DNA of 55,432 bases, from positions 1 to 55,432 of IMG/VR virus record IMGVR_UViG_3300047378_000870; one strand, written 5' to 3'. Shown in pieces: positions 1 through 55,432 of this stretch (positions are counted from its first letter, which is position 1; each line of letters begins with the position of its first letter). This DNA is from a virus (Duplodnaviria > Caudoviricetes). The notes under the pieces are model-generated. The model ran no database searches. It was not told where the DNA came from and saw only the letters and a list, made by a program, of their open reading frames with translations. The translations under genes were made by a program, and so were the position numbers.

Positions 1-897
1 TGTTTGCTTTTCTTCTTTCAATAGCTCGGCATCTAAGTCCGAATATTGGTCTAGCATGTCCTCCAACAGTTCTACATCGAGGAAGTTAATATCTAACTCT
101 GTAAATTCGAGATAATCTCTTTCTAGTTCTTCTTCTGTGAGTAATTGCTCATCAAGAAAGTCTATGTCAAGAGGATTGAGATTCTTACTAGCATTGACAT
201 CAGTGTAAAACTCATCTAATGTCATACGTTCTTTGGGTGGGTTTATGATAAGTATATTATCAAGCATGTCTAGCGTTAGGTCTAGAATAGCTGGATTGCT
301 AGGAGGCATCTCCATGACAGATGTGGTTGTAGATTGAAAGGGCTTGTTCAATATAACCTCACCTGCCATGGTTGAGACAATGATTTCTCCAGATGATATA
401 CCATTAACATCAGGAAGGAGTATGACGAGAGTGCGTCCAAACTCATCAACAGTAACAGTAAAGTCAGTTCCCCGTATGCCGATTGCGGCAGTTGGAGTTC
501 TCAACCTAATGTTTTCCTTCTCGATAGTTCCTAACTTACCTGTGATAAAACGCGCTGTTCCTTGGGCAAAAGTCATCGCGAGGTCAGACTTTTTCGGATC
601 ATCATCGAATACCACATTGTCTATAACGATACGTGTGTGTTCAGTCATGCGCAATTTGCTTTCATCAACAAACCGCACTTGCATACGACCTTCGCCAGTG
701 CGGAGATCGTCTTTGGAAATTACGTCAGAACCTTTAGCGGGTTCTAACTCTTTCTCCTCCCGAACTATTTGTCGCCAGCCGACAGCCCTATCGACTAGCC
801 CAACATCCTTACTGGCAGCCTGTTGCTGTGCCAGAATCAGATTGACTAATACAAATGTCAGAAGATGTAGTCGATGTGCCTGAACCTGTAACTTCAA
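1..897 (-). CDS. FecR-domain exported protein (3' end runs off the window)
   Basis: Not in the ORF track. Manual translation from TTG at 897 gives MKLQVQAHRLHLLTFVLVNLILAQQQAASKDVG...DLRTGEGRMQVRFVDESKLRMTEHT...IRLRTPTAAIGIRGTDFTV, a FecR-type signature after a signal-peptide-like N-terminus. An in-frame TGA lies just upstream of the TTG. Confidence 0.8.
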   Translation of the reverse strand, partial: MKLQVQAHRLHLLTFVLVNLILAQQQAASKDVGLVDRAVGWRQIVREEKELEPAKGSDVISKDDLRTGEGRMQVRFVDESKLRMTEHTRIVIDNVVFDDDPKKSDLAMTFAQGTARFITGKLGTIEKENIRLRTPTAAIGIRGTDFTVTVDEFGRTLVILLPDVNGISSGEIIVSTMAGEVILNKPFQSTTTSVMEMPPSNPAILDLTLDMLDNILIINPPKERMTLDEFYTDVNASKNLNPLDIDFLDEQLLTEEELERDYLEFTELDINFLDVELLEDMLDQYSDLDAELLKEEKQT

Positions 898-1543
898 TGC
901 TCAAAGTATCCTTCTGTAATGTTGATTGTTGGTCGATCGTGAGGTCGTTATAATTACCAGCACCTAAGATCGTATGTTCGTGACCGTCATAGCCATCGAG
1001 GTCGATGGTAAGACTGTTGTTGTCACCAGTCCAATCAATATCACTTGTTGCACTACCAACATCGATTTCAACATCAGCTGAGTTGAAGTCACCGTCGACA
1101 GCCCAATCAAGGTCTAAGTATCCAGCTGCGTCGTTAGTTCCGACATCAAGGTCAGCTGTGTTGTTTCCACCTGTGATACTGATAACATAATCGCCATTAC
1201 TAGCACCAAAAGTGTTAGTTGGATCGACACTAAGATTCAGTGTGTTTGTGTTTCCATCGATGTCAAGGTCAAAGTTAATATCGTCACCGACAATATTACC
1301 CAGAACTTTGTTTGTGTCACCGACTGCATCGATACTAAGATTGATGTTGTCCCCATCAATCAGCATCTTTGTGTCGTCAGTGTCATTTGCACCAATTTTG
1401 TTTCCGTCACCGTCTTGAGTAACGTCGATATCTACACCAGAACCTACTTGGTCAATATAGATCGCATTATCAGCCCATACAGGCGATGTCCCTGCGTTTA
1501 CGAGGAACAGCATTACAAAGATTCGTTTATGTAACGTGTTCAT
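809..1543 (-). CDS. Curlin-like (CsgA/CsgB-like) secreted repeat protein
   Basis: Signal peptide ending VWA, then NAIYIDQVG..IDVTQDGDGN and many xDxxGxxN repeats; directly downstream of csgG. Confidence 0.75.
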   Translation of the reverse strand: MNTLHKRIFVMLFLVNAGTSPVWADNAIYIDQVGSGVDIDVTQDGDGNKIGANDTDDTKMLIDGDNINLSIDAVGDTNKVLGNIVGDDINFDLDIDGNTNTLNLSVDPTNTFGASNGDYVISITGGNNTADLDVGTNDAAGYLDLDWAVDGDFNSADVEIDVGSATSDIDWTGDNNSLTIDLDGYDGHEHTILGAGNYNDLTIDQQSTLQKDTLSIEVTGSGTSTTSSDICISQSDSGTATGCQ

Positions 1544-2355
1544 TAGTTTACTCCGTTGTATGTCCAGAAGCCTAGAGCATTGCCCCGCTCAATCACTTCT
1601 AAGACGCCAGTTTCAATTGCTCTTTGCGTGGCAATCGATACGCTTTCATTACGAGCAACGCCTGACTCTATTTCGACGAGTTCAGTTCCTTGCTCGATAA
1701 ACTTAAATACATCCCCACCGTATGCCGTGGATAGTATAGTTTTGCTTGCTATCACTTCAAGCAACACTTCGCCAGTCGCTACACTCACAAGACGAATGTT
1801 TATCGTCACTGTGTCTCGACTGAATTCCCTACTAGATCCGATACCGAGATATCTTGCTCCAGCACCACCAGAATCAATGGCATGGTCGTAACCAACTATA
1901 CCACCTGTGATAATCATACCTGCAAAGGTAAGAGCAGGAAGTTTCTTCGCACCCTCACCTTTATAACTCTGTCGCGTCTGTCTAATCAACTGACGCTCTT
2001 TGGTCAGATCGTCCAACACTTGGCGATCGATGACTCTAAAAAACTTTCCTTCAGCTGCACGTGTCAATGCCCTTATCAGATATACATCTGGAGCCTGTGT
2101 AACTGCAGTGCTAAATGACGTTCCGCCACTAGCGTTTTGTTTCTTCTGTCCCGTCTGATCAGTGAATCTATACACTGCTACAGATGGCTGTCTTATTGGG
2201 GGATGTATGTCTTTCAGCTGTTGTTCAAGTAATGTTAGTTGAACCGTTGCTTTCTCGACAACAGGTATCTCCCAGTCCTTCCCACTCCAGGAAGTGCAAC
2301 TAGATACCAAAGTCCCCAATAGGAACAGTAATGACAGTGACTTTACCCGTTTCAT
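1543..2355 (-). CDS. csgG: Curli secretion channel lipoprotein CsgG
   Basis: Lipobox LVSSC; motifs VAVYRFTDQTGQ, FSTAVTQ, LTKERQLIR, GGAGARYLGIG, VSVATGEVL. Confidence 0.93.
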   Translation of the reverse strand: MKRVKSLSLLFLLGTLVSSCTSWSGKDWEIPVVEKATVQLTLLEQQLKDIHPPIRQPSVAVYRFTDQTGQKKQNASGGTSFSTAVTQAPDVYLIRALTRAAEGKFFRVIDRQVLDDLTKERQLIRQTRQSYKGEGAKKLPALTFAGMIITGGIVGYDHAIDSGGAGARYLGIGSSREFSRDTVTINIRLVSVATGEVLLEVIASKTILSTAYGGDVFKFIEQGTELVEIESGVARNESVSIATQRAIETGVLEVIERGNALGFWTYNGVN

Positions 2356-2821
2356 CGGTGATTGTCAACTCCACTTCTTCGTCATCTTTGACATATACTA
2401 TGCCTGTGCCTTCAATATCAAAAGATCCCTCGTTCTGAGGATTCTCTCCGAACATATTCTCAACTAACTGCCTAGATAAAGTAGAATAGATTCTGCTTTC
2501 AACATTCCGTATAAATTTTGCGAGCGTTGTATTTTTAGCGTCTCTTTCAGCTTGTTTTGCTAGGTCTTCGATTTCTTGTTTCAATGCTTCTTTGCGAGAT
2601 GTTTCTTGATTTTCAATTGTTAGGTAGTGTGAAGATTGGTTCACACCATTAAATGATGGTGAGTTAAATCCAAACTCCTTTGGTGCACTCATAGCATCTG
2701 TTGCCCAGAATACTATAACACCAACTGCTACACCAGCGATAAACGCCTTCCACAAATCTACGCCTGACCAGATATTTGGTCCAACTGATTTACGAAGCAT
2801 GTCTTTACTCTTCTGTTTCAT
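2300..2821 (-). CDS. csgF: Curli assembly protein CsgF
   Basis: FGFNSPSFNG after a hydrophobic segment, ESRIYSTLSRQL, C-terminal ITDETGKVTVITVP; adjacent to csgG. Start uncertain (ATG 2821 chosen). Confidence 0.85.
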   Translation of the reverse strand: MKQKSKDMLRKSVGPNIWSGVDLWKAFIAGVAVGVIVFWATDAMSAPKEFGFNSPSFNGVNQSSHYLTIENQETSRKEALKQEIEDLAKQAERDAKNTTLAKFIRNVESRIYSTLSRQLVENMFGENPQNEGSFDIEGTGIVYVKDDEEVELTITDETGKVTVITVPIGDFGI

Positions 2822-3056
2822 CTTCCTGCCTCTTAACTTCAATCGCCGTATCTAATTTTTGTTGTAGTCGGATAATGTCGTTATCCAACATACGAATACG
2901 GTCTATCAATCCTATGAGAGTTGTGTGCGCTGCTCCGAGACTTGTTTCGATCTTCTCTGTGATGGTTTTCCATACAAAGTAAATCATATACAACATGCCT
3001 ACAGCTGCCACGATTGGGAAGCCAAAGTCTTTGATGGCTGTTACTACATCCATCAA
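2805..3056 (-). CDS. Small membrane protein, YvrJ/holin-like (GFPI motif, TM, coiled coil)
   Basis: DFGFPIVAAVGMLYMIYFVW TM segment followed by an amphipathic helix; paralog of the neighbouring gene. Confidence 0.6.
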   Translation of the reverse strand: MMDVVTAIKDFGFPIVAAVGMLYMIYFVWKTITEKIETSLGAAHTTLIGLIDRIRMLDNDIIRLQQKLDTAIEVKRQEDETEE

Positions 3057-3334
3057 TCTCTCCTTGCGTCAGTTTTACCGTCGGCTCGGGATATTCTATT
3101 GAGGTCAGGTCGGATCCCTAACACAACACACATGGTCGTATCGAGACGAATCAGGTCGTGATTCATAGTCTTGACACGATTATCCAGTGCACCCACGATT
3201 CCGTGAATACCCTTCACTTGGTCAACCACACCAGCCATGATATATTTGAGGGTAAGGAACATGAAGAAGCCGCCAATGAGTGCGGCTGCGATAGGAAACC
3301 CCAACTCACCGATGAGGTTCATTACTTCAGTCAT
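3053..3334 (-). CDS. Small membrane protein, YvrJ/holin-like paralog
   Basis: ELGFPIAAALIGGFFMFLTL TM; LDNRVKTMNHDLIRL parallels LIDRIRMLDNDIIRL. Start placed at ATG 3334 after a purine-rich tract; the ORF track starts at 3373. Confidence 0.6.
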   Translation of the reverse strand: MTEVMNLIGELGFPIAAALIGGFFMFLTLKYIMAGVVDQVKGIHGIVGALDNRVKTMNHDLIRLDTTMCVVLGIRPDLNRISRADGKTDARRD

Positions 3335-3361
3335 TTTCTCTCTCTTTGCACCACATTTATC

Positions 3362-3390
3362 TTGACATTTCAAGCATAATATAGTAGAAC
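3362..3390 (+). promoter_or_regulatory. Putative sigma70-type promoter for the rightward island
   Basis: TTGACA (3362-3367), 17 nt, TAGAAC (weak -10); SD AAGGAGG upstream of ATG 3412. Confidence 0.5.
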
Positions 3391-3398
3391 TATTTATA
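3391..3398 (-). promoter_or_regulatory. T4-type late promoter driving the curli-like operon
   Basis: TATTTATA on + equals TATAAATA on -, intergenic, pointing into the csg genes. Confidence 0.7.
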
Positions 3399-3411
3399 AG
3401 GAGGACTAATT

Positions 3412-3756
3412 ATGACACATACTATTCAACGCTCTGTGCCTGTTTACAAGCATAAGCAGAAGAAAAAACCAGGACATGCAAAGGCGAAGGCAGAACATGA
3501 GAAATTTTTGGCGAAAATGGGTTTATCTGATGTTGGTTCTCGCGTTGCTAAACGCGGTTCTGTGGTGGAACTACCTAGCCGCATGGAACGACGAGGAGTT
3601 CAGACCTCCGATACCATACCCGCATCAGCTGGAAAAAAAGATTCTAACGTATATACAGGGGATCTGATTAAGGGTATTGCTACTATGCATAAATCTAATG
3701 CAGTGCCTGTGATAAATAAAGAGCAGGCAACCGATATTAGTAATATGAGAAGATAG
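3412..3756 (+). CDS. Conserved T4-like phage hypothetical protein (basic)
   Basis: Strong SD; C-terminal YTGDLIKGIATMHKSNAVPV motif recalled from T4-like phage hypotheticals. Confidence 0.65.
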   Translation: MTHTIQRSVPVYKHKQKKKPGHAKAKAEHEKFLAKMGLSDVGSRVAKRGSVVELPSRMERRGVQTSDTIPASAGKKDSNVYTGDLIKGIATMHKSNAVPVINKEQATDISNMRR

Positions 3757-4373
3757 TGGAAATCAAAGCCGAGACCCTTGCAGACTGGATGAAGTTCATT
3801 CGGTTTCACCCCGACCTTGCTGAAAGATTTATGGACTGTTTCTGGGAGAGTCAACTCACCAGTAAGAGTCACTTGTTATATGCGCTCGAGGATTTTACCG
3901 ATCTGGGTAATGTTTATATTTTCGGTGGATGGTATGGTATCCTCGGAAAGTTATTAGAAGATTCATACAACTTACAAACACAAGTTATCGTCTCTATCGA
4001 TAAAGATCCAGTATGTGATTGGGTGATACGCAATCTATACAGCCAGCCGAGTAAGGTTGTTGGGTTCACGCATGACATGCAACACTTCCAGTATTCAGAA
4101 GAACACCCTCCACATACTGTGATTAACACCAGCACTGAGCATGTAACTCAAGAGGTATATGAGACTTGGTGGAAAAATATACCAGCAGGAACTTTGTATG
4201 CATTGCAAGGTAATAATTTCTGGGATGACCCAGAACATATTAGGTGTGCGCATGATATTGAAGAATTTAAAAAGATTAATTTGTGTGAGAATGTCCAGAC
4301 CGAGTTTTCATTCCCATGCGGTGGTCCAAATAATTCCGAGTTCCAGAGGTTTATGGTTGTTGGTGTAAAATGA
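3756..4373 (+). CDS. SAM-dependent methyltransferase-like protein
   Basis: VYIFGGWYG motif I, SIDKD motif II, VINTSTEH. Confidence 0.65.
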   Translation: MEIKAETLADWMKFIRFHPDLAERFMDCFWESQLTSKSHLLYALEDFTDLGNVYIFGGWYGILGKLLEDSYNLQTQVIVSIDKDPVCDWVIRNLYSQPSKVVGFTHDMQHFQYSEEHPPHTVINTSTEHVTQEVYETWWKNIPAGTLYALQGNNFWDDPEHIRCAHDIEEFKKINLCENVQTEFSFPCGGPNNSEFQRFMVVGVK

Positions 4374-5089
4374 TTACATTGATCACAACTTATTTTGAAG
4401 ACCCTCATCGTTTAGAACATTATCTTGAAAATGCATTCAATGAAGATGTATTCGATGAGTTTATTATCGTTGATGATGGTTCTCCGAATACACCAGCATA
4501 TGACATTGTAAAAAAATACATTAATAAAAACGTATCACTTTTTAGGGTAAAAGATGATATTGGATTCAACTCACACGGTGCTAGAAACTTAGCAATGAAG
4601 CATGTTAATACTGAGTGGGCATATATGGTAGATATAGATAGAGGGGATATCTTTGATTACTCTAAAATATTGCAAAGATACTGCCTGACAGCAAAAGATG
4701 ATGAATATTTCATTTCTCATTTAGAACATAAAGGTGAAGTGACACATAACGATTATTGCGTCAGAACAAAAAGTTGGTGGACTAGCGGTGGGTATGATGA
4801 AGAGTTCACTAATTACCATTTTGGCGATAGGATGTTTATAGATCGTTTAAATTTATTTTTGAAACCCACAATTATCCCTTATTGTATTAAATCAACCAGA
4901 GAAGCCAGAAAATTTGAGTATTATGATGGCTCTAAAACTGTATATCCCGATGATGATACTGTCATTCATCCTCATGTAGATAAGAAAAAATTGAAAGAGA
5001 TAATTGACAAGGTTGGCATGCGTAATGATAATCCTAATCTATGGCGAAGAGATAATATAATTCAGTTTGAATGGGAACAGTTATTATGA
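4370..5089 (+). CDS. Glycosyltransferase family 2 (GT-A)
   Basis: FIIVDDGS, GARNLAM, DID (DxD), GGYDEEF. Confidence 0.85.
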   Translation: MITLITTYFEDPHRLEHYLENAFNEDVFDEFIIVDDGSPNTPAYDIVKKYINKNVSLFRVKDDIGFNSHGARNLAMKHVNTEWAYMVDIDRGDIFDYSKILQRYCLTAKDDEYFISHLEHKGEVTHNDYCVRTKSWWTSGGYDEEFTNYHFGDRMFIDRLNLFLKPTIIPYCIKSTREARKFEYYDGSKTVYPDDDTVIHPHVDKKKLKEIIDKVGMRNDNPNLWRRDNIIQFEWEQLL

Positions 5090-6483
5090 GTGATCTAGAT
5101 AGGGCATTAATGCTTCGTGATGCGATGAATGATGTTTTTAGTGAAACTTTTTGTTTTGCTAAGTGGTATCACACAACTATCTACTTGCACACAGGTATGA
5201 CACATTCTTGTTATCATCCTGCACCACACAAGATACCTCTAGAGGGTCTTGATAAAAACCCCAGCCAGCTTCATAATACACCGCATAAAAAACAAGAACG
5301 AAAACAGATGTTGACTGGTGAGCGTTGTGTCGGTTGCCAGTATTGTTGGAATGTTGAAGATATGGGAGAGGATTATATTTCCGACCGTGTTATAAGGTCA
5401 GCATCTCTTTGGAAAGAAGGACGCAAAAAAGAAATACAGGATAATCCTTGGGACTTCGATGTAAACCCTGATTATATTGAATTGGCATTTAGTAATGAAT
5501 GCAATTTTAAATGTGGGTATTGTCACCCCATATCAAGTTCTTCATACACGCAAGAGATTAAGAAGTTTGGTCCATATGATATGGTTGAGAACCACAGACT
5601 TGATATTGATTGGTTCAAGCCATTTGACGAGGGTGATAATCCATATATTAAAGCATGGTGGGAGTGGTGGCCAGAGGTTTCAAAAACTTTGAGAATTCTA
5701 CGGCTGACAGGCGGCGAACCGTTGATGCATAAATCTACTTGGCGTTTGTTTGAGGAGTTACATAGAAATCCATTACCACACCTTGAGTTAAATGTAAACA
5801 GCAATATGGGTGTGAAAACTGCATTTGTTGAAAACCTAGCTGCAAATGTAAATCTAATCAGAGAGAAAAATGCTGTCAAACAGTTTGCTCTTTATACAAG
5901 TATTGATTGTTGGAATGAACGAGCAGAATATATTAGAACAGGTCTGGACTTAGAGTTGTGGGAAAAGAATATCGATATCTTCGCAACACAAGCTAAGACT
6001 CCAATCAATCTTATGATTACCTTCAATGCTCTTACTGTATCTACTTTTAAGTCTCTTCTTGAAAAGATTTTAGAATGGCGTAAGAAGTATGATGGTGTTA
6101 TCATTCCCACAAGCGACTCACAAAGAACTATTCGCTTCGATACACCATATCTAAAAGAACCCTTGCATTATGATATGAATATCTTGCCGAAAGACGAGTT
6201 CATGCCATATATGACCGAGTGTCTCGAATATATAGAGTCTAATGTCGATGACAATGACCCAACTATGTTTCAAACAGTTGAGTATGAGAAGTTTCGTCGT
6301 GTCCATGATTATATGAAGACAAGCGACTATGGTGAAGAAAAAATTAACGAAGGTCGTAAAGACTTTTACAATTGGTTTAATGAGTATGATAAGAGAAGAA
6401 ATACAAACTTCTTAGAGACGTTTCCCGAATATGAAGATTTTTATAACAGGTGTCGCAGGATTTCTGGGCAGTCATCTAGCTGA
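5086..6483 (+). CDS. Radical SAM protein with N-terminal twitch/SPASM-like Cys cluster
   Basis: CNFKCGYC (CxxxCxxC), LTGGEP; N-terminal FC..KW..SCYH..CVGCQYCW. Start at ATGA overlap with the GT2 stop. Confidence 0.88.
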   Translation: MSDLDRALMLRDAMNDVFSETFCFAKWYHTTIYLHTGMTHSCYHPAPHKIPLEGLDKNPSQLHNTPHKKQERKQMLTGERCVGCQYCWNVEDMGEDYISDRVIRSASLWKEGRKKEIQDNPWDFDVNPDYIELAFSNECNFKCGYCHPISSSSYTQEIKKFGPYDMVENHRLDIDWFKPFDEGDNPYIKAWWEWWPEVSKTLRILRLTGGEPLMHKSTWRLFEELHRNPLPHLELNVNSNMGVKTAFVENLAANVNLIREKNAVKQFALYTSIDCWNERAEYIRTGLDLELWEKNIDIFATQAKTPINLMITFNALTVSTFKSLLEKILEWRKKYDGVIIPTSDSQRTIRFDTPYLKEPLHYDMNILPKDEFMPYMTECLEYIESNVDDNDPTMFQTVEYEKFRRVHDYMKTSDYGEEKINEGRKDFYNWFNEYDKRRNTNFLETFPEYEDFYNRCRRISGQSSS

Positions 6484-7456
6484 TAGATTTTTAGCGGATG
6501 GACATACAGTAGTTGGTGTTGATAACCTCATTGGTGGTTTTGTCCGCAATGTCCACGATGATGTGAAATTTACTAAAGCAGATTGTCGCGATCAGAATCT
6601 TATGAAGTTTCTGATTGATGACTCAGATGTAGTTGTCCATGCAGCTGCTACAGCACACGAAGGGCTGTCAGTATTCAGCCCATCTTTCATCACCAAGAAT
6701 ATCTATGAAGCGAGTGTCTCGATGATAAGCGCATCGATCGCTGCTGGTGTTAGGAGGTTCGTGTTTTGCTCAAGTATGGCACGTTATGGTAATCAAGGGT
6801 TGCCTCGCGATAGTGGTGTTCATATTGAGTTTAGAGAACACATGAAACCACAACCCGAAGATCCATATGGCATTGCTAAAGTTGCAGTCGAACAAACTCT
6901 CAAGATGCTGGCGGATTTGCATGGCATGGAATGGAATATTGCTGTTCCTCATAATATTGTCGGTGAGCGTCAACGCTACGATGACCCATATAGAAATGTT
7001 TTGAGTATTATGGCTAACCGCAACCTACAAGATAAACCATCTATCATTTATGGTGATGGTGAGCAGATGCGTTGTTTCTCATATGTAGGTGATTGCGTTG
7101 ATTGTTTAGAAAAGATGGTAACTGATCATACGATAAGAAGTGAAATCATTAATATTGGACCAGATGAAAACCCTATCACTATAAACGAAGCAGCTAAATT
7201 GGTAGCGAAAGCAGCTGGTGCTAACTCTCCGCCGATATATTATCCTGATAGACCACAAGAGGTAAAGATCGCTACATGTAGCAGTGATAAAGCAAGAAAA
7301 CTATTGGGGTATGAGACAAAGACCACCACAGAGGAAGCCATACAAAAGACTGTAGATTACATCAAACAGAATGGACCAAGACCCTTCGATTATAACTACA
7401 ATTTAGAAATAGTAAATGATTTGACACCTGTCACTTGGAAAGATAGGTTGATGTAA
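6431..7456 (+). CDS. NAD-dependent nucleotide-sugar epimerase/dehydratase
   Basis: ITGVAGFLGS, catalytic YGIAK, GDGEQMRCFSYV. Confidence 0.92.
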   Translation: MKIFITGVAGFLGSHLADRFLADGHTVVGVDNLIGGFVRNVHDDVKFTKADCRDQNLMKFLIDDSDVVVHAAATAHEGLSVFSPSFITKNIYEASVSMISASIAAGVRRFVFCSSMARYGNQGLPRDSGVHIEFREHMKPQPEDPYGIAKVAVEQTLKMLADLHGMEWNIAVPHNIVGERQRYDDPYRNVLSIMANRNLQDKPSIIYGDGEQMRCFSYVGDCVDCLEKMVTDHTIRSEIINIGPDENPITINEAAKLVAKAAGANSPPIYYPDRPQEVKIATCSSDKARKLLGYETKTTTEEAIQKTVDYIKQNGPRPFDYNYNLEIVNDLTPVTWKDRLM

Positions 7457-8637
7457 TGAATTTTATGTTTGAAGATTTTTCCACTATGGAAAATTTTATT
7501 GGAAGCGACACGTATGTTAATTCTTGCCAGAGTAGATTTCAAATATGCCCAATGATTAATACAATGTTGAGACAACAACAAGTATCAGATATAATTACAC
7601 ATACAAATAGCAATTATCTGATTCCTGTTGGGGTGAATGGATCTATACAACAGTGGGCGAAAGGTGATTGCACGCATCGGGCAGGGTCGCGCTTCCCGAA
7701 ACGCAGTGGGGCAGACTCTCTGTTTAATTACCTGAGTGATAAGTATCTCGTAGATATGAGAGAGGGTCGCGCAATACTCTTAATTGATTTCTCTCTTGAA
7801 GGTTATCATGAAGACTGGTTGTTTGAATGGTTTCACGATCAATTTAAACTTTTTAATATACCTGCTGCTTCAGTTGTTTATACAGTTGGTAATACGTTGA
7901 TTGCTGAACAATATGAAGAATACTCTAAATCCCTGCCAGAAAAAATGAAATGTATTCCATATACAGGATTTGAAGAATTTATATACACAGTTTCGGCAAA
8001 GCAAGAGCAAATAACAGTAGATAAACATATAGAGTATAAAGAGAATAATGAAACTTGGGCGTTTAACTGCCCTCAAAAAAGAGCAAGACCGCACAGAAAA
8101 CAATTTTTTAAATTACTCAAACAATATAATCTAGTTAACAGAAACTTATGTAGTTTTCCCGATGAAGGAAATTTTATCTTAGGTGAAGAGCACGAAAAAG
8201 AAACAGGGTTTTACATTAATAGAATACATCCTGATTACTGCCTAAAGACCTTTGTAACGGTTGTGAGCGAACCTCAATTTTATGAGGCAGAATTATCTGT
8301 CTTTAACAGTGAAAAGGTGTTTAAGCCAATCGCTTGTTCTCACCCATTCATAGTATTGGGTGGCAAGGGATCTTTACAAAAAATGAGAGATAGAGGTTAT
8401 AAAACCTTTTCAGATTACTTTGACGAATCTTATGACGAACTACCAGATACTATGAGAATGGAAGCGATTATTGATGTTTTATATGAAATTGAATCTATAA
8501 AAGATAAGGTTGAATGGTTTGAATCAATGAGACCCATTTTAGAACATAATAAAAAGCAACTAAAGATAAATTCTACAAAGCCTGATGTTGCCGTTGTAGA
8601 ATTGGAAAAATATTATAAGGAGTATTTTGGTGAGTAA
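7456..8637 (+). CDS. Hypothetical protein with GT-B/GT10-like C-terminus
   Basis: SEKVFKPI..HPFIVLG...GYKTFSDYFDESYD resembles the fucosyltransferase-like SEK motif. Confidence 0.45.
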   Translation: MNFMFEDFSTMENFIGSDTYVNSCQSRFQICPMINTMLRQQQVSDIITHTNSNYLIPVGVNGSIQQWAKGDCTHRAGSRFPKRSGADSLFNYLSDKYLVDMREGRAILLIDFSLEGYHEDWLFEWFHDQFKLFNIPAASVVYTVGNTLIAEQYEEYSKSLPEKMKCIPYTGFEEFIYTVSAKQEQITVDKHIEYKENNETWAFNCPQKRARPHRKQFFKLLKQYNLVNRNLCSFPDEGNFILGEEHEKETGFYINRIHPDYCLKTFVTVVSEPQFYEAELSVFNSEKVFKPIACSHPFIVLGGKGSLQKMRDRGYKTFSDYFDESYDELPDTMRMEAIIDVLYEIESIKDKVEWFESMRPILEHNKKQLKINSTKPDVAVVELEKYYKEYFGE

Positions 8638-9469
8638 ATTATTCATCGGAATTGGTGATAGCTTCACACAGGGTCAAGGATCTGTCTCTGATCAGACATA
8701 TGAAGAGTATGGTCGCGAAGTATATAATTCTACACATAGATTACCCATCGATAAGTTTGAAAGAGAAAACAGTTGGGTGAGTGTAATCTGTCGAGATTAC
8801 TTGGATGATTTCACTCCTTTAAACTTGGGTGAAAAGGGAAGAGGTAATAGGGCTTCTGTGAAGGAATTGTATCTCAATGACATAGATCCAGACATAGAGA
8901 AGATCGTGGTTTTTGCTCTCAGTGGTATGGAAAGATTTGATTTCCCACAGAGAGATAAAAACTTTCAACAACATCATTTTTATGCGATGTTCCCTAATCC
9001 ATGGGACAAAAATGCAACACATGCGTCACTTTGGAAGGCATATGCTGATCACGTCTATAGTGAGCAATTTTGTGTTATTGAGACAATGCTGAATATCTTA
9101 GAAGCGCAGACTTGGTGTAAAGCAAATAATGCTAAGTTGGTAATCGTATCTGCATTTGATATGCGTATCACAAAAGAATATTTCATCGATAATCTTCCTG
9201 GATTAAAAAAAGAGCTTGTTAATCAAATACATTGGGATAAGTTTTTCTATCCACAAGGTTATAGAACTCTGATGCACATGCTTATTGACAAACAAGAAAA
9301 TGATTCTAAATATGCCTTTGACCTAGCACATGGCGGGTATTTTGATCGATATAGTAAACTGGAAAGGTCTGATGGATATATCACCCCGTGTGCACATCCA
9401 AGCGAGATCGGACATAAATTAATTGCTGAAGTTCTGTATCAACATTTAGAAGAGAAATCCTATGCATGA
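8627..9469 (+). CDS. SGNH/GDSL hydrolase-fold protein (putative acyltransferase/esterase)
   Basis: GDSFTQG, NLG..GRGN, C-terminal HPSEIGH. Confidence 0.75.
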   Translation: MVSKLFIGIGDSFTQGQGSVSDQTYEEYGREVYNSTHRLPIDKFERENSWVSVICRDYLDDFTPLNLGEKGRGNRASVKELYLNDIDPDIEKIVVFALSGMERFDFPQRDKNFQQHHFYAMFPNPWDKNATHASLWKAYADHVYSEQFCVIETMLNILEAQTWCKANNAKLVIVSAFDMRITKEYFIDNLPGLKKELVNQIHWDKFFYPQGYRTLMHMLIDKQENDSKYAFDLAHGGYFDRYSKLERSDGYITPCAHPSEIGHKLIAEVLYQHLEEKSYA

Positions 9470-10280
9470 AGTTATTAGACCTAAAGACTTAAATTTTTTA
9501 GATGAAAATGATTTACTGCCAGGAACATTTCCTACATATAACAATCCTGATGACCCTGAAAAAATTGATGTTAGATTCGCTGGAACTGACAATCCAACCA
9601 GTTATGAAAAGAATATGAGGGATCCTGCATTTCGTAAAAAGTGGGAATCCCAACCAATTACATATCGTGTTAATAGTAATGGATATCGTTGTGAAGAGTT
9701 TAGTAAGATTGACTGGGAAAATTCAGTTGCGATAATTGGCGACTCTTGTGTTTATGGCATGGGTGTTCCCAGAACTCATGTTGTAAGTTATCTTTTAGAA
9801 CGAATGATTGGCAGAACAGTAATTAATCTAGGTGTTGGTGGCTGCAGTAATATGTTTATAATGTATAATAATATGAAACTATTGCAAAAATATAGACCAT
9901 GGGCTGTGATTAATATTTGGACTGCACCTGAAAGAATGACATTATTTCAAAAACCTAAAGCTGGTTTCACAGGTGTCAGACATATAGGTTCTTGGGATGA
10001 ACATAATGTAAGTTATCAGAAATTCTGGCTACATAGTGAAGGCAATTATTTAGGACACACCAAGATGTGTCAGGATGTTTGCGCACAACTAAATAGAGAT
10101 AATAGGTATTTAAGTTATACACCGAGGCAGTTCAGTTTAAATAAAGATAGTGAATTTCCATTTTTTGGTGGAGCAGCGAGGGATAAATTACATCCCGATA
10201 AGTTTACTTATAAAATGCAAGCGCGTTACATAAAAGAGGATTTTATCAGAAATGGTTGGTTTGTTGAAGAAGATAATTAA
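9462..10280 (+). CDS. SGNH/GDSL hydrolase-fold protein
   Basis: YRVNSNGYR, GDSCVYGMGV, INLGVGGCSN, DKLHP. Confidence 0.75.
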   Translation: MHEVIRPKDLNFLDENDLLPGTFPTYNNPDDPEKIDVRFAGTDNPTSYEKNMRDPAFRKKWESQPITYRVNSNGYRCEEFSKIDWENSVAIIGDSCVYGMGVPRTHVVSYLLERMIGRTVINLGVGGCSNMFIMYNNMKLLQKYRPWAVINIWTAPERMTLFQKPKAGFTGVRHIGSWDEHNVSYQKFWLHSEGNYLGHTKMCQDVCAQLNRDNRYLSYTPRQFSLNKDSEFPFFGGAARDKLHPDKFTYKMQARYIKEDFIRNGWFVEEDN

Positions 10281-10356
10281 TAAGTGGAAAACTAAAAGAG
10301 AATTGAAAAAACGTATTAAAGAACTAAGAAAAAGAGATCCGTTCATTTATGATTAG
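10252..10356 (+). CDS. 34-aa basic peptide upstream of the carbamoyltransferase
   Basis: Manual translation MVGLLKKIINKWKTKRELKKRIKELRKRDPFIYD*; it overlaps both neighbours. Confidence 0.65.
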   Translation: MVGLLKKIINKWKTKRELKKRIKELRKRDPFIYD

Positions 10357-11791
10357 TTGGGGTGTTGCAGCAGGAACTCATGATGGTTCATTAGCTGTTA
10401 TTGATGATGATAAAATTCTTTTTGCAAGTCACACGGAAAGATATAGTCGTGTGAAAAATGACGCACACCTAAACAAAGAAATACTCGATGCAGCTCTTAA
10501 ATACGGAGAACCATCTGAAATTTTCTGGTATGAAAAACCAGTGTTGAAAGCCTTGCGCAAATTATATGCAGGTCAATCTAACTTGTGGATGAATCCACGA
10601 GAATATCTCAAATCTTATGGGATAAATCAAAGGAATATAAAATATGTCAAACATCATGACTCTCATGCAGCGGCTGGGTTCGCAACTTCTAAATTTAACT
10701 CTGCTGCCGTTCTTGTTATTGATGCTATTGGTGAGTTCACCACTACTTCTATATCATTATATAAAAGTGAAACAGGCAGTCGCCACAGCAGTCAATGCCT
10801 TTTTAAACGATCCTACCCATGGTCGTTAGGTCTATTCTACTCAGCTATTACTGATAGAGCAGGGCTAAAACCCAACGAAGAAGAATATATCCTTATGGGT
10901 ATGTCAGCATATGGTCGCACTAATTGGGTCAACGAAATGCGTCATATGATAAGAACAGGATTTAACTTTCATAAAGGTTGTAGAAGTTTTTTCCCAGATG
11001 CAGATTCATTCGATCTTGCGAAGTCTGCTCAAATAGTATATGAAGAAGAATTTATAAAGTTAGTTAAGAAAGCTAAAGAACTAACTGGTGAAGATAACCT
11101 TGTTGTTATGGGAGGCTGTGCACTTAATTGTCTTGCTAATACATTGGCATTCGAACATTTTGATAATGTTTGGATAATGCCTAATCCTGGGGATGCTGGT
11201 AGCTCTATCGGAGCTTATGCGGCAGGAACAGGTAGGATGCTAGACTGGAAGACACCATATCTTGGAGAGGACATCGGGAATGGTAAATACCCAGTAAAGC
11301 AAGCTCTGGGAGAGCTATTGCAAAATAAAATTGTGGGAGTGGCGAGCGGACGAGCCGAGTTTGGTCCAAGAGCATTGGGCAATCGTAGTCTGCTCGCCGA
11401 TCCAACAGGTCAAGAAATGAAAGACGTTGTCAATAAAATTAAGAAGCGTCAAGAGTTTCGTCCCTTTGCTCCTGTTATCTTACAATCAGACGTTCATAAA
11501 TATTTTAATGTTAAGCGTGGATTTTCTAGTCCATACATGCAATATATTGTCACAGCAAAAGATCCTGATCAGTATCCAGCAATTGTGCATGCAGATGGGA
11601 CGAGCCGAGTTCAGACTGTGACAAAAGAACAACATCCAGGATTATGGCGACTGTTGCAACAGTATAAGAAGCATACAGGAACACCGATGTTACTGAATAC
11701 ATCCCTTAATATTAAGGGAGAACCAATGGTAAACACGAGGTTAGATGCTAATAATTTTGAAAAAACTTACTCGGTAAAAGTTGTTTCTTAA
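10349..11791 (+). CDS. Carbamoyltransferase (NodU/CmcH/TobZ family)
   Basis: HDGS, ERYSRVKND, HHDSHAA, GGCALNC, AEFGPRALGNRS, KKRQEFRPFAP, LLNTSLN. Confidence 0.95.
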   Translation: MISWGVAAGTHDGSLAVIDDDKILFASHTERYSRVKNDAHLNKEILDAALKYGEPSEIFWYEKPVLKALRKLYAGQSNLWMNPREYLKSYGINQRNIKYVKHHDSHAAAGFATSKFNSAAVLVIDAIGEFTTTSISLYKSETGSRHSSQCLFKRSYPWSLGLFYSAITDRAGLKPNEEEYILMGMSAYGRTNWVNEMRHMIRTGFNFHKGCRSFFPDADSFDLAKSAQIVYEEEFIKLVKKAKELTGEDNLVVMGGCALNCLANTLAFEHFDNVWIMPNPGDAGSSIGAYAAGTGRMLDWKTPYLGEDIGNGKYPVKQALGELLQNKIVGVASGRAEFGPRALGNRSLLADPTGQEMKDVVNKIKKRQEFRPFAPVILQSDVHKYFNVKRGFSSPYMQYIVTAKDPDQYPAIVHADGTSRVQTVTKEQHPGLWRLLQQYKKHTGTPMLLNTSLNIKGEPMVNTRLDANNFEKTYSVKVVS

Positions 11792-11802
11792 TAAATAAAA
11801 AT

Positions 11803-12102
11803 ATGACGGCGAAGGTTATTAACTTTCCGAAGCGGTTTCAGAAGACTACACAACTGGGATTAGCAATTCGGCTTTATACTGAGGAAGAAGTGCATCTAGT
11901 ATTACACTGCCTCAATTCCTTCGGCGCACACTCACAAAAATACATACAGTCAGACTTGAGGTCGATAGACCCTGAGTATGCAATACAATGCATCAAGACA
12001 GCATTAGATAGTTATTTGCTTTCGTCAGACGCGAAGGCACTTATCAGCTACATTATGGGAAATGTCGTGAAGGTGATGCCTGCAAAAGGAGGCTCTGCAT
12101 AA
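11803..12102 (+). CDS. Hypothetical protein
   Basis: 99-aa ORF filling the gap; late-like AATAAATA at 11790-11797. Confidence 0.55.
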   Translation: MTAKVINFPKRFQKTTQLGLAIRLYTEEEVHLVLHCLNSFGAHSQKYIQSDLRSIDPEYAIQCIKTALDSYLLSSDAKALISYIMGNVVKVMPAKGGSA

Positions 12103-12136
12103 TATATCTTTAACCCCTAAATTATAAGGTCTATAA

Positions 12137-12889
12137 ATGTCCAGAAGAAAAACAAATCTTCAATTAATACAGGATGATACAACCTCTAGCAAAAAAGGAA
12201 ACAATAGACTAATACCTCGGCTCAATGACCTCGATGTTTTTGACCCCCTAACACCTACCCAAAAATCGTTCTTTGATACTTATGAGAACGCCCAAGCGAT
12301 GCTTTTACATGGTTCAGCAGGAACTGGTAAAACTTTCATCGCTCTCTATAAAGCACTTGAACAAGTGCTAGAAAAATCAAACACCTTCGATAAAGTTGTA
12401 ATCTGTCGTTCTGCAGTGGCATCAAGAGATATTGGTCACCTGCCTGGAAATGAAGTAGAGAAAACTGAAGTGTTTATGCGCCCATACATTGATATGTGCC
12501 AAGAATTTTTCCCCGACAAACAGCAAGCATTTGAACGCCTACAGGAAGCAAAGAAGGTTGATTGGATGATCACTTCATTTGTTCGAGGCATTACACTTGA
12601 CGACGCTATCATTATCGTTGACGAATGTCAGAATATGAACGACATGGAACTCAACTCAATTATGACACGCATCGGTCAAAGAAGTAAAATCATATTTGCT
12701 GGCGACTTCAAACAGTCCGATCTCTATGCTAAGAGAAACGATATGTCGGGGCTACAAAAATTTATGGTTATCGCTGAGTTGATGCCATCATTTAAAATAT
12801 TTGAGTTCACACCTGATGATATTGTAAGAAGCGATCTCGTTAAAGAATATATAGTAGCGAGAGAAAAATACGAACAAGAATACGCTTGA
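12137..12889 (+). CDS. phoH: PhoH-like ATPase
   Basis: GSAGTGKT Walker A, IGHLPG, RGITLDD, IVDECQN, GDFKQSDL, DIVRS. Confidence 0.95.
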   Translation: MSRRKTNLQLIQDDTTSSKKGNNRLIPRLNDLDVFDPLTPTQKSFFDTYENAQAMLLHGSAGTGKTFIALYKALEQVLEKSNTFDKVVICRSAVASRDIGHLPGNEVEKTEVFMRPYIDMCQEFFPDKQQAFERLQEAKKVDWMITSFVRGITLDDAIIIVDECQNMNDMELNSIMTRIGQRSKIIFAGDFKQSDLYAKRNDMSGLQKFMVIAELMPSFKIFEFTPDDIVRSDLVKEYIVAREKYEQEYA

Positions 12890-12914
12890 CTTTTTTAATT
12901 ATCTAGGTTATATT
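12886..12914 (+). promoter_or_regulatory. sigma70-type promoter
   Basis: TTGACT, 17 nt, TATATT; ATG 5 nt after the -10 box. Confidence 0.65.
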
Positions 12915-12919
12915 ATATT

Positions 12920-13579
12920 ATGTTTACCCATGTGAAAGAACTGAGTGATTTTGCTCAAGATAAAACTGCCCCAGATGGAAGTCGTAAATACTTCACCGAA
13001 TCTGGGGCAGCATATCCTTCTGTTACCACTGTCCTTAGTGTCTTATCCCGTGATTCAATTCGTGCGTGGAGAAAGCGTGTTGGTGCAGAGGAAGCAAATA
13101 AAATCAGTCGCCAAGCATCGACACGCGGAACAAAAATTCATACTCTTTGCGAAGATATCCTCAACAATAAAGAAGTTGATACGAGTAAGATGTCTTTGCT
13201 TGATACAGAAATGTTCAATAAATTCAGACCTTTGTTAGACCGCATTGATAACATACATGGTCAAGAGATTGCTCTCTTTTCTGATCACCTCAGACTCGCA
13301 GGTCGTGTTGACTGTGTCGCCGAGTTTGATGGTAAACTTAGCATCATCGATTTCAAAACCTCAAAAAAGCCAAAAAGAAAAGAATGGATTGAAAACTACT
13401 TTGCACAGGCTGCAGGTTATGCAATCATGTATGAAGAGCGCACTGGCATTCCCATTAATAGAAGCGCGATCCTTATTGCAGTTGAAGGTGACGATCCACA
13501 AGTTTTCGTCGAGAATCGTGATAACTATGTTGATATTCTACTGAATGCAAGAGATATTTGGGAATCAGAGAATGTATGA
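12920..13579 (+). CDS. PD-(D/E)xK exonuclease, T4-like phage type
   Basis: YPSVTTVL, RGTKIH, AGRVDC, IIDFKTS, Q..GYA. Confidence 0.88.
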   Translation: MFTHVKELSDFAQDKTAPDGSRKYFTESGAAYPSVTTVLSVLSRDSIRAWRKRVGAEEANKISRQASTRGTKIHTLCEDILNNKEVDTSKMSLLDTEMFNKFRPLLDRIDNIHGQEIALFSDHLRLAGRVDCVAEFDGKLSIIDFKTSKKPKRKEWIENYFAQAAGYAIMYEERTGIPINRSAILIAVEGDDPQVFVENRDNYVDILLNARDIWESENV

Positions 13580-14375
13580 ATTAAGACCCTTACCTGATGC
13601 AACTTGGGAAGATTGGTCTAAATTTAAACGCCCAGAAGAAAATTATGGTCTTGCAGATTTTAATTTAAACGATTTGTATTTTGAATTCGACCCCATACAA
13701 ATACACAAAGAAGTTATGTATTGGGTTACATCTAAATATCCGTCATGTGATTTAAACTGGCATTCAAATAAATTAGTTGGTTGCAGCACATCTAATTTTC
13801 CAATGTATTATGAGACTTTCTTAAAACTTAGTTGGTTAACGAAGGTATATCTTAAAGAGAGTTTTAAATACCCAATGGGATTAATTTGGTTCCCACATTC
13901 AAAGGGTATCGATGAGGGTAATTGGTGGATACATCCTGGAGGTGGTCGACAAAAAGTTGTTGCTATGTTTGGCGACCGCGACCAAACGATGGAATTCCTA
14001 ACCTTTAATACATATGGGAAACCCGTAAAATTTAAGAGAGTTTTTGAACGAGAAGAAGAGTTCAAAGATTATTTCAATGCACCTTATGGTATTGCGTATG
14101 TAGCAGATAAAGGCACATTAATACCACATTGTCTGTTCAATTCGGTTCAAAACAATACTAGTTTAAGAGATCCACTGGAAGCGTATCTAGATTTGATACA
14201 TAAATATAAGATAGATATTAATGGTAAACCTATTACATCATTTGGCGATAAAAAATTAAACGTTGTTTCAGCAGAAGATCCTGAGAGTGAATTGAGAGCC
14301 TTAGTCTTACTGCCATTTTATGAACTTTACAATGAATCAGATTACAGAAAATATAACATCCAAATCATTACCTGA
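13572..14375 (+). CDS. Hypothetical protein
   Basis: Long ORF with IHPGGGR motif; ATG 13572 overlaps the upstream stop. Confidence 0.55.
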   Translation: MYELRPLPDATWEDWSKFKRPEENYGLADFNLNDLYFEFDPIQIHKEVMYWVTSKYPSCDLNWHSNKLVGCSTSNFPMYYETFLKLSWLTKVYLKESFKYPMGLIWFPHSKGIDEGNWWIHPGGGRQKVVAMFGDRDQTMEFLTFNTYGKPVKFKRVFEREEEFKDYFNAPYGIAYVADKGTLIPHCLFNSVQNNTSLRDPLEAYLDLIHKYKIDINGKPITSFGDKKLNVVSAEDPESELRALVLLPFYELYNESDYRKYNIQIIT

Positions 14376-15312
14376 ATTAGGAAGAGCGGTCATCGAGGTA
14401 TTCGGTGGTTGTAATTATACTTGTCAGATGTGCCCACAGACTTGGGGTCGTGGAGCAGATTGGACTCGTAAGATGCCATTGGATCTGTTCGAGGATATTC
14501 TCAAACAATTAAAGGGTAAGCCAATCATTAACTTGGAGGGTTCTGGTGAGCCATCTATGGCAAAGAACCTGCATGAGTATGTCCAGCTTTGCACAGATTA
14601 TGGGTTTGATAGTTTCATCTATACAAATGGATCGTTTCTGACTGGCGAGCGTATGGAGAAAGCGATTGATGCTGGGTTGAAGTTTATCCGTTATAGTTGC
14701 ATTGGTTATGATAAAGAAACATACAAACAGTGGATGGACACTGATGGGTTCGAGCGTCTAAGATCTCATATCCAACAAGCACAAACATATATCCAAGAAA
14801 CAGGTGCTGATTGTCAGCTTTCAACATATCATTTGATTCTTGATAATGATAAAATTGGAGAAGAAGTCAAACTCTATCGCAAAAATATAGTTGACAAACT
14901 CGGCATTACAGGTTATATCTGGAAGATGCATAACTGGAGTGGTAACTACGATCCTGAATATGGACGCGAGGCTGAAAACGTTAGAACCTGTGGTCGTCCA
15001 TTCAGTGATGAGATTACGATCCGCTCTGGTGGTAACGATGGACATAGGGGTGCTGTTACACCTTGTTGTCAGACGATGGGTCAGCCCAACGAAGCTAAGT
15101 CAGTTCTCGGACATGCAGATGATACAAGTCTCGCCGATATCTGGTGGGGTGAGGAATACGAAAAACTTCGTGAAGACCATAGAACTGGTGATTATCCCGA
15201 TTACTGTAAATCTTGTGACTTCCTATATGATAACCCTGAAGTATTGGTCTGGAGTAATGACTCAACTGCAAGAGTTGACCACATGCTAGGCGTTGAGTTT
15301 GACCTCAGATAG
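14320..15312 (+). CDS. Radical SAM/SPASM-domain protein
   Basis: CNYTCQMC, GSGEP, C-terminal CGRPF..PCC..G...CKSC. Confidence 0.9.
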   Translation: MNFTMNQITENITSKSLPELGRAVIEVFGGCNYTCQMCPQTWGRGADWTRKMPLDLFEDILKQLKGKPIINLEGSGEPSMAKNLHEYVQLCTDYGFDSFIYTNGSFLTGERMEKAIDAGLKFIRYSCIGYDKETYKQWMDTDGFERLRSHIQQAQTYIQETGADCQLSTYHLILDNDKIGEEVKLYRKNIVDKLGITGYIWKMHNWSGNYDPEYGREAENVRTCGRPFSDEITIRSGGNDGHRGAVTPCCQTMGQPNEAKSVLGHADDTSLADIWWGEEYEKLREDHRTGDYPDYCKSCDFLYDNPEVLVWSNDSTARVDHMLGVEFDLR

Positions 15313-15315
15313 TTG

Positions 15316-15346
15316 TTGACTAAAATACAATAATATGCTATAAATA
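15316..15346 (+). promoter_or_regulatory. Composite sigma70 plus T4 late promoter of the tmRNA
   Basis: TTGACT, 17 nt, TATAAA with upstream TG; the -10 box extends to a perfect TATAAATA (15339-15346). Confidence 0.75.
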
Positions 15347-15349
15347 GAG

Positions 15350-15626
15350 AGTTCGATGAAACGAGCTAAACGGTATGCAGGACGCGGCTTCGAAGCCGCC
15401 ACCTCCACCATCCCATATGTTATTCTTATGGGGGTGAAATGGGATCGACTGGTATTTAATAGGTAAGTGGAGAACAGGTGCGGAAGCCACCTATGAGACG
15501 GACGGGCGATCCCATCCGCAAGAGCGCAACAAACTCGTAAATGCAAACGATAACAATGCATATGAAGGCTACGCTCTAGCAGCTTAGTTTTTCGGGGTCA
15601 GGGGACGCCTAGCAACAGAAGTCCCC
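15350..15626 (+). ncRNA. ssrA: Circularly permuted two-piece tmRNA
   Basis: Acceptor piece ends GGAC-GCGGC-TTCGAA-GCCGC-CACCTCC-ACCA (15410); 19-nt intervening segment; coding piece starts GGGGGTG (15430), pairing with CACCTCC including G3:U70; tag frame 15543-15587 = ANDNNAYEGYALAA*; closing helix GGGGAC/GTCCCC. Outer ends approximate. Confidence 0.92.
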
Positions 15627-15638
15627 AACTACTTTATT

Positions 15639-15947
15639 ATGAAAGGTTATATTATGCAAAAATATATTTATGATAGTTGGAACTATATCTTCAGTCACGA
15701 TATGAGTCCTCTTAAAAATATCCCCGATGTTAATACGAGACATATGATTCTACAAGTTCTTGCTTGGATGTGGGTCGTTGCTTTCAGTATTATGATTGGT
15801 AGTTGGACTGGGTTTTTAGCATCAGCTTTAGGTCATATCGCAATCTTGGCAGCACTTGCTGTCACAGTCGGAACTTATGCAGAGGCTCAAAGAACACCTA
15901 ATGTATTTTCCAACCTGCGTGGTCGTGTTGATGGTGAACACGAATGA
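15639..15947 (+). CDS. Hypothetical membrane protein (two TM segments)
   Basis: SPLKNIPD..TRHMILQVLAWMW followed by hydrophobic helices. Confidence 0.65.
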   Translation: MKGYIMQKYIYDSWNYIFSHDMSPLKNIPDVNTRHMILQVLAWMWVVAFSIMIGSWTGFLASALGHIAILAALAVTVGTYAEAQRTPNVFSNLRGRVDGEHE

Positions 15948-16456
15948 AGTTTCTTGATTCTTTAGCAGCCGTATTAGTTTCCATATCAACCAATCCTACG
16001 ATGCCTAATGAGATGGGAATCAAAACAATTATTGATCCACAAGTTGCATGTTTGGCGCAAAACATCTATCACGAAGCGAGAAACGAGTCAACTGCAGGGT
16101 GGATCGCTGTAGCTGATGTGACTATGAATAGAGTGAAGTCGGATGCTTTCCCTAATACAATATGTGAAGTTGTTTACGAAAGTCCACACTACGAAAGTTC
16201 GGTGAGTGGTAAACTCTTCCCATATAAGAACCGTTGCCAATTTAGTTGGTATTGTGATGGTAGGAGTGATGAAGTGAAAAACATGCGCAAATATAATCAG
16301 ATTTATGAAGTTGCCAAATTGACACTGAAGACTGAACTTGATATTACGGATGGTGCACTATTTTACCATGCTGATTATGTGAAACCTCATTGGGCAGATA
16401 AGATGGATGTGACTGCTCGCATCGATGCTCATATATTTTATAAGCCGAAAAACTAA
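15944..16456 (+). CDS. Cell wall hydrolase (SleB/Hydrolase_2 family)
   Basis: CLAQNIYHEARNE, VTMNRV, FPNTICEVV, CQFSWYCDG, GALFYHADYVKPHW, HIFY. Confidence 0.92.
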   Translation: MKFLDSLAAVLVSISTNPTMPNEMGIKTIIDPQVACLAQNIYHEARNESTAGWIAVADVTMNRVKSDAFPNTICEVVYESPHYESSVSGKLFPYKNRCQFSWYCDGRSDEVKNMRKYNQIYEVAKLTLKTELDITDGALFYHADYVKPHWADKMDVTARIDAHIFYKPKN

Positions 16457-17304
16457 TGCATATTGTTGTTACAGGTGGATGTGGCTTTATTGGAGGTCAC
16501 TTAGTTGAAGGTCTTGCTGAACGTGGCTATCAGGTAACTGTTGTTGACGATCAGCGCAACGGTAAGTTTGTTACACACCAATCTAATGTAGATTATGTGT
16601 TTGAAGATGTTTGTAACTTTACACCACCTCCATGTGATGCGATTATTCATCTAGCAAATACACCTCGAGTTAGACTATCTTTCGAGCAACCAGTTGATGC
16701 AATATTAAATAATATCAATCCCACTATTCATGTATGTGAATGGGCTGCTACATATAATGTTCCCTTATATTTCGCTCAATCGTCGAGTGCCATATATAGT
16801 GAACCATATTCAAATCCCTATACATTTGGTAAAGCTATGTGTGAAGAAAGTTTGCACTTTTATCAAAAGCATTGGGGGATTCAATTCCACTTGATGTATT
16901 TCTATAATGTGTATGGACCAAGAGAAGCTGATTATGGCGAACACAGCACAATCATTCGCTCTTTTAAAAATCAAATCGATAAAGGTGAAAGCCTCAAAGT
17001 ATTTGGCACAGGACTAAAGTCCAGAGATTTTACACACGTTGAAGATGTAGTTTCTGGTATTCTAAAATTCATAACAGCCCCTAAAAATAAAAAACCGAAA
17101 CAAGCACACTTCGGTTCATCTCGACCATATACAATAAATGAGGTCGCTGAAGCGTTCGATCACCCAATTGTTCATGAGTTTGACAAGCCAGGAGAAGCTG
17201 CTCATACAGTTTGTAAAAACCCTTATATAAAAAGGACACACGATGTTATTCAGTATATTAAAGAATGGAAACGGAGAAATCATAATGCCAAAAGTAGTAG
17301 TTGA
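16456..17304 (+). CDS. NAD-dependent epimerase/dehydratase
   Basis: VTGGCGFIGG, YTFGK, YNVYGP, RDFTHVEDVV. Confidence 0.9.
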   Translation: MHIVVTGGCGFIGGHLVEGLAERGYQVTVVDDQRNGKFVTHQSNVDYVFEDVCNFTPPPCDAIIHLANTPRVRLSFEQPVDAILNNINPTIHVCEWAATYNVPLYFAQSSSAIYSEPYSNPYTFGKAMCEESLHFYQKHWGIQFHLMYFYNVYGPREADYGEHSTIIRSFKNQIDKGESLKVFGTGLKSRDFTHVEDVVSGILKFITAPKNKKPKQAHFGSSRPYTINEVAEAFDHPIVHEFDKPGEAAHTVCKNPYIKRTHDVIQYIKEWKRRNHNAKSSS

Positions 17305-17581
17305 TAATGATATGTCAACAGATGCAACTAAAATAACAGATGAATATCTAATTACAAAGCAATTCAAATCATCATCAGACTTTTCACAACATATTGAGAA
17401 AGAAGCATCTCGCACTCGCGCTGGTTTTATTGATACAATCGTTTCATTTTGTAATAAAAATAATATTGAGGTCGAGTCTGTCAAGAAACTCCTCACAACA
17501 TCTCTCAAAGATAAAATAAAAGTAGAAGCTACAGAACTAAATCTCATCAAAGGTGAGAAGTCTGGTAAGTTGCCGTTCTAA
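17285..17581 (+). CDS. gp33: Late promoter transcription coactivator
   Basis: FSQHIE...IDTIVSFCNKNNIE.E....L...LKDKIKVEA..LNLIK; synteny with gp59 and gp32. Confidence 0.8.
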   Translation: MPKVVVDNDMSTDATKITDEYLITKQFKSSSDFSQHIEKEASRTRAGFIDTIVSFCNKNNIEVESVKKLLTTSLKDKIKVEATELNLIKGEKSGKLPF

Positions 17582-18156
17582 TGGAACCATTTGAAGTTTA
17601 CAAGTTATATCTTGCATTAAAACTTCACTTTACAACAGAAAAATATGACATCACGAAAACACGTGGTGCAGTGAAAGCAAGCGAGAAAGCATTCCTTAAA
17701 CGCAAGGATATTATCGCTATGCGTAAACTCGCAAGAGATTACACGAAAAAAGAAGTCATTGATTTACTTGTAGCCAACTTTGTCTCAGGCGATAAATGGG
17801 GTGGAATGTTTGATACCCAGTCATCAGAGATCTATAAAGATTGGAAGACTCGTAAATCAAGGAGAGAATATCAGTTCAACCAAGATGTAGAACTGATAAA
17901 ATTAGAGATGGAAAAACAATCTATCTCTAATCCGTTTGTAGCTGATCAGGGGCATCATGCTCTGGTATATCGACTCTATTTGGGCAAAAAAATTACGATA
18001 GAATCGTTAGTTTTGCTTGACAAATTGTTCGATTTAAGCTATAAAGAAGAAGATGATATATTCCTGAAGGACATCTCCTTGCTCATCAGGAAGTATCGTC
18101 CGTTTGTTAAACTAACAGACAAGATGAGGTATGTAGGTGAAAACATTTATAAATAA
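17581..18156 (+). CDS. gp59: Helicase loader
   Basis: VYKLYLALKLHFTTEKYD, LVANF, KYRPF. Confidence 0.88.
   Translation: MEPFEVYKLYLALKLHFTTEKYDITKTRGAVKASEKAFLKRKDIIAMRKLARDYTKKEVIDLLVANFVSGDKWGGMFDTQSSEIYKDWKTRKSRREYQFNQDVELIKLEMEKQSISNPFVADQGHHALVYRLYLGKKITIESLVLLDKLFDLSYKEEDDIFLKDISLLIRKYRPFVKLTDKMRYVGENIYK
18148..18155 (+). promoter_or_regulatory. T4 late promoter upstream of gp32
   Basis: Perfect TATAAATA overlapping the gp59 stop. Confidence 0.65.
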
Positions 18157-18215
18157 CTCGTCCGCTGATACAGGACAAACACACATCGAAGACAACGCTT
18201 ATACGGAGAAAAAAT

Positions 18216-19124
18216 ATGTCGTTTAATTCACTATCTGACTTGCGCAAAGCAAGAGGCTCTTTCGATAATCTAATGAAAGAAGTCGAAAAAATTGACTCCC
18301 CCCAAAATAACTACAAGAAAGATGACGGTAACGAGTGGAAGCTCTCAGTAGATTCCGCTGGTAACGGTTACGCTGTCTTGCGTTTCTTGCCTGCACCGAA
18401 AGGCGAGGAACTCCCATGGGTTCGCATGTTCAATCATGGGTTCCAAGGTCCAACAGGAAAGTGGTATATCGAAAACTCACTTACCACGTTGAACCAACAG
18501 GATCCTGTTTCCGAGTTGAACAGCGAACTTTGGAACAGTGGCACTGATGCAAACAAAGATCTTGCTCGTAAGCAAAAACGCCGTTTGTCATATTATGCCA
18601 ATGTTCTTGTTGTTAAAGACTCAGCCAATCCTCAGAACGAGGGTCAGGTGATGCTTTACAAGTTCGGTAAGAAAATCTTTGACAAAATCAAAGATGTAAT
18701 GCAGCCTCAGTTCGAGGATGAGAATCCAGTGAATCCTTTTGATTTCTGGGAAGGTGTAAACTTTAAACTGAAGGCACGTCAGGTCGATGGATATCGTAAC
18801 TATGACAAGTCTGAGTTTGAATCAACCCCTACTCCTGTTGCAGATTCTGACGAAGCAATTGAAGCAGTATGGGCAAAGCAACACTCACTTGCTGAAATCG
18901 TCAGCCCTGACAACTTTAAGTCTTATGACGAACTGAAACAGAAATTAGATATGGTTCTTGCAGGCGGTGCGAAAGTTACCACTGCTGAGAAAGTCGCTGA
19001 GCAAACTGGTGATGTTGAAGACCAAATCTATGTGCAGGAAGCAACTTCTAGCACTGTCGTTTCTAACGCTGATGATGAAGATGATACATTGTCATACTTC
19101 GCGAAGTTGGCTGAAGAAGACTAA
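18216..19124 (+). CDS. gp32: Single-stranded DNA-binding protein
   Basis: GNGYAVLRFLPA, HGFQGPTGKWYIENS, YKFGKKIFDKI, NPFDFWEG, acidic tail ending YFAKLAEED. Confidence 0.96.
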   Translation: MSFNSLSDLRKARGSFDNLMKEVEKIDSPQNNYKKDDGNEWKLSVDSAGNGYAVLRFLPAPKGEELPWVRMFNHGFQGPTGKWYIENSLTTLNQQDPVSELNSELWNSGTDANKDLARKQKRRLSYYANVLVVKDSANPQNEGQVMLYKFGKKIFDKIKDVMQPQFEDENPVNPFDFWEGVNFKLKARQVDGYRNYDKSEFESTPTPVADSDEAIEAVWAKQHSLAEIVSPDNFKSYDELKQKLDMVLAGGAKVTTAEKVAEQTGDVEDQIYVQEATSSTVVSNADDEDDTLSYFAKLAEED

Positions 19125-19148
19125 GAATCATTCTCCTATGGATGATGG

Positions 19149-19176
19149 AAGGGGGGACTTCGGTCTCCCCTTTTTT
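19149..19176 (+). terminator. Intrinsic terminator with UUCG tetraloop, between convergent genes
   Basis: AAGGGGGGAC-TTCG-GTCTCCCCTT followed by TTTT. Confidence 0.85.
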
Positions 19177-20683
19177 AGAACCCCATTGGCATTCTGACTA
19201 GATTAATTTTCTTTAATTCTTCTGCCAGACTATCTTTCGCTTTACGATCTACAGTGATTGTAGTTGCAATACTATCCTGATTTTGCGCTGGTGGCGCGGA
19301 TGTAGGTGCAGGTGGAGCAATTATTGGTGCTGTCTTATTTGCAGCCATTGTTACGTCTGTGTAACTATCAATCTCTGACTCAACAGTCTCTGCAACTGAT
19401 GTAGGTGTTGGAACTGCAGTTGCAGCAGTTGTCGTATTACTCGACAATGCATCTAGATTAGCTGTTTGTTCGCCGCTCTTCGCTTCTTCGCGCATAGTTT
19501 TTAAGATCGTATCGAACATTTCTTTATTGCCCTCTGAGGCATGTTTTTTCAAAGCAGCAATATAGCCATCTTTACGATCGGGATCTAGTTTTCTGGTGAT
19601 TGGATTACTTTCACGTTCGAAGCCAGAAACTCTTCTTTCAAGTTGCTGGGTAGTTCTCTCGTTTCTACTTTCTTCGTCCATACCGAAAAGATTCTTTGTT
19701 CCTTCTACAGCACCACCAATCAACTTTGCACCTGCTTCTTCAATATCATCTCTGTAACCCAACTTGTCAATACCCATATATGCACCTTCAGCAACTAAGG
19801 ATGCTGCTCCTAATACAGGAACTGCTCTCAAAGCAAGTTTACCAACACCCATTGCTGCTCTGGTTGCTACTGATCGAGTTGCAGCTTTCTTAGCCGCCGC
19901 TTGTGCTGCTCTTTTTTGACCAGCTGCTGACTTAGGATCAGCTACAGCCTTACCTGTTTTTGCATCTCTCAGAGTTCCTTTTTTGTCCCTTACAGTTCCT
20001 CTCGGGTCTCTATTTGTCAACCCAACTTTATCTGTAGCCATCTTAGCTGCAGGTAGTGCCAATGCTGCAGTTGCCAAGCCTGCAGCTGGTCTTACAGCTT
20101 CAAATGCTTCACTTACTTTATCTGTTTCTGGATCGCCTTCCTCTTTTTTCTTGGGGACTTCAGCCAGAAGTTTTGCAATAGCGACACCAAACCCTACAGT
20201 GCTTGCACTAATACCAGTAATAGCTTTATTAAAGTCTTTCATCTGTTTACTGTTGAAGAAAGATTCTTTAATAGCATCCTCATCTTTTGGTGGTAATGCT
20301 TGTCCACCAGCTGACGGTGGGTTTACGAGGTCAGTATTTTTTGCTGTCTTATCAGTATTCTGTGCGATGATTTCGAGGAGTTCTTCTTCTTTTTTGTTAC
20401 TTAGATCAGGTAGTGGAACAGTTACAGGACTAACACCAACATTGCCACCAATTCCTGCCTTAATAGCACCTGATGCTGTGCCTGAACGGACTGCACCGAT
20501 ACCTCCTTGGATAGCACCAGACGCGCCACCGAGCATTGAACCCGCGCCGAAAAGTGCGCCACCTTTCGCTACTTTACCAGCAACACGACCTGTCGCCTTA
20601 CCAGTATTCACAGCTGTTCTGCCAGTGGATTTAGCCACTCTACCTAATGCAGCTCCACCTAATCTTAGAAGTGCCCCAATCAT
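19175..20683 (-). CDS. Putative tail tape-measure / hub-associated protein
   Basis: Ala/Gly/Lys-rich helical low-complexity sequence directly downstream of gp26-gp51. Confidence 0.5.
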   Translation of the reverse strand: MIGALLRLGGAALGRVAKSTGRTAVNTGKATGRVAGKVAKGGALFGAGSMLGGASGAIQGGIGAVRSGTASGAIKAGIGGNVGVSPVTVPLPDLSNKKEEELLEIIAQNTDKTAKNTDLVNPPSAGGQALPPKDEDAIKESFFNSKQMKDFNKAITGISASTVGFGVAIAKLLAEVPKKKEEGDPETDKVSEAFEAVRPAAGLATAALALPAAKMATDKVGLTNRDPRGTVRDKKGTLRDAKTGKAVADPKSAAGQKRAAQAAAKKAATRSVATRAAMGVGKLALRAVPVLGAASLVAEGAYMGIDKLGYRDDIEEAGAKLIGGAVEGTKNLFGMDEESRNERTTQQLERRVSGFERESNPITRKLDPDRKDGYIAALKKHASEGNKEMFDTILKTMREEAKSGEQTANLDALSSNTTTAATAVPTPTSVAETVESEIDSYTDVTMAANKTAPIIAPPAPTSAPPAQNQDSIATTITVDRKAKDSLAEELKKINLVRMPMGF

Positions 20684-20839
20684 CTACATACCCTTTTTTA
20701 TTTGTTCTTGTTTTTTCTTCAGGTGCTGGACTAACATACTAACATAAACTTCTCTCTCCCATGGTATCATATTCTCTAATTCTGTTAGCGAATAATTATG
20801 TTCCTGCATCAATAAGAAATTTGTTTTATACAGGTTCAT
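20684..20839 (-). CDS. gp51: gp51-like baseplate hub assembly catalyst (possibly the frameshifted tail of gp26)
   Basis: Not in the ORF track. MNLYKTNFLLMQEHNYSLTELENMIPWEREVYVSMLVQHLKK matches the short gp51 of marine T4-like phages. Confidence 0.85.
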   Translation of the reverse strand: MNLYKTNFLLMQEHNYSLTELENMIPWEREVYVSMLVQHLKKKQEQIKKGM

Positions 20840-20859
20840 AAGAGATTCTTGGGAGAGAG

Positions 20860-21561
20860 TTATACGAAAAAATTTTCGTAACCATCAATTACTAATACAT
20901 TGTCCTCTTTACATTGTTTACATTTAAATTCTAAATTGTGATACAACTGTGGCATCGTTTCAAAAAATACTTTAATCTTATCGAACTGATCTGAGTTCAA
21001 ATTATCAATCCAATCCATTCTTTCATCAGGTGGATTACCCTGAAAATCAATTACATCCTCGCCAAAATAAAGAGTTTCGATATTGTTAGCGACAATATGA
21101 TAGATGTCTGAGTCTTCATTAGCACTTACCAAATCACTCACTTCATCAACCGTTGGATATTTCATTTCAATAACAATATCAGATGCTAACTCAACTTTAT
21201 TAGTATGCTCATCTGCTCTTATAATTTCGACTTCATCGATATCAAGAAAAACTTCATTCTCTGCTTCACATTTAGCACACAAAGCATTTAGTTCTATTAC
21301 ATTACCAATTGACTGAGATCTTAAACTCAGAAAAGTCTTTTGCACTTCAAACAGTGGTAATTTCTCACCATTCACTTTACCAAATGAACAATTCGATATG
21401 ATTTGTTGTGCAGCATATAGCATATCTTTATTGTCATCTGACTCAGTCGCCATGACCAAGATTTTTTGTTCTCTGACCAAAAATGGTCTAAATTTAAATT
21501 CTTTCCCAAGAGAATCAACTCTCATTTTAAACGTAGGTGTTTCAATTTGTGGGAGTGCCAT
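20860..21561 (-). CDS. gp26: gp26-like baseplate hub assembly protein
   Basis: MALPQIETP, FRPFLVREQKIL, LRSQSIG, two CxxC motifs, MKYPT, FFETMP, ends GYENFF. Confidence 0.85.
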   Translation of the reverse strand: MALPQIETPTFKMRVDSLGKEFKFRPFLVREQKILVMATESDDNKDMLYAAQQIISNCSFGKVNGEKLPLFEVQKTFLSLRSQSIGNVIELNALCAKCEAENEVFLDIDEVEIIRADEHTNKVELASDIVIEMKYPTVDEVSDLVSANEDSDIYHIVANNIETLYFGEDVIDFQGNPPDERMDWIDNLNSDQFDKIKVFFETMPQLYHNLEFKCKQCKEDNVLVIDGYENFFV

Positions 21562-21575
21562 AATTATAATCCTTG

Positions 21576-22190
21576 TTATACTCTATTCAGAAGGAAGTCA
21601 ACTGGGTTATCTTTCAAAATATTCATAAACCTTCTAACATTTTGTAGTGGTCCAGTCGTTTCTTTGAGAGCTTTAGACTCCCATAAACGATATGTGAATG
21701 TTACTGTTACACGAACAGGAGCATCACTTGCTTGTGACATCGGTGTCAAGTTAAGTAATCTTGGCCATGCTTCAATGAGTTCCCAACTACCTGTGCGATT
21801 ATCACCGCGATCTAGTGAATAGATCTCTACATTCCCAATGATGTCATCATAGAATGCAACTTCCTTAGATGTGATATCAACGCAATTACCCATCCACTGT
21901 TCAAAAAATTCACGAACATTCCAATCGCTATTTACTATAAAAGTGAATGTTGCGTTGTCGCCAAAAAACTCAATACCGTGTGCACGATACTCAGTCCAAT
22001 TACCAATTTTGGTTGGTGAGAAAGTTGCGATTAGTCCAGGAATCGCAGCTTCTTCACAAAGAAGCGATACTTCTCTTTCTTGTTCTTTTGCGATTGTAGG
22101 AGCTGTTACAACAATCTCAAACCTACTGGAACGCGCTAGGTCTTTTTTCCTTACATTAGAGAGGAAATCGTTTAGTTTAAAAATAGCCAT
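21576..22190 (-). CDS. Tail tube-fold protein (gp54/gp19-like tube initiator)
   Basis: LARSSRFEI, LCEEAAIPG, REFFEQW, EAWP, VTVTFTYR.W. Confidence 0.7.
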   Translation of the reverse strand: MAIFKLNDFLSNVRKKDLARSSRFEIVVTAPTIAKEQEREVSLLCEEAAIPGLIATFSPTKIGNWTEYRAHGIEFFGDNATFTFIVNSDWNVREFFEQWMGNCVDITSKEVAFYDDIIGNVEIYSLDRGDNRTGSWELIEAWPRLLNLTPMSQASDAPVRVTVTFTYRLWESKALKETTGPLQNVRRFMNILKDNPVDFLLNRV

Positions 22191-22756
22191 TATAGCATAC
22201 CCCTTGAATCAGCGAAGACTTTGTTCTTAGTAGCACCCTTAAAGTTCTCGATTGGTAGAAAAATTGCTGCTTTCCAGTCTTCAGGATTGACTTTATATAA
22301 TCTCGTTACGATACGATTCGAGAGATATCTCTTCACGCAAGGGTTGACTTCATTGCCGACACTTTTCAATAATGACCAATTGTATCTCATCTTAGTTTCT
22401 GAGTTTAATGTTTTACTGCTCGCCGTGTCGATCAACTCACCCAACAACTTGGCACGAAGCATATAAGGCAGATAGTGAAGATTCAATCCATAGAATCCAC
22501 CAGCTGCTTGTTCATATGGCAATACAAGCGGAAATGTATCATAATATGGGAGTTTATCTTTTGTTTTTGGGTCGTATCTATAGAGATACATACTCCCCAC
22601 CTCAATTTTGCTTGCTGTCTCAAATATGTCAGAACGCATTGCTGCAGCTGGCGTGTTAATGTTATTCGCCAGATTGCGCACTTGCGTCATATACCAGTTA
22701 AAACTTTTTTGCTGGTCGTTAGAGTTAACTCTGATTTGTTCAAACGGGTTTGCCAT
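22190..22756 (-). CDS. gp2: DNA end protector protein
   Basis: YDPKTKDKLPYYDTFPLV, GLNLHYLP, CVKRYL, AIFLPIENF. Confidence 0.92.
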   Translation of the reverse strand: MANPFEQIRVNSNDQQKSFNWYMTQVRNLANNINTPAAAMRSDIFETASKIEVGSMYLYRYDPKTKDKLPYYDTFPLVLPYEQAAGGFYGLNLHYLPYMLRAKLLGELIDTASSKTLNSETKMRYNWSLLKSVGNEVNPCVKRYLSNRIVTRLYKVNPEDWKAAIFLPIENFKGATKNKVFADSRGML

Positions 22757-22760
22757 AACC

Positions 22761-23204
22761 CTATTTATAAGAGATTCCCAATTCTTTCTCAGTTAAGATT
22801 TTAAATTCCCAACCCTGATCAATACAAAACTCTGTGGCACTTTCCCATTTAGCGATATTTGTGCCATATTGCTTCACTTCTTCAATAAATCTCTTCGTTT
22901 TTCTTTTTGGCATTTTGGGTTCTTTTGTAAATCGCTCGGGTTTAATTTCAACCAGATACTTCTTACCGTTTAACTTCATATAGAAATCAGGAAAATATCT
23001 ATGCATTCTGCCATCGATGGGAGAGCGATATGGAATCGCTAATTCTTCCGACCCCCACTCAACGATATTATCATTAATATCACACCAGTTCATAAATTTC
23101 AACTCATATGATGAGCGATAGGTGATGTTGTTAACATTCCCCCGATACTTTTTAGGATTTCTAGGTTTAAAACGACCTTGATGTAATTTCTTTGAATATG
23201 GCAT
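22761..23204 (-). CDS. gp4: Head completion nuclease
   Basis: PRNPKKYRG, YRSSYELKFM.WCD, WGSEE, RYFPDF, VEIKP, AKW. Confidence 0.94.
   Translation of the reverse strand: MPYSKKLHQGRFKPRNPKKYRGNVNNITYRSSYELKFMNWCDINDNIVEWGSEELAIPYRSPIDGRMHRYFPDFYMKLNGKKYLVEIKPERFTKEPKMPKRKTKRFIEEVKQYGTNIAKWESATEFCIDQGWEFKILTEKELGISYK
22762..22769 (-). promoter_or_regulatory. T4 late promoter for gp2
   Basis: TATAAATA on -, 5 nt before the gp2 ATG. Confidence 0.7.
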
Positions 23205-23238
23205 TATAAATAAGATTAAATAAGAAAAACTATTTATA
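23205..23238. promoter_or_regulatory. Face-to-face pair of T4 late promoters (gp48 on +, gp4 on -)
   Basis: TATAAATA at 23205-23212 (+) and TATTTATA at 23231-23238 (-). Confidence 0.75.
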
Positions 23239-23247
23239 GAGCGACCA

Positions 23248-24447
23248 ATGACTCAAACAGGTAATACAACTACTACTGCCACAAGCGTAGAAACTACACA
23301 AACTAGTCACAGAGAAAAGGTTCAAAATTCTCGCCAAAAGGAAGAAGCCCGAGGTCGTAATGTGTTAAAGAAGGCGAAAGGATCGCCTCGTATTATAAAA
23401 TATCCAGGAAATTTAGGAACCTCTGAGCAACCTCACAGCATTAATTTTTACATCAGTCAATTCGTTCCTGGAGCAGATGGTGAAAAAGTAAGACAGGCGA
23501 ATGCCAAATCAAATAGTTTCGGTATTCCATCTGCTCGTATTGGTAATGAGATCACATTCGAAAATGCAGATAGCATTGAAAAAGCAAATTCAACGATTAC
23601 TAATGTCGCAGGAACTATAGTGGGTGCTACTGCGGGTGGTTCGCTCGGCGGCGGCGGACTGACAGGTCTTGTGGCGAAAATTGCAGGCGCATTGGCTGGT
23701 GGGAACATCACTGATCACCTTTCTCAAGATGCAACAAGCATTAAAACCACACCAGCTATCCGAATGAGAGAAGTAATATCACTTCACATACCACAATCAC
23801 CACAAGCAAAATATGGTGCTGTTTTTGAGAATGAATCTATCGGAACAGTGCTTGGTGTCCTAGCCACAGGTGGTGGTGATGTTCAGGCATTGATGGATGC
23901 TGCCGCTGGTGGGACAGGGCAAGAGATAATTTCCCGTGCATTGATGGATGCAGCTTCACTACCAAAAGCTGCGGGTCTTGGTTTTAATCCTGGAGGATTG
24001 GCTCGCGCTGCAAGTAAAAAAGTTAGAAACCCATTTCAAGAGCAAATTTTTAAAACAATGAATTTTAGGTCTTTTGCCTTTCAATATAAATTTGCACCTA
24101 GAAATCTAAAAGAATTTCAGAATGTGCAAGAGATTATAAAACTCTTTAAATATCATATGCACCCAGAAAAAAGTCCTGATGGTGCATTCTTTACATTCCC
24201 ATCAGTATTCGATATCGAATATAGATACAAAAATGACCGAAATCAATTTGTAAATAAAATCGCCACATCTGTCTTAACTGACCTGTCTGTTGATTATGGG
24301 TCAGAGGGTGTGTTTACTACATTCAGAGATACTGACGGTGCGCCATCAGAGATCACAATGGCAATGCAATTTAGAGAAATCGTTCTGTTGTCTAAAGATC
24401 CTAATAGTGATGATCTTACTGATGGTGCAGGAGTAAGAGGTTACTAA
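23248..24447 (+). CDS. gp48: Baseplate tail tube cap
   Basis: NPFQEQIFKTMNFRSFAFQYKFAPRN..E...V.EII..FKYHMHP, PS.FDIEY. Confidence 0.85.
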   Translation: MTQTGNTTTTATSVETTQTSHREKVQNSRQKEEARGRNVLKKAKGSPRIIKYPGNLGTSEQPHSINFYISQFVPGADGEKVRQANAKSNSFGIPSARIGNEITFENADSIEKANSTITNVAGTIVGATAGGSLGGGGLTGLVAKIAGALAGGNITDHLSQDATSIKTTPAIRMREVISLHIPQSPQAKYGAVFENESIGTVLGVLATGGGDVQALMDAAAGGTGQEIISRALMDAASLPKAAGLGFNPGGLARAASKKVRNPFQEQIFKTMNFRSFAFQYKFAPRNLKEFQNVQEIIKLFKYHMHPEKSPDGAFFTFPSVFDIEYRYKNDRNQFVNKIATSVLTDLSVDYGSEGVFTTFRDTDGAPSEITMAMQFREIVLLSKDPNSDDLTDGAGVRGY

Positions 24448-24950
24448 TGTTTGAAAAAATGCCAAATTTAGGTTACATCATCGATAAACGAGTTGTAACT
24501 GTAAAAGATATCTTTCGTCGTGTAGCAGTATTAGGTGAAGCTATAAATGACTATCAATTGGAACATTACACAATTCAAGATGGTGAATGGCCAGAGGACG
24601 TAGCATATAAATTATATGGAGATCCTAAACTATACTGGACTATTTTGCTCGTGAACAATATTATCGACCCATATAATGATTGGTTTGTCCCATCAGAAGT
24701 TCTTGAAGAGTTCACGGCAGAAAAATATGGTGCTGAACAGGTAGATTCTGCACACCATTGGGTTCTTCCTGATAGACCAGAAGTTTGTGTTGAATATGAT
24801 GCAGCCAAATTAGCAAATGGTGAAATCATACAAATTTCCAATAAAGAACACGAAGAACTTTTGAATGATACTCGACAATTCATAAGAGTTGTTAGGTCTG
24901 ATAATATTAAAGATTTCGTTAAAGATTTTGAGCAGAAGATTAACGTATAA
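24447..24950 (+). CDS. gp53: Baseplate wedge subunit (LysM-like)
   Basis: YTIQDGEWPEDVAYKLYGDPKLYWTILLVNNIIDPYNDW. Confidence 0.9.
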   Translation: MFEKMPNLGYIIDKRVVTVKDIFRRVAVLGEAINDYQLEHYTIQDGEWPEDVAYKLYGDPKLYWTILLVNNIIDPYNDWFVPSEVLEEFTAEKYGAEQVDSAHHWVLPDRPEVCVEYDAAKLANGEIIQISNKEHEELLNDTRQFIRVVRSDNIKDFVKDFEQKINV

Positions 24951-26332
24951 TGACTGATGTTAACGTCAATGCTGGCGATGTAGTAATTGAAGATATTTAC
25001 ATCTCATCGCCTGAAGCTGGAACGACGGATATTATAAATTTCGTCATGCAGTTCGAGATATTCATGAGCGTCGAGTCAAACTCGATGACTATGAATGTGC
25101 ATATGGCAGACTCAGCTGGTCTTATAACCGCTTTGCCTATTATGGGACAAGAAAAACTCACTGTTAGGTTTAAAACACCAAATGTAGACCAGTCGTTCTT
25201 CAGAACATTTATTGTTCACACGATTAGTAATCGTTCTCTCAACAGAGATAGAGAACAAAGATATACATTGGAATGTATATCAGAGGAAGCATATGTAAAT
25301 TCAACATCTCGGTTGACCTCTAAATTCAAAGGGGCTACTGATGAAATAGCAGCTACGATTTTCGAAGACATCACAAGACCGAGAATAACCTTTGCTGATG
25401 GAAAACAAACACCTAATAGTGAATTGACTATTATCGATAATCCATTTTCATCAAACAACTTTGAGTTTACTTGTAATTATTGGTCACCGTTCAAAGCAAT
25501 GAATTTTCTAGCTTCAAGAAGCCGAGGAAATGAAAGCAAAAAAACTAATGTAATGTTTTATGAAGGTAGAGGTTCATTTAATTTTTTACCATTAGAGTAT
25601 CTGGTGAAGACTCAAAAAGATAGAAAATCTATTTACGACGAATATACAACTGTTGGTAGCCAAGAAGCTCCTGTATATGATGATAAACGGGATAAGACAT
25701 ACAAGTATCAAACCAAATATTTAAATAGTCAATATCATACGATACAATCAATGGATTATCCTTTCTTTAAAAGTCTCATAAAGAATAATGTTACAGGATT
25801 TCATGCAACGTCAGTATTTTCTTATGACTTTGTTACTAAAAGATTTGTATCAATGAAATATGATAACCGACCAGAAGCACCTTCTTTGGCTGAAGAAGAT
25901 AAGAAATATATTAAAGAGTCATTTTCTGATTTTACCCCAATAGGAAAATATAATAGCATCAACGATTCTACATTAGCAGATCCTCTTGCTCATAGAACAT
26001 TTACTCCTATGGCAACTTCTCCTTTTGGATCTTCTTATACTAGAGGTGTTGAGCAGGTCAGAAATCAACTTGTAAGAAATTTCGCAATGACGGAGTTGGA
26101 AAACCAAGCAATTGAGATTACAGTTCCAGGAAAATCAGATATTGATGTGGGGCTTCTCACAAGATTGGTATTTCCTAAAACAGAAGATAAGACATCTATG
26201 CCGAAACTTAATGAATTAGAAGATCCGTTTGTTTCAGGTTTATACCTAATAACAGCGGTAAAACATACAATACAACCACAAAACCATACAATGACTCTGC
26301 GTCTGATCAGAGATAGTTTGGGAGGTTTATAA
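24950..26332 (+). CDS. Baseplate hub protein (gp27-like)
   Basis: LPIMGQEKL, ITVPG, SGLYLITAVKH; lies between gp53 and gp5. Confidence 0.6.
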   Translation: MTDVNVNAGDVVIEDIYISSPEAGTTDIINFVMQFEIFMSVESNSMTMNVHMADSAGLITALPIMGQEKLTVRFKTPNVDQSFFRTFIVHTISNRSLNRDREQRYTLECISEEAYVNSTSRLTSKFKGATDEIAATIFEDITRPRITFADGKQTPNSELTIIDNPFSSNNFEFTCNYWSPFKAMNFLASRSRGNESKKTNVMFYEGRGSFNFLPLEYLVKTQKDRKSIYDEYTTVGSQEAPVYDDKRDKTYKYQTKYLNSQYHTIQSMDYPFFKSLIKNNVTGFHATSVFSYDFVTKRFVSMKYDNRPEAPSLAEEDKKYIKESFSDFTPIGKYNSINDSTLADPLAHRTFTPMATSPFGSSYTRGVEQVRNQLVRNFAMTELENQAIEITVPGKSDIDVGLLTRLVFPKTEDKTSMPKLNELEDPFVSGLYLITAVKHTIQPQNHTMTLRLIRDSLGGL

Positions 26333-27789
26333 TGCTTTACGGTGATATGCAATGGTGGATTGGTGTAGTTGAAGATCGTAATGATCCGATGAAACTTGGT
26401 CGTTACAGAGTTCGAATACTGGGATATCACACAGAGGATAAAGCTGTGTTGCCGACAGAAGATTTACCTTGGGCAACTACAATGCAGCCTGTTGGTTCTG
26501 CTGCGATATCTGGTATTGGTAATAATGGAACGGGGCTTGTTCAAGGTTCTTCAGTGGTTGGATTCTTTACAGATTCTGGGACTGAGCAATTACCGATTAT
26601 TATGGGATCTTTGGGGGGAATGGACACATCTAAAGGTAATACTGAAAGAGGTTTTACAGATCCAGATGGTGTTTTCCCTTTGACTGAAGAAGGTGTTGGT
26701 CGTAATGCATTAGATGAATCATCACTCTCTAGATTGGCTCGGGGCGGTGATGACGCTGAGCAACATAAATCTTTGGGATTAAGAAGAAGTAACAGAATCA
26801 CTGGAATACCATTTGCCCAACCAAGTTCGTTTGAGGGTGTATTCGATGGTCTTCCATCTGTCAATAATAAAAGTGAGACTGATGATGGCATTCCACGTTG
26901 GGATGAACCGCATCCACAAGGTGTAGAAAAATCAGTATCAGAGTATCCATATAATAAAGTGCGTGAAACTGAATGTGGTCATATCGAGGAGTTTGATGAT
27001 ACTCCTGGAGCAGAGCGTATGCACACATATCATACTTCAGGCAGTTTCAATGAGATTCACCCAGATGGCAGTCGTGTTCAAAAGATAGTCGGTGATGATT
27101 TTGAACTCGTGTATAAAGATAAAACTCTTTATGTTGACGGTAATTTAAACATCAGCGTAAAAGGTGATGTGAATATGAAAGTCGATGGCAACAAGGTTGA
27201 GGACATCAACGGAGATGTTTACACAACCATTCGTGGCGGTCGATTTACTAAAATCAGTGGCAATGATGTAACAGACATTTTATCTGATCAGAAGTTGACA
27301 GTAGAGGGAAGCAGATACACTCTTATCAATTGTGCTTCAGCTGATCCACAAGTCACCCTGCCAATTATCGGAACTATCGCAGCAGGACAAGACTCTCTCG
27401 TCGTCAAGGGTTCTAGTATCAATCAGATAGCAGGGCGTAAAAATGAACAAATTGGTAACATATACCAAATGTCAGCCATGGCTGGTATAAAATATTTCAG
27501 TAACTTGGGATCTATGGAAGTTATGACTCTTAAAGATATTAATATGGCTACTGGTAGTTCAGGAAATATCAGTTTGTCCACAGGTAATGTGTATATGGGC
27601 GTTACAACTGATATACAATTTGACGCTACAACATTCTTACTAGAAACATCTTCAACTTCTACAATTGATGCTGAAGGTTTGTTGTCATTAGATGGTGCTG
27701 GTGTCGAAATGGATGGTGGTTCGGATGAAATCGATATCACAACATCTGGCACTGTCGATATTAATGGCGGAACGATCTCGCTTAACTAA
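26332..27789 (+). CDS. gp5: Baseplate central spike, no lysozyme domain
   Basis: GVVEDRNDPMKLGRYRVRILG.H, DLPWA, YPYNKV.ETECGH..EFDDTPGAER, C-terminal beta-helix repeats. Confidence 0.9.
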   Translation: MLYGDMQWWIGVVEDRNDPMKLGRYRVRILGYHTEDKAVLPTEDLPWATTMQPVGSAAISGIGNNGTGLVQGSSVVGFFTDSGTEQLPIIMGSLGGMDTSKGNTERGFTDPDGVFPLTEEGVGRNALDESSLSRLARGGDDAEQHKSLGLRRSNRITGIPFAQPSSFEGVFDGLPSVNNKSETDDGIPRWDEPHPQGVEKSVSEYPYNKVRETECGHIEEFDDTPGAERMHTYHTSGSFNEIHPDGSRVQKIVGDDFELVYKDKTLYVDGNLNISVKGDVNMKVDGNKVEDINGDVYTTIRGGRFTKISGNDVTDILSDQKLTVEGSRYTLINCASADPQVTLPIIGTIAAGQDSLVVKGSSINQIAGRKNEQIGNIYQMSAMAGIKYFSNLGSMEVMTLKDINMATGSSGNISLSTGNVYMGVTTDIQFDATTFLLETSSTSTIDAEGLLSLDGAGVEMDGGSDEIDITTSGTVDINGGTISLN

Positions 27790-27800
27790 GAGGATAAGAA

Positions 27801-28418
27801 ATGAGTTGTGGACCAGATTTAAAACAGAAAAAGGCGATTGATGCAATCAACAATGCAGTCGCTATCACTGAACAGGCGATCGCTGCCCTTCCGAAAGGCA
27901 TCGCATCTATTCCTGGATATGCTACACTTCAATTAGCTAATCAGATCAATGAGGACTTAAAAAATCTTAAAGATTTAGTTGATGACCCTTTGGCACTAGC
28001 AGAGGGGCTGATACCATCTCTACCGCAAGAGTTCACACAATACATAGCCCTTGGTAATTCGCTTGCAGGGGATTCTGTAGAGTTTTTATCATTTGTTCAA
28101 GATTTGGAAGATAAGTATAGCGGGTTTGATTATGGTAATCCTGAAGATATCTTAGAGGCTATCAATAGTATTGGTGGTGATATCAATAGATTATGTGAGA
28201 CAGTTCCTAATGTTCAAAAACGTAAAGGTGAATTTATTAAAAAGGGTGCACCGATATCAGGATCTGTCAATCAAATTTCTAATCCTATCACACATCAAAA
28301 ATTCCCATCCATACAACTTGCTAAAGACTATGTCGATGGATTTAATAAGGACGATCAGGAAAATAAAACTGAGGTTGATGCACAAAAAGATGAAACAAAT
28401 AGGTTCATCCTTTCATAG
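27801..28418 (+). CDS. Hypothetical baseplate-region protein
   Basis: SD AAGAGG; MSCG start and LCETVPN motif; between gp5 and gp25. Confidence 0.55.
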   Translation: MSCGPDLKQKKAIDAINNAVAITEQAIAALPKGIASIPGYATLQLANQINEDLKNLKDLVDDPLALAEGLIPSLPQEFTQYIALGNSLAGDSVEFLSFVQDLEDKYSGFDYGNPEDILEAINSIGGDINRLCETVPNVQKRKGEFIKKGAPISGSVNQISNPITHQKFPSIQLAKDYVDGFNKDDQENKTEVDAQKDETNRFILS

Positions 28419-28421
28419 AGG

Positions 28422-28429
28422 TATAAATA
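28422..28429 (+). promoter_or_regulatory. T4 late promoter for gp25
   Basis: TATAAATA 4 nt before the ATG. Confidence 0.7.
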
Positions 28430-28433
28430 TCGT

Positions 28434-28838
28434 ATGAGCACAAAAGAAAAAAGACCAGTAAGAGCTTATCACGACATTGACTTAGCATTCAAGGTCAATC
28501 CAATCACACAAGATATTGGTCGTAAAGTAGATGTTGAATCTGTAAAACAATCTCTTCGCAATTTGTTTATGTATAATAGGGGTGAAAAACCATTCAACCC
28601 AAACTTTGGTGGCGGTGTGAGAGAAATGTTATTTGAACCTATTGATTATGTGACTGCAGGTGCTATAGAAAAAGAAATAGAATTTATGATAAGAAACTAT
28701 GAGCCTCGCGTTGAGTTAGACGCTGTTCAAGTTGAAGCAGATCCAGATAATCATTCGTATCAATTGCGTATTGATTTTCATGTGGTTGCAACACGAGAAC
28801 CTCAAGTTTATACAAGTGTGTTAGAAAGGTTGAGATAA
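28434..28838 (+). CDS. gp25: Baseplate wedge subunit
   Basis: DIDLAF..NP.T.DI, VKQSLRNL, GEKPFNPNFG, NYEPRV. Confidence 0.93.
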   Translation: MSTKEKRPVRAYHDIDLAFKVNPITQDIGRKVDVESVKQSLRNLFMYNRGEKPFNPNFGGGVREMLFEPIDYVTAGAIEKEIEFMIRNYEPRVELDAVQVEADPDNHSYQLRIDFHVVATREPQVYTSVLERLR

Positions 28839-29173
28839 TGCCAGCTGCTGCCCACTTAGGGGATCTTACAACAAACACACACCTTTGTAATCAATCAGTT
28901 GCGATCGATAATTCGACTCATTTAGCACACAACACAAACCTTGCTGGAGGCGTCACTATTCAGGGAATACCTGCTGCAGTTGTTGGTAGTAAACTTGCAG
29001 ACCATACAATTGATTCTGGGGGTAGTTGTATTCCGCACCCAGGACAAACAGTTACTCAAGGAAGTTCAAGTGTTACTGTTAATGGAAAGGCATTGGCATA
29101 TCAAGGCGCAACAGTATCTTGTGCTGGCGGAGAAATAACAGGAGCGGCTGGAACGGTCACTGTTGTAGCGTAA
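28838..29173 (+). CDS. PAAR spike-tip protein (gp5.4-like)
   Basis: MPAAAHLGD, PAAVVG, His/Cys ligands, GSSSVTVNGKALA. Confidence 0.85.
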   Translation: MPAAAHLGDLTTNTHLCNQSVAIDNSTHLAHNTNLAGGVTIQGIPAAVVGSKLADHTIDSGGSCIPHPGQTVTQGSSSVTVNGKALAYQGATVSCAGGEITGAAGTVTVVA

Positions 29174-29198
29174 TAAATAAAAACAAAAAGAGTCAAAA

Positions 29199-31115
29199 AT
29201 GGCACAGAGAAGATTAACTGAATTAGATTTTGATGGGATTAAAAATAATCTCAAGACTTTCTTAGAAGATCAGTCAACATATAGTGATTATGATTTCGAG
29301 GCTTCGGGTCTATCTGTCCTGATTGACCTTCTGGCATACAACACGCAATACAATGCCTTCTTGGCACACATGACTGCTAATGAAGCATTCTTAGATTCTG
29401 CTGTGTCAAGGTCTTCTATCGCCTCAATCGCTAAGACTATGGGTTACACAGCTCGCTCAGCACGTGCATCTAGAGCTACAATTAACCTTAATGTGATTCC
29501 AGCATCATCATACAATTCTGGTTCGTTCACCCTATCAAAAAGAAAAGTCTTTACTACAACTATCGATGGCAAAACATTTAAATTTCAGCCAATCAAAGAT
29601 TACACTGTAAATAAGACGACTGAAAATGGTGTAGATGGATTTTATTTCGATGGTGTTGTGATTGCGGAAGGTTCATTTGTTGATAATTCAGAAATCATTA
29701 GTGCTGGATCTGAGTCTGGACCAGTTATTATGGCTAATCCAGACGTTGATACAACAACAGTTGCAGTAAAGGTTCAGGATAGTATTACTGACACCAATAC
29801 AAACACTTTCATATTCTCTGATAATATTCTTGATGTAACATCAACATCTAGGGTATTCTATATTGAAGAGTCTGTCGGCGGTAACTATGAAATTCGTTTT
29901 GGTGACGGTGTTCTTGGTAAAAAACTGTCTCAAGGTAACATCGTTCGCTTAGAATATCTAGCGTGTCAGGGTGCAGCTGCTAATGGCGCGAAAACTTTCA
30001 CAGCACCTTCAAATCTGACAGGGACAGGTGAGGCTGTAACACTAACTGTGACATCACCTTCTGCTGGTGGCGCGACACAAGAATCAGTCGATAGTATTCG
30101 ATTCAATGCACCTCGATTTAATGCAACAAAAAACCGCGCGATTACAACTAATGACTATCAAGCACTTATCTTATCTGCCAACCCGAATGTTAAATCAGTT
30201 GCTGTTTGGGGTGGTGAAGATAACGACCCACCAATCTATGGAAAGGTTTTCATATCACTACAACCAAAAGATGGTATTATCATTTCTCAAGATGATAAAG
30301 ATAACCTTAATAGAGAGACTATACAACCTCGCCAACCAGTGTCAATTCAAGCAGAGTTTGTTGACCCTGAGTTCACACATTTGGGTTTGGCAGCAACAGT
30401 TTCTTACGACCCTAAGAAAACTACTGCCACTGAAGGAACACTAAAAGGTCTTGTCGATGCAGAGATTGAAAATTACTTAGATACTGAATTGAATGCTCTT
30501 GACAAAAACTTTTATTATTCTATATTAACATCCCGTATTGTAGCATTGTCCAATTCATTCATTGCGGTAAACTTAGAATTAAAATTGACTAAAAGAAAAC
30601 AAATCACTGCTGGAAAATCTCTGAAGTATGAGATGCAATTTAATAATAAGCTGCAACCGAGATCTTTAACAAGTAACTTTTTTACTGTCACGATCAATAA
30701 TGCGGATTACAAAGTTTATATACAAGATATCCCAAATGATGATGTTATTGCGCCAAGTTATAGAGGTAAGGGTAAATTAATCCTTAAAACTGCAGATAAA
30801 AATGTTACTGTTGATGCAAATGCAGGCAGCATCGATTATGATACTGGGTTTGTTGATATTACATTGAATGTCAAATCTATCTCAGGGACAAGTGTGACAG
30901 ATTTGAGAATAACGGCACAACCACATGAGAGCGCAAAGGACATCAAGACTGAAGTTTTGACACGCCAATCAGACCGCCTAAATACAGAGAGCGGTGCTGT
31001 TGTGGCTCTACCTTCTAAAAATATCATCATTATTAAAGACACCACTGCTAATGACATACCAAATAACATAAGAGCTGGTCTCACAGTAAACTTAACAGCT
31101 AAGACATCTGACTAA
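29199..31115 (+). CDS. gp6: Baseplate wedge subunit
   Basis: LDFDGIKNNLK, DYDFEASGLSVLIDLLAYNT, FGDGVLGK, RAIT..DY, WGGEDN.PP.YGKVFIS. Confidence 0.95.
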   Translation: MAQRRLTELDFDGIKNNLKTFLEDQSTYSDYDFEASGLSVLIDLLAYNTQYNAFLAHMTANEAFLDSAVSRSSIASIAKTMGYTARSARASRATINLNVIPASSYNSGSFTLSKRKVFTTTIDGKTFKFQPIKDYTVNKTTENGVDGFYFDGVVIAEGSFVDNSEIISAGSESGPVIMANPDVDTTTVAVKVQDSITDTNTNTFIFSDNILDVTSTSRVFYIEESVGGNYEIRFGDGVLGKKLSQGNIVRLEYLACQGAAANGAKTFTAPSNLTGTGEAVTLTVTSPSAGGATQESVDSIRFNAPRFNATKNRAITTNDYQALILSANPNVKSVAVWGGEDNDPPIYGKVFISLQPKDGIIISQDDKDNLNRETIQPRQPVSIQAEFVDPEFTHLGLAATVSYDPKKTTATEGTLKGLVDAEIENYLDTELNALDKNFYYSILTSRIVALSNSFIAVNLELKLTKRKQITAGKSLKYEMQFNNKLQPRSLTSNFFTVTINNADYKVYIQDIPNDDVIAPSYRGKGKLILKTADKNVTVDANAGSIDYDTGFVDITLNVKSISGTSVTDLRITAQPHESAKDIKTEVLTRQSDRLNTESGAVVALPSKNIIIIKDTTANDIPNNIRAGLTVNLTAKTSD

Positions 31116-34100
31116 TGGCAAGAAGTTTCCCCAATTTTAAAAAGTTTGTTGAATCGATAACCATCGATAATGCAGGTCAGAACTATTCATCTATTCCAGG
31201 GGATACTGCCCTGTTCATTGGTGCACCTACTGGTCAAAGCCAAATACAAGCAGCAGCCACTGTAGAAATTAATGGTGGCCAAGTTGTAAATATTACAATT
31301 ACAGAACCTGGAGATGGTTATACATCAGCACCAGAAGTTTATATTCGCTCGGGTCTATTTGTTGCTACAAACGACGGTCTAACGAATACAACGGTTGCTA
31401 ATACTAATAGAAATGCAGCCACATATACAAATGTTGCATTTAGATCTGCTAAAGTAGGTTCTGGTGCGGTTGGTAATGTAACAATTGATGCAACAGGTCA
31501 AGTTTCATCGTATGAGATCACAACATCTGGCACATTATACATGGAAGGTGAGTCTGTATCGGTTCTTGATACTGATATCGGTGGCGATGGTTCTATTCCA
31601 GATTTGACATTCACAGTTCTAAAACTCAAAGGTGGCGGACAAAATGCTGACTTCACAGCTATAACAAATATTATTGCTGAGACGGTTGGTTATCATCATG
31701 AAGGTATGAATTATATTACAGAGTATCAGATCCCTGACTTTGTGAATGATGAATATCCTAATTTTGCTACATTCATAAAAGATTATTACAAATTTATGGA
31801 TGCTAGTTCAGAGACTTATGAAGACCTTGGTCTGATAGAAGATGCTGATACTTCTGAGAATAATAAGTATAGCCCTAACTATCTACTACAAGAGCTCAAT
31901 GATAAGTTAAACATCGATCACAATGATGATGACCTGCTACAAGCATTTTTAGAATCATACGCTCTAGATTTTCCGAAATTCTCAGAGGTTGACAGTAGAT
32001 TACTTGTAAAAAGAATTAGAGATTTTTTTGAAGCGAAGGGTTCGCGCAAAGGTGTTGAAACATTCTTCCAAATGGTGTATAATGAAGCCGCTGAAGTTGT
32101 TTTACCTTCTGAGTTTGTCCTAATACCTTCGAATAATGTTTGGTCTAAAGAAGTAACAATTAAAGTAAATGCGAATGATGAGATTAGTCCAGCTGGTAAT
32201 CCATTCGATCTTCGAAGTAAAAGGGTTGATATTGCATATTACGAATCAGTAGGTTCGATTACAGTTCGTAAAATATTTAATGTGGGTGTAACTCGTGTAA
32301 AACAGATTGCCTATACTAACCCTTCTTCATTTGAGTTAACAGTTGACTTACCTGTAGATACTAACGTTCCTGGACCAGGAGTTGAGGCTGAAGCTACTGC
32401 TGTTATCGGTGGTAAAATTGCAACAGTTGGAACGATCGGTGCTGCAGATGCATTGAGAGCTTCAGGATCTTATGATATTAACACTGGCTTTACAACAAGT
32501 GGAAACGGAACAGGTGCACAATTTACAGTCGTCGTAAATGGCTCGGGTGCAGCAACAATAACAGTTGATGTAGTGGGTGACAATTACGCGCCAGACGAAA
32601 CAATCACCATTCCAGATTCTCTTTTAGGTGGCGGCGGCGCAGCTGCACTCACATTCAAAGTTGCTACTATTACAGATGGTAAAATTTTCTCAGTAACGAT
32701 TGTTGATGGCGGCGCAGGTTATTCTGCCAACCCTGCTATTATCGTCACACCTGATTCAGCAGATACTATTTCAACAACAGCGGTTTTGACTTCACGGATC
32801 ACTAATAATTCAGTAAGCAATATTTTGTTTGTTAATAATGTTCAGGGAGTTGGTTATAATAATGTCCCAACAATCACATTCAACACTGATTCAGTTAGAT
32901 CTTATGTTGCATTAGAGGGTCTTACAGACTCACTTGCGAACAAAAACTCTTTCCTCGTCCGTGTTCTTAATCAAGTAGCATTTAAAACAAACTCAGGAAC
33001 ATCAGACGGCGGCTTTCGAGTTGGGGAAACATTTAGTGTTTCCGAAACTGGCGATATCTTGGGTGTTTATGCTATCGACTACTTTGGTGAAGATTACACA
33101 ATTACAGGTATCAATAATAATGCGCTGATCAGGATCAAAACATTAGATACAAATAATTATCCAGCAGTAATTGATATCGTTGCTACAGGAACTGGGTTCC
33201 AACGCGAAAACTTTGATTTTATTCTGCGATCCGTAACTGATGAAACTGCTACTCTAACGTTCACAACTGGATTCTCGCACACATATCCAGGATCATTTAA
33301 AGATTCTAGAGGTTTCTTATCTGACGCTAACAAATTACAAGACAATGCTGTCTATCAAAGTTTTTCTTATCAAATTAAAACCTCTCGTCCTAAGACTGAA
33401 TGGGGTGACTTATTAGATAGAATAGCACATCCAGCTGGTATGATTGCATGGACAGATATTCAAATTCATAATACTTTAGATATGGGTGATTCATTCTCTG
33501 CAACACCAGATGCGATTGTTTACCGTTTGTTTGGTGAGATTGAGAATCCTGCTGCCACTGACGCGGCTGTCTTCTTCGTAACAAAAGTTCTTACCGATTC
33601 AGTAGATTGGGCAGATCCGCATTCGCTTCAACCTAATCTGATTAAGACAGAATTATATTCTGCTATAGATGCGGTGAATAAATTTGATGTGACTTTGGCT
33701 AAAACTGAGTCTCCAGATGTCAATGATGCACCATCTCTAACACCACATAAACCAGCTATAACAGACAGTGTTAGTTGGTCTGAAACAGTCGATACTCTGA
33801 AACTCTTTACTCGTGACCCATCTGAATCGGTAGATTGGGCAGAAACTGTTATCCTTGGTCCAAACTTGGGCAAAAATGACAGTATAGATATGAGCGAAAC
33901 AGTTACTAGAGAATCTGAAAATGTTTATACTGATAGTGTAGATTTTGCAGAAGGGGTTGGACCATTCAATGTCGAAACTATTAGAACTGAAGACACAACT
34001 GTCAATGAGAGTGATGTATTGTTGTTCGGTAATACATCAACAGAGACTGCTACTTGGGGTGAATCTGGTCAGATTATCGCTCAAAACTACGCTGGAGATT

Positions 34101-34144
34101 ATTTTGCCGAAGACTATGTCGGTGAGGCAAGAAACATCTCATAA
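31115..34144 (+). CDS. gp7: Baseplate wedge initiator (gp7-like) with extra domains
   Basis: F+KDYYKF, KGSRKG...FF, LQDN..YQ.FSY.IK, HPAG motifs; synteny gp6-gp7-gp8. Confidence 0.7.
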   Translation: MARSFPNFKKFVESITIDNAGQNYSSIPGDTALFIGAPTGQSQIQAAATVEINGGQVVNITITEPGDGYTSAPEVYIRSGLFVATNDGLTNTTVANTNRNAATYTNVAFRSAKVGSGAVGNVTIDATGQVSSYEITTSGTLYMEGESVSVLDTDIGGDGSIPDLTFTVLKLKGGGQNADFTAITNIIAETVGYHHEGMNYITEYQIPDFVNDEYPNFATFIKDYYKFMDASSETYEDLGLIEDADTSENNKYSPNYLLQELNDKLNIDHNDDDLLQAFLESYALDFPKFSEVDSRLLVKRIRDFFEAKGSRKGVETFFQMVYNEAAEVVLPSEFVLIPSNNVWSKEVTIKVNANDEISPAGNPFDLRSKRVDIAYYESVGSITVRKIFNVGVTRVKQIAYTNPSSFELTVDLPVDTNVPGPGVEAEATAVIGGKIATVGTIGAADALRASGSYDINTGFTTSGNGTGAQFTVVVNGSGAATITVDVVGDNYAPDETITIPDSLLGGGGAAALTFKVATITDGKIFSVTIVDGGAGYSANPAIIVTPDSADTISTTAVLTSRITNNSVSNILFVNNVQGVGYNNVPTITFNTDSVRSYVALEGLTDSLANKNSFLVRVLNQVAFKTNSGTSDGGFRVGETFSVSETGDILGVYAIDYFGEDYTITGINNNALIRIKTLDTNNYPAVIDIVATGTGFQRENFDFILRSVTDETATLTFTTGFSHTYPGSFKDSRGFLSDANKLQDNAVYQSFSYQIKTSRPKTEWGDLLDRIAHPAGMIAWTDIQIHNTLDMGDSFSATPDAIVYRLFGEIENPAATDAAVFFVTKVLTDSVDWADPHSLQPNLIKTELYSAIDAVNKFDVTLAKTESPDVNDAPSLTPHKPAITDSVSWSETVDTLKLFTRDPSESVDWAETVILGPNLGKNDSIDMSETVTRESENVYTDSVDFAEGVGPFNVETIRTEDTTVNESDVLLFGNTSTETATWGESGQIIAQNYAGDYFAEDYVGEARNIS

Positions 34145-34146
34145 CT

Positions 34147-34166
34147 TATAAATATGATTATAAATA
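34147..34166 (+). promoter_or_regulatory. Tandem T4 late promoters
   Basis: TATAAATA at 34147-34154 and 34159-34166. Confidence 0.7.
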
Positions 34167-34197
34167 TTATACACATTAGCTACTAGGAGATCAAATA

Positions 34198-34656
34198 ATG
34201 CTTAATGTAGATAAAATGAACGCACTTGGTCGCGTTCACATTCAGGTCTTCGATGCAGATAAGAATCTGATCGAAGAGCAAACAGTGAAGAACTTGGTTG
34301 TGACCACTGGTCTTAACCACATCGCCAATCGCCTCGGCGCATCTTCACCTGCAACTCGTATGTCACACATGGAAGTTGGCACTGGCTCTACTGCTGCAGC
34401 CGCTAATGACACTGCTCTGGGGGCAGCAATCTCTTCTTCCCGTGTTGCGCTGACATCACAAACTGTTTCGACAAATACTGTTGAATATGTAGGTGACTTC
34501 CCAGCTGGCACAGGCACAGGTGCTGTTACTGAAGCTGGCGTATTTAACGCTTCTTCAGGTGGAACGATGCTCTGTCGCACAGTGTTCTCTGTTGTGAACA
34601 AGGCTTCTGCTGACACGCTGAAAATTACTTGGACTTTGACTGTTTCTGATTCCTAA
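34198..34656 (+). CDS. Virion protein resembling a stand-alone tail-fibre attachment domain
   Basis: NLVVTTG, VGTGSTAAAANDTAL, TEAGVFN, VNK...DTLKITW. Confidence 0.55.
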   Translation: MLNVDKMNALGRVHIQVFDADKNLIEEQTVKNLVVTTGLNHIANRLGASSPATRMSHMEVGTGSTAAAANDTALGAAISSSRVALTSQTVSTNTVEYVGDFPAGTGTGAVTEAGVFNASSGGTMLCRTVFSVVNKASADTLKITWTLTVSDS

Positions 34657-34678
34657 TATCTAACTTAGGAGTCGGATA

Positions 34679-36268
34679 ATGTCATTGCTACTTAGACAAG
34701 CTGCAAGGGTAGAAAACTCTCGTTCTTTCTTTCGTGATATTCACAATGAGAACGATTTCTTCTTCATGTTTGCATCGAGAGCGGTTCCATGGACTGATGA
34801 TACAAGTCCTGATTTACCGCGAGATTCACAGTTTTATCAGACGACATATCGTCATGATATGCTTTTCATCAAGCGTATAAACGCATCTGATGCTGTTCAG
34901 CTTTCCAAAAGATACGATTGGGTAACTGGAACTGTGTATGATGAATATGATGATGAATATGCGGATAATCATCCAGCAGCGAGTGGCGCGACTAACCTCG
35001 CCGACTCTAATTTCTATGTAATGACTGACGAGTTCAACGTCTATAAATGCCTTAATAATGGCGGCAATACTAACCCAAGCACCATTAAGCCGACATCAAC
35101 AGGGACTGATACCTTTACTCTGGATGACGGATATACTTGGAAGTTTCTGTTTCAAATAGGCTCGGCTGATAGAACTAAGTTCTTATCAACAGACTTTATA
35201 CCAGTTCGTAAAACTTCTGGTCAAGGTAATCCTGCCTTTGATGTAAATGGAGAGCTTGACAGTGTTACAGTTACTGCTGGTGGTTCTGGTTATACTACAG
35301 CACCAACAGTAGTTATTGAAGGCGATGGCGTAGGTGCTGTTGCCACAGCTACACTTTCAGGAAATGCTGTCCAATCTATTACAATTTCAAACGCAGGTCG
35401 CGGCTACTCATTCGCCTTTGTTAAGTTAACAGGCGGTGGTGGCACAGGCGCGACTGCAACTGCTGAACTCGGCTCTACAGAAACTCCTAGTCTGCAGTCT
35501 GCCGTAGAAGCAGCAGCAATCAGCGGAACACTCGACCGCATTGAAATTACAAATGGTGGCGTTGACTATGTAGAAGGCGATATAACTATACGAATTTCAG
35601 GTGATGGAACTGGAGCTTCTGCCTCTGCTACTGTTAACTCTGCAGGAACGATTACATCTGTAAATGTAACTAATCCAGGATCTGGGTATACTTTTATTGA
35701 ACTCGATATAACTCAAAGTGTGGGTTCAGGATCTGGCGGTGTTCTACGCGCTGTGGTTTCACCATTTTCTGGTCATGGTGGCAATCCACCACGTGAATTA
35801 TTTGCTAAGAATGTTGGTATTACAGTTTCATTTACAAGCGATGATAATGATATTATTACAGGTAATGAATTCCGACAAGTCGGTATAATAAAGAACATTC
35901 ATAACTACGCAGAAACTGCTTCATACACAGCGAATATTGGCACACCTTGTCATGTTGTAACTGCAACTTCATCTAACTTTGATAAGTTTAACTTAGACGA
36001 TGTTGTTACAACTGATGATGATGGTAAATTTACAGTTATCCAAAAACTTGGCACTGACACAATTTATCTTCAAGAAAAATTACCTGGAATCAGTTCAAGT
36101 TCAGTAATAACAAATACAACTACTGGCGATACAGGTATAAATATAACAGCGGTTACAGATCCAGAAATATCAAATCACTCTGGTGAAATTCTTTATATTG
36201 ATAACCGTAGACCTATTACACGTGATGAAAACCAAGTAGAAACCCTCAAAGTGGTTGTAAAATTTTAA
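34679..36268 (+). CDS. gp8: Baseplate wedge subunit
   Basis: W.TGTVYD.Y, FYVMTDEFNVYKCL.N, ST.KPT, DGYTWKFLF, SGEILYIDNR.PITR...Q.E. Confidence 0.85.
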   Translation: MSLLLRQAARVENSRSFFRDIHNENDFFFMFASRAVPWTDDTSPDLPRDSQFYQTTYRHDMLFIKRINASDAVQLSKRYDWVTGTVYDEYDDEYADNHPAASGATNLADSNFYVMTDEFNVYKCLNNGGNTNPSTIKPTSTGTDTFTLDDGYTWKFLFQIGSADRTKFLSTDFIPVRKTSGQGNPAFDVNGELDSVTVTAGGSGYTTAPTVVIEGDGVGAVATATLSGNAVQSITISNAGRGYSFAFVKLTGGGGTGATATAELGSTETPSLQSAVEAAAISGTLDRIEITNGGVDYVEGDITIRISGDGTGASASATVNSAGTITSVNVTNPGSGYTFIELDITQSVGSGSGGVLRAVVSPFSGHGGNPPRELFAKNVGITVSFTSDDNDIITGNEFRQVGIIKNIHNYAETASYTANIGTPCHVVTATSSNFDKFNLDDVVTTDDDGKFTVIQKLGTDTIYLQEKLPGISSSSVITNTTTGDTGINITAVTDPEISNHSGEILYIDNRRPITRDENQVETLKVVVKF

Positions 36269-36277
36269 GGTAAGAAG

Positions 36278-39200
36278 ATGGCTCTGAATCTAAATACAAG
36301 TCCCTATTTTGATGACTTTGATGACGCTAAAAAGTTTGCTAGAATCCTGTTCAAACCAGGAGTCGCGGTTCAAGCTAGAGAGCTTACACAGCTTCAAACT
36401 ATTTTACAAGATACGATCGGTAACTTTGCTGACCATATCTTTAAAGATGGTGGCAAAGTAAAGGGTGCTGCTGGCATCATTCAGGCTTATGATTACATCA
36501 AGATTAATGATGTTGATGCATCATCTGCCACTGTTTCAAATGATACTTTAGAAGATTATATCGGTGATGTTGTAACAGGTGGAACATCTGGTCTGAAAGC
36601 TGAAATTGTAAAAGCTGCTACTGGTCTTGACACGGATGCTGTCGATAAGAAAACCTTTTATCTTAAATACACACAGGGTAGTAACACAGGGTCTTACTTG
36701 CACTTTGAGGCTGGCGAAACACTTACTGTAACCTCTACAGTTTCAGATCGCAACGGCGATACATTTGTAGTTGATAACGGCACAGACTCAAATGATGCTA
36801 CACGCAACTACTACGGTAAGGGTTTGTATTTTACCATTGAAGATGGTATTATCTATGTAAATGGATTATTTGTATATCATACAAAACAAGATATAATCCT
36901 TGAAAAATATAAAGTTTCAGCCAATACATATGTTGGCGTCAAGTTTACTGATTCCAATGTAACATCTGATGATGATTCAACACTAAACGATCCTGCAACA
37001 GGAACATTTAACTTTAATGCTCCAGGAGCTGATCGTTATAAAGTTTCAACGACTATCGCCAAACTCGGTCTGACAGAAACTAATGATGACGATTTTGTTA
37101 GCCTCTATCGTATTGAAGATGGAAGAATTTCCCGTGGCGATGATGTCGGTGATTTGGATTTTTATGCAAGACTCGGTGAAGTTCTCGCTACTAGAACGAA
37201 AGAAGAAAGTGGTGATTATGTTATTAGGAACTTCAGTATTACAGCCCGTGAACATCTCGTAGCAACTGGCAATAGAGGTCTCCTGTCATCTAGCGATGGT
37301 GGTTCTGCAGACCATGTCGCTATTGGCGTCGGTCGTGGTGTTGCATATGTAAATGGACATCGTTCTGAATTGCACTCACCTACATATATCAAAACCAATA
37401 AAGCCAACTCTACACTAACTGAAGAAGGGTTTACAGTATCTACGGCTTATGGTAACTATGTTATTGTCGATGAAGTTGCAGGTAACTGGAATGTTAAGGA
37501 CGGAGACCTTGTTAGATTCGGTGATACAGCTGCTAATGCTGTTACCGACAATACTCACTCTGGTCATGGTGCACCTAGCACGATTATTGGTCAAGCTCGC
37601 ATCCGCCAAATCCGCTATGAAAGCGGCACAGTTAACTCATCTTCTTGTAAGTATCGCCTTTATCTCTATGATATCCGCATGACAGCTGGCACGTTTGCTG
37701 ACGTAAGAACAATCTACTATGATGACCCTTCAGCAGATGGTCACGCTGACCCAGTTCTGGAAAGCTCAAAGGCTGTATTGAAAGAATCTGGTTTCAATAC
37801 GATGCTTTTCCGCGCACCATTTAAAAACACAAAAACTCTAGCAACTGATACTGGTAACACATACGATAATAATTACACGTATCAAAAAGAATTTAATGTG
37901 CAGTTTGCCACAGATGGCACAGCTACGATTACTGTGACAGGCACTGAGTCTTTCCCATATTCTACAACACCTACACAATCTCAGCTTAATACAGAGTTTT
38001 ATATGGCATTTCAAGCTGGTGTCACAATTTCGGGTGGCACTCAGGCTGGCACATATATTGCAGGCGAGGTGTTTAAACTTGAATCTGCAATGATTACATC
38101 TATCTCTAACACAGCTATAAACTTTGATATTGGCACATCTCTAAATTCTGCAACTGATGTGACAATGCAAGTTAAGGTCAAACAAACAGACGTAACACCT
38201 GTTGAGAAACAAGCCCGTGAATCTCGTTATGTTAAAATTGACACAGCTACGAATGTTGGTGGTTCTACTGGTCCATACATTCTTGGATTTCCAGATGTTT
38301 ACAAAATTGAAGCAATTTATGTTGATGGCACTACCTATCAGTCATCAGGGACTGATTACAAAGATCAATTTGTTCTAGAATATGGTCAAAGTGATAACTA
38401 TTATGGTCATTCAAGATTGATTGTAAAACCAGGAGCTACTGTTGATCTTTCTTCTAAGAAAATCACTGTAAAACTGTCATACTTTCATCCTAACTATGGT
38501 GGCACAGTTGGAACATACTTTGCTGTAGATTCTTATCCTGTAGATGATACAGGTTCTTCGGGTATCTACACATACCAAATCCCTCGCTATGTTTCTCCGA
38601 ATTATGGCATTTTCGATCTTAGAAACTGCATAGACTTCCGTCCATATGTTGTTTCTACCTCTACTGACTCAACTACGTTGAGTGGTGCTAGTGAAAACCC
38701 ATTAGAATCTTTTGAACCAAGCACAGTATCGGGTGGATTTGAATTCCCAATTCCAATTGAATCGTTCACAACCGATGCAGAATATTACATACCGCGTATT
38801 GATAAGGTTGCTATCAATGAAAGAGGTAAAGTAATTGTCATTGAGGGTGCGCCAGACTTAGACCCTACTCCTCCGCAAATTCCTGAAAATACTATGGAAT
38901 TGGCAGAATTGTTTATGCCAGCTTACCCAACCATTTCACCTTTCCTCGGGGCTGAAAATGATCGTAAAGATATGGCGATTCGAATTGGTATTCGTCAAAA
39001 TAAACGATACACGATGGCTGATGTTGGCAATATTGATAAGCGTATTAATAGGCTCGAATATTACACAGCATTAACATTACTTGAACAGGAAACCGAGAAT
39101 CTGACGATTGTAGATAGTTCTGGTAATAATAGATTTAAAAATGGTATCTTTATCAATCCATTCTCTGATCACAAGTTGAGCAATATTTTAGATCCTGATT

Positions 39201-42200
39201 TTGCTGCATCAATTCATTCTAAGAAAAAATTCTGCACTACAAATTTTGTCAGAGAGAATATTGATGTTGTTTATGACAGTGTTAACTCAACTGGCATTAC
39301 AAGAACTGGTAACTTATTGACACTACCATATTCAGCAGTTGATTATAAGGCTAATCTAAACGCTTCTAAATTTAGAAACTTGGCAGGTGAATTGACATTC
39401 TTCTTCCAAGGTGACATGGAATTGTATCCACCATCAGATAACTTCACATATATTGAAGACGGTGGTGAAACACAAGTTCCAGGCACTGCATTCGAAGAAA
39501 TACAAAATAATGTTTCTACGGCATTGAATAATGCAAATCTTATCAATGATATCGATCTTACATTAGGTAATCCAGTCGAAGGTCCATTTGAAGCTGTTGA
39601 CACTGGTGACAATGGGTTCGGTTGGTGGAATTCAACCACTTCTCAATCTATTACAACACAAGAACTTAGTCAACAAACCTCAAATGTTACGTTCGATGGT
39701 TCATTAAATCAACCTGTAGAACAAAGTTTCGGAGACCAAATTATTGATGTTGGGTTTGCACCATTTATGCGTTCACAAATTGTGACGGTTTATGTTGCTC
39801 GATTAAAACCAAACACTCGTTATTACGCATTCTTTGATGGTGAAGATGTAAATGCTGACTGCCGTCCTATAGTGTTGTCTGACTTTAAATCAGTAGTTAC
39901 AGCCAATCCAGATAACTTCTGGTCAGATTTTTCTGACACGACTAATGATTTTAATGATAGTCTCGTATCATCATCAACTGGTGAGATAGCATTACAATTC
40001 CGTATCCCTGCTGGTAGATTCACAATCGGTGAAAAAACCTTTAGGCTCTCTGATGATCTTAAGAACAGAAATGATTTAACGACTTCAGCAGCTGAGTCAA
40101 GATTTACAAGTTTTGGGTTGAATGCAGTTTCGACTGAAACTATCGTATCCACACAATTTGCTTCGTTTCAACCTAAAACTATCAGTGATGATCCAGAAAC
40201 TGTAGGATCTTTTTCTACAACAAACCGCGTCACGACACCAGCATTTACTTTCAATTTTAACATATTAGGCTTCGGCAATCTCGGGAATTTCACTTTCGGC
40301 TCAGAGCCATTAGCCCAAACATTTATGATTACTGGTGATGATGGTCATGGTGTGTTTATACCAAAAGTTGATTTGTATTTCCGCGAGAAACACGCTACGT
40401 TAGGTGTTACAGTTGAAATTAGAGATGTTGTGAATGGATACCCAGGAGATCACTTAGTTCCATACTCTCAGAAATATTTAGAACCTAGTGATGTTAATAT
40501 CTCAACAACAGCAGAAGATGGAACTGTCACCTTCAATGAAACTGCAGTCACCTTTGACTCACCAGTTTATTTGACAAGCGGCAAAGAATATTGTATTGTT
40601 TTAAAACCACAAGGCAACAACACAGGTTATACACACTGGGTTTCAGAACTTGGTAAAAATGAAGTTGGCACAACCAACCGCATTACTGCTTCAGACTTGA
40701 CGAATGAAGGTGTATTATTTACATCTGTTAACAACAGGACATGGTCTGCCTTCCAAGCTGAAGATTTGAAATTCAAGCTGTATCGTTGTGATTTTACAAC
40801 TGACACTGATGGCGTCGCCAAATTCACCAACTTTGATGGCGACTACTTAAAAATTAAAGACTTAGATACTGGTGTATTTGCAGCTGGCGATAAAGTTCAT
40901 GGTCTTGATATTACTGTAGCAGGTGGTGGTTCAGGTCATGCCGTTAGTGATATTGTGACATTAGCTGGCTTTGGTAATGGCACAGGTGCTAAGATCAAAG
41001 TTCTTTCCGTATCATCTGGTGCTATCACCACTTTTGAAATAAATGATATGGGGTCAGGCTTCACAGCAGATGGATCTGCAGTTGCGCAGTCAGCCACGAC
41101 TGGCTCGGGAACAGGTGCTACATTTAATATTACAACTAAGACTGGCACAGTTGAAAGATTCTCTTCAGAGTTTCAAGTCGCTCGTGTTAAAGTTACAAAA
41201 TCTACTTTTGGTGCAAATGATGACATTTCTAATGGCACGACTGACGGTAAGATCGACCAAATTGAAAATAAAACCTTTAATACTATAAAACTTAATTTTG
41301 GTCAGATTGAATTTCCTGATACCAGTATTGCACACGAGTATGATGGAACTAAATCTAGTGGTGTTTCAAGTAAAGGCACAATAAGTCGCAAGTTAGGTCA
41401 GGCTGAGACTCAAGTAACACTTGAGGAGTATGCTGTATATTCTGAATCTAATGAGACAGCTAACTTGAGCGGTAATAAGTCATTTAATTCTGATGCGACT
41501 TTCTCAACATCGAGTAATCTTGTAAGCCCAGTTGTTGACTTATCTCGGGCGAGTTATATTGTAACGAAAAATACAGTTAACAATGACTCTACAAATGAAG
41601 ATTCTAACAATGGTGGTAACTCGCTTTCTCGGTATATTTCTAAGAAAGTCCAGCTTGCTGATGGTCAAGAAGCACAAGATATCCGTGTCGTTCTTGATCA
41701 GTTGACACCAGTTGGTTCGTCTGTTAAAGTGTATGGTAAGTTCCGTGCACCAGAGGATGAAGTTTCTGATTTCCGCGAAGAACTTAATTGGATTGAACTT
41801 TCGCTCGTAGAAACTCCTAAGAATGACGGTGAAAGTAACAAACGCTTCATTGAGTATGAATACAAACTTTCTGATGCCAACCTTGACGGTAATGATATTT
41901 TCGAATATGATGTCAAGCGTGTTAATGCGACAACGATTACTGCTGGCGGTTCTGGTTATACTTCACCTCCAACGGTAACTTTCTCTGGTGGCACATCAAC
42001 TAGACAGGCGAAGGGGTTTGCTGTATTGTCAGGTGGTGCAGTATCTGAAATTGTGATTACTGATCCAGGTCGCTATACTGGTTCGACAGCTCCGACGATT
42101 ACAATCTCTGGTGGCGGTGGTTCAAGTGCTACAGCTACTTCGACGATTGGAACTGCAACCTTTAAAGAATTCAAAGAGTTTGCTATCAAAGTTGTATTCC

Positions 42201-42265
42201 TGTCTAGCAATACATCTAATGTCCCGAAAATTAGAAATTTGCGAGCTATCGCACTGCAGGCATAA
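36278..42265 (+). CDS. Large virion protein, VrlC/DUF4815-like
   Basis: LNTSPYFDDFD...ILFKPG.AVQARELTQLQ, APGADR, YTMADVG.I.KRI.RLEYYT.L.LLE, RFKNG. Confidence 0.85.
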   Translation: MALNLNTSPYFDDFDDAKKFARILFKPGVAVQARELTQLQTILQDTIGNFADHIFKDGGKVKGAAGIIQAYDYIKINDVDASSATVSNDTLEDYIGDVVTGGTSGLKAEIVKAATGLDTDAVDKKTFYLKYTQGSNTGSYLHFEAGETLTVTSTVSDRNGDTFVVDNGTDSNDATRNYYGKGLYFTIEDGIIYVNGLFVYHTKQDIILEKYKVSANTYVGVKFTDSNVTSDDDSTLNDPATGTFNFNAPGADRYKVSTTIAKLGLTETNDDDFVSLYRIEDGRISRGDDVGDLDFYARLGEVLATRTKEESGDYVIRNFSITAREHLVATGNRGLLSSSDGGSADHVAIGVGRGVAYVNGHRSELHSPTYIKTNKANSTLTEEGFTVSTAYGNYVIVDEVAGNWNVKDGDLVRFGDTAANAVTDNTHSGHGAPSTIIGQARIRQIRYESGTVNSSSCKYRLYLYDIRMTAGTFADVRTIYYDDPSADGHADPVLESSKAVLKESGFNTMLFRAPFKNTKTLATDTGNTYDNNYTYQKEFNVQFATDGTATITVTGTESFPYSTTPTQSQLNTEFYMAFQAGVTISGGTQAGTYIAGEVFKLESAMITSISNTAINFDIGTSLNSATDVTMQVKVKQTDVTPVEKQARESRYVKIDTATNVGGSTGPYILGFPDVYKIEAIYVDGTTYQSSGTDYKDQFVLEYGQSDNYYGHSRLIVKPGATVDLSSKKITVKLSYFHPNYGGTVGTYFAVDSYPVDDTGSSGIYTYQIPRYVSPNYGIFDLRNCIDFRPYVVSTSTDSTTLSGASENPLESFEPSTVSGGFEFPIPIESFTTDAEYYIPRIDKVAINERGKVIVIEGAPDLDPTPPQIPENTMELAELFMPAYPTISPFLGAENDRKDMAIRIGIRQNKRYTMADVGNIDKRINRLEYYTALTLLEQETENLTIVDSSGNNRFKNGIFINPFSDHKLSNILDPDFAASIHSKKKFCTTNFVRENIDVVYDSVNSTGITRTGNLLTLPYSAVDYKANLNASKFRNLAGELTFFFQGDMELYPPSDNFTYIEDGGETQVPGTAFEEIQNNVSTALNNANLINDIDLTLGNPVEGPFEAVDTGDNGFGWWNSTTSQSITTQELSQQTSNVTFDGSLNQPVEQSFGDQIIDVGFAPFMRSQIVTVYVARLKPNTRYYAFFDGEDVNADCRPIVLSDFKSVVTANPDNFWSDFSDTTNDFNDSLVSSSTGEIALQFRIPAGRFTIGEKTFRLSDDLKNRNDLTTSAAESRFTSFGLNAVSTETIVSTQFASFQPKTISDDPETVGSFSTTNRVTTPAFTFNFNILGFGNLGNFTFGSEPLAQTFMITGDDGHGVFIPKVDLYFREKHATLGVTVEIRDVVNGYPGDHLVPYSQKYLEPSDVNISTTAEDGTVTFNETAVTFDSPVYLTSGKEYCIVLKPQGNNTGYTHWVSELGKNEVGTTNRITASDLTNEGVLFTSVNNRTWSAFQAEDLKFKLYRCDFTTDTDGVAKFTNFDGDYLKIKDLDTGVFAAGDKVHGLDITVAGGGSGHAVSDIVTLAGFGNGTGAKIKVLSVSSGAITTFEINDMGSGFTADGSAVAQSATTGSGTGATFNITTKTGTVERFSSEFQVARVKVTKSTFGANDDISNGTTDGKIDQIENKTFNTIKLNFGQIEFPDTSIAHEYDGTKSSGVSSKGTISRKLGQAETQVTLEEYAVYSESNETANLSGNKSFNSDATFSTSSNLVSPVVDLSRASYIVTKNTVNNDSTNEDSNNGGNSLSRYISKKVQLADGQEAQDIRVVLDQLTPVGSSVKVYGKFRAPEDEVSDFREELNWIELSLVETPKNDGESNKRFIEYEYKLSDANLDGNDIFEYDVKRVNATTITAGGSGYTSPPTVTFSGGTSTRQAKGFAVLSGGAVSEIVITDPGRYTGSTAPTITISGGGGSSATATSTIGTATFKEFKEFAIKVVFLSSNTSNVPKIRNLRAIALQA

Positions 42266-42268
42266 TAA

Positions 42269-42469
42269 ATGAATGATTTGAAGACAGATAAATATTTGAG
42301 AGACGAATCTACTGGAGCTTTATTGAGTAGAGATCATGCAGGTCTTGCGGCATATAAAGCTAAGAAGAAACAGTCGAACCTTATTGATGAAGTTTGTAAT
42401 GATATAAATAGTGTAAAACAGGACTTGGCTGATATAAAAGAAGCCTTAAAAGAAATTTTGGATAGGTAA
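42269..42469 (+). CDS. Small coiled-coil hypothetical protein
   Basis: RD..TGALL motif followed by a heptad C-terminus. Confidence 0.6.
   Translation: MNDLKTDKYLRDESTGALLSRDHAGLAAYKAKKKQSNLIDEVCNDINSVKQDLADIKEALKEILDR
42403..42410 (+). promoter_or_regulatory. T4 late promoter (internal, upstream of 42475)
   Basis: Perfect TATAAATA. Confidence 0.5.
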
Positions 42470-42474
42470 CACAA

Positions 42475-43515
42475 ATGTCAACACTTACAACTCGTTCAGG
42501 TAAAGGTTCTCCTCTGACAAATACAGAGGTGGATACAAACTTTACCAATCTGAATACCGACAAATATCAAAGCGGCGATGATATTAGCGTTGGTGATATT
42601 ACTGTCACGGGCAAATTTATCGTTGGAGTTGATGCTTCTGTTACTGCCGCTGGCACGACTCAAGGAGCTGCCACAGATCTTTCAAAGACATATAATATCG
42701 TAAACACTGCATCAGCAAACCAAGGCGTTCAGCTCCCAGATGCTGTAACTGGCACAAGGGTAACAGTTTTTAACTCGACAACTGCTACGATTAAAGTTTG
42801 GCCATACACCAACGAATCTATCAATGACTTGTCAGCTAATACTGCATTAGATCTTGGTCCAGAAAAAGGTCGTGACTTTGTTGCCGTGTCGGCTACTCAA
42901 TGGCAATCAACTGATGAGGGTGATGCTGTAGTTGCTACAACTATAGATGCGACTGGTCTTGCGTCCTTAGATGGCGGTATTGATGTTGATGGCGCGTTTA
43001 CTGTTGCTGATGGAACAGGTAATATTGACACATCTGGCACATTGACTGTTGATGGTCTTTCATCTCTCGATGGTGGTATTGATGTAAACGGTTCGAACTT
43101 TACTGTTTCTACAGCAGGTGCTATCGTCGGTTCAAGTATCAGTATTTCTGGCGCAACGACACTTTCAGGCGACCTTAAATATGGTGTGACAGCTTCTATT
43201 ACTGCGGCTGGTTCATCGCAAGGCGATGCCGTTGCCCTTACTGAAACTGTTAATGTAGTGACGACTGCCTCCGCGAACCAAGGTGTTAAGCTGAAATCTG
43301 CTGTCGCTGGTCTCAAAACTGAAATCTATAATACAACCAATGCTGATATTAAAGTTTATCCAAATACTTCTGATACGATCGACGGTGGTTCAGCCAATGC
43401 CGCGAAAATGCTTGCAAGTGGAGCTTCAATGGTTCTAGTATGTAAGGATTCTACTAACTGGGAAGTTCAACGCCCAATAGTAGTTAAAAATTTGAATAAC
43501 GTAGTAATTAATTAG
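42475..43515 (+). CDS. Virion fibre-like structural protein with internal domain duplication
   Basis: N-terminal KGSPLTNTEVDTNFTNLN fibre-anchor motif; duplicated TAAG.TQG.A..L....N+V.TASANQGV.L domain. Confidence 0.65.
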   Translation: MSTLTTRSGKGSPLTNTEVDTNFTNLNTDKYQSGDDISVGDITVTGKFIVGVDASVTAAGTTQGAATDLSKTYNIVNTASANQGVQLPDAVTGTRVTVFNSTTATIKVWPYTNESINDLSANTALDLGPEKGRDFVAVSATQWQSTDEGDAVVATTIDATGLASLDGGIDVDGAFTVADGTGNIDTSGTLTVDGLSSLDGGIDVNGSNFTVSTAGAIVGSSISISGATTLSGDLKYGVTASITAAGSSQGDAVALTETVNVVTTASANQGVKLKSAVAGLKTEIYNTTNADIKVYPNTSDTIDGGSANAAKMLASGASMVLVCKDSTNWEVQRPIVVKNLNNVVIN

Positions 43516-43523
43516 GTGATTAA

Positions 43524-44678
43524 ATGGTAGATGAAGCTGCAAAGATTGAAGCTGAAGAGACTTCGGGTGTTCCAACTGATCTACAAAGCATCAGAACATT
43601 CAGCTTTTTTGGCAACCCCGATATAGAAATGCGGCGTTATACTGGTCGTTGGATTTCGGTGCGGTTTGCAGGAAACCATCTTAATACAGCGAGTCTACAA
43701 ATATCAACTATGAGTCCAGGAACAGGGTATACAGAAGTCGGGCGATTTGATAACACAGTGCGCGATGACGCTGTTGGCACACACCCTACCGATGGTGCAA
43801 CGACTTTAGTGCAGAGATATCGTATTAACCAATATACAACTGGGATTGATGAATCTCAGGGATCTGGTCTAATAGCCCATCGCCCACTAAAAATTGATGA
43901 TAATGGTGAATTGGTAGAGATGACTGATACTGAGATTCGAGAGATTATCTTAGATCCTATCATTAAAGAAATAGTTGACCAAGGTCAATTTACATGTGGT
44001 CAATACCGCCTCGAAGCTGCAGCTCCTAGCACAACAATTCCCGCTGGCGCGAGCGTAACTCGTCAGAATGCTGATGTTGGAACATGGACAGACAGAGGAA
44101 CTATTTCTGACACTCAAGTTGACGGAACTACTGTGACAAAAACTCTTTGGCAAAAGACTTCTCCTAGAGGTTATTTAGCTCCAGGAGGAAACAGAACGCT
44201 GTTATATCTCACAGATGATGGTGAAATTACAGAGTTTACACACACTGAGTTATATACTTTTGATGCTATGCTCCGTAATCGTATTCTTGCTAACAATATT
44301 GGTAGATATGTTTTTGACACTGCTGCCCCAACTACTGGCGGAACTTGGCAGCAGATGGGCGAAACAATGACTGATCAGCGCAAACAAACAGCAACATATG
44401 CCTACGCTGGAACCTATACGGGTTCTTATTCTGGAACTTATACAGGCTATTACACTGGAACCTACACTGGTTATTACACTGGTTCATATGCTGCTGATTA
44501 TGGTGGTTTCGCAGGAACATCATATTCTGGTGATTATGCTGGCGATTACACTGGCACATATGCTGGCGATTACACTGGTTCATATTCAGGAGACTACACT
44601 GGCACATATGATGGCGTAACAATTATCTCATCATCTGAAACGGTATCATCTAAAAAACTGTTCGTTCGTATCGCCTAA
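43524..44678 (+). CDS. Virion structural protein with a C-terminal Y-x-G-x repeat tract
   Basis: RPLKID motif; YAGTYTGSYSGTYTGYYTG... repeats. Confidence 0.65.
   Translation: MVDEAAKIEAEETSGVPTDLQSIRTFSFFGNPDIEMRRYTGRWISVRFAGNHLNTASLQISTMSPGTGYTEVGRFDNTVRDDAVGTHPTDGATTLVQRYRINQYTTGIDESQGSGLIAHRPLKIDDNGELVEMTDTEIREIILDPIIKEIVDQGQFTCGQYRLEAAAPSTTIPAGASVTRQNADVGTWTDRGTISDTQVDGTTVTKTLWQKTSPRGYLAPGGNRTLLYLTDDGEITEFTHTELYTFDAMLRNRILANNIGRYVFDTAAPTTGGTWQQMGETMTDQRKQTATYAYAGTYTGSYSGTYTGYYTGTYTGYYTGSYAADYGGFAGTSYSGDYAGDYTGTYAGDYTGSYSGDYTGTYDGVTIISSSETVSSKKLFVRIA
44403..44615 (+). repeat. Degenerate 12-bp tandem repeat (TACACTGGNNNN) encoding YxGx
   Basis: Repeated tacactgg/tatgctgg/tattctgg units at 12-nt period, with one interruption. 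Confidence 0.85.
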
Positions 44679-44714
44679 ATATTATACATTATTTTATATT
44701 ATGGAGTCTATATA

Positions 44715-45149
44715 ATGTCTGAAGAAACCTTTCCGAAATACAAAGATCCCATTTGGCACGATAAATCCAACCGAGCCATCACATGCCGCATTCATCAAGG
44801 TGACGGGGAATATGCTACAGCACAAATTGTAGCAGCTGATGGGGAAAACGCTGATTATGATGCTGTGTTAGAAATGTATGGCGAAGAAGAAATTGATCGT
44901 CTCACAGAAAAACACGAAGAACAAAAAATCAAAAATCAACAGATCGAAGCCGAAAGAGCTGCAGCTCATATGGCCAGAAAAAGGCAAGAAGTTTTATTTA
45001 ATATGAAACTTGAGGCATTCGAAGTAGAAGAAATCAAAAACTCTACTAATAGAGATCTTAAGAAGCGTCTTCGCAAAGCTAAATCTGTCATCGAAGTTCA
45101 AGCATTTGCTACATTATTGATTCAAGACGCCCTCAATAATGCAGAGTAA
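44715..45149 (+). CDS. Hypothetical protein
   Basis: SD GGAG; LF..KL.AFE+EEIKNS...LKKRLRKAK C-terminus. Confidence 0.6.
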   Translation: MSEETFPKYKDPIWHDKSNRAITCRIHQGDGEYATAQIVAADGENADYDAVLEMYGEEEIDRLTEKHEEQKIKNQQIEAERAAAHMARKRQEVLFNMKLEAFEVEEIKNSTNRDLKKRLRKAKSVIEVQAFATLLIQDALNNAE

Positions 45150-45852
45150 TGGCTATCTATTAGTCGCCTCTGTAAATAAAGCATACTACGACGCAGCACT
45201 TAGGTGTGCTGAATCCCTCTTAGACTTTTATCCAGAAGCGAAAATCACCTTATTCACCCACGAAGAATGGGTTTGTGATTATGCGCGCGAATTATTTGAG
45301 AACATAATAACTGATGATGTTCCGAATCATATCAGAGCTAAACTCTGGGCATTATCAAAGTCGCCCTATGACGTGACTTTATATCTCGATTGCGACACAG
45401 TGATACAACACGAAGACATTTCAGAAGTTTTTGATTTCTTAGGTGAGAACGATATTCTATTTACCAGAAACCGTCCTTATAATGCTAAGATTACAAAACT
45501 CTCTGAAACTGAAGAAATGATTTATCATTGTGGTTTGTTTCTCTACAACACTACTACAACCAAACAACTCATGGATAGTTGGTATGAGTGGTATCTAGAG
45601 CAGCGAACACCTTCTTGGGATCCGACTCCATACCCTGAGAAGGTTCGCCCATGGGATACATTTACTATGTGGAATCTCTTGACTAATGGTAACTTTGACG
45701 TTAAAGTAGGAGAGTTCCCAGCACCTGATGCAAGGTGGAACTTTGTGAACGGATATAAAGAAGATGAATTGCAGGGAACTGACGCAGTAGTTTATCACTA
45801 TACATTTCCTAAAGGCGAGAGAGAAAACGGTGAGATTTATAGATCTAAATGA
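45139..45852 (+). CDS. GT-A glycosyltransferase (GT8-like)
   Basis: RAKLWAL..SPYDVTLYLDCD (DxD), WDTF, RWN, HYT. Confidence 0.75.
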   Translation: MQSNGYLLVASVNKAYYDAALRCAESLLDFYPEAKITLFTHEEWVCDYARELFENIITDDVPNHIRAKLWALSKSPYDVTLYLDCDTVIQHEDISEVFDFLGENDILFTRNRPYNAKITKLSETEEMIYHCGLFLYNTTTTKQLMDSWYEWYLEQRTPSWDPTPYPEKVRPWDTFTMWNLLTNGNFDVKVGEFPAPDARWNFVNGYKEDELQGTDAVVYHYTFPKGERENGEIYRSK

Positions 45853-46438
45853 TGAGATACTTGAGATATTGAATCGACACAGCGATTGGTTCTTTGGCCA
45901 AGATTTATCGGAACTTCATATTGATCAGAAAGGTCAATCTGATATAGAACATGCCCAGTCATACGAATACCTAAAAGAAATGATAGCGAAACCTATGGGC
46001 AAAAAAGAAGGTGAGCATGCTGGTCCACCAGAAGTAATCCGTAACTCTCACTTTGGTCCAGGAAGCAGAAATCCGCAAAAATATAAAAATGAATCGATAC
46101 GCTTCAATGATGAGTTAGTGAAGTTCTTGGGAGCGAGGCAAAGTGCCGTGCATGTATATTACCCAAAAGATGGATACATGGGCTGGCATAACAATTGGGA
46201 TGTTCCAGGATATAATATTCTTTTCAATTACAACACAGGCGACGGCTGGTTCCAGCACTGGGACGGCGAAATTATACACACATTGCCAGACTGGAAGGGG
46301 TGGTCAGCGAAGGTGGGATATTACGGTGGGCAGGATGAACCCTTCTGGCATTGCGCTGGCGGTGGTCCAAGAATCACTTTAGGGTTTGTGATCCCTGATG
46401 AGGGAATGTGGGAAATGATGGTAGAGGATATTACTTAG
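45830..46438 (+). CDS. Cupin/2OG-Fe(II) oxygenase-like protein
   Basis: YYPKDGYMGWHNN...WHCA....RITLGF: a DSBH-like His pair with a distal Arg. Confidence 0.5.
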   Translation: MRFIDLNDEILEILNRHSDWFFGQDLSELHIDQKGQSDIEHAQSYEYLKEMIAKPMGKKEGEHAGPPEVIRNSHFGPGSRNPQKYKNESIRFNDELVKFLGARQSAVHVYYPKDGYMGWHNNWDVPGYNILFNYNTGDGWFQHWDGEIIHTLPDWKGWSAKVGYYGGQDEPFWHCAGGGPRITLGFVIPDEGMWEMMVEDIT

Positions 46439-47099
46439 AACCGATTACCATATATCGATCATACTTCTTTTGACCATCCCACGAGTAATAAGTTTGCTCA
46501 ACTTTACCTTCATAAAATGTTTCATCTAAACCGATCTGCTCTTTCAGATCTTCAACTGAATTTACACAGTTGATGCCATACATCTCTTCAATCACATTAC
46601 TATTTTGACAAGCAAACAATGCCATCGGATTGTTAGTTTCTAACCCAGCAAGCGGATACATTTGCTCAGTGTTGATAGCGATTACAACGTCAGCATCTAT
46701 TTTATTTAATTCCTCAAATGCAAATGGGATGTCAAGACAATGATGCTTCATCTTGATAAACTTTTCTTGTGAATAGTATTTGTGAAAAAGTTTAGAGAGA
46801 TCTAGTGACTCTTTATCAAGATCGACTAAATGTAATTCTCCAATATCTAAGTTCTCAGATAATAGAGGAACGAGTGGAATGCCGAGCCATGAATTCAATA
46901 TCAAGACTTTTAGTTTTTCTTGACGAGCGCAATTGTCTACGTGATTGATAAGTTCTTCTACTAGCCAAGTGGCAGCTTCTACATGATTTTTATCAAAACA
47001 CTGCCGCAGATCGGCGAGTTTGTGGGTTGCTTTACTCTCAATAAAATGTAGAGCCTCGCCCCAGAATTTGTAATTATTTAAAAAATTAGATTTTAACAT
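46431..47099 (-). CDS. Methyltransferase-like protein, paralog of 3756..4373 with degenerate motif I
   Basis: LILNSWLG, VDLD, INTEQM, ACQNSN, INCVNS, RYMVIG. Confidence 0.55.
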   Translation of the reverse strand: MLKSNFLNNYKFWGEALHFIESKATHKLADLRQCFDKNHVEAATWLVEELINHVDNCARQEKLKVLILNSWLGIPLVPLLSENLDIGELHLVDLDKESLDLSKLFHKYYSQEKFIKMKHHCLDIPFAFEELNKIDADVVIAINTEQMYPLAGLETNNPMALFACQNSNVIEEMYGINCVNSVEDLKEQIGLDETFYEGKVEQTYYSWDGQKKYDRYMVIGSK

Positions 47100-47760
47100 C
47101 TTCACTTTTACCCATAGAGTCAAATAAACATACATACGGAAGCTGGCGATATACGTGCTTCTCAGTGTCTTGTGGATAGATATAGCCTTGATTGAAACTA
47201 TAAACCCACCCCAGAGGAAATATCTTCATCGGGATCACGTGCTTATCACATAAGAAGTTATCAATACCTCGATAGTGCCACATAATCTGCTTCTTATATT
47301 TAGTAAAGTATTCCCAGAGCTCTGCTCCGTCAAAGTTATCATTCCAACGTAAGACACTAGAATTGATATCGCTAAACTTATGTGGAACGTGTTTTGTTTC
47401 CTCGCGCATGCGCTCTAGGTCATGCCACCAAGTTTTCACAATACCCAAACATATTCCTGGATCGAAATCCTCGAATGCAGTAATATCGTGTTGAATCAAG
47501 ATATCAAGGTCAAAGAAAAGTTTTTCTCCTGTCTGTTCAACAAGAGGCGAGAACAAATACATTTTGTTCCACCATTTTTCTAAATCGTTGTTTTCAGGTA
47601 TGAGTATGGGCTCAACGAAGTCAACTAATCCATCGGGGTCGTCAGTGATGCAATACATCTTACGATCTGCTTCTGGAAAGTCAGCTGCAATGTCATATGC
47701 AATCTTATTGACATAATCAGAGCTATACTTATCGCCCCATTTTACTGTGTAAATATTCAT
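47086..47760 (-). CDS. GT-A glycosyltransferase (KWGxKY family)
   Basis: TVKWGDKYS.DYVN, CITDD, WWNK, FFDLD, NSSVL.W. Confidence 0.75.
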   Translation of the reverse strand: MNIYTVKWGDKYSSDYVNKIAYDIAADFPEADRKMYCITDDPDGLVDFVEPILIPENNDLEKWWNKMYLFSPLVEQTGEKLFFDLDILIQHDITAFEDFDPGICLGIVKTWWHDLERMREETKHVPHKFSDINSSVLRWNDNFDGAELWEYFTKYKKQIMWHYRGIDNFLCDKHVIPMKIFPLGWVYSFNQGYIYPQDTEKHVYRQLPYVCLFDSMGKSEDVKI

Positions 47761-48338
47761 AGATACAACCAATCTAATCCAAACTGTTTTACTTTAATGT
47801 AACCCAAATCAAACAGTATTTCTTCTCCATTACCTCGTTCTAGGGCAACGGCGGGGTGATGTTTCTTGAGAGTATGTAACATGCCATTCAATGCATGTGG
47901 TTCATGACCTTCTATATCTAGGTGAATCAGGTCTGGTTCTAACCCATAGTCATCTAGTCGAACCTGTTTAATGTCACCGTCATTAATTACACGAGTTGCT
48001 CCCGAGTTGATAGGATCTATCTTCAAACCTATCGTTCTTTCTCTCTCACCTAAAGCAGCCTCAAACATAGATACATTATCTTCTGTGATGTTGGTTTGTA
48101 GGCATAAGTAATTGTTCGGCTCTGGTTCGAAGGTGATTACATGTTGTGCATATTTTGCATATTGTGCTGTGTATAATCCACAGTTACCACCTGCTTGAAC
48201 AACTGTAAACACTCTACCAATCTCATTAAGTATATCTTCGGGTATAGTTGGGTGATCAATCGTTAAGTGTTTCCAGCAATGATAATCAGCTGTTGGCCAG
48301 AGCCATTCTCTGCCCCCAAATACTCTTATCTCATTCAT
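47757..48338 (-). CDS. FkbM-family methyltransferase
   Basis: VQAGGNCG, TFEP, AALG, LDD, IHLDIEGHE. Confidence 0.85.
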   Translation of the reverse strand: MNEIRVFGGREWLWPTADYHCWKHLTIDHPTIPEDILNEIGRVFTVVQAGGNCGLYTAQYAKYAQHVITFEPEPNNYLCLQTNITEDNVSMFEAALGERERTIGLKIDPINSGATRVINDGDIKQVRLDDYGLEPDLIHLDIEGHEPHALNGMLHTLKKHHPAVALERGNGEEILFDLGYIKVKQFGLDWLYL

Positions 48339-49135
48339 CGCCAATGCTCTAATAATTTTGGGTCAGCAAGTTCATCTTGTTTAGTTTTTCCGCGAGAGCC
48401 ATCCTCGAACGGTAGGAGGTCAACATTGAACACACAAAGGATACAGTTCTCACGATATATACCCACGTTCAAATCATCTTCTTCCCATGAGCGACCACGA
48501 TTGTAGGAATACGCCATCCAGCTTGGGAAGTAATCCCACAACTCACGCCACCTCCAACTATGATAATTGTCAGTGCCATCTGTATATGTAAACCAAATCT
48601 TATCCTGATACTTTAATACATCTTCCCAGATAGGTTCGCACTGGTCATCGCTCCACACTTGACAACTGCCGTTTGTAAATGCTCCATGCGAAACTTTAAA
48701 ACGCCTTGTGTTCATAGGGCGAGGATCTTGCCACCAAGAGCGCATCTTGGTAGGTTGTTCCATATTATATGTTATGATGGGAGTTAGATCGTTCTGAATT
48801 ATAACATCAAGATCTAGGAATACGAACCGACCAGTAGGTTTATCGTCGGCAAAATTATGGGTGTTAAAAACGAAAGTTTTTGGGCGATCCCAACAACGAG
48901 CCATTCCGTATTTAAAATCATCCAACCCAAACCAATACTTAGGATGGATGTTCGGAATATCTGGAAAAGGGATAACCTTAATATCAGATTGAATACCATC
49001 ACTATCGTCAGTGTAACAATAGAAGTGGAAATCAAAATGGTCAGGGCAGTTTCGCCTAGCCATATTGCATAATCGATTGACAAAGTGTGGTCCATACTTT
49101 GTGCCCCATTTAGCACATACGAAATTTACACGCAT
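48335..49135 (-). CDS. GT-A glycosyltransferase (KWGxKY family)
   Basis: CAKWGTKYG..FVN.L, CYTDD, FLDLDV, NGS. Confidence 0.75.
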   Translation of the reverse strand: MRVNFVCAKWGTKYGPHFVNRLCNMARRNCPDHFDFHFYCYTDDSDGIQSDIKVIPFPDIPNIHPKYWFGLDDFKYGMARCWDRPKTFVFNTHNFADDKPTGRFVFLDLDVIIQNDLTPIITYNMEQPTKMRSWWQDPRPMNTRRFKVSHGAFTNGSCQVWSDDQCEPIWEDVLKYQDKIWFTYTDGTDNYHSWRWRELWDYFPSWMAYSYNRGRSWEEDDLNVGIYRENCILCVFNVDLLPFEDGSRGKTKQDELADPKLLEHWR

Positions 49136-50514
49136 CTTCCACACTTCTCTTTACAAATTTTCATATGGTCTTTTTTGAGACGTTCATTATATGTTTCGAA
49201 GTCATCATTATACACTATGTCTTTCAATAAGAAAGACTTGGCGTTATTGTATTTAGGATTATATGAATAGTCTATCGGATGAAATGGATATAATCTATTT
49301 TCCAATACATCCCTAGCAATATATGAACAGGGAAAAACTTGACCCTTTGCATTTACATATATGCTATTATCGTTCCTTGCCTCACAGTCGATTATCCATT
49401 TTTCTTCTTTTTCAGTGTTACGATATTCGTAAGACTGTTCAAACTCTTTTACATTTTCTCTCGTCACATCTTTGCGTATGAAGTCAGGGATATGCAGGAT
49501 ATCTGTTGGCACAGTTAGGTTTTCCAAAAATGGCATAATAACTTCTGCACCCTGTTCAGCGAACCACTCTACAATCTTGTAATAATCTTTAGCTGTTTTT
49601 GGTTCACTCAATGTTCTGAGTAGGGTGACATATTCGAGTCTGTAATCCTTGAATATACGTTTGACATCTTCTAGAGTCAACTCATCCTCTTCAACAAAAA
49701 TATCATTGAAGGGATTGCCTGTGTCGTTGGATTTATTGGTTAATTCTAATACGACACGAGTCGGTAACTCTTTATACATGTCATACTTACCATACCAATG
49801 ATTGAGAAGGATGCTATCGTCCAATTCCTCGATTGATATGGTATCTTCACCGCCCTGCATATTTTGATTGAATAGGGCGAGTTTAGCATCATAGTTAGTT
49901 TCTTGATAGTTATAACTATAATAGTAACTATTTGGTAGGAAGTTCCAGAAGTCGCCACCAGCTGGACGCCTCCACTGGTGATAATTATCAGAACCCTTAT
50001 AAAATACTTTGAAGATATCAGGATTACTCACTACATCATCATATATTTTCTTCGGTTGGTCTGCCCACCAAAGCATACAACTTGAATTGAAATATGTTCC
50101 GCGAATATCTCGGAAACGTCTTTGTTTAAGTTGATCTTCTGGTTGCCAATGTGAGTATAATATGTGAGGATTGAATGCTAGATCGTAGAAGTCATCAATA
50201 CTATTCTGTATGATAATATCTAAATCAAAGTAACAAAATGGACCAGTGGTCGACAGCCACTCTTGTGCATTGAATAATAGAAACTTACTACGATCCCAGC
50301 AATAGTTTTCCTTGCCGAACCAATACTTCGGGTGAAGTGGCTCGACATCAGGTATTGGGTGAATCTCTACTTCTTCTCGTATGTTGTCTGGTTCGTCTGT
50401 GAAACAAACCATTCGGAATTGATTGACATAATTAGCATCAATCATTCCATACAAATTATTTACATAATCAGCAGAGTATTTGTCACCCCACTTTATTGTT
50501 AGAAAAGTGAGTAT
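49126..50514 (-). CDS. Glycosyltransferase (KWGxKY family) fused to a degenerate radical-SAM/SPASM module; probable ATA start
   Basis: The frame extends upstream of the ORF-track start to ILTFLTIKWGDKYSADYVNNL; YFDLD, NSS; C-terminal C..IYVNAKGQVFPC..C...C. Confidence 0.7.
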   Translation of the reverse strand: MLTFLTIKWGDKYSADYVNNLYGMIDANYVNQFRMVCFTDEPDNIREEVEIHPIPDVEPLHPKYWFGKENYCWDRSKFLLFNAQEWLSTTGPFCYFDLDIIIQNSIDDFYDLAFNPHILYSHWQPEDQLKQRRFRDIRGTYFNSSCMLWWADQPKKIYDDVVSNPDIFKVFYKGSDNYHQWRRPAGGDFWNFLPNSYYYSYNYQETNYDAKLALFNQNMQGGEDTISIEELDDSILLNHWYGKYDMYKELPTRVVLELTNKSNDTGNPFNDIFVEEDELTLEDVKRIFKDYRLEYVTLLRTLSEPKTAKDYYKIVEWFAEQGAEVIMPFLENLTVPTDILHIPDFIRKDVTRENVKEFEQSYEYRNTEKEEKWIIDCEARNDNSIYVNAKGQVFPCSYIARDVLENRLYPFHPIDYSYNPKYNNAKSFLLKDIVYNDDFETYNERLKKDHMKICKEKCGRCV

Positions 50515-51160
50515 AGTAATCGTCCCTTAGATTAAAGCTATGTCGGTCTTGACCGTTTAGTAAGCAGATATGTGGTTCTTCTCTATATTTTCTGCCGCGT
50601 GGACTTACGTCTGTTTTGTGATTGATGCCATAAATATATGAGTAAATTTTTCCTAATGGATAGACCTCAAATTTATTCTTATGTTCGTGGAAGAGATACT
50701 TGTCATCACACCCTGCATATTTTTTGATCCATTTGTATGGGTTTTTATTGAAGTGTTTAGCGATTTCAACACCGTGAAAACCTTTCCATGCCATCACGCT
50801 AGAGTTAAAGTCGCCGCCGCCATGTTCAGCTTCAAACCCTTCAGGTTTCCAGTGTGTTTTACATATAGTTCTGAATTCACTAAATAAATCATAAATATCG
50901 GGTTTCTGTATCACAACATCCAAGTCTAGATACAGTGACTGCCCCCAGTCTTGACCCAAGATATTTACTTTTTCAAATGTTCCGAGTTCAGGGTCTGCCC
51001 AACGCAAATTAATTTCGGGATACAACCCTTCATCACGAAGTTTTTGACCCTGATCAGTATGACAAACATACTGATACTGCATATCAGTAGCAGCAGCGAT
51101 GCGGTTTACATCGTCATATGTGTATTTGTCACCATAAAGTAGAGTGTGCACAGTCAACAT
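50483..51160 (-). CDS. GT-A glycosyltransferase (KWGxKY family, divergent)
   Basis: LLYGDKY..DDVN, CHTD, YLDLDVVI, FNSSVMAW, GCDDKYL, YSY. Confidence 0.72.
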   Translation of the reverse strand: MLTVHTLLYGDKYTYDDVNRIAAATDMQYQYVCHTDQGQKLRDEGLYPEINLRWADPELGTFEKVNILGQDWGQSLYLDLDVVIQKPDIYDLFSEFRTICKTHWKPEGFEAEHGGGDFNSSVMAWKGFHGVEIAKHFNKNPYKWIKKYAGCDDKYLFHEHKNKFEVYPLGKIYSYIYGINHKTDVSPRGRKYREEPHICLLNGQDRHSFNLRDDYYTHFSNNKVG

Positions 51161-51166
51161 ACTTTA

Positions 51167-51195
51167 TATATACCCTATTTTATGTGACATGTCAA
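51167..51195 (-). promoter_or_regulatory. sigma70-type promoter of the minus-strand GT operon
   Basis: TTGACA (51195-51190), 17 nt, TATATA (51172-51167); ATG 6 nt later. Confidence 0.6.
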
Positions 51196-51210
51196 GAGTT
51201 TTTTAGTTTT

Positions 51211-51218
51211 TATAAATA
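51211..51218 (+). promoter_or_regulatory. T4 late promoter
   Basis: TATAAATA upstream of SD GGAG and ATG 51240. Confidence 0.75.
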
Positions 51219-51239
51219 GTTGATAAATGGAGATATCGC

Positions 51240-51569
51240 ATGGCAACGCAAACAAATATAGTTATCGATCAGGGGACAACCTTTACACTGGATATTACGA
51301 TGACTAACTCTGACGGTTCTGCTAAAGATCTCGCAGATTACACTGTTACTGCTCAGATGCGTAAAAGTTATTATAGTTCCACAGCTACAGATTTTACAGT
51401 AGCTACTGATGATTCTGATGGGGAAATTACTTTATCGCTGACAGCGACGCAAACAGGTAATTTGAAGGCTGGACGCTATGTTTATGATTGTGAAGCAACA
51501 AGCTCAAGTGAAACCCTTAGAGTCATAGAGGGTATCGTAACTGTAACACCACAAGTGACTAAGGGTTAA
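51240..51569 (+). CDS. Small virion protein (adaptor-like beta domain)
   Basis: NIVIDQGTTF, AQMRKSY.S, LSLTA.QT..LKAGRYVYD.E, RVIEG.VTVTP.VT. Confidence 0.7.
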   Translation: MATQTNIVIDQGTTFTLDITMTNSDGSAKDLADYTVTAQMRKSYYSSTATDFTVATDDSDGEITLSLTATQTGNLKAGRYVYDCEATSSSETLRVIEGIVTVTPQVTKG

Positions 51570-51571
51570 AA

Positions 51572-51880
51572 ATGGCGATTAAGGTAAAATCAGGTGGAAG
51601 CAAAGGTAAAGCAATTGCTTCAGCAAGAACTCAAGCTATTACAACAGTATCGACTGCATCAGCTATTAAGATCGGCAATCTGGAAGATAATGTTGGTAAC
51701 ATCGATACAGGTTCAGGATTACAAACAGGACAAACGATTGTATATAACACCACTACTGGTAAATGGGTCGCCACATCATTCGATGCAGAGGTTGACGAGA
51801 GAGTCGACGAAGTTATCGATACCAAAGTGTCTGAGGCGATCGCTGGCAGTGACCTCGACTTCGATGGCGGAACGTATTAA
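51572..51880 (+). CDS. Small fibre-associated protein ending DGGTY
   Basis: GQTIVYNTTTGKW motif; C-terminal DGGTY. Confidence 0.6.
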   Translation: MAIKVKSGGSKGKAIASARTQAITTVSTASAIKIGNLEDNVGNIDTGSGLQTGQTIVYNTTTGKWVATSFDAEVDERVDEVIDTKVSEAIAGSDLDFDGGTY

Positions 51881-51909
51881 AAGAATAAGAACAAACTAGG
51901 AGAGAAAGA

Positions 51910-53325
51910 ATGTCAACCATTCAAATCAAAAGAGGATCTACTGCTGCCGCTCCGACAACTTCGGACTTGCTAGTGGGCGAACTCGCATATGCTATGGACA
52001 CATCGAATGACGGTGCTGGTTCAAAGCTCTATATCGAATCAACGAATAGCGGCGGAGCTGGTATTCACGCGATCGGTGGTAAATATTACACAGACCTTGT
52101 AGATGCTGCTACTAATGCTAATACAGCATCAGCTATCGTAAAACGTGATGGCTCGGGTAACTTTTCGGCAGGAACAATTACTGCTAACTTGACAGGCAAC
52201 GTAAGTGGTTCTTCGGGATCCACTACAGGTAATGCTGCTACTGCTACTGCACTTGAAACAGCTCGCACCATTCATGGTGTTTCGTTCGACGGTTCGGCTA
52301 ATATCGACTTGTCTGAGGTTATTCAAGACACAGTCGGTGCAATGTTTAGTGGTAACACCGAAACCAACGTAACAGTAACTTATCAAGATTCTGACGGCAC
52401 TATCGACCTCGCAGTAGATGGTGGTGGTGACATTACATCAGTTGTCGCTGGGACTGGTCTCACAGGTGGTGCAACAAGTGGCGACGCAACTGTAAATGTT
52501 GTTGGCGGCACAGGTATTACTGCGAATGCTAATGACATTGCTATCACAAACACAGCTGTTACAGCTGGTGATTATGGTTCTGCTACTGCTGTTCCAACTT
52601 TCACAGTAAATGCTCAAGGTCAATTGACAGCAGCTGGAACTGCCTCGATTTCTACATCATTCGACATTGCTGCTGACAGTGGCACTACGAATGCTGTTGC
52701 TGGTGGTGAAACGCTGACAATTAGCGGAACATCAAACGAAGTAACTACAGCTGTTTCAGGTAATACTGTAACTGTTGGACTGCCTGATGATGTAACAATC
52801 GCTGGTAACTTGACAGTCAACGGCACAACAACTACTGTTGATACAACAAACTTGGAAGTTAGTGACCCATTGTTTGCGCTTGCAACAGGTAACGATTCAG
52901 CTGACTCAGTTGATATTGGTTTCTATGGCTTGTATGATACTACTGGTTCGCAAGACCTTTATTCAGGTTTCTTCCGCGATGCTTCAGATAGTGGTAAATG
53001 GAAACTGTTTAAAGATTCGCAAGCAGTTCCAACGACTACTGTTAACACAGGTGCTACTGGTTATGCCGTCGGCACGTTGGTTGCAAATATCGAAGGTAAC
53101 GTAACTGGTAACGTAAGTGGTTCTTCAGGATCTACTACAGGTAATGCTGCTACTGCTACAGCACTCGCTACGGCAAGAACTATCAGCGGTGTATCGTTTG
53201 ATGGCACAGCAAATATTACTCTTGATACAGACGATATCGGCGAAGGTTCTTCTAACCTCTACTTCACGAACTCTCGTTTTGATACACGCCTTGCTTCCTC
53301 TACAATTGACGGTGGAACATACTAA
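51910..53325 (+). CDS. Tail fibre-like protein
   Basis: N-terminal IQIKRG..AP..SDL..GELAY; GNAATATAL.TARTI.GVSFDG.ANI repeats; YGSATAVPTFTVNAQGQLTAA; ends DGGTY. Confidence 0.75.
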   Translation: MSTIQIKRGSTAAAPTTSDLLVGELAYAMDTSNDGAGSKLYIESTNSGGAGIHAIGGKYYTDLVDAATNANTASAIVKRDGSGNFSAGTITANLTGNVSGSSGSTTGNAATATALETARTIHGVSFDGSANIDLSEVIQDTVGAMFSGNTETNVTVTYQDSDGTIDLAVDGGGDITSVVAGTGLTGGATSGDATVNVVGGTGITANANDIAITNTAVTAGDYGSATAVPTFTVNAQGQLTAAGTASISTSFDIAADSGTTNAVAGGETLTISGTSNEVTTAVSGNTVTVGLPDDVTIAGNLTVNGTTTTVDTTNLEVSDPLFALATGNDSADSVDIGFYGLYDTTGSQDLYSGFFRDASDSGKWKLFKDSQAVPTTTVNTGATGYAVGTLVANIEGNVTGNVSGSSGSTTGNAATATALATARTISGVSFDGTANITLDTDDIGEGSSNLYFTNSRFDTRLASSTIDGGTY

Positions 53326-53332
53326 TAAATAA

Positions 53333-53353
53333 GGGAGAGGTTATGCCTCTTTC
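53333..53353 (+). terminator. Possible hairpin terminator
   Basis: GGGAGAGG-TTATG-CCTCTTTC inverted repeat after the fibre gene; weak U-tract. Confidence 0.35.
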
Positions 53354-53361
53354 AATATAAT

Positions 53362-53559
53362 ATGGAGAAAATTATGAATGACGATATGATTAATGTTTAT
53401 ATCAATTTGATGAGCCAACAGCTAAATCAATTGAATAATGAAAACTTGATGTTGAAAGCTAAATTGTCTGTTACAGAACAAACGCTAAGTCAACTTCAAG
53501 CTGCCAAAGAGGAAGAACCAGTAGATAATGGCGAACGTAATAAAGCCAAAAAGAAGTAG
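53362..53559 (+). CDS. Small coiled-coil hypothetical protein
   Basis: YINLMSQQLNQLNNENLMLKAKL heptads; the start may be ATG 53374. Confidence 0.6.
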   Translation: MEKIMNDDMINVYINLMSQQLNQLNNENLMLKAKLSVTEQTLSQLQAAKEEEPVDNGERNKAKKK

Positions 53560-55432
53560 CACTTCTTCATCAGCCCCTACTACCAGCGATCTCGCCGATG
53601 GTGAGATCGCCGTAAACACTGCTGACCAGAAAATTTATATGCGTGCAGGCAGTAATATTGTTACTGTCGCTGATGTTTCATCTTCATCAGGTCTTTCTAA
53701 TGTTGTAGAAGATACATCGCCGCAACTAGGTGGTAATCTTGATGTCAATTCAAAGAATATCAACTTTGGTGACAGTGCAAGTTCATCAGATGATAGATTG
53801 AACTTTGGTGCTGATGCAGATTTAGAAATTTATCACGATGGGACTAGTAGTTACATACATCACACAAAAGAAGTAACTTATGGTTTCCCACCTCCAACAC
53901 CTACTAAACTTATTCTAAAAAGTCAGTTAACGGAGATTCATGATGCAAACGGAGATGTTGCTCTTTCTGCTACCGAGAGCTCTATCGGTGGTTTAAAACT
54001 TTATCATGCGGGGTCGGTAAGGCTTGAGACAAAGAATCAGTTAGGCTCTCGCGATATTGACCTTGATATTTCTGGCAATACAAATCTTGATGGTATATTA
54101 TATGCCAATGGGGTCAGGTTAGATGACAGTCAATACCTTTATCTTGGCACTAATAATGACTTGCGGCTTTATCATGATGGGTCAAATAGTTATATCACTG
54201 ATGCTGGAACTGGTAGTCTAAAAATTGGCGGCAGTGTTGAACTGGTTGACGGAGTTGATGTCACTGGCGATATAACTGTTTCTGGCACTGTTGATGGTCG
54301 TGATGTTGCTACTGATGGCACTAAACTTGATACTATAGCAACAAATGCTGACGTAACTCCTTCATGGGTTCCTTCAAGCGATCCAAGTTACATCACTGGA
54401 CTTACTTTCAATAATCTTACTGGCAAAAATGCTGGCACAGGAGATTATTCTACTAATGGAGATTTAGTATCAGGCAGAGGTTCAGGTGGTGTTGCCCTTA
54501 CTATCAATGATGGCTACGGCAACGCGAACGTAACCTTTAACCACCAAAATGGCACACCAGAGCAAAACGGTCAGTCTGCTCGTATCGAAGTAAATACAGA
54601 TGCTACGTCAAACGAAGCAACAATGTATTTTGAGTTCTCAGCTTCAGATGTTACTGCTAACACCGCTGTTGGTTTGACAACTGGTATGACACTTGCACAT
54701 GACTATGTAGAAATACCGAATAGAATACGGCATGCTGGCGACAACGATACTTATGTTCACTTCGATACTGATAGAATAAGACTATTTGCTGGTGGCACTG
54801 CAAAAATTGATACTGATATTGATTACTTGCGTAGTGATGAGTCCGACACAATGACCGGCGGGTTAACTATCGACAGCGGCACAGCGACAGGGTTAACTAT
54901 CGACCACGACGACTTTGGCGCAGCTCTTAAAATCATACGAAACCACGCCTCTAACGCACCGTCTATTACGTGGGAAAATACAAGTGGTCGCATTGGTATT
55001 CTATACGCAAATGATAGCGACAATGAGCTTAAATGGCGTCCAGGGACTGGCTCAACAGACTACGGAATTTGGCACTCTGGCAACGACGGTTCAGGCTCTG
55101 GTCTTGATGCTGACTTACTCGATGGTGCTCAAGGAAGTTTGTATGCTAGGCTCGCCAGTCCGACATTCACTGGCACACCTGCTGCACCAACGGCATCAGC
55201 AGGAACAAATACTACTCAACTTGCAACAACAGCTTTTGTTACTACAGCTGTTAGCGGAGCCGCTGGCGGTATTTCTAATGTTGTAGAAGATACTACACCT
55301 CAACTGGGTGGCGATCTTGATATGAATAATAGTGGTATTACTGGAACAGGTGAAATCAATATTACAGGACAGGTGAAGTCTACTGGTAATCACGTAGCGA
55401 CCTCTGGTTTGGCAAATTTCACTGCGGGAAGT
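53528..55432 (+). CDS. Long tail fibre protein (3' end runs off the window)
   Basis: Not in the ORF track. MANVIKPKRSSTSSSAPTTSDLADGEIAVNTADQKIY; VVEDTSPQLGGNLD twice, DLEIYHDG, GSGLDADLLDG, SPTFTGTPAAPTASAGTNTTQLATTAFV. Confidence 0.85.
   Translation, partial: MANVIKPKRSSTSSSAPTTSDLADGEIAVNTADQKIYMRAGSNIVTVADVSSSSGLSNVVEDTSPQLGGNLDVNSKNINFGDSASSSDDRLNFGADADLEIYHDGTSSYIHHTKEVTYGFPPPTPTKLILKSQLTEIHDANGDVALSATESSIGGLKLYHAGSVRLETKNQLGSRDIDLDISGNTNLDGILYANGVRLDDSQYLYLGTNNDLRLYHDGSNSYITDAGTGSLKIGGSVELVDGVDVTGDITVSGTVDGRDVATDGTKLDTIATNADVTPSWVPSSDPSYITGLTFNNLTGKNAGTGDYSTNGDLVSGRGSGGVALTINDGYGNANVTFNHQNGTPEQNGQSARIEVNTDATSNEATMYFEFSASDVTANTAVGLTTGMTLAHDYVEIPNRIRHAGDNDTYVHFDTDRIRLFAGGTAKIDTDIDYLRSDESDTMTGGLTIDSGTATGLTIDHDDFGAALKIIRNHASNAPSITWENTSGRIGILYANDSDNELKWRPGTGSTDYGIWHSGNDGSGSGLDADLLDGAQGSLYARLASPTFTGTPAAPTASAGTNTTQLATTAFVTTAVSGAAGGISNVVEDTTPQLGGDLDMNNSGITGTGEINITGQVKSTGNHVATSGLANFTAGS

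What the first reader, a model, noticed from the sequence alone, without database searches (positions are those of the whole stretch)
1..3398. Late-expressed phage curli/T8SS-like operon with a FecR-domain partner
Seen: a tightly overlapping minus-strand operon (two GFPI membrane proteins, csgF, csgG, curlin-like protein, FecR protein) with TATAAATA upstream and no csgE, csgC or csgD in the window. Known: CsgG/CsgF form the outer-membrane curli pore; csgF/csgG have been reported in some marine myophages without a demonstrated function; FecR domains relay signals across the periplasm. Inference: the phage builds an envelope-spanning secretion and possibly signalling device late in infection, for example to aggregate cells, block superinfection, aid release or sense contact.
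Basis: partly seen in the sequence, partly recalled or inferred. Interest (0 to 1): 0.85.

Follow-up and report, generated by a model that had tools for sequence, protein, structure and literature searches.

The report
Known pelagiphage curli-secretion module, new copy
This is one more copy of a gene cluster already described in marine T4-like phages, which pairs a curli-type outer-membrane secretion pore with a FecR-domain protein and a membrane cyclase; its function has still not been tested.

Summary
Window 1-3398 (minus strand) carries, behind a TATAAATA motif, six overlapping genes: two small paralogous membrane proteins, CsgF, CsgG, an Asp-rich curlin-repeat protein and a secreted FecR-domain protein cut by the contig end.

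The cluster is not new. The same gene order is annotated in Pelagibacter phage HTVC008M and Methylophilales phage Melnitz. It is described in three papers, one of which names FecR and an adenylate cyclase as parts of it.

In 36 related viral loci every part is present wherever the contig reaches.

- The small proteins carry no kinase domain.
- The FecR-domain model resembles anti-sigma periplasmic signalling domains.
- In Alphaproteobacteria, 8 of 20 CHASE2 cyclase loci have a FecR gene nearby, some with an outer-membrane barrel.
- The promoter motif recurs upstream in 28 of 34 loci.
- No CAP-type cAMP receptor was found in the phages.

Verdict: a new member of a known kind, of moderate-to-low interest. 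Function remains inferred.

The parts
3391..3398 (-). TATAAATA, a T4-type late-promoter-like motif 57 nt upstream of the first gene of the module
   Evidence: 12 in the window against 4.29 expected. The same motif lies within 150 nt upstream of the first small gene in 28 of 34 related loci. Its function as a late promoter is inferred from what is known of T4-like phages.
3053..3334 (-). Small membrane protein 1 (93 aa): one N-terminal hydrophobic helix with a GFPI motif, then a C-terminal helix and a basic tail
   Evidence: KD19 maximum 2.06 at residues 11-29. PHROG 18771 at 2.6e-31, and holin PHROG 4898 only at 0.0018. No Pfam family at E<=0.1.
2805..3053 (-). Small membrane protein 2 (82 aa), a paralogue of protein 1 (21% identity, same architecture)
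   Evidence: PHROG 18771 at 3e-25 and holin PHROG 4898 at 1.4e-4. No histidine-kinase family among the 25 shown of 30 Pfam families matched at E<=5 by 38 family members; YvrJ matched 9 of 38, best 0.025.
2300..2821 (-). CsgF homologue (173 aa from the ATG at 2821) with a long signal or anchor region and a conserved F-x2-P-x-F-x-G N-terminal peptide
   Evidence: Pfam CsgF 3.2e-16, profile positions 22-132 of 132. PHROG 35372. F52, P55 and F57 are invariant in 21 homologues. No direct sequence match to solved CsgF.
1543..2355 (-). CsgG homologue (270 aa), with a lipoprotein-type signal ending in VSSC
   Evidence: Pfam CsgG 2.8e-45. E. coli CsgG structures match at 3.8e-38 over residues 42-265. 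46% identity to HTVC008M CsgG.
809..1543 (-). Curlin-repeat-like secreted protein (244 aa; mature part 18% Asp, no Arg, pI 4.05), predicted to be a beta-solenoid
   Evidence: Curlin_rpt 14.9 bits; 18.4 bits alone and 23.5 summed. AlphaFold2 pLDDT 79.2, pTM 0.75, with 16 strands in a strand-turn-strand pattern. Recurring invariant G..N motifs. Composition.
1..897 (-). FecR-domain periplasmic protein, the first 299 of about 371 residues; the C-terminus is lost at the contig end
   Evidence: Pfam FecR 1.1e-11. Alignment with 24 full-length relatives shows about 72 residues missing. The model of the L007 orthologue matches anti-sigma periplasmic domains 4m0h/4m0n and the PupR domain 6ovk at E about 1e-5.

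Best explanation
The region is the promoter-proximal five and a half genes of the 'viral T8SS/curli module' already described in T4-like pelagiphages. The window is a fragment of such a myophage.

Shown here: the gene order is late-promoter motif, two paralogous single-pass inner-membrane proteins, CsgF, CsgG, an Asp-rich curlin-repeat beta-solenoid, and a secreted FecR-domain protein. In relatives an optional second curlin-like or nuclease gene and a CHASE2-class III adenylate cyclase follow. The module travels as one unit.

Inferred mechanism:
- The module is transcribed late from the TATAAATA promoter.
- CsgG, CsgF, the curlin-like protein and FecR cross the inner membrane by Sec.
- CsgG forms the outer-membrane channel, and CsgF docks in it through its conserved N-terminal peptide.
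- The curlin-like subunit is secreted and folds or polymerises on the surface of the infected cell.
- The FecR-domain protein stays in the periplasm. Like the homologous domain of anti-sigma regulators it acts as a protein-protein link, working with the CHASE2 cyclase so that an envelope or secretion state is turned into cAMP.

I rate the identity as this known module at about 0.9, the secretion role at about 0.5, and the FecR-cyclase coupling at about 0.45. The biological pay-off (aggregation, exclusion of other phages, timing of lysis) is not resolved.
For: Identity:
- Pfam and PDB matches for CsgF, CsgG and FecR.
- The same gene order is annotated in HTVC008M and Melnitz.
- The literature describes CsgF, CsgG, CsgA/B, FecR, a second CsgA/B and an adenylate cyclase in podo- and myo-pelagiphages.

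Unit character:
- Counts in 36 IMG/VR loci (about 24 distinct at protein level): CsgF 35, curlin 35, FecR 35, s2 33, s1 32, cyclase 30. All misses but one (L036, which lacks s1/s2 homologues) lie at contig ends.
- All 10 of 10 MAG contigs found with the FecR profile carry the whole module.
- L007 shares the window's divergent neighbour genes and continues with a 371-aa FecR protein and a 608-aa CHASE2+Guanylate_cyc protein.

Secretion:
- The CsgF N-terminal peptide keeps F52, P55, F57 and G59 with the spacing of F26, P29, F31 and G33. F26D and F31D abolish CsgG binding in E. coli. The mapping by spacing is my inference.
- The curlin-like protein gives a confident beta-solenoid model.

FecR-cyclase coupling:
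- All 20 top alphaproteobacterial CHASE2 loci encode full-length homologues of the phage cyclase (E 1e-99 to 1e-140), and 8 of the 20 have a FecR-domain ORF in the fetched flanks, within about 7 kb of the CHASE2 match.
- Three genomes show a triad of CHASE2 protein, TPR/beta-barrel protein and FecR protein.
- FecR-CHASE2 kinase operons are reported in Burkholderia.
- A FecR-domain gene lies in the cyaD1 locus of S. meliloti.
- The FecR fold matches the PupR cell-surface signalling domain.

Promoter.

RNA-library contigs at 99% identity or more lie on the module in 2 runs of 2 studies. Relatives at 90-99% do so in 2 further runs. This is consistent with transcription but is not proof of it.
Against: - No functional test exists for any part.
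- Curlin_rpt is sub-threshold in hmmscan. Foldseek found only generic beta-helices (best E 0.12) and no CsgA.
- Neither the CsgF protein nor its profile finds solved CsgF by sequence.
- Buchholz et al. saw no clumping of Melnitz-infected cultures and modelled a divergent CsgF.
- In S. meliloti the FecR-domain gene smc02177 was not needed for perception of the signal that activates the CHASE2 cyclases. This argues against a co-sensor role.
- The 20 best alphaproteobacterial FecR matches had no CHASE2 neighbour by tblastn (0 of 20), and 12 of 20 CHASE2 cyclase loci had no FecR in the fetched flanks.
- No CAP-type cNMP-binding domain was found in 5 of 5 module-bearing phage genomes, and it was found in only 2 of 31 genomes of the family of a Pelagibacter MAG. 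The cyclase product therefore has no identified reader.
- The host of this phage is unknown, and the cyclase itself is not in the window.
Confidence: 0.6

Rival explanations
1. Lysis-timing device. CsgG (with or without CsgF) acts as a pinholin- or secretin-like pore, and the two small holin-like membrane proteins help to time or trigger lysis. This is the proposal made for Melnitz.
For: The two small proteins match holin PHROG 4898 weakly (1.4e-4 and 0.0018) and have a holin-like build, with one N-terminal helix and a charged C-terminal helix. A late-promoter motif sits directly upstream. Buchholz et al. argue for this from models and synteny.
Against: - The holin match is weak. The strong match is to PHROG 18771 of unknown function.
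- CsgG carries a lipoprotein signal for the outer membrane, not the inner one.
- The idea does not explain the conserved secreted beta-solenoid, the FecR protein or the cyclase.
- The CsgF N-terminal docking peptide is conserved, against the suggestion that CsgF no longer binds CsgG.
Confidence: 0.15
2. FecR serves the secretion system and not the cyclase. It would be a periplasmic chaperone or gate for the curlin-like subunit, standing in for the missing CsgE, CsgC or CsgH.
For: The FecR gene overlaps the end of the curlin-like gene by 89 nt and is present in 35 of 36 loci, against 30 of 36 for the cyclase. Wittmers et al. report the cyclase less often than FecR in podoviruses. CsgE and CsgC are absent. 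The protein has a very acidic linker and a C-terminal beta region.
Against: All six loci without a cyclase end at or near FecR, so the lower count is an edge effect here. FecR-domain genes sit near CHASE2 genes in cells that show no CsgF or curlin profile match (8 of 20 against 0 of 20).
Confidence: 0.15
3. Uptake pore with iron sensing. The ungated CsgG channel imports nutrients or siderophores, and FecR acts as a ferric-citrate-type regulator. This is one option raised by Wittmers et al. and Zaragoza-Solas et al.
For: CsgE, the periplasmic gate, is absent. The Pfam name of the domain is FecR. The papers discuss this option.
Against: - The protein has a signal peptide followed directly by the FecR domain, and no other Pfam domain. 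It therefore lacks the cytoplasmic anti-sigma part.
- No STN signalling domain was found in 5 of 5 phage genomes.
- The only sigma-region-2 matches are weak and lie far from the module.
- A plain pore needs neither CsgF nor a curlin-like substrate, yet both are conserved.
Confidence: 0.07
4. Decaying cargo with no function for the phage.
For: None beyond the lack of experimental data.
Against: All ORFs are intact and the gene order is conserved at 52-92% CsgG identity in 36 viral loci and 10 MAG contigs. The small-protein family alone has at least 7999 clusters in metagenomes.
Confidence: 0.03

Closest known systems
Pelagiphage T8SS/curli module (Pelagibacter phage HTVC008M, Methylophilales phage Melnitz, HTVC023P-type podophages; PMC7029224, PMC9004378, PMC9599517)
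   Same: Same genes in the same order: two small genes, CsgF, CsgG, curlin-repeat protein, FecR, then in relatives a second curlin-like gene and a CHASE2 adenylate cyclase. The host phage is T4-like, with baseplate and gp32 homologues.
   Different: Protein identity to the isolates is only 33-50% (CsgG 46% to HTVC008M). In this lineage the module points away from a sugar-modification gene island, whereas in the isolates it follows gp32. The closest relatives go straight from FecR to the cyclase, or insert an SNase-type nuclease gene where the isolates have a second curlin gene. The genes that the 2022 paper calls 'histidine kinase' correspond by position to 82-93-aa proteins with no kinase domain. 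I could not see that paper's figures or supplements.
E. coli curli secretion channel CsgG-CsgF with subunits CsgA/CsgB
   Same: CsgG aligns with solved CsgG over 224 residues at E 3.8e-38. The CsgF family match is above the cut-off, with an N-terminal F-x2-P-x-F-x-G peptide. The secreted repeat protein has Q-x-G-x-x-N-type repeats and a beta-solenoid model.
   Different: No CsgE, CsgC or CsgD. The subunit is Asp-rich (18%) and lacks Arg. Only the first repeats resemble Curlin_rpt. The CsgG loop before the FSTAV segment has a 2-residue insertion. FecR, the cyclase and the two small membrane proteins have no counterpart in the E. coli operon.
Cell-surface signalling anti-sigma regulators (FecA-FecR-FecI; PupB-PupR)
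   Same: The FecR-domain model superposes on the PupR C-terminal cell-surface signalling domain (6ovk) and on a Bacteroidetes anti-sigma periplasmic domain (4m0h, 4m0n) at E about 1e-5 over about 141-146 columns. In those systems this domain links an outer-membrane protein to an inner-membrane signal transducer.
   Different: There is no cytoplasmic anti-sigma domain and no membrane anchor; a signal peptide takes their place. No STN-domain transducer and no adjacent ECF sigma factor were found. The neighbouring transducer is a CHASE2 cyclase.
Cellular FecR-domain / CHASE2-receptor loci (S. meliloti cyaD1-smc02177; Burkholderia 'BiofilmReg' LysM-FecR + CHASE2 kinase; alphaproteobacterial loci found here)
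   Same: A secreted FecR-domain protein is encoded beside a CHASE2 receptor. The alphaproteobacterial CHASE2 cyclases are full-length homologues of the phage cyclase. In three genomes an outer-membrane-barrel-like protein completes a triad.
   Different: No CsgF or curlin-like profile match was found in the 20 cellular loci (0 of 20); CsgG was not searched there. The cellular outer-membrane partner, where present, is a TPR/Slam-like or ShlB-type barrel. In S. meliloti the FecR-domain gene acts downstream of the cyclase and is not needed for sensing.

Membership tests
Type VIII (curli) secretion system | CsgG outer-membrane lipoprotein channel | tested here: met
   Pfam CsgG 154.7 bits against a cut-off of 20.8. 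Solved E. coli CsgG matches at 3.8e-38. The signal ends in VSSC; reading this as a lipobox is from my own knowledge.
Type VIII (curli) secretion system | CsgF with the N-terminal peptide that docks in CsgG | tested here: met
   Pfam CsgF 60.1 bits against a cut-off of 25.8, covering profile positions 22-132. F52, P55 and F57 are invariant and G59 nearly so, with the same spacing as F26, P29, F31 and G33 of enterobacterial CsgF. N28 is Ser in 16 of 21 and Asn in 5 of 21. There is no direct hit to solved CsgF, so binding itself is inferred.
Type VIII (curli) secretion system | Secreted curlin-repeat subunit (CsgA/CsgB type) | tested here: inconclusive
   Curlin_rpt scores 14.9 bits, below the cut-off of 20.7; 18.4 alone and 23.5 summed over the frame. 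The beta-solenoid model has pLDDT 79.2. Foldseek finds only generic beta-helices, best E 0.12.
Type VIII (curli) secretion system | Accessory CsgE, CsgC and regulator CsgD (gammaproteobacterial operons) | tested here: not met
   0 of 5 phage genomes for PF10627, PF10610 and PF00196, with the E. coli control positive. According to PMC9599517 these are also absent from alphaproteobacterial operons, so they do not define the system outside Gammaproteobacteria.
Type VIII (curli) secretion system | Formation of extracellular amyloid fibres | not testable with these tools
   Needs Congo red or ThT binding, EM or cryo-ET. Buchholz et al. report no clumping in Melnitz cultures.
FecR-type anti-sigma regulator (FecIRA cell-surface signalling) | Periplasmic FecR domain | tested here: met
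   PF04773 scores 45.5 bits against a cut-off of 24. The fold matches 6ovk, 4m0h and 4m0n at E about 1e-5.
FecR-type anti-sigma regulator (FecIRA cell-surface signalling) | N-terminal cytoplasmic anti-sigma domain plus membrane anchor, with a cognate ECF sigma factor and an STN-domain outer-membrane transducer | tested here: not met
   The full-length relative has PF04773 as its only Pfam domain, directly behind a signal-peptide-like N-terminus. STN was found in 0 of 5 phage genomes. Sigma70_r2 gives only weak matches far from the module. It is therefore not a ferric-citrate regulator.
CHASE2 receptor-type class III adenylate cyclase | CHASE2 periplasmic domain plus cyclase catalytic domain with intact catalytic residues | tested here: met
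   This holds for relatives only; the gene lies beyond the window's end. L007 scores CHASE2 113.6 bits and Guanylate_cyc 68.9 bits. D425, K469, D473, N550 and R554 are invariant and D541 nearly so in 20 sequences. Reading these as the metal, adenine-specifying and transition-state residues is from my own knowledge.
Sensor histidine kinase (label used in PMC9599517 for the gene or genes preceding CsgF) | HisKA/DHp and HATPase_c catalytic domains | tested here: not met
   The proteins are 82-98 aa long (116 aa in L032). No kinase family is among the 25 shown of 30 Pfam families matched at E<=5 by 38 members. None of the 120 listed homologues is named a kinase by a source, or carries a Pfam domain other than one unrelated entry. 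That these are the genes the paper means is inferred from position.
Phage holin | Small membrane protein family with demonstrated or curated holin membership | tested here: inconclusive
   PHROG 4898 'holin' matches at 1.4e-4 and 0.0018, against PHROG 18771 (unknown function) at 3e-25 and 2.6e-31. YvrJ is sub-threshold in 9 of 38.

The most novel reading that the evidence does not exclude
The module may be a phage-borne trans-envelope signalling device and not merely a fibre factory. The FecR-domain protein would couple the state of an outer-membrane translocon (here CsgG-CsgF and its surface beta-solenoid) to a CHASE2 receptor in the inner membrane.

This would be one case of a wider, undescribed triad of outer-membrane barrel, FecR-domain protein and CHASE2 receptor. 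In cells the triad uses Slam-like or ShlB-type barrels, including in a Pelagibacter-family genome.

The cAMP output would be read by a receptor that is not of the CAP type. Together with the two holin-like membrane proteins, it might set the timing of lysis or block superinfection in response to what touches the cell surface.
Probability: 0.2. Interest if true: 0.75.

Novelty: new member of a known kind. Interest (0 to 1): 0.3.

Why it matters
Phages of SAR11 and OM43 are among the most abundant viruses in the sea, and this module is widespread in them. The 2022 paper reports about 0.1% of assembled viral proteins, and the small-protein family alone has at least 7999 clusters. What it does to the infected cell is still unknown.

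This window adds one more divergent lineage and no new principle. Three corrections and leads are useful to others:
- The 'histidine kinase' and 'iron regulator' labels in print are not supported by domain content.
- FecR most plausibly belongs with the CHASE2 cyclase, as it does in alphaproteobacterial cells.
- No CAP-type receptor for the cyclase product is in sight.

If the trans-envelope signalling reading were right, it would give CHASE2, a sensor domain with no known ligand, a testable partner set.

Tried and rejected
- A near-identical DNA search of window 1-3500 against 50,697 phage records found nothing. Relatives were reached only at protein level.

- Complex prediction with the CHASE2 periplasmic domain (residues 20-305 of the L007 cyclase, alignment A3) and the FecR protein (residues 26-371, A2) gave the verdict 'no answer', score 0.00 in two runs, and the controls were not run. 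This is evidence neither for nor against binding.

- The CsgF protein and its profile against solved structures gave no CsgF hit, so the CsgF-CsgG docking argument rests on Pfam and on motif spacing.

- The FecR profile against solved structures by sequence gave 0 hits. Only the fold search helped. The full-length FecR model is poor (pLDDT 58.2); only residues about 60-200 are usable.

- The genome-contig scan with the FecR profile returned 10 contigs, all of which look like phage DNA binned into MAGs of at least seven different taxonomic labels. It therefore said nothing about cellular relatives.

- tblastn of the phage CHASE2 and cyclase halves against the flanks of the 20 best alphaproteobacterial FecR matches gave 0 of 20. 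I then turned the question round and started from CHASE2.

- ShlB-type barrels next to CHASE2 were found in G117 and in G113 contig 75 only. 8 of the 10 genomes tested had no ShlB match at all, so that association is not general. A profile of the TPR/beta-barrel protein hit 3 of the 20 CHASE2 loci (two of them its own sources) and no phage locus.

- One literature search for CHASE2 together with two-partner secretion terms listed no paper holding CHASE2 among the 12 shown.

- RNA-library contigs: parts of window 3800-6000 had no cover in three of four runs. This is not interpretable, and contigs cannot show strand, level or timing.

- The promoter/terminator consensus scan of 1-3600 gave nothing decisive.

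Fig. S3 and Data Set S1 of PMC9599517 may bear on which genes are called 'HK' and on expression.

Full report
WHAT IS THERE. The window is a 55,432-base IMG/VR viral contig, judged 34% complete. PHROG matches to baseplate hub and wedge proteins, the tail tube cap and a gp32-type single-strand-binding protein identify it as a T4-like myophage. At its left end, on the minus strand, lie six ORFs:
- two small proteins (93 and 82 aa from their ATGs);
- a CsgF homologue (Pfam E 3.2e-16);
- a CsgG homologue (E 2.8e-45);
- a 244-aa protein with a weak Curlin_rpt match (E 0.026, 14.9 bits, below the cut-off);
- a FecR-domain protein (E 1.1e-11) that runs off the contig.

The genes overlap or abut at every junction by 1, 17, 56, 1 and 89 nt. 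TATAAATA lies 57 nt upstream of the first ATG. The motif occurs 12 times in the window against 4.29 expected, and no shuffle of 100 reaches 12. By my reading, 11 of the 12 copies lie within 150 nt upstream of a same-strand ORF, several of them baseplate genes. CsgE, CsgC and GerE-type (CsgD) domains were not found in the window or in four related phage genomes, with the E. coli control positive.

IT IS A KNOWN MODULE. tblastn with CsgG finds Pelagibacter phage HTVC008M (46% identity) and four Methylophilales phage Melnitz records (44%). Their GenBank annotation shows the same order: two small hypothetical genes, CsgF, CsgG, curlin-repeat protein, FecR-domain or hypothetical protein, a second curlin-repeat or hypothetical protein, and an adenylate/guanylate cyclase. 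I read passages of three papers.
- Zaragoza-Solas et al. 2020 (PMC7029224) describe the csgF-csgG 'curli operon' of pelagimyophages and propose uptake or 'sibling capture'.
- Buchholz et al. 2022 (PMC9004378) propose a pinholin- or secretin-like role in lysis and saw no clumping.
- Wittmers et al. 2022 (PMC9599517) describe 'HK', CsgF, CsgG, CsgA/B, FecR, a second CsgA/B and an adenylate cyclase in podo- and myo-pelagiphages. They also report co-occurrence across ocean stations, an alphaproteobacterial origin and detection in metatranscriptomes.

CO-CONSERVATION. A scan of IMG/VR with the window's CsgG returned 36 loci at 52-92% identity, about 24 of them distinct at protein level. By tblastn, CsgF is present in 35 of 36, the curlin-like gene in 35, FecR in 35, small gene 2 in 33, small gene 1 in 32, and the cyclase in 30. 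Every miss lies at a contig or locus end, with one exception. L036 has a different 57-aa membrane/coiled-coil ORF in place of the small genes, and a second curlin-like gene runs off its end. L007 shares the window's divergent neighbours (470-, 239- and about 205-aa ORFs). It continues with a 371-aa FecR protein and a 608-aa protein with CHASE2 (113.6 bits) and class III cyclase (68.9 bits) domains. The window lacks about 72 C-terminal residues of FecR and, by inference, the cyclase gene. In L004 and L005 a staphylococcal-nuclease-type gene sits between FecR and the cyclase. Ten contigs from MAGs with at least seven different taxonomic labels also carry the whole module, 10 of 10. I read them as phage DNA binned into MAGs.

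THE PARTS.

CsgG aligns with solved E. coli CsgG over 224 residues (E 3.8e-38). It keeps the FSTAV segment of the loop that I recall forms the constriction, with a 2-residue insertion before it. Its signal ends in VSSC.

CsgF has no direct match to solved CsgF, but its Pfam match starts exactly at the mature N-terminus. In 21 homologues F52, P55 and F57 are invariant and G59 nearly so. A micropublication, whose first part I read (PMC12311626), reports that F24, F26 and F31 of enterobacterial CsgF are needed for binding CsgG, and that P29, G32 and G33 are invariant. The phage peptide F-x2-P-x-F-x-G has the same spacing. This mapping is my inference and not a tool alignment. It speaks against the suggestion that phage CsgF no longer docks in CsgG.

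The curlin-like protein has a signal peptide. Its mature part has 18% Asp, 9.5% Asn, 12% Gly, no Arg and a pI of 4.05. G..N motifs recur and are invariant. The AlphaFold2 model is confident (pLDDT 79.2, pTM 0.75) and consists of 16 strands in a strand-turn-strand pattern. Foldseek finds only generic beta-helices (best E 0.12) and no CsgA. It is a beta-solenoid that resembles curlin in its first repeats; whether it forms amyloid is not known.

The two small proteins are paralogues with an invariant G-x-P motif, one N-terminal hydrophobic helix and a C-terminal helix. They match PHROG 18771 (unknown function) strongly and a holin PHROG weakly. Among 38 family members no histidine-kinase family appears in the 25 shown of 30 Pfam families matched at E<=5, and YvrJ appears in 9 of 38 below threshold. 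A profile search found at least 7999 clusters in metagenomes. None of the 120 listed is named a kinase, and a few are 152-203-aa fused forms. By position these are the genes labelled 'HK' in the 2022 paper. I could not see its figures or supplements, but proteins of 82-98 aa (116 aa in L032) without kinase domains cannot be kinases.

FecR AND THE CYCLASE. The FecR protein has a signal-peptide-like N-terminus, the FecR domain, a very acidic Leu/Asp-rich linker and a C-terminal beta region. PF04773 is its only Pfam domain. The model is good only for residues about 60-200. That part matches the periplasmic domains of anti-sigma factors (4m0h, 4m0n) and the PupR cell-surface signalling domain (6ovk) at E about 1e-5. 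The phage genomes show no STN transducer (0 of 5), and the only sigma-region-2 matches are weak and distant; these are probably the T4-type late sigma. The protein is therefore not a ferric-citrate regulator. It carries the protein-protein interaction domain of such regulators.

In 20 phage cyclases the residues I know as the two metal Asp, the adenine-specifying Lys and Asp, and the transition-state Asn and Arg are invariant or nearly so, which fits an adenylate cyclase.

To ask whether FecR belongs with the cyclase, I searched Alphaproteobacteria.
- FecR-domain matches occur in 100 of 301 genomes, but only over the domain and at no more than 40% identity.
- The flanks of the 20 best showed no CHASE2 by tblastn (0 of 20).
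- Starting from CHASE2, which is present in 63 of 151 genomes, all 20 best loci encode full-length homologues of the phage cyclase (E 1e-99 to 1e-140). Eight of the 20 have a FecR-domain ORF in the fetched flanks, within about 7 kb of the CHASE2 match, and none has a CsgF or curlin profile match.
- In two of these loci, and in a 1.2-Mb genome of the Pelagibacter MAG's family (G117, where CHASE2 is fused to a SpoIIE phosphatase), a homologous protein of about 435-497 aa lies beside the pair. It has N-terminal TPR repeats, weak Slam-type matches and a C-terminal aromatic residue. G117 also has a ShlB/POTRA barrel 1.3 kb further on.
- The barrel profile hit one more cyclase locus and no phage locus. 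ShlB lay 2 kb from a CHASE2 gene in one further genome, but was absent from 8 of the 10 genomes tested.

Published cases agree in part. In Burkholderia a LysM-FecR protein sits in an operon with a CHASE2 kinase. In S. meliloti the FecR-domain gene smc02177 sits in the cyaD1-clr locus, but it was not required for perception of the activating signal.

The pairing of FecR with CHASE2 is thus a recurrent cellular arrangement, and the phage module looks like a curli core joined to such a pair. Whether FecR acts upstream or downstream of the cyclase is open. A co-folding job gave no answer (see Tried and rejected).

OUTPUT. No CAP-type cNMP-binding domain was found in five module-bearing phage genomes, among them one complete genome with terminal repeats. 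It was found in only 2 of 31 genomes of the family of a Pelagibacter MAG, while the control rang in 10 of 14 model genomes.

EXPRESSION. The TATAAATA motif lies within 150 nt upstream of the first small gene in 28 of 34 loci, or in 18 of 24 distinct upstream sequences. Melnitz has it and HTVC008M does not, and it often follows a terminator-like hairpin. In many loci it ends 5-6 nt before the ATG, which would give a nearly leaderless transcript. Contigs of four RNA libraries from four studies lie on the module. Two match at 99% identity or more (pieces on the small genes, CsgF and CsgG) and two at 90-99%. Such contigs can contain DNA and show neither strand nor timing, so this is only consistent with transcription and with the 2022 report.

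VERDICT. The finding is a new, divergent member of a known phage module. The best-supported mechanism is a late-expressed CsgG-CsgF outer-membrane channel that exports a phage beta-solenoid, coupled to a FecR/CHASE2 cyclase pair. The lysis-timing, chaperone and uptake readings are not excluded. The boldest reading still allowed is a general triad of outer-membrane translocon, FecR and CHASE2 for trans-envelope signalling, with the phage module as one instance. I put that at about 0.2.

Noticed in passing
L147 (G117:C1:316000-334000), ORFs 8049-10085, 10101-11408, 11405-12919, 14216-15934: A 1.2-Mb genome of the family of a Pelagibacter MAG has a chromosomal run of a CHASE2-SpoIIE phosphatase, a TPR/beta-barrel-like protein and a FecR-domain protein. 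An alternative oxidase gene and a ShlB/POTRA outer-membrane transporter follow.
   Followed up: partly
L004 7567-7962 and L005 8876-9310: In the two closest relatives of the window's module, a staphylococcal-nuclease-type gene (Pfam SNase, E about 1e-12) is inserted between the FecR and cyclase genes. L004 also has a 125-aa signal-peptide protein there.
   Followed up: no
L040-L049: Ten contigs in MAGs labelled Pelagibacter (2), Saprospirales, Synechococcus, Sphingobacteriales (2), Rhodobacterales, Planctomycetaceae, Flavobacteriaceae and 'bacterium' all carry the complete phage-type module. They are probably phage contigs binned into cellular MAGs, two of them 121 and 142 kb long.
   Followed up: partly
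window 22762-22769(-), 28422-28429(+); many loci: TATAAATA often ends only 5-6 nt before the start codon, for example in L014, L017 and L022 and at two sites in the window. If it is a T4-type late promoter, the transcripts would be nearly leaderless.
   Followed up: no
genomes G001, G306-G333 and others: The cNMP_binding domain (PF00027) was found in only 2 of 31 genomes of the family of a Pelagibacter MAG. At least one of these genomes (G117) has a CHASE2 receptor, and the phages bring a cyclase.
   Followed up: partly
window 3412-11791(+): Diverging from the module is an island with a radical SAM protein, a nucleotide-sugar epimerase and a Nol-like carbamoyltransferase. This looks like the sugar or LPS-modification hypervariable region described for pelagimyophages.
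   Followed up: no
L032 1366-1716; proteins P0002-P0006: One locus has a single 116-aa small membrane gene with a 22-residue insertion where others have two paralogues. Metagenomes hold 152-203-aa forms that score about twice as high, as if the two paralogues were fused.
   Followed up: no
L141 9350-11017: Directly downstream of an alphaproteobacterial FecR and CHASE2-cyclase pair lies an NDH-2-type oxidoreductase fused to a cNMP-binding domain. It may be a local reader of the cyclase product.
   Followed up: no
window 3416-3494: In RNA-library run X16, a 2249-nt contig of a relative (90-95% identity) replaces 77 nt of the promoter and divergent-gene start region with 83 other letters. This intergenic region therefore varies between strains.
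   Followed up: no
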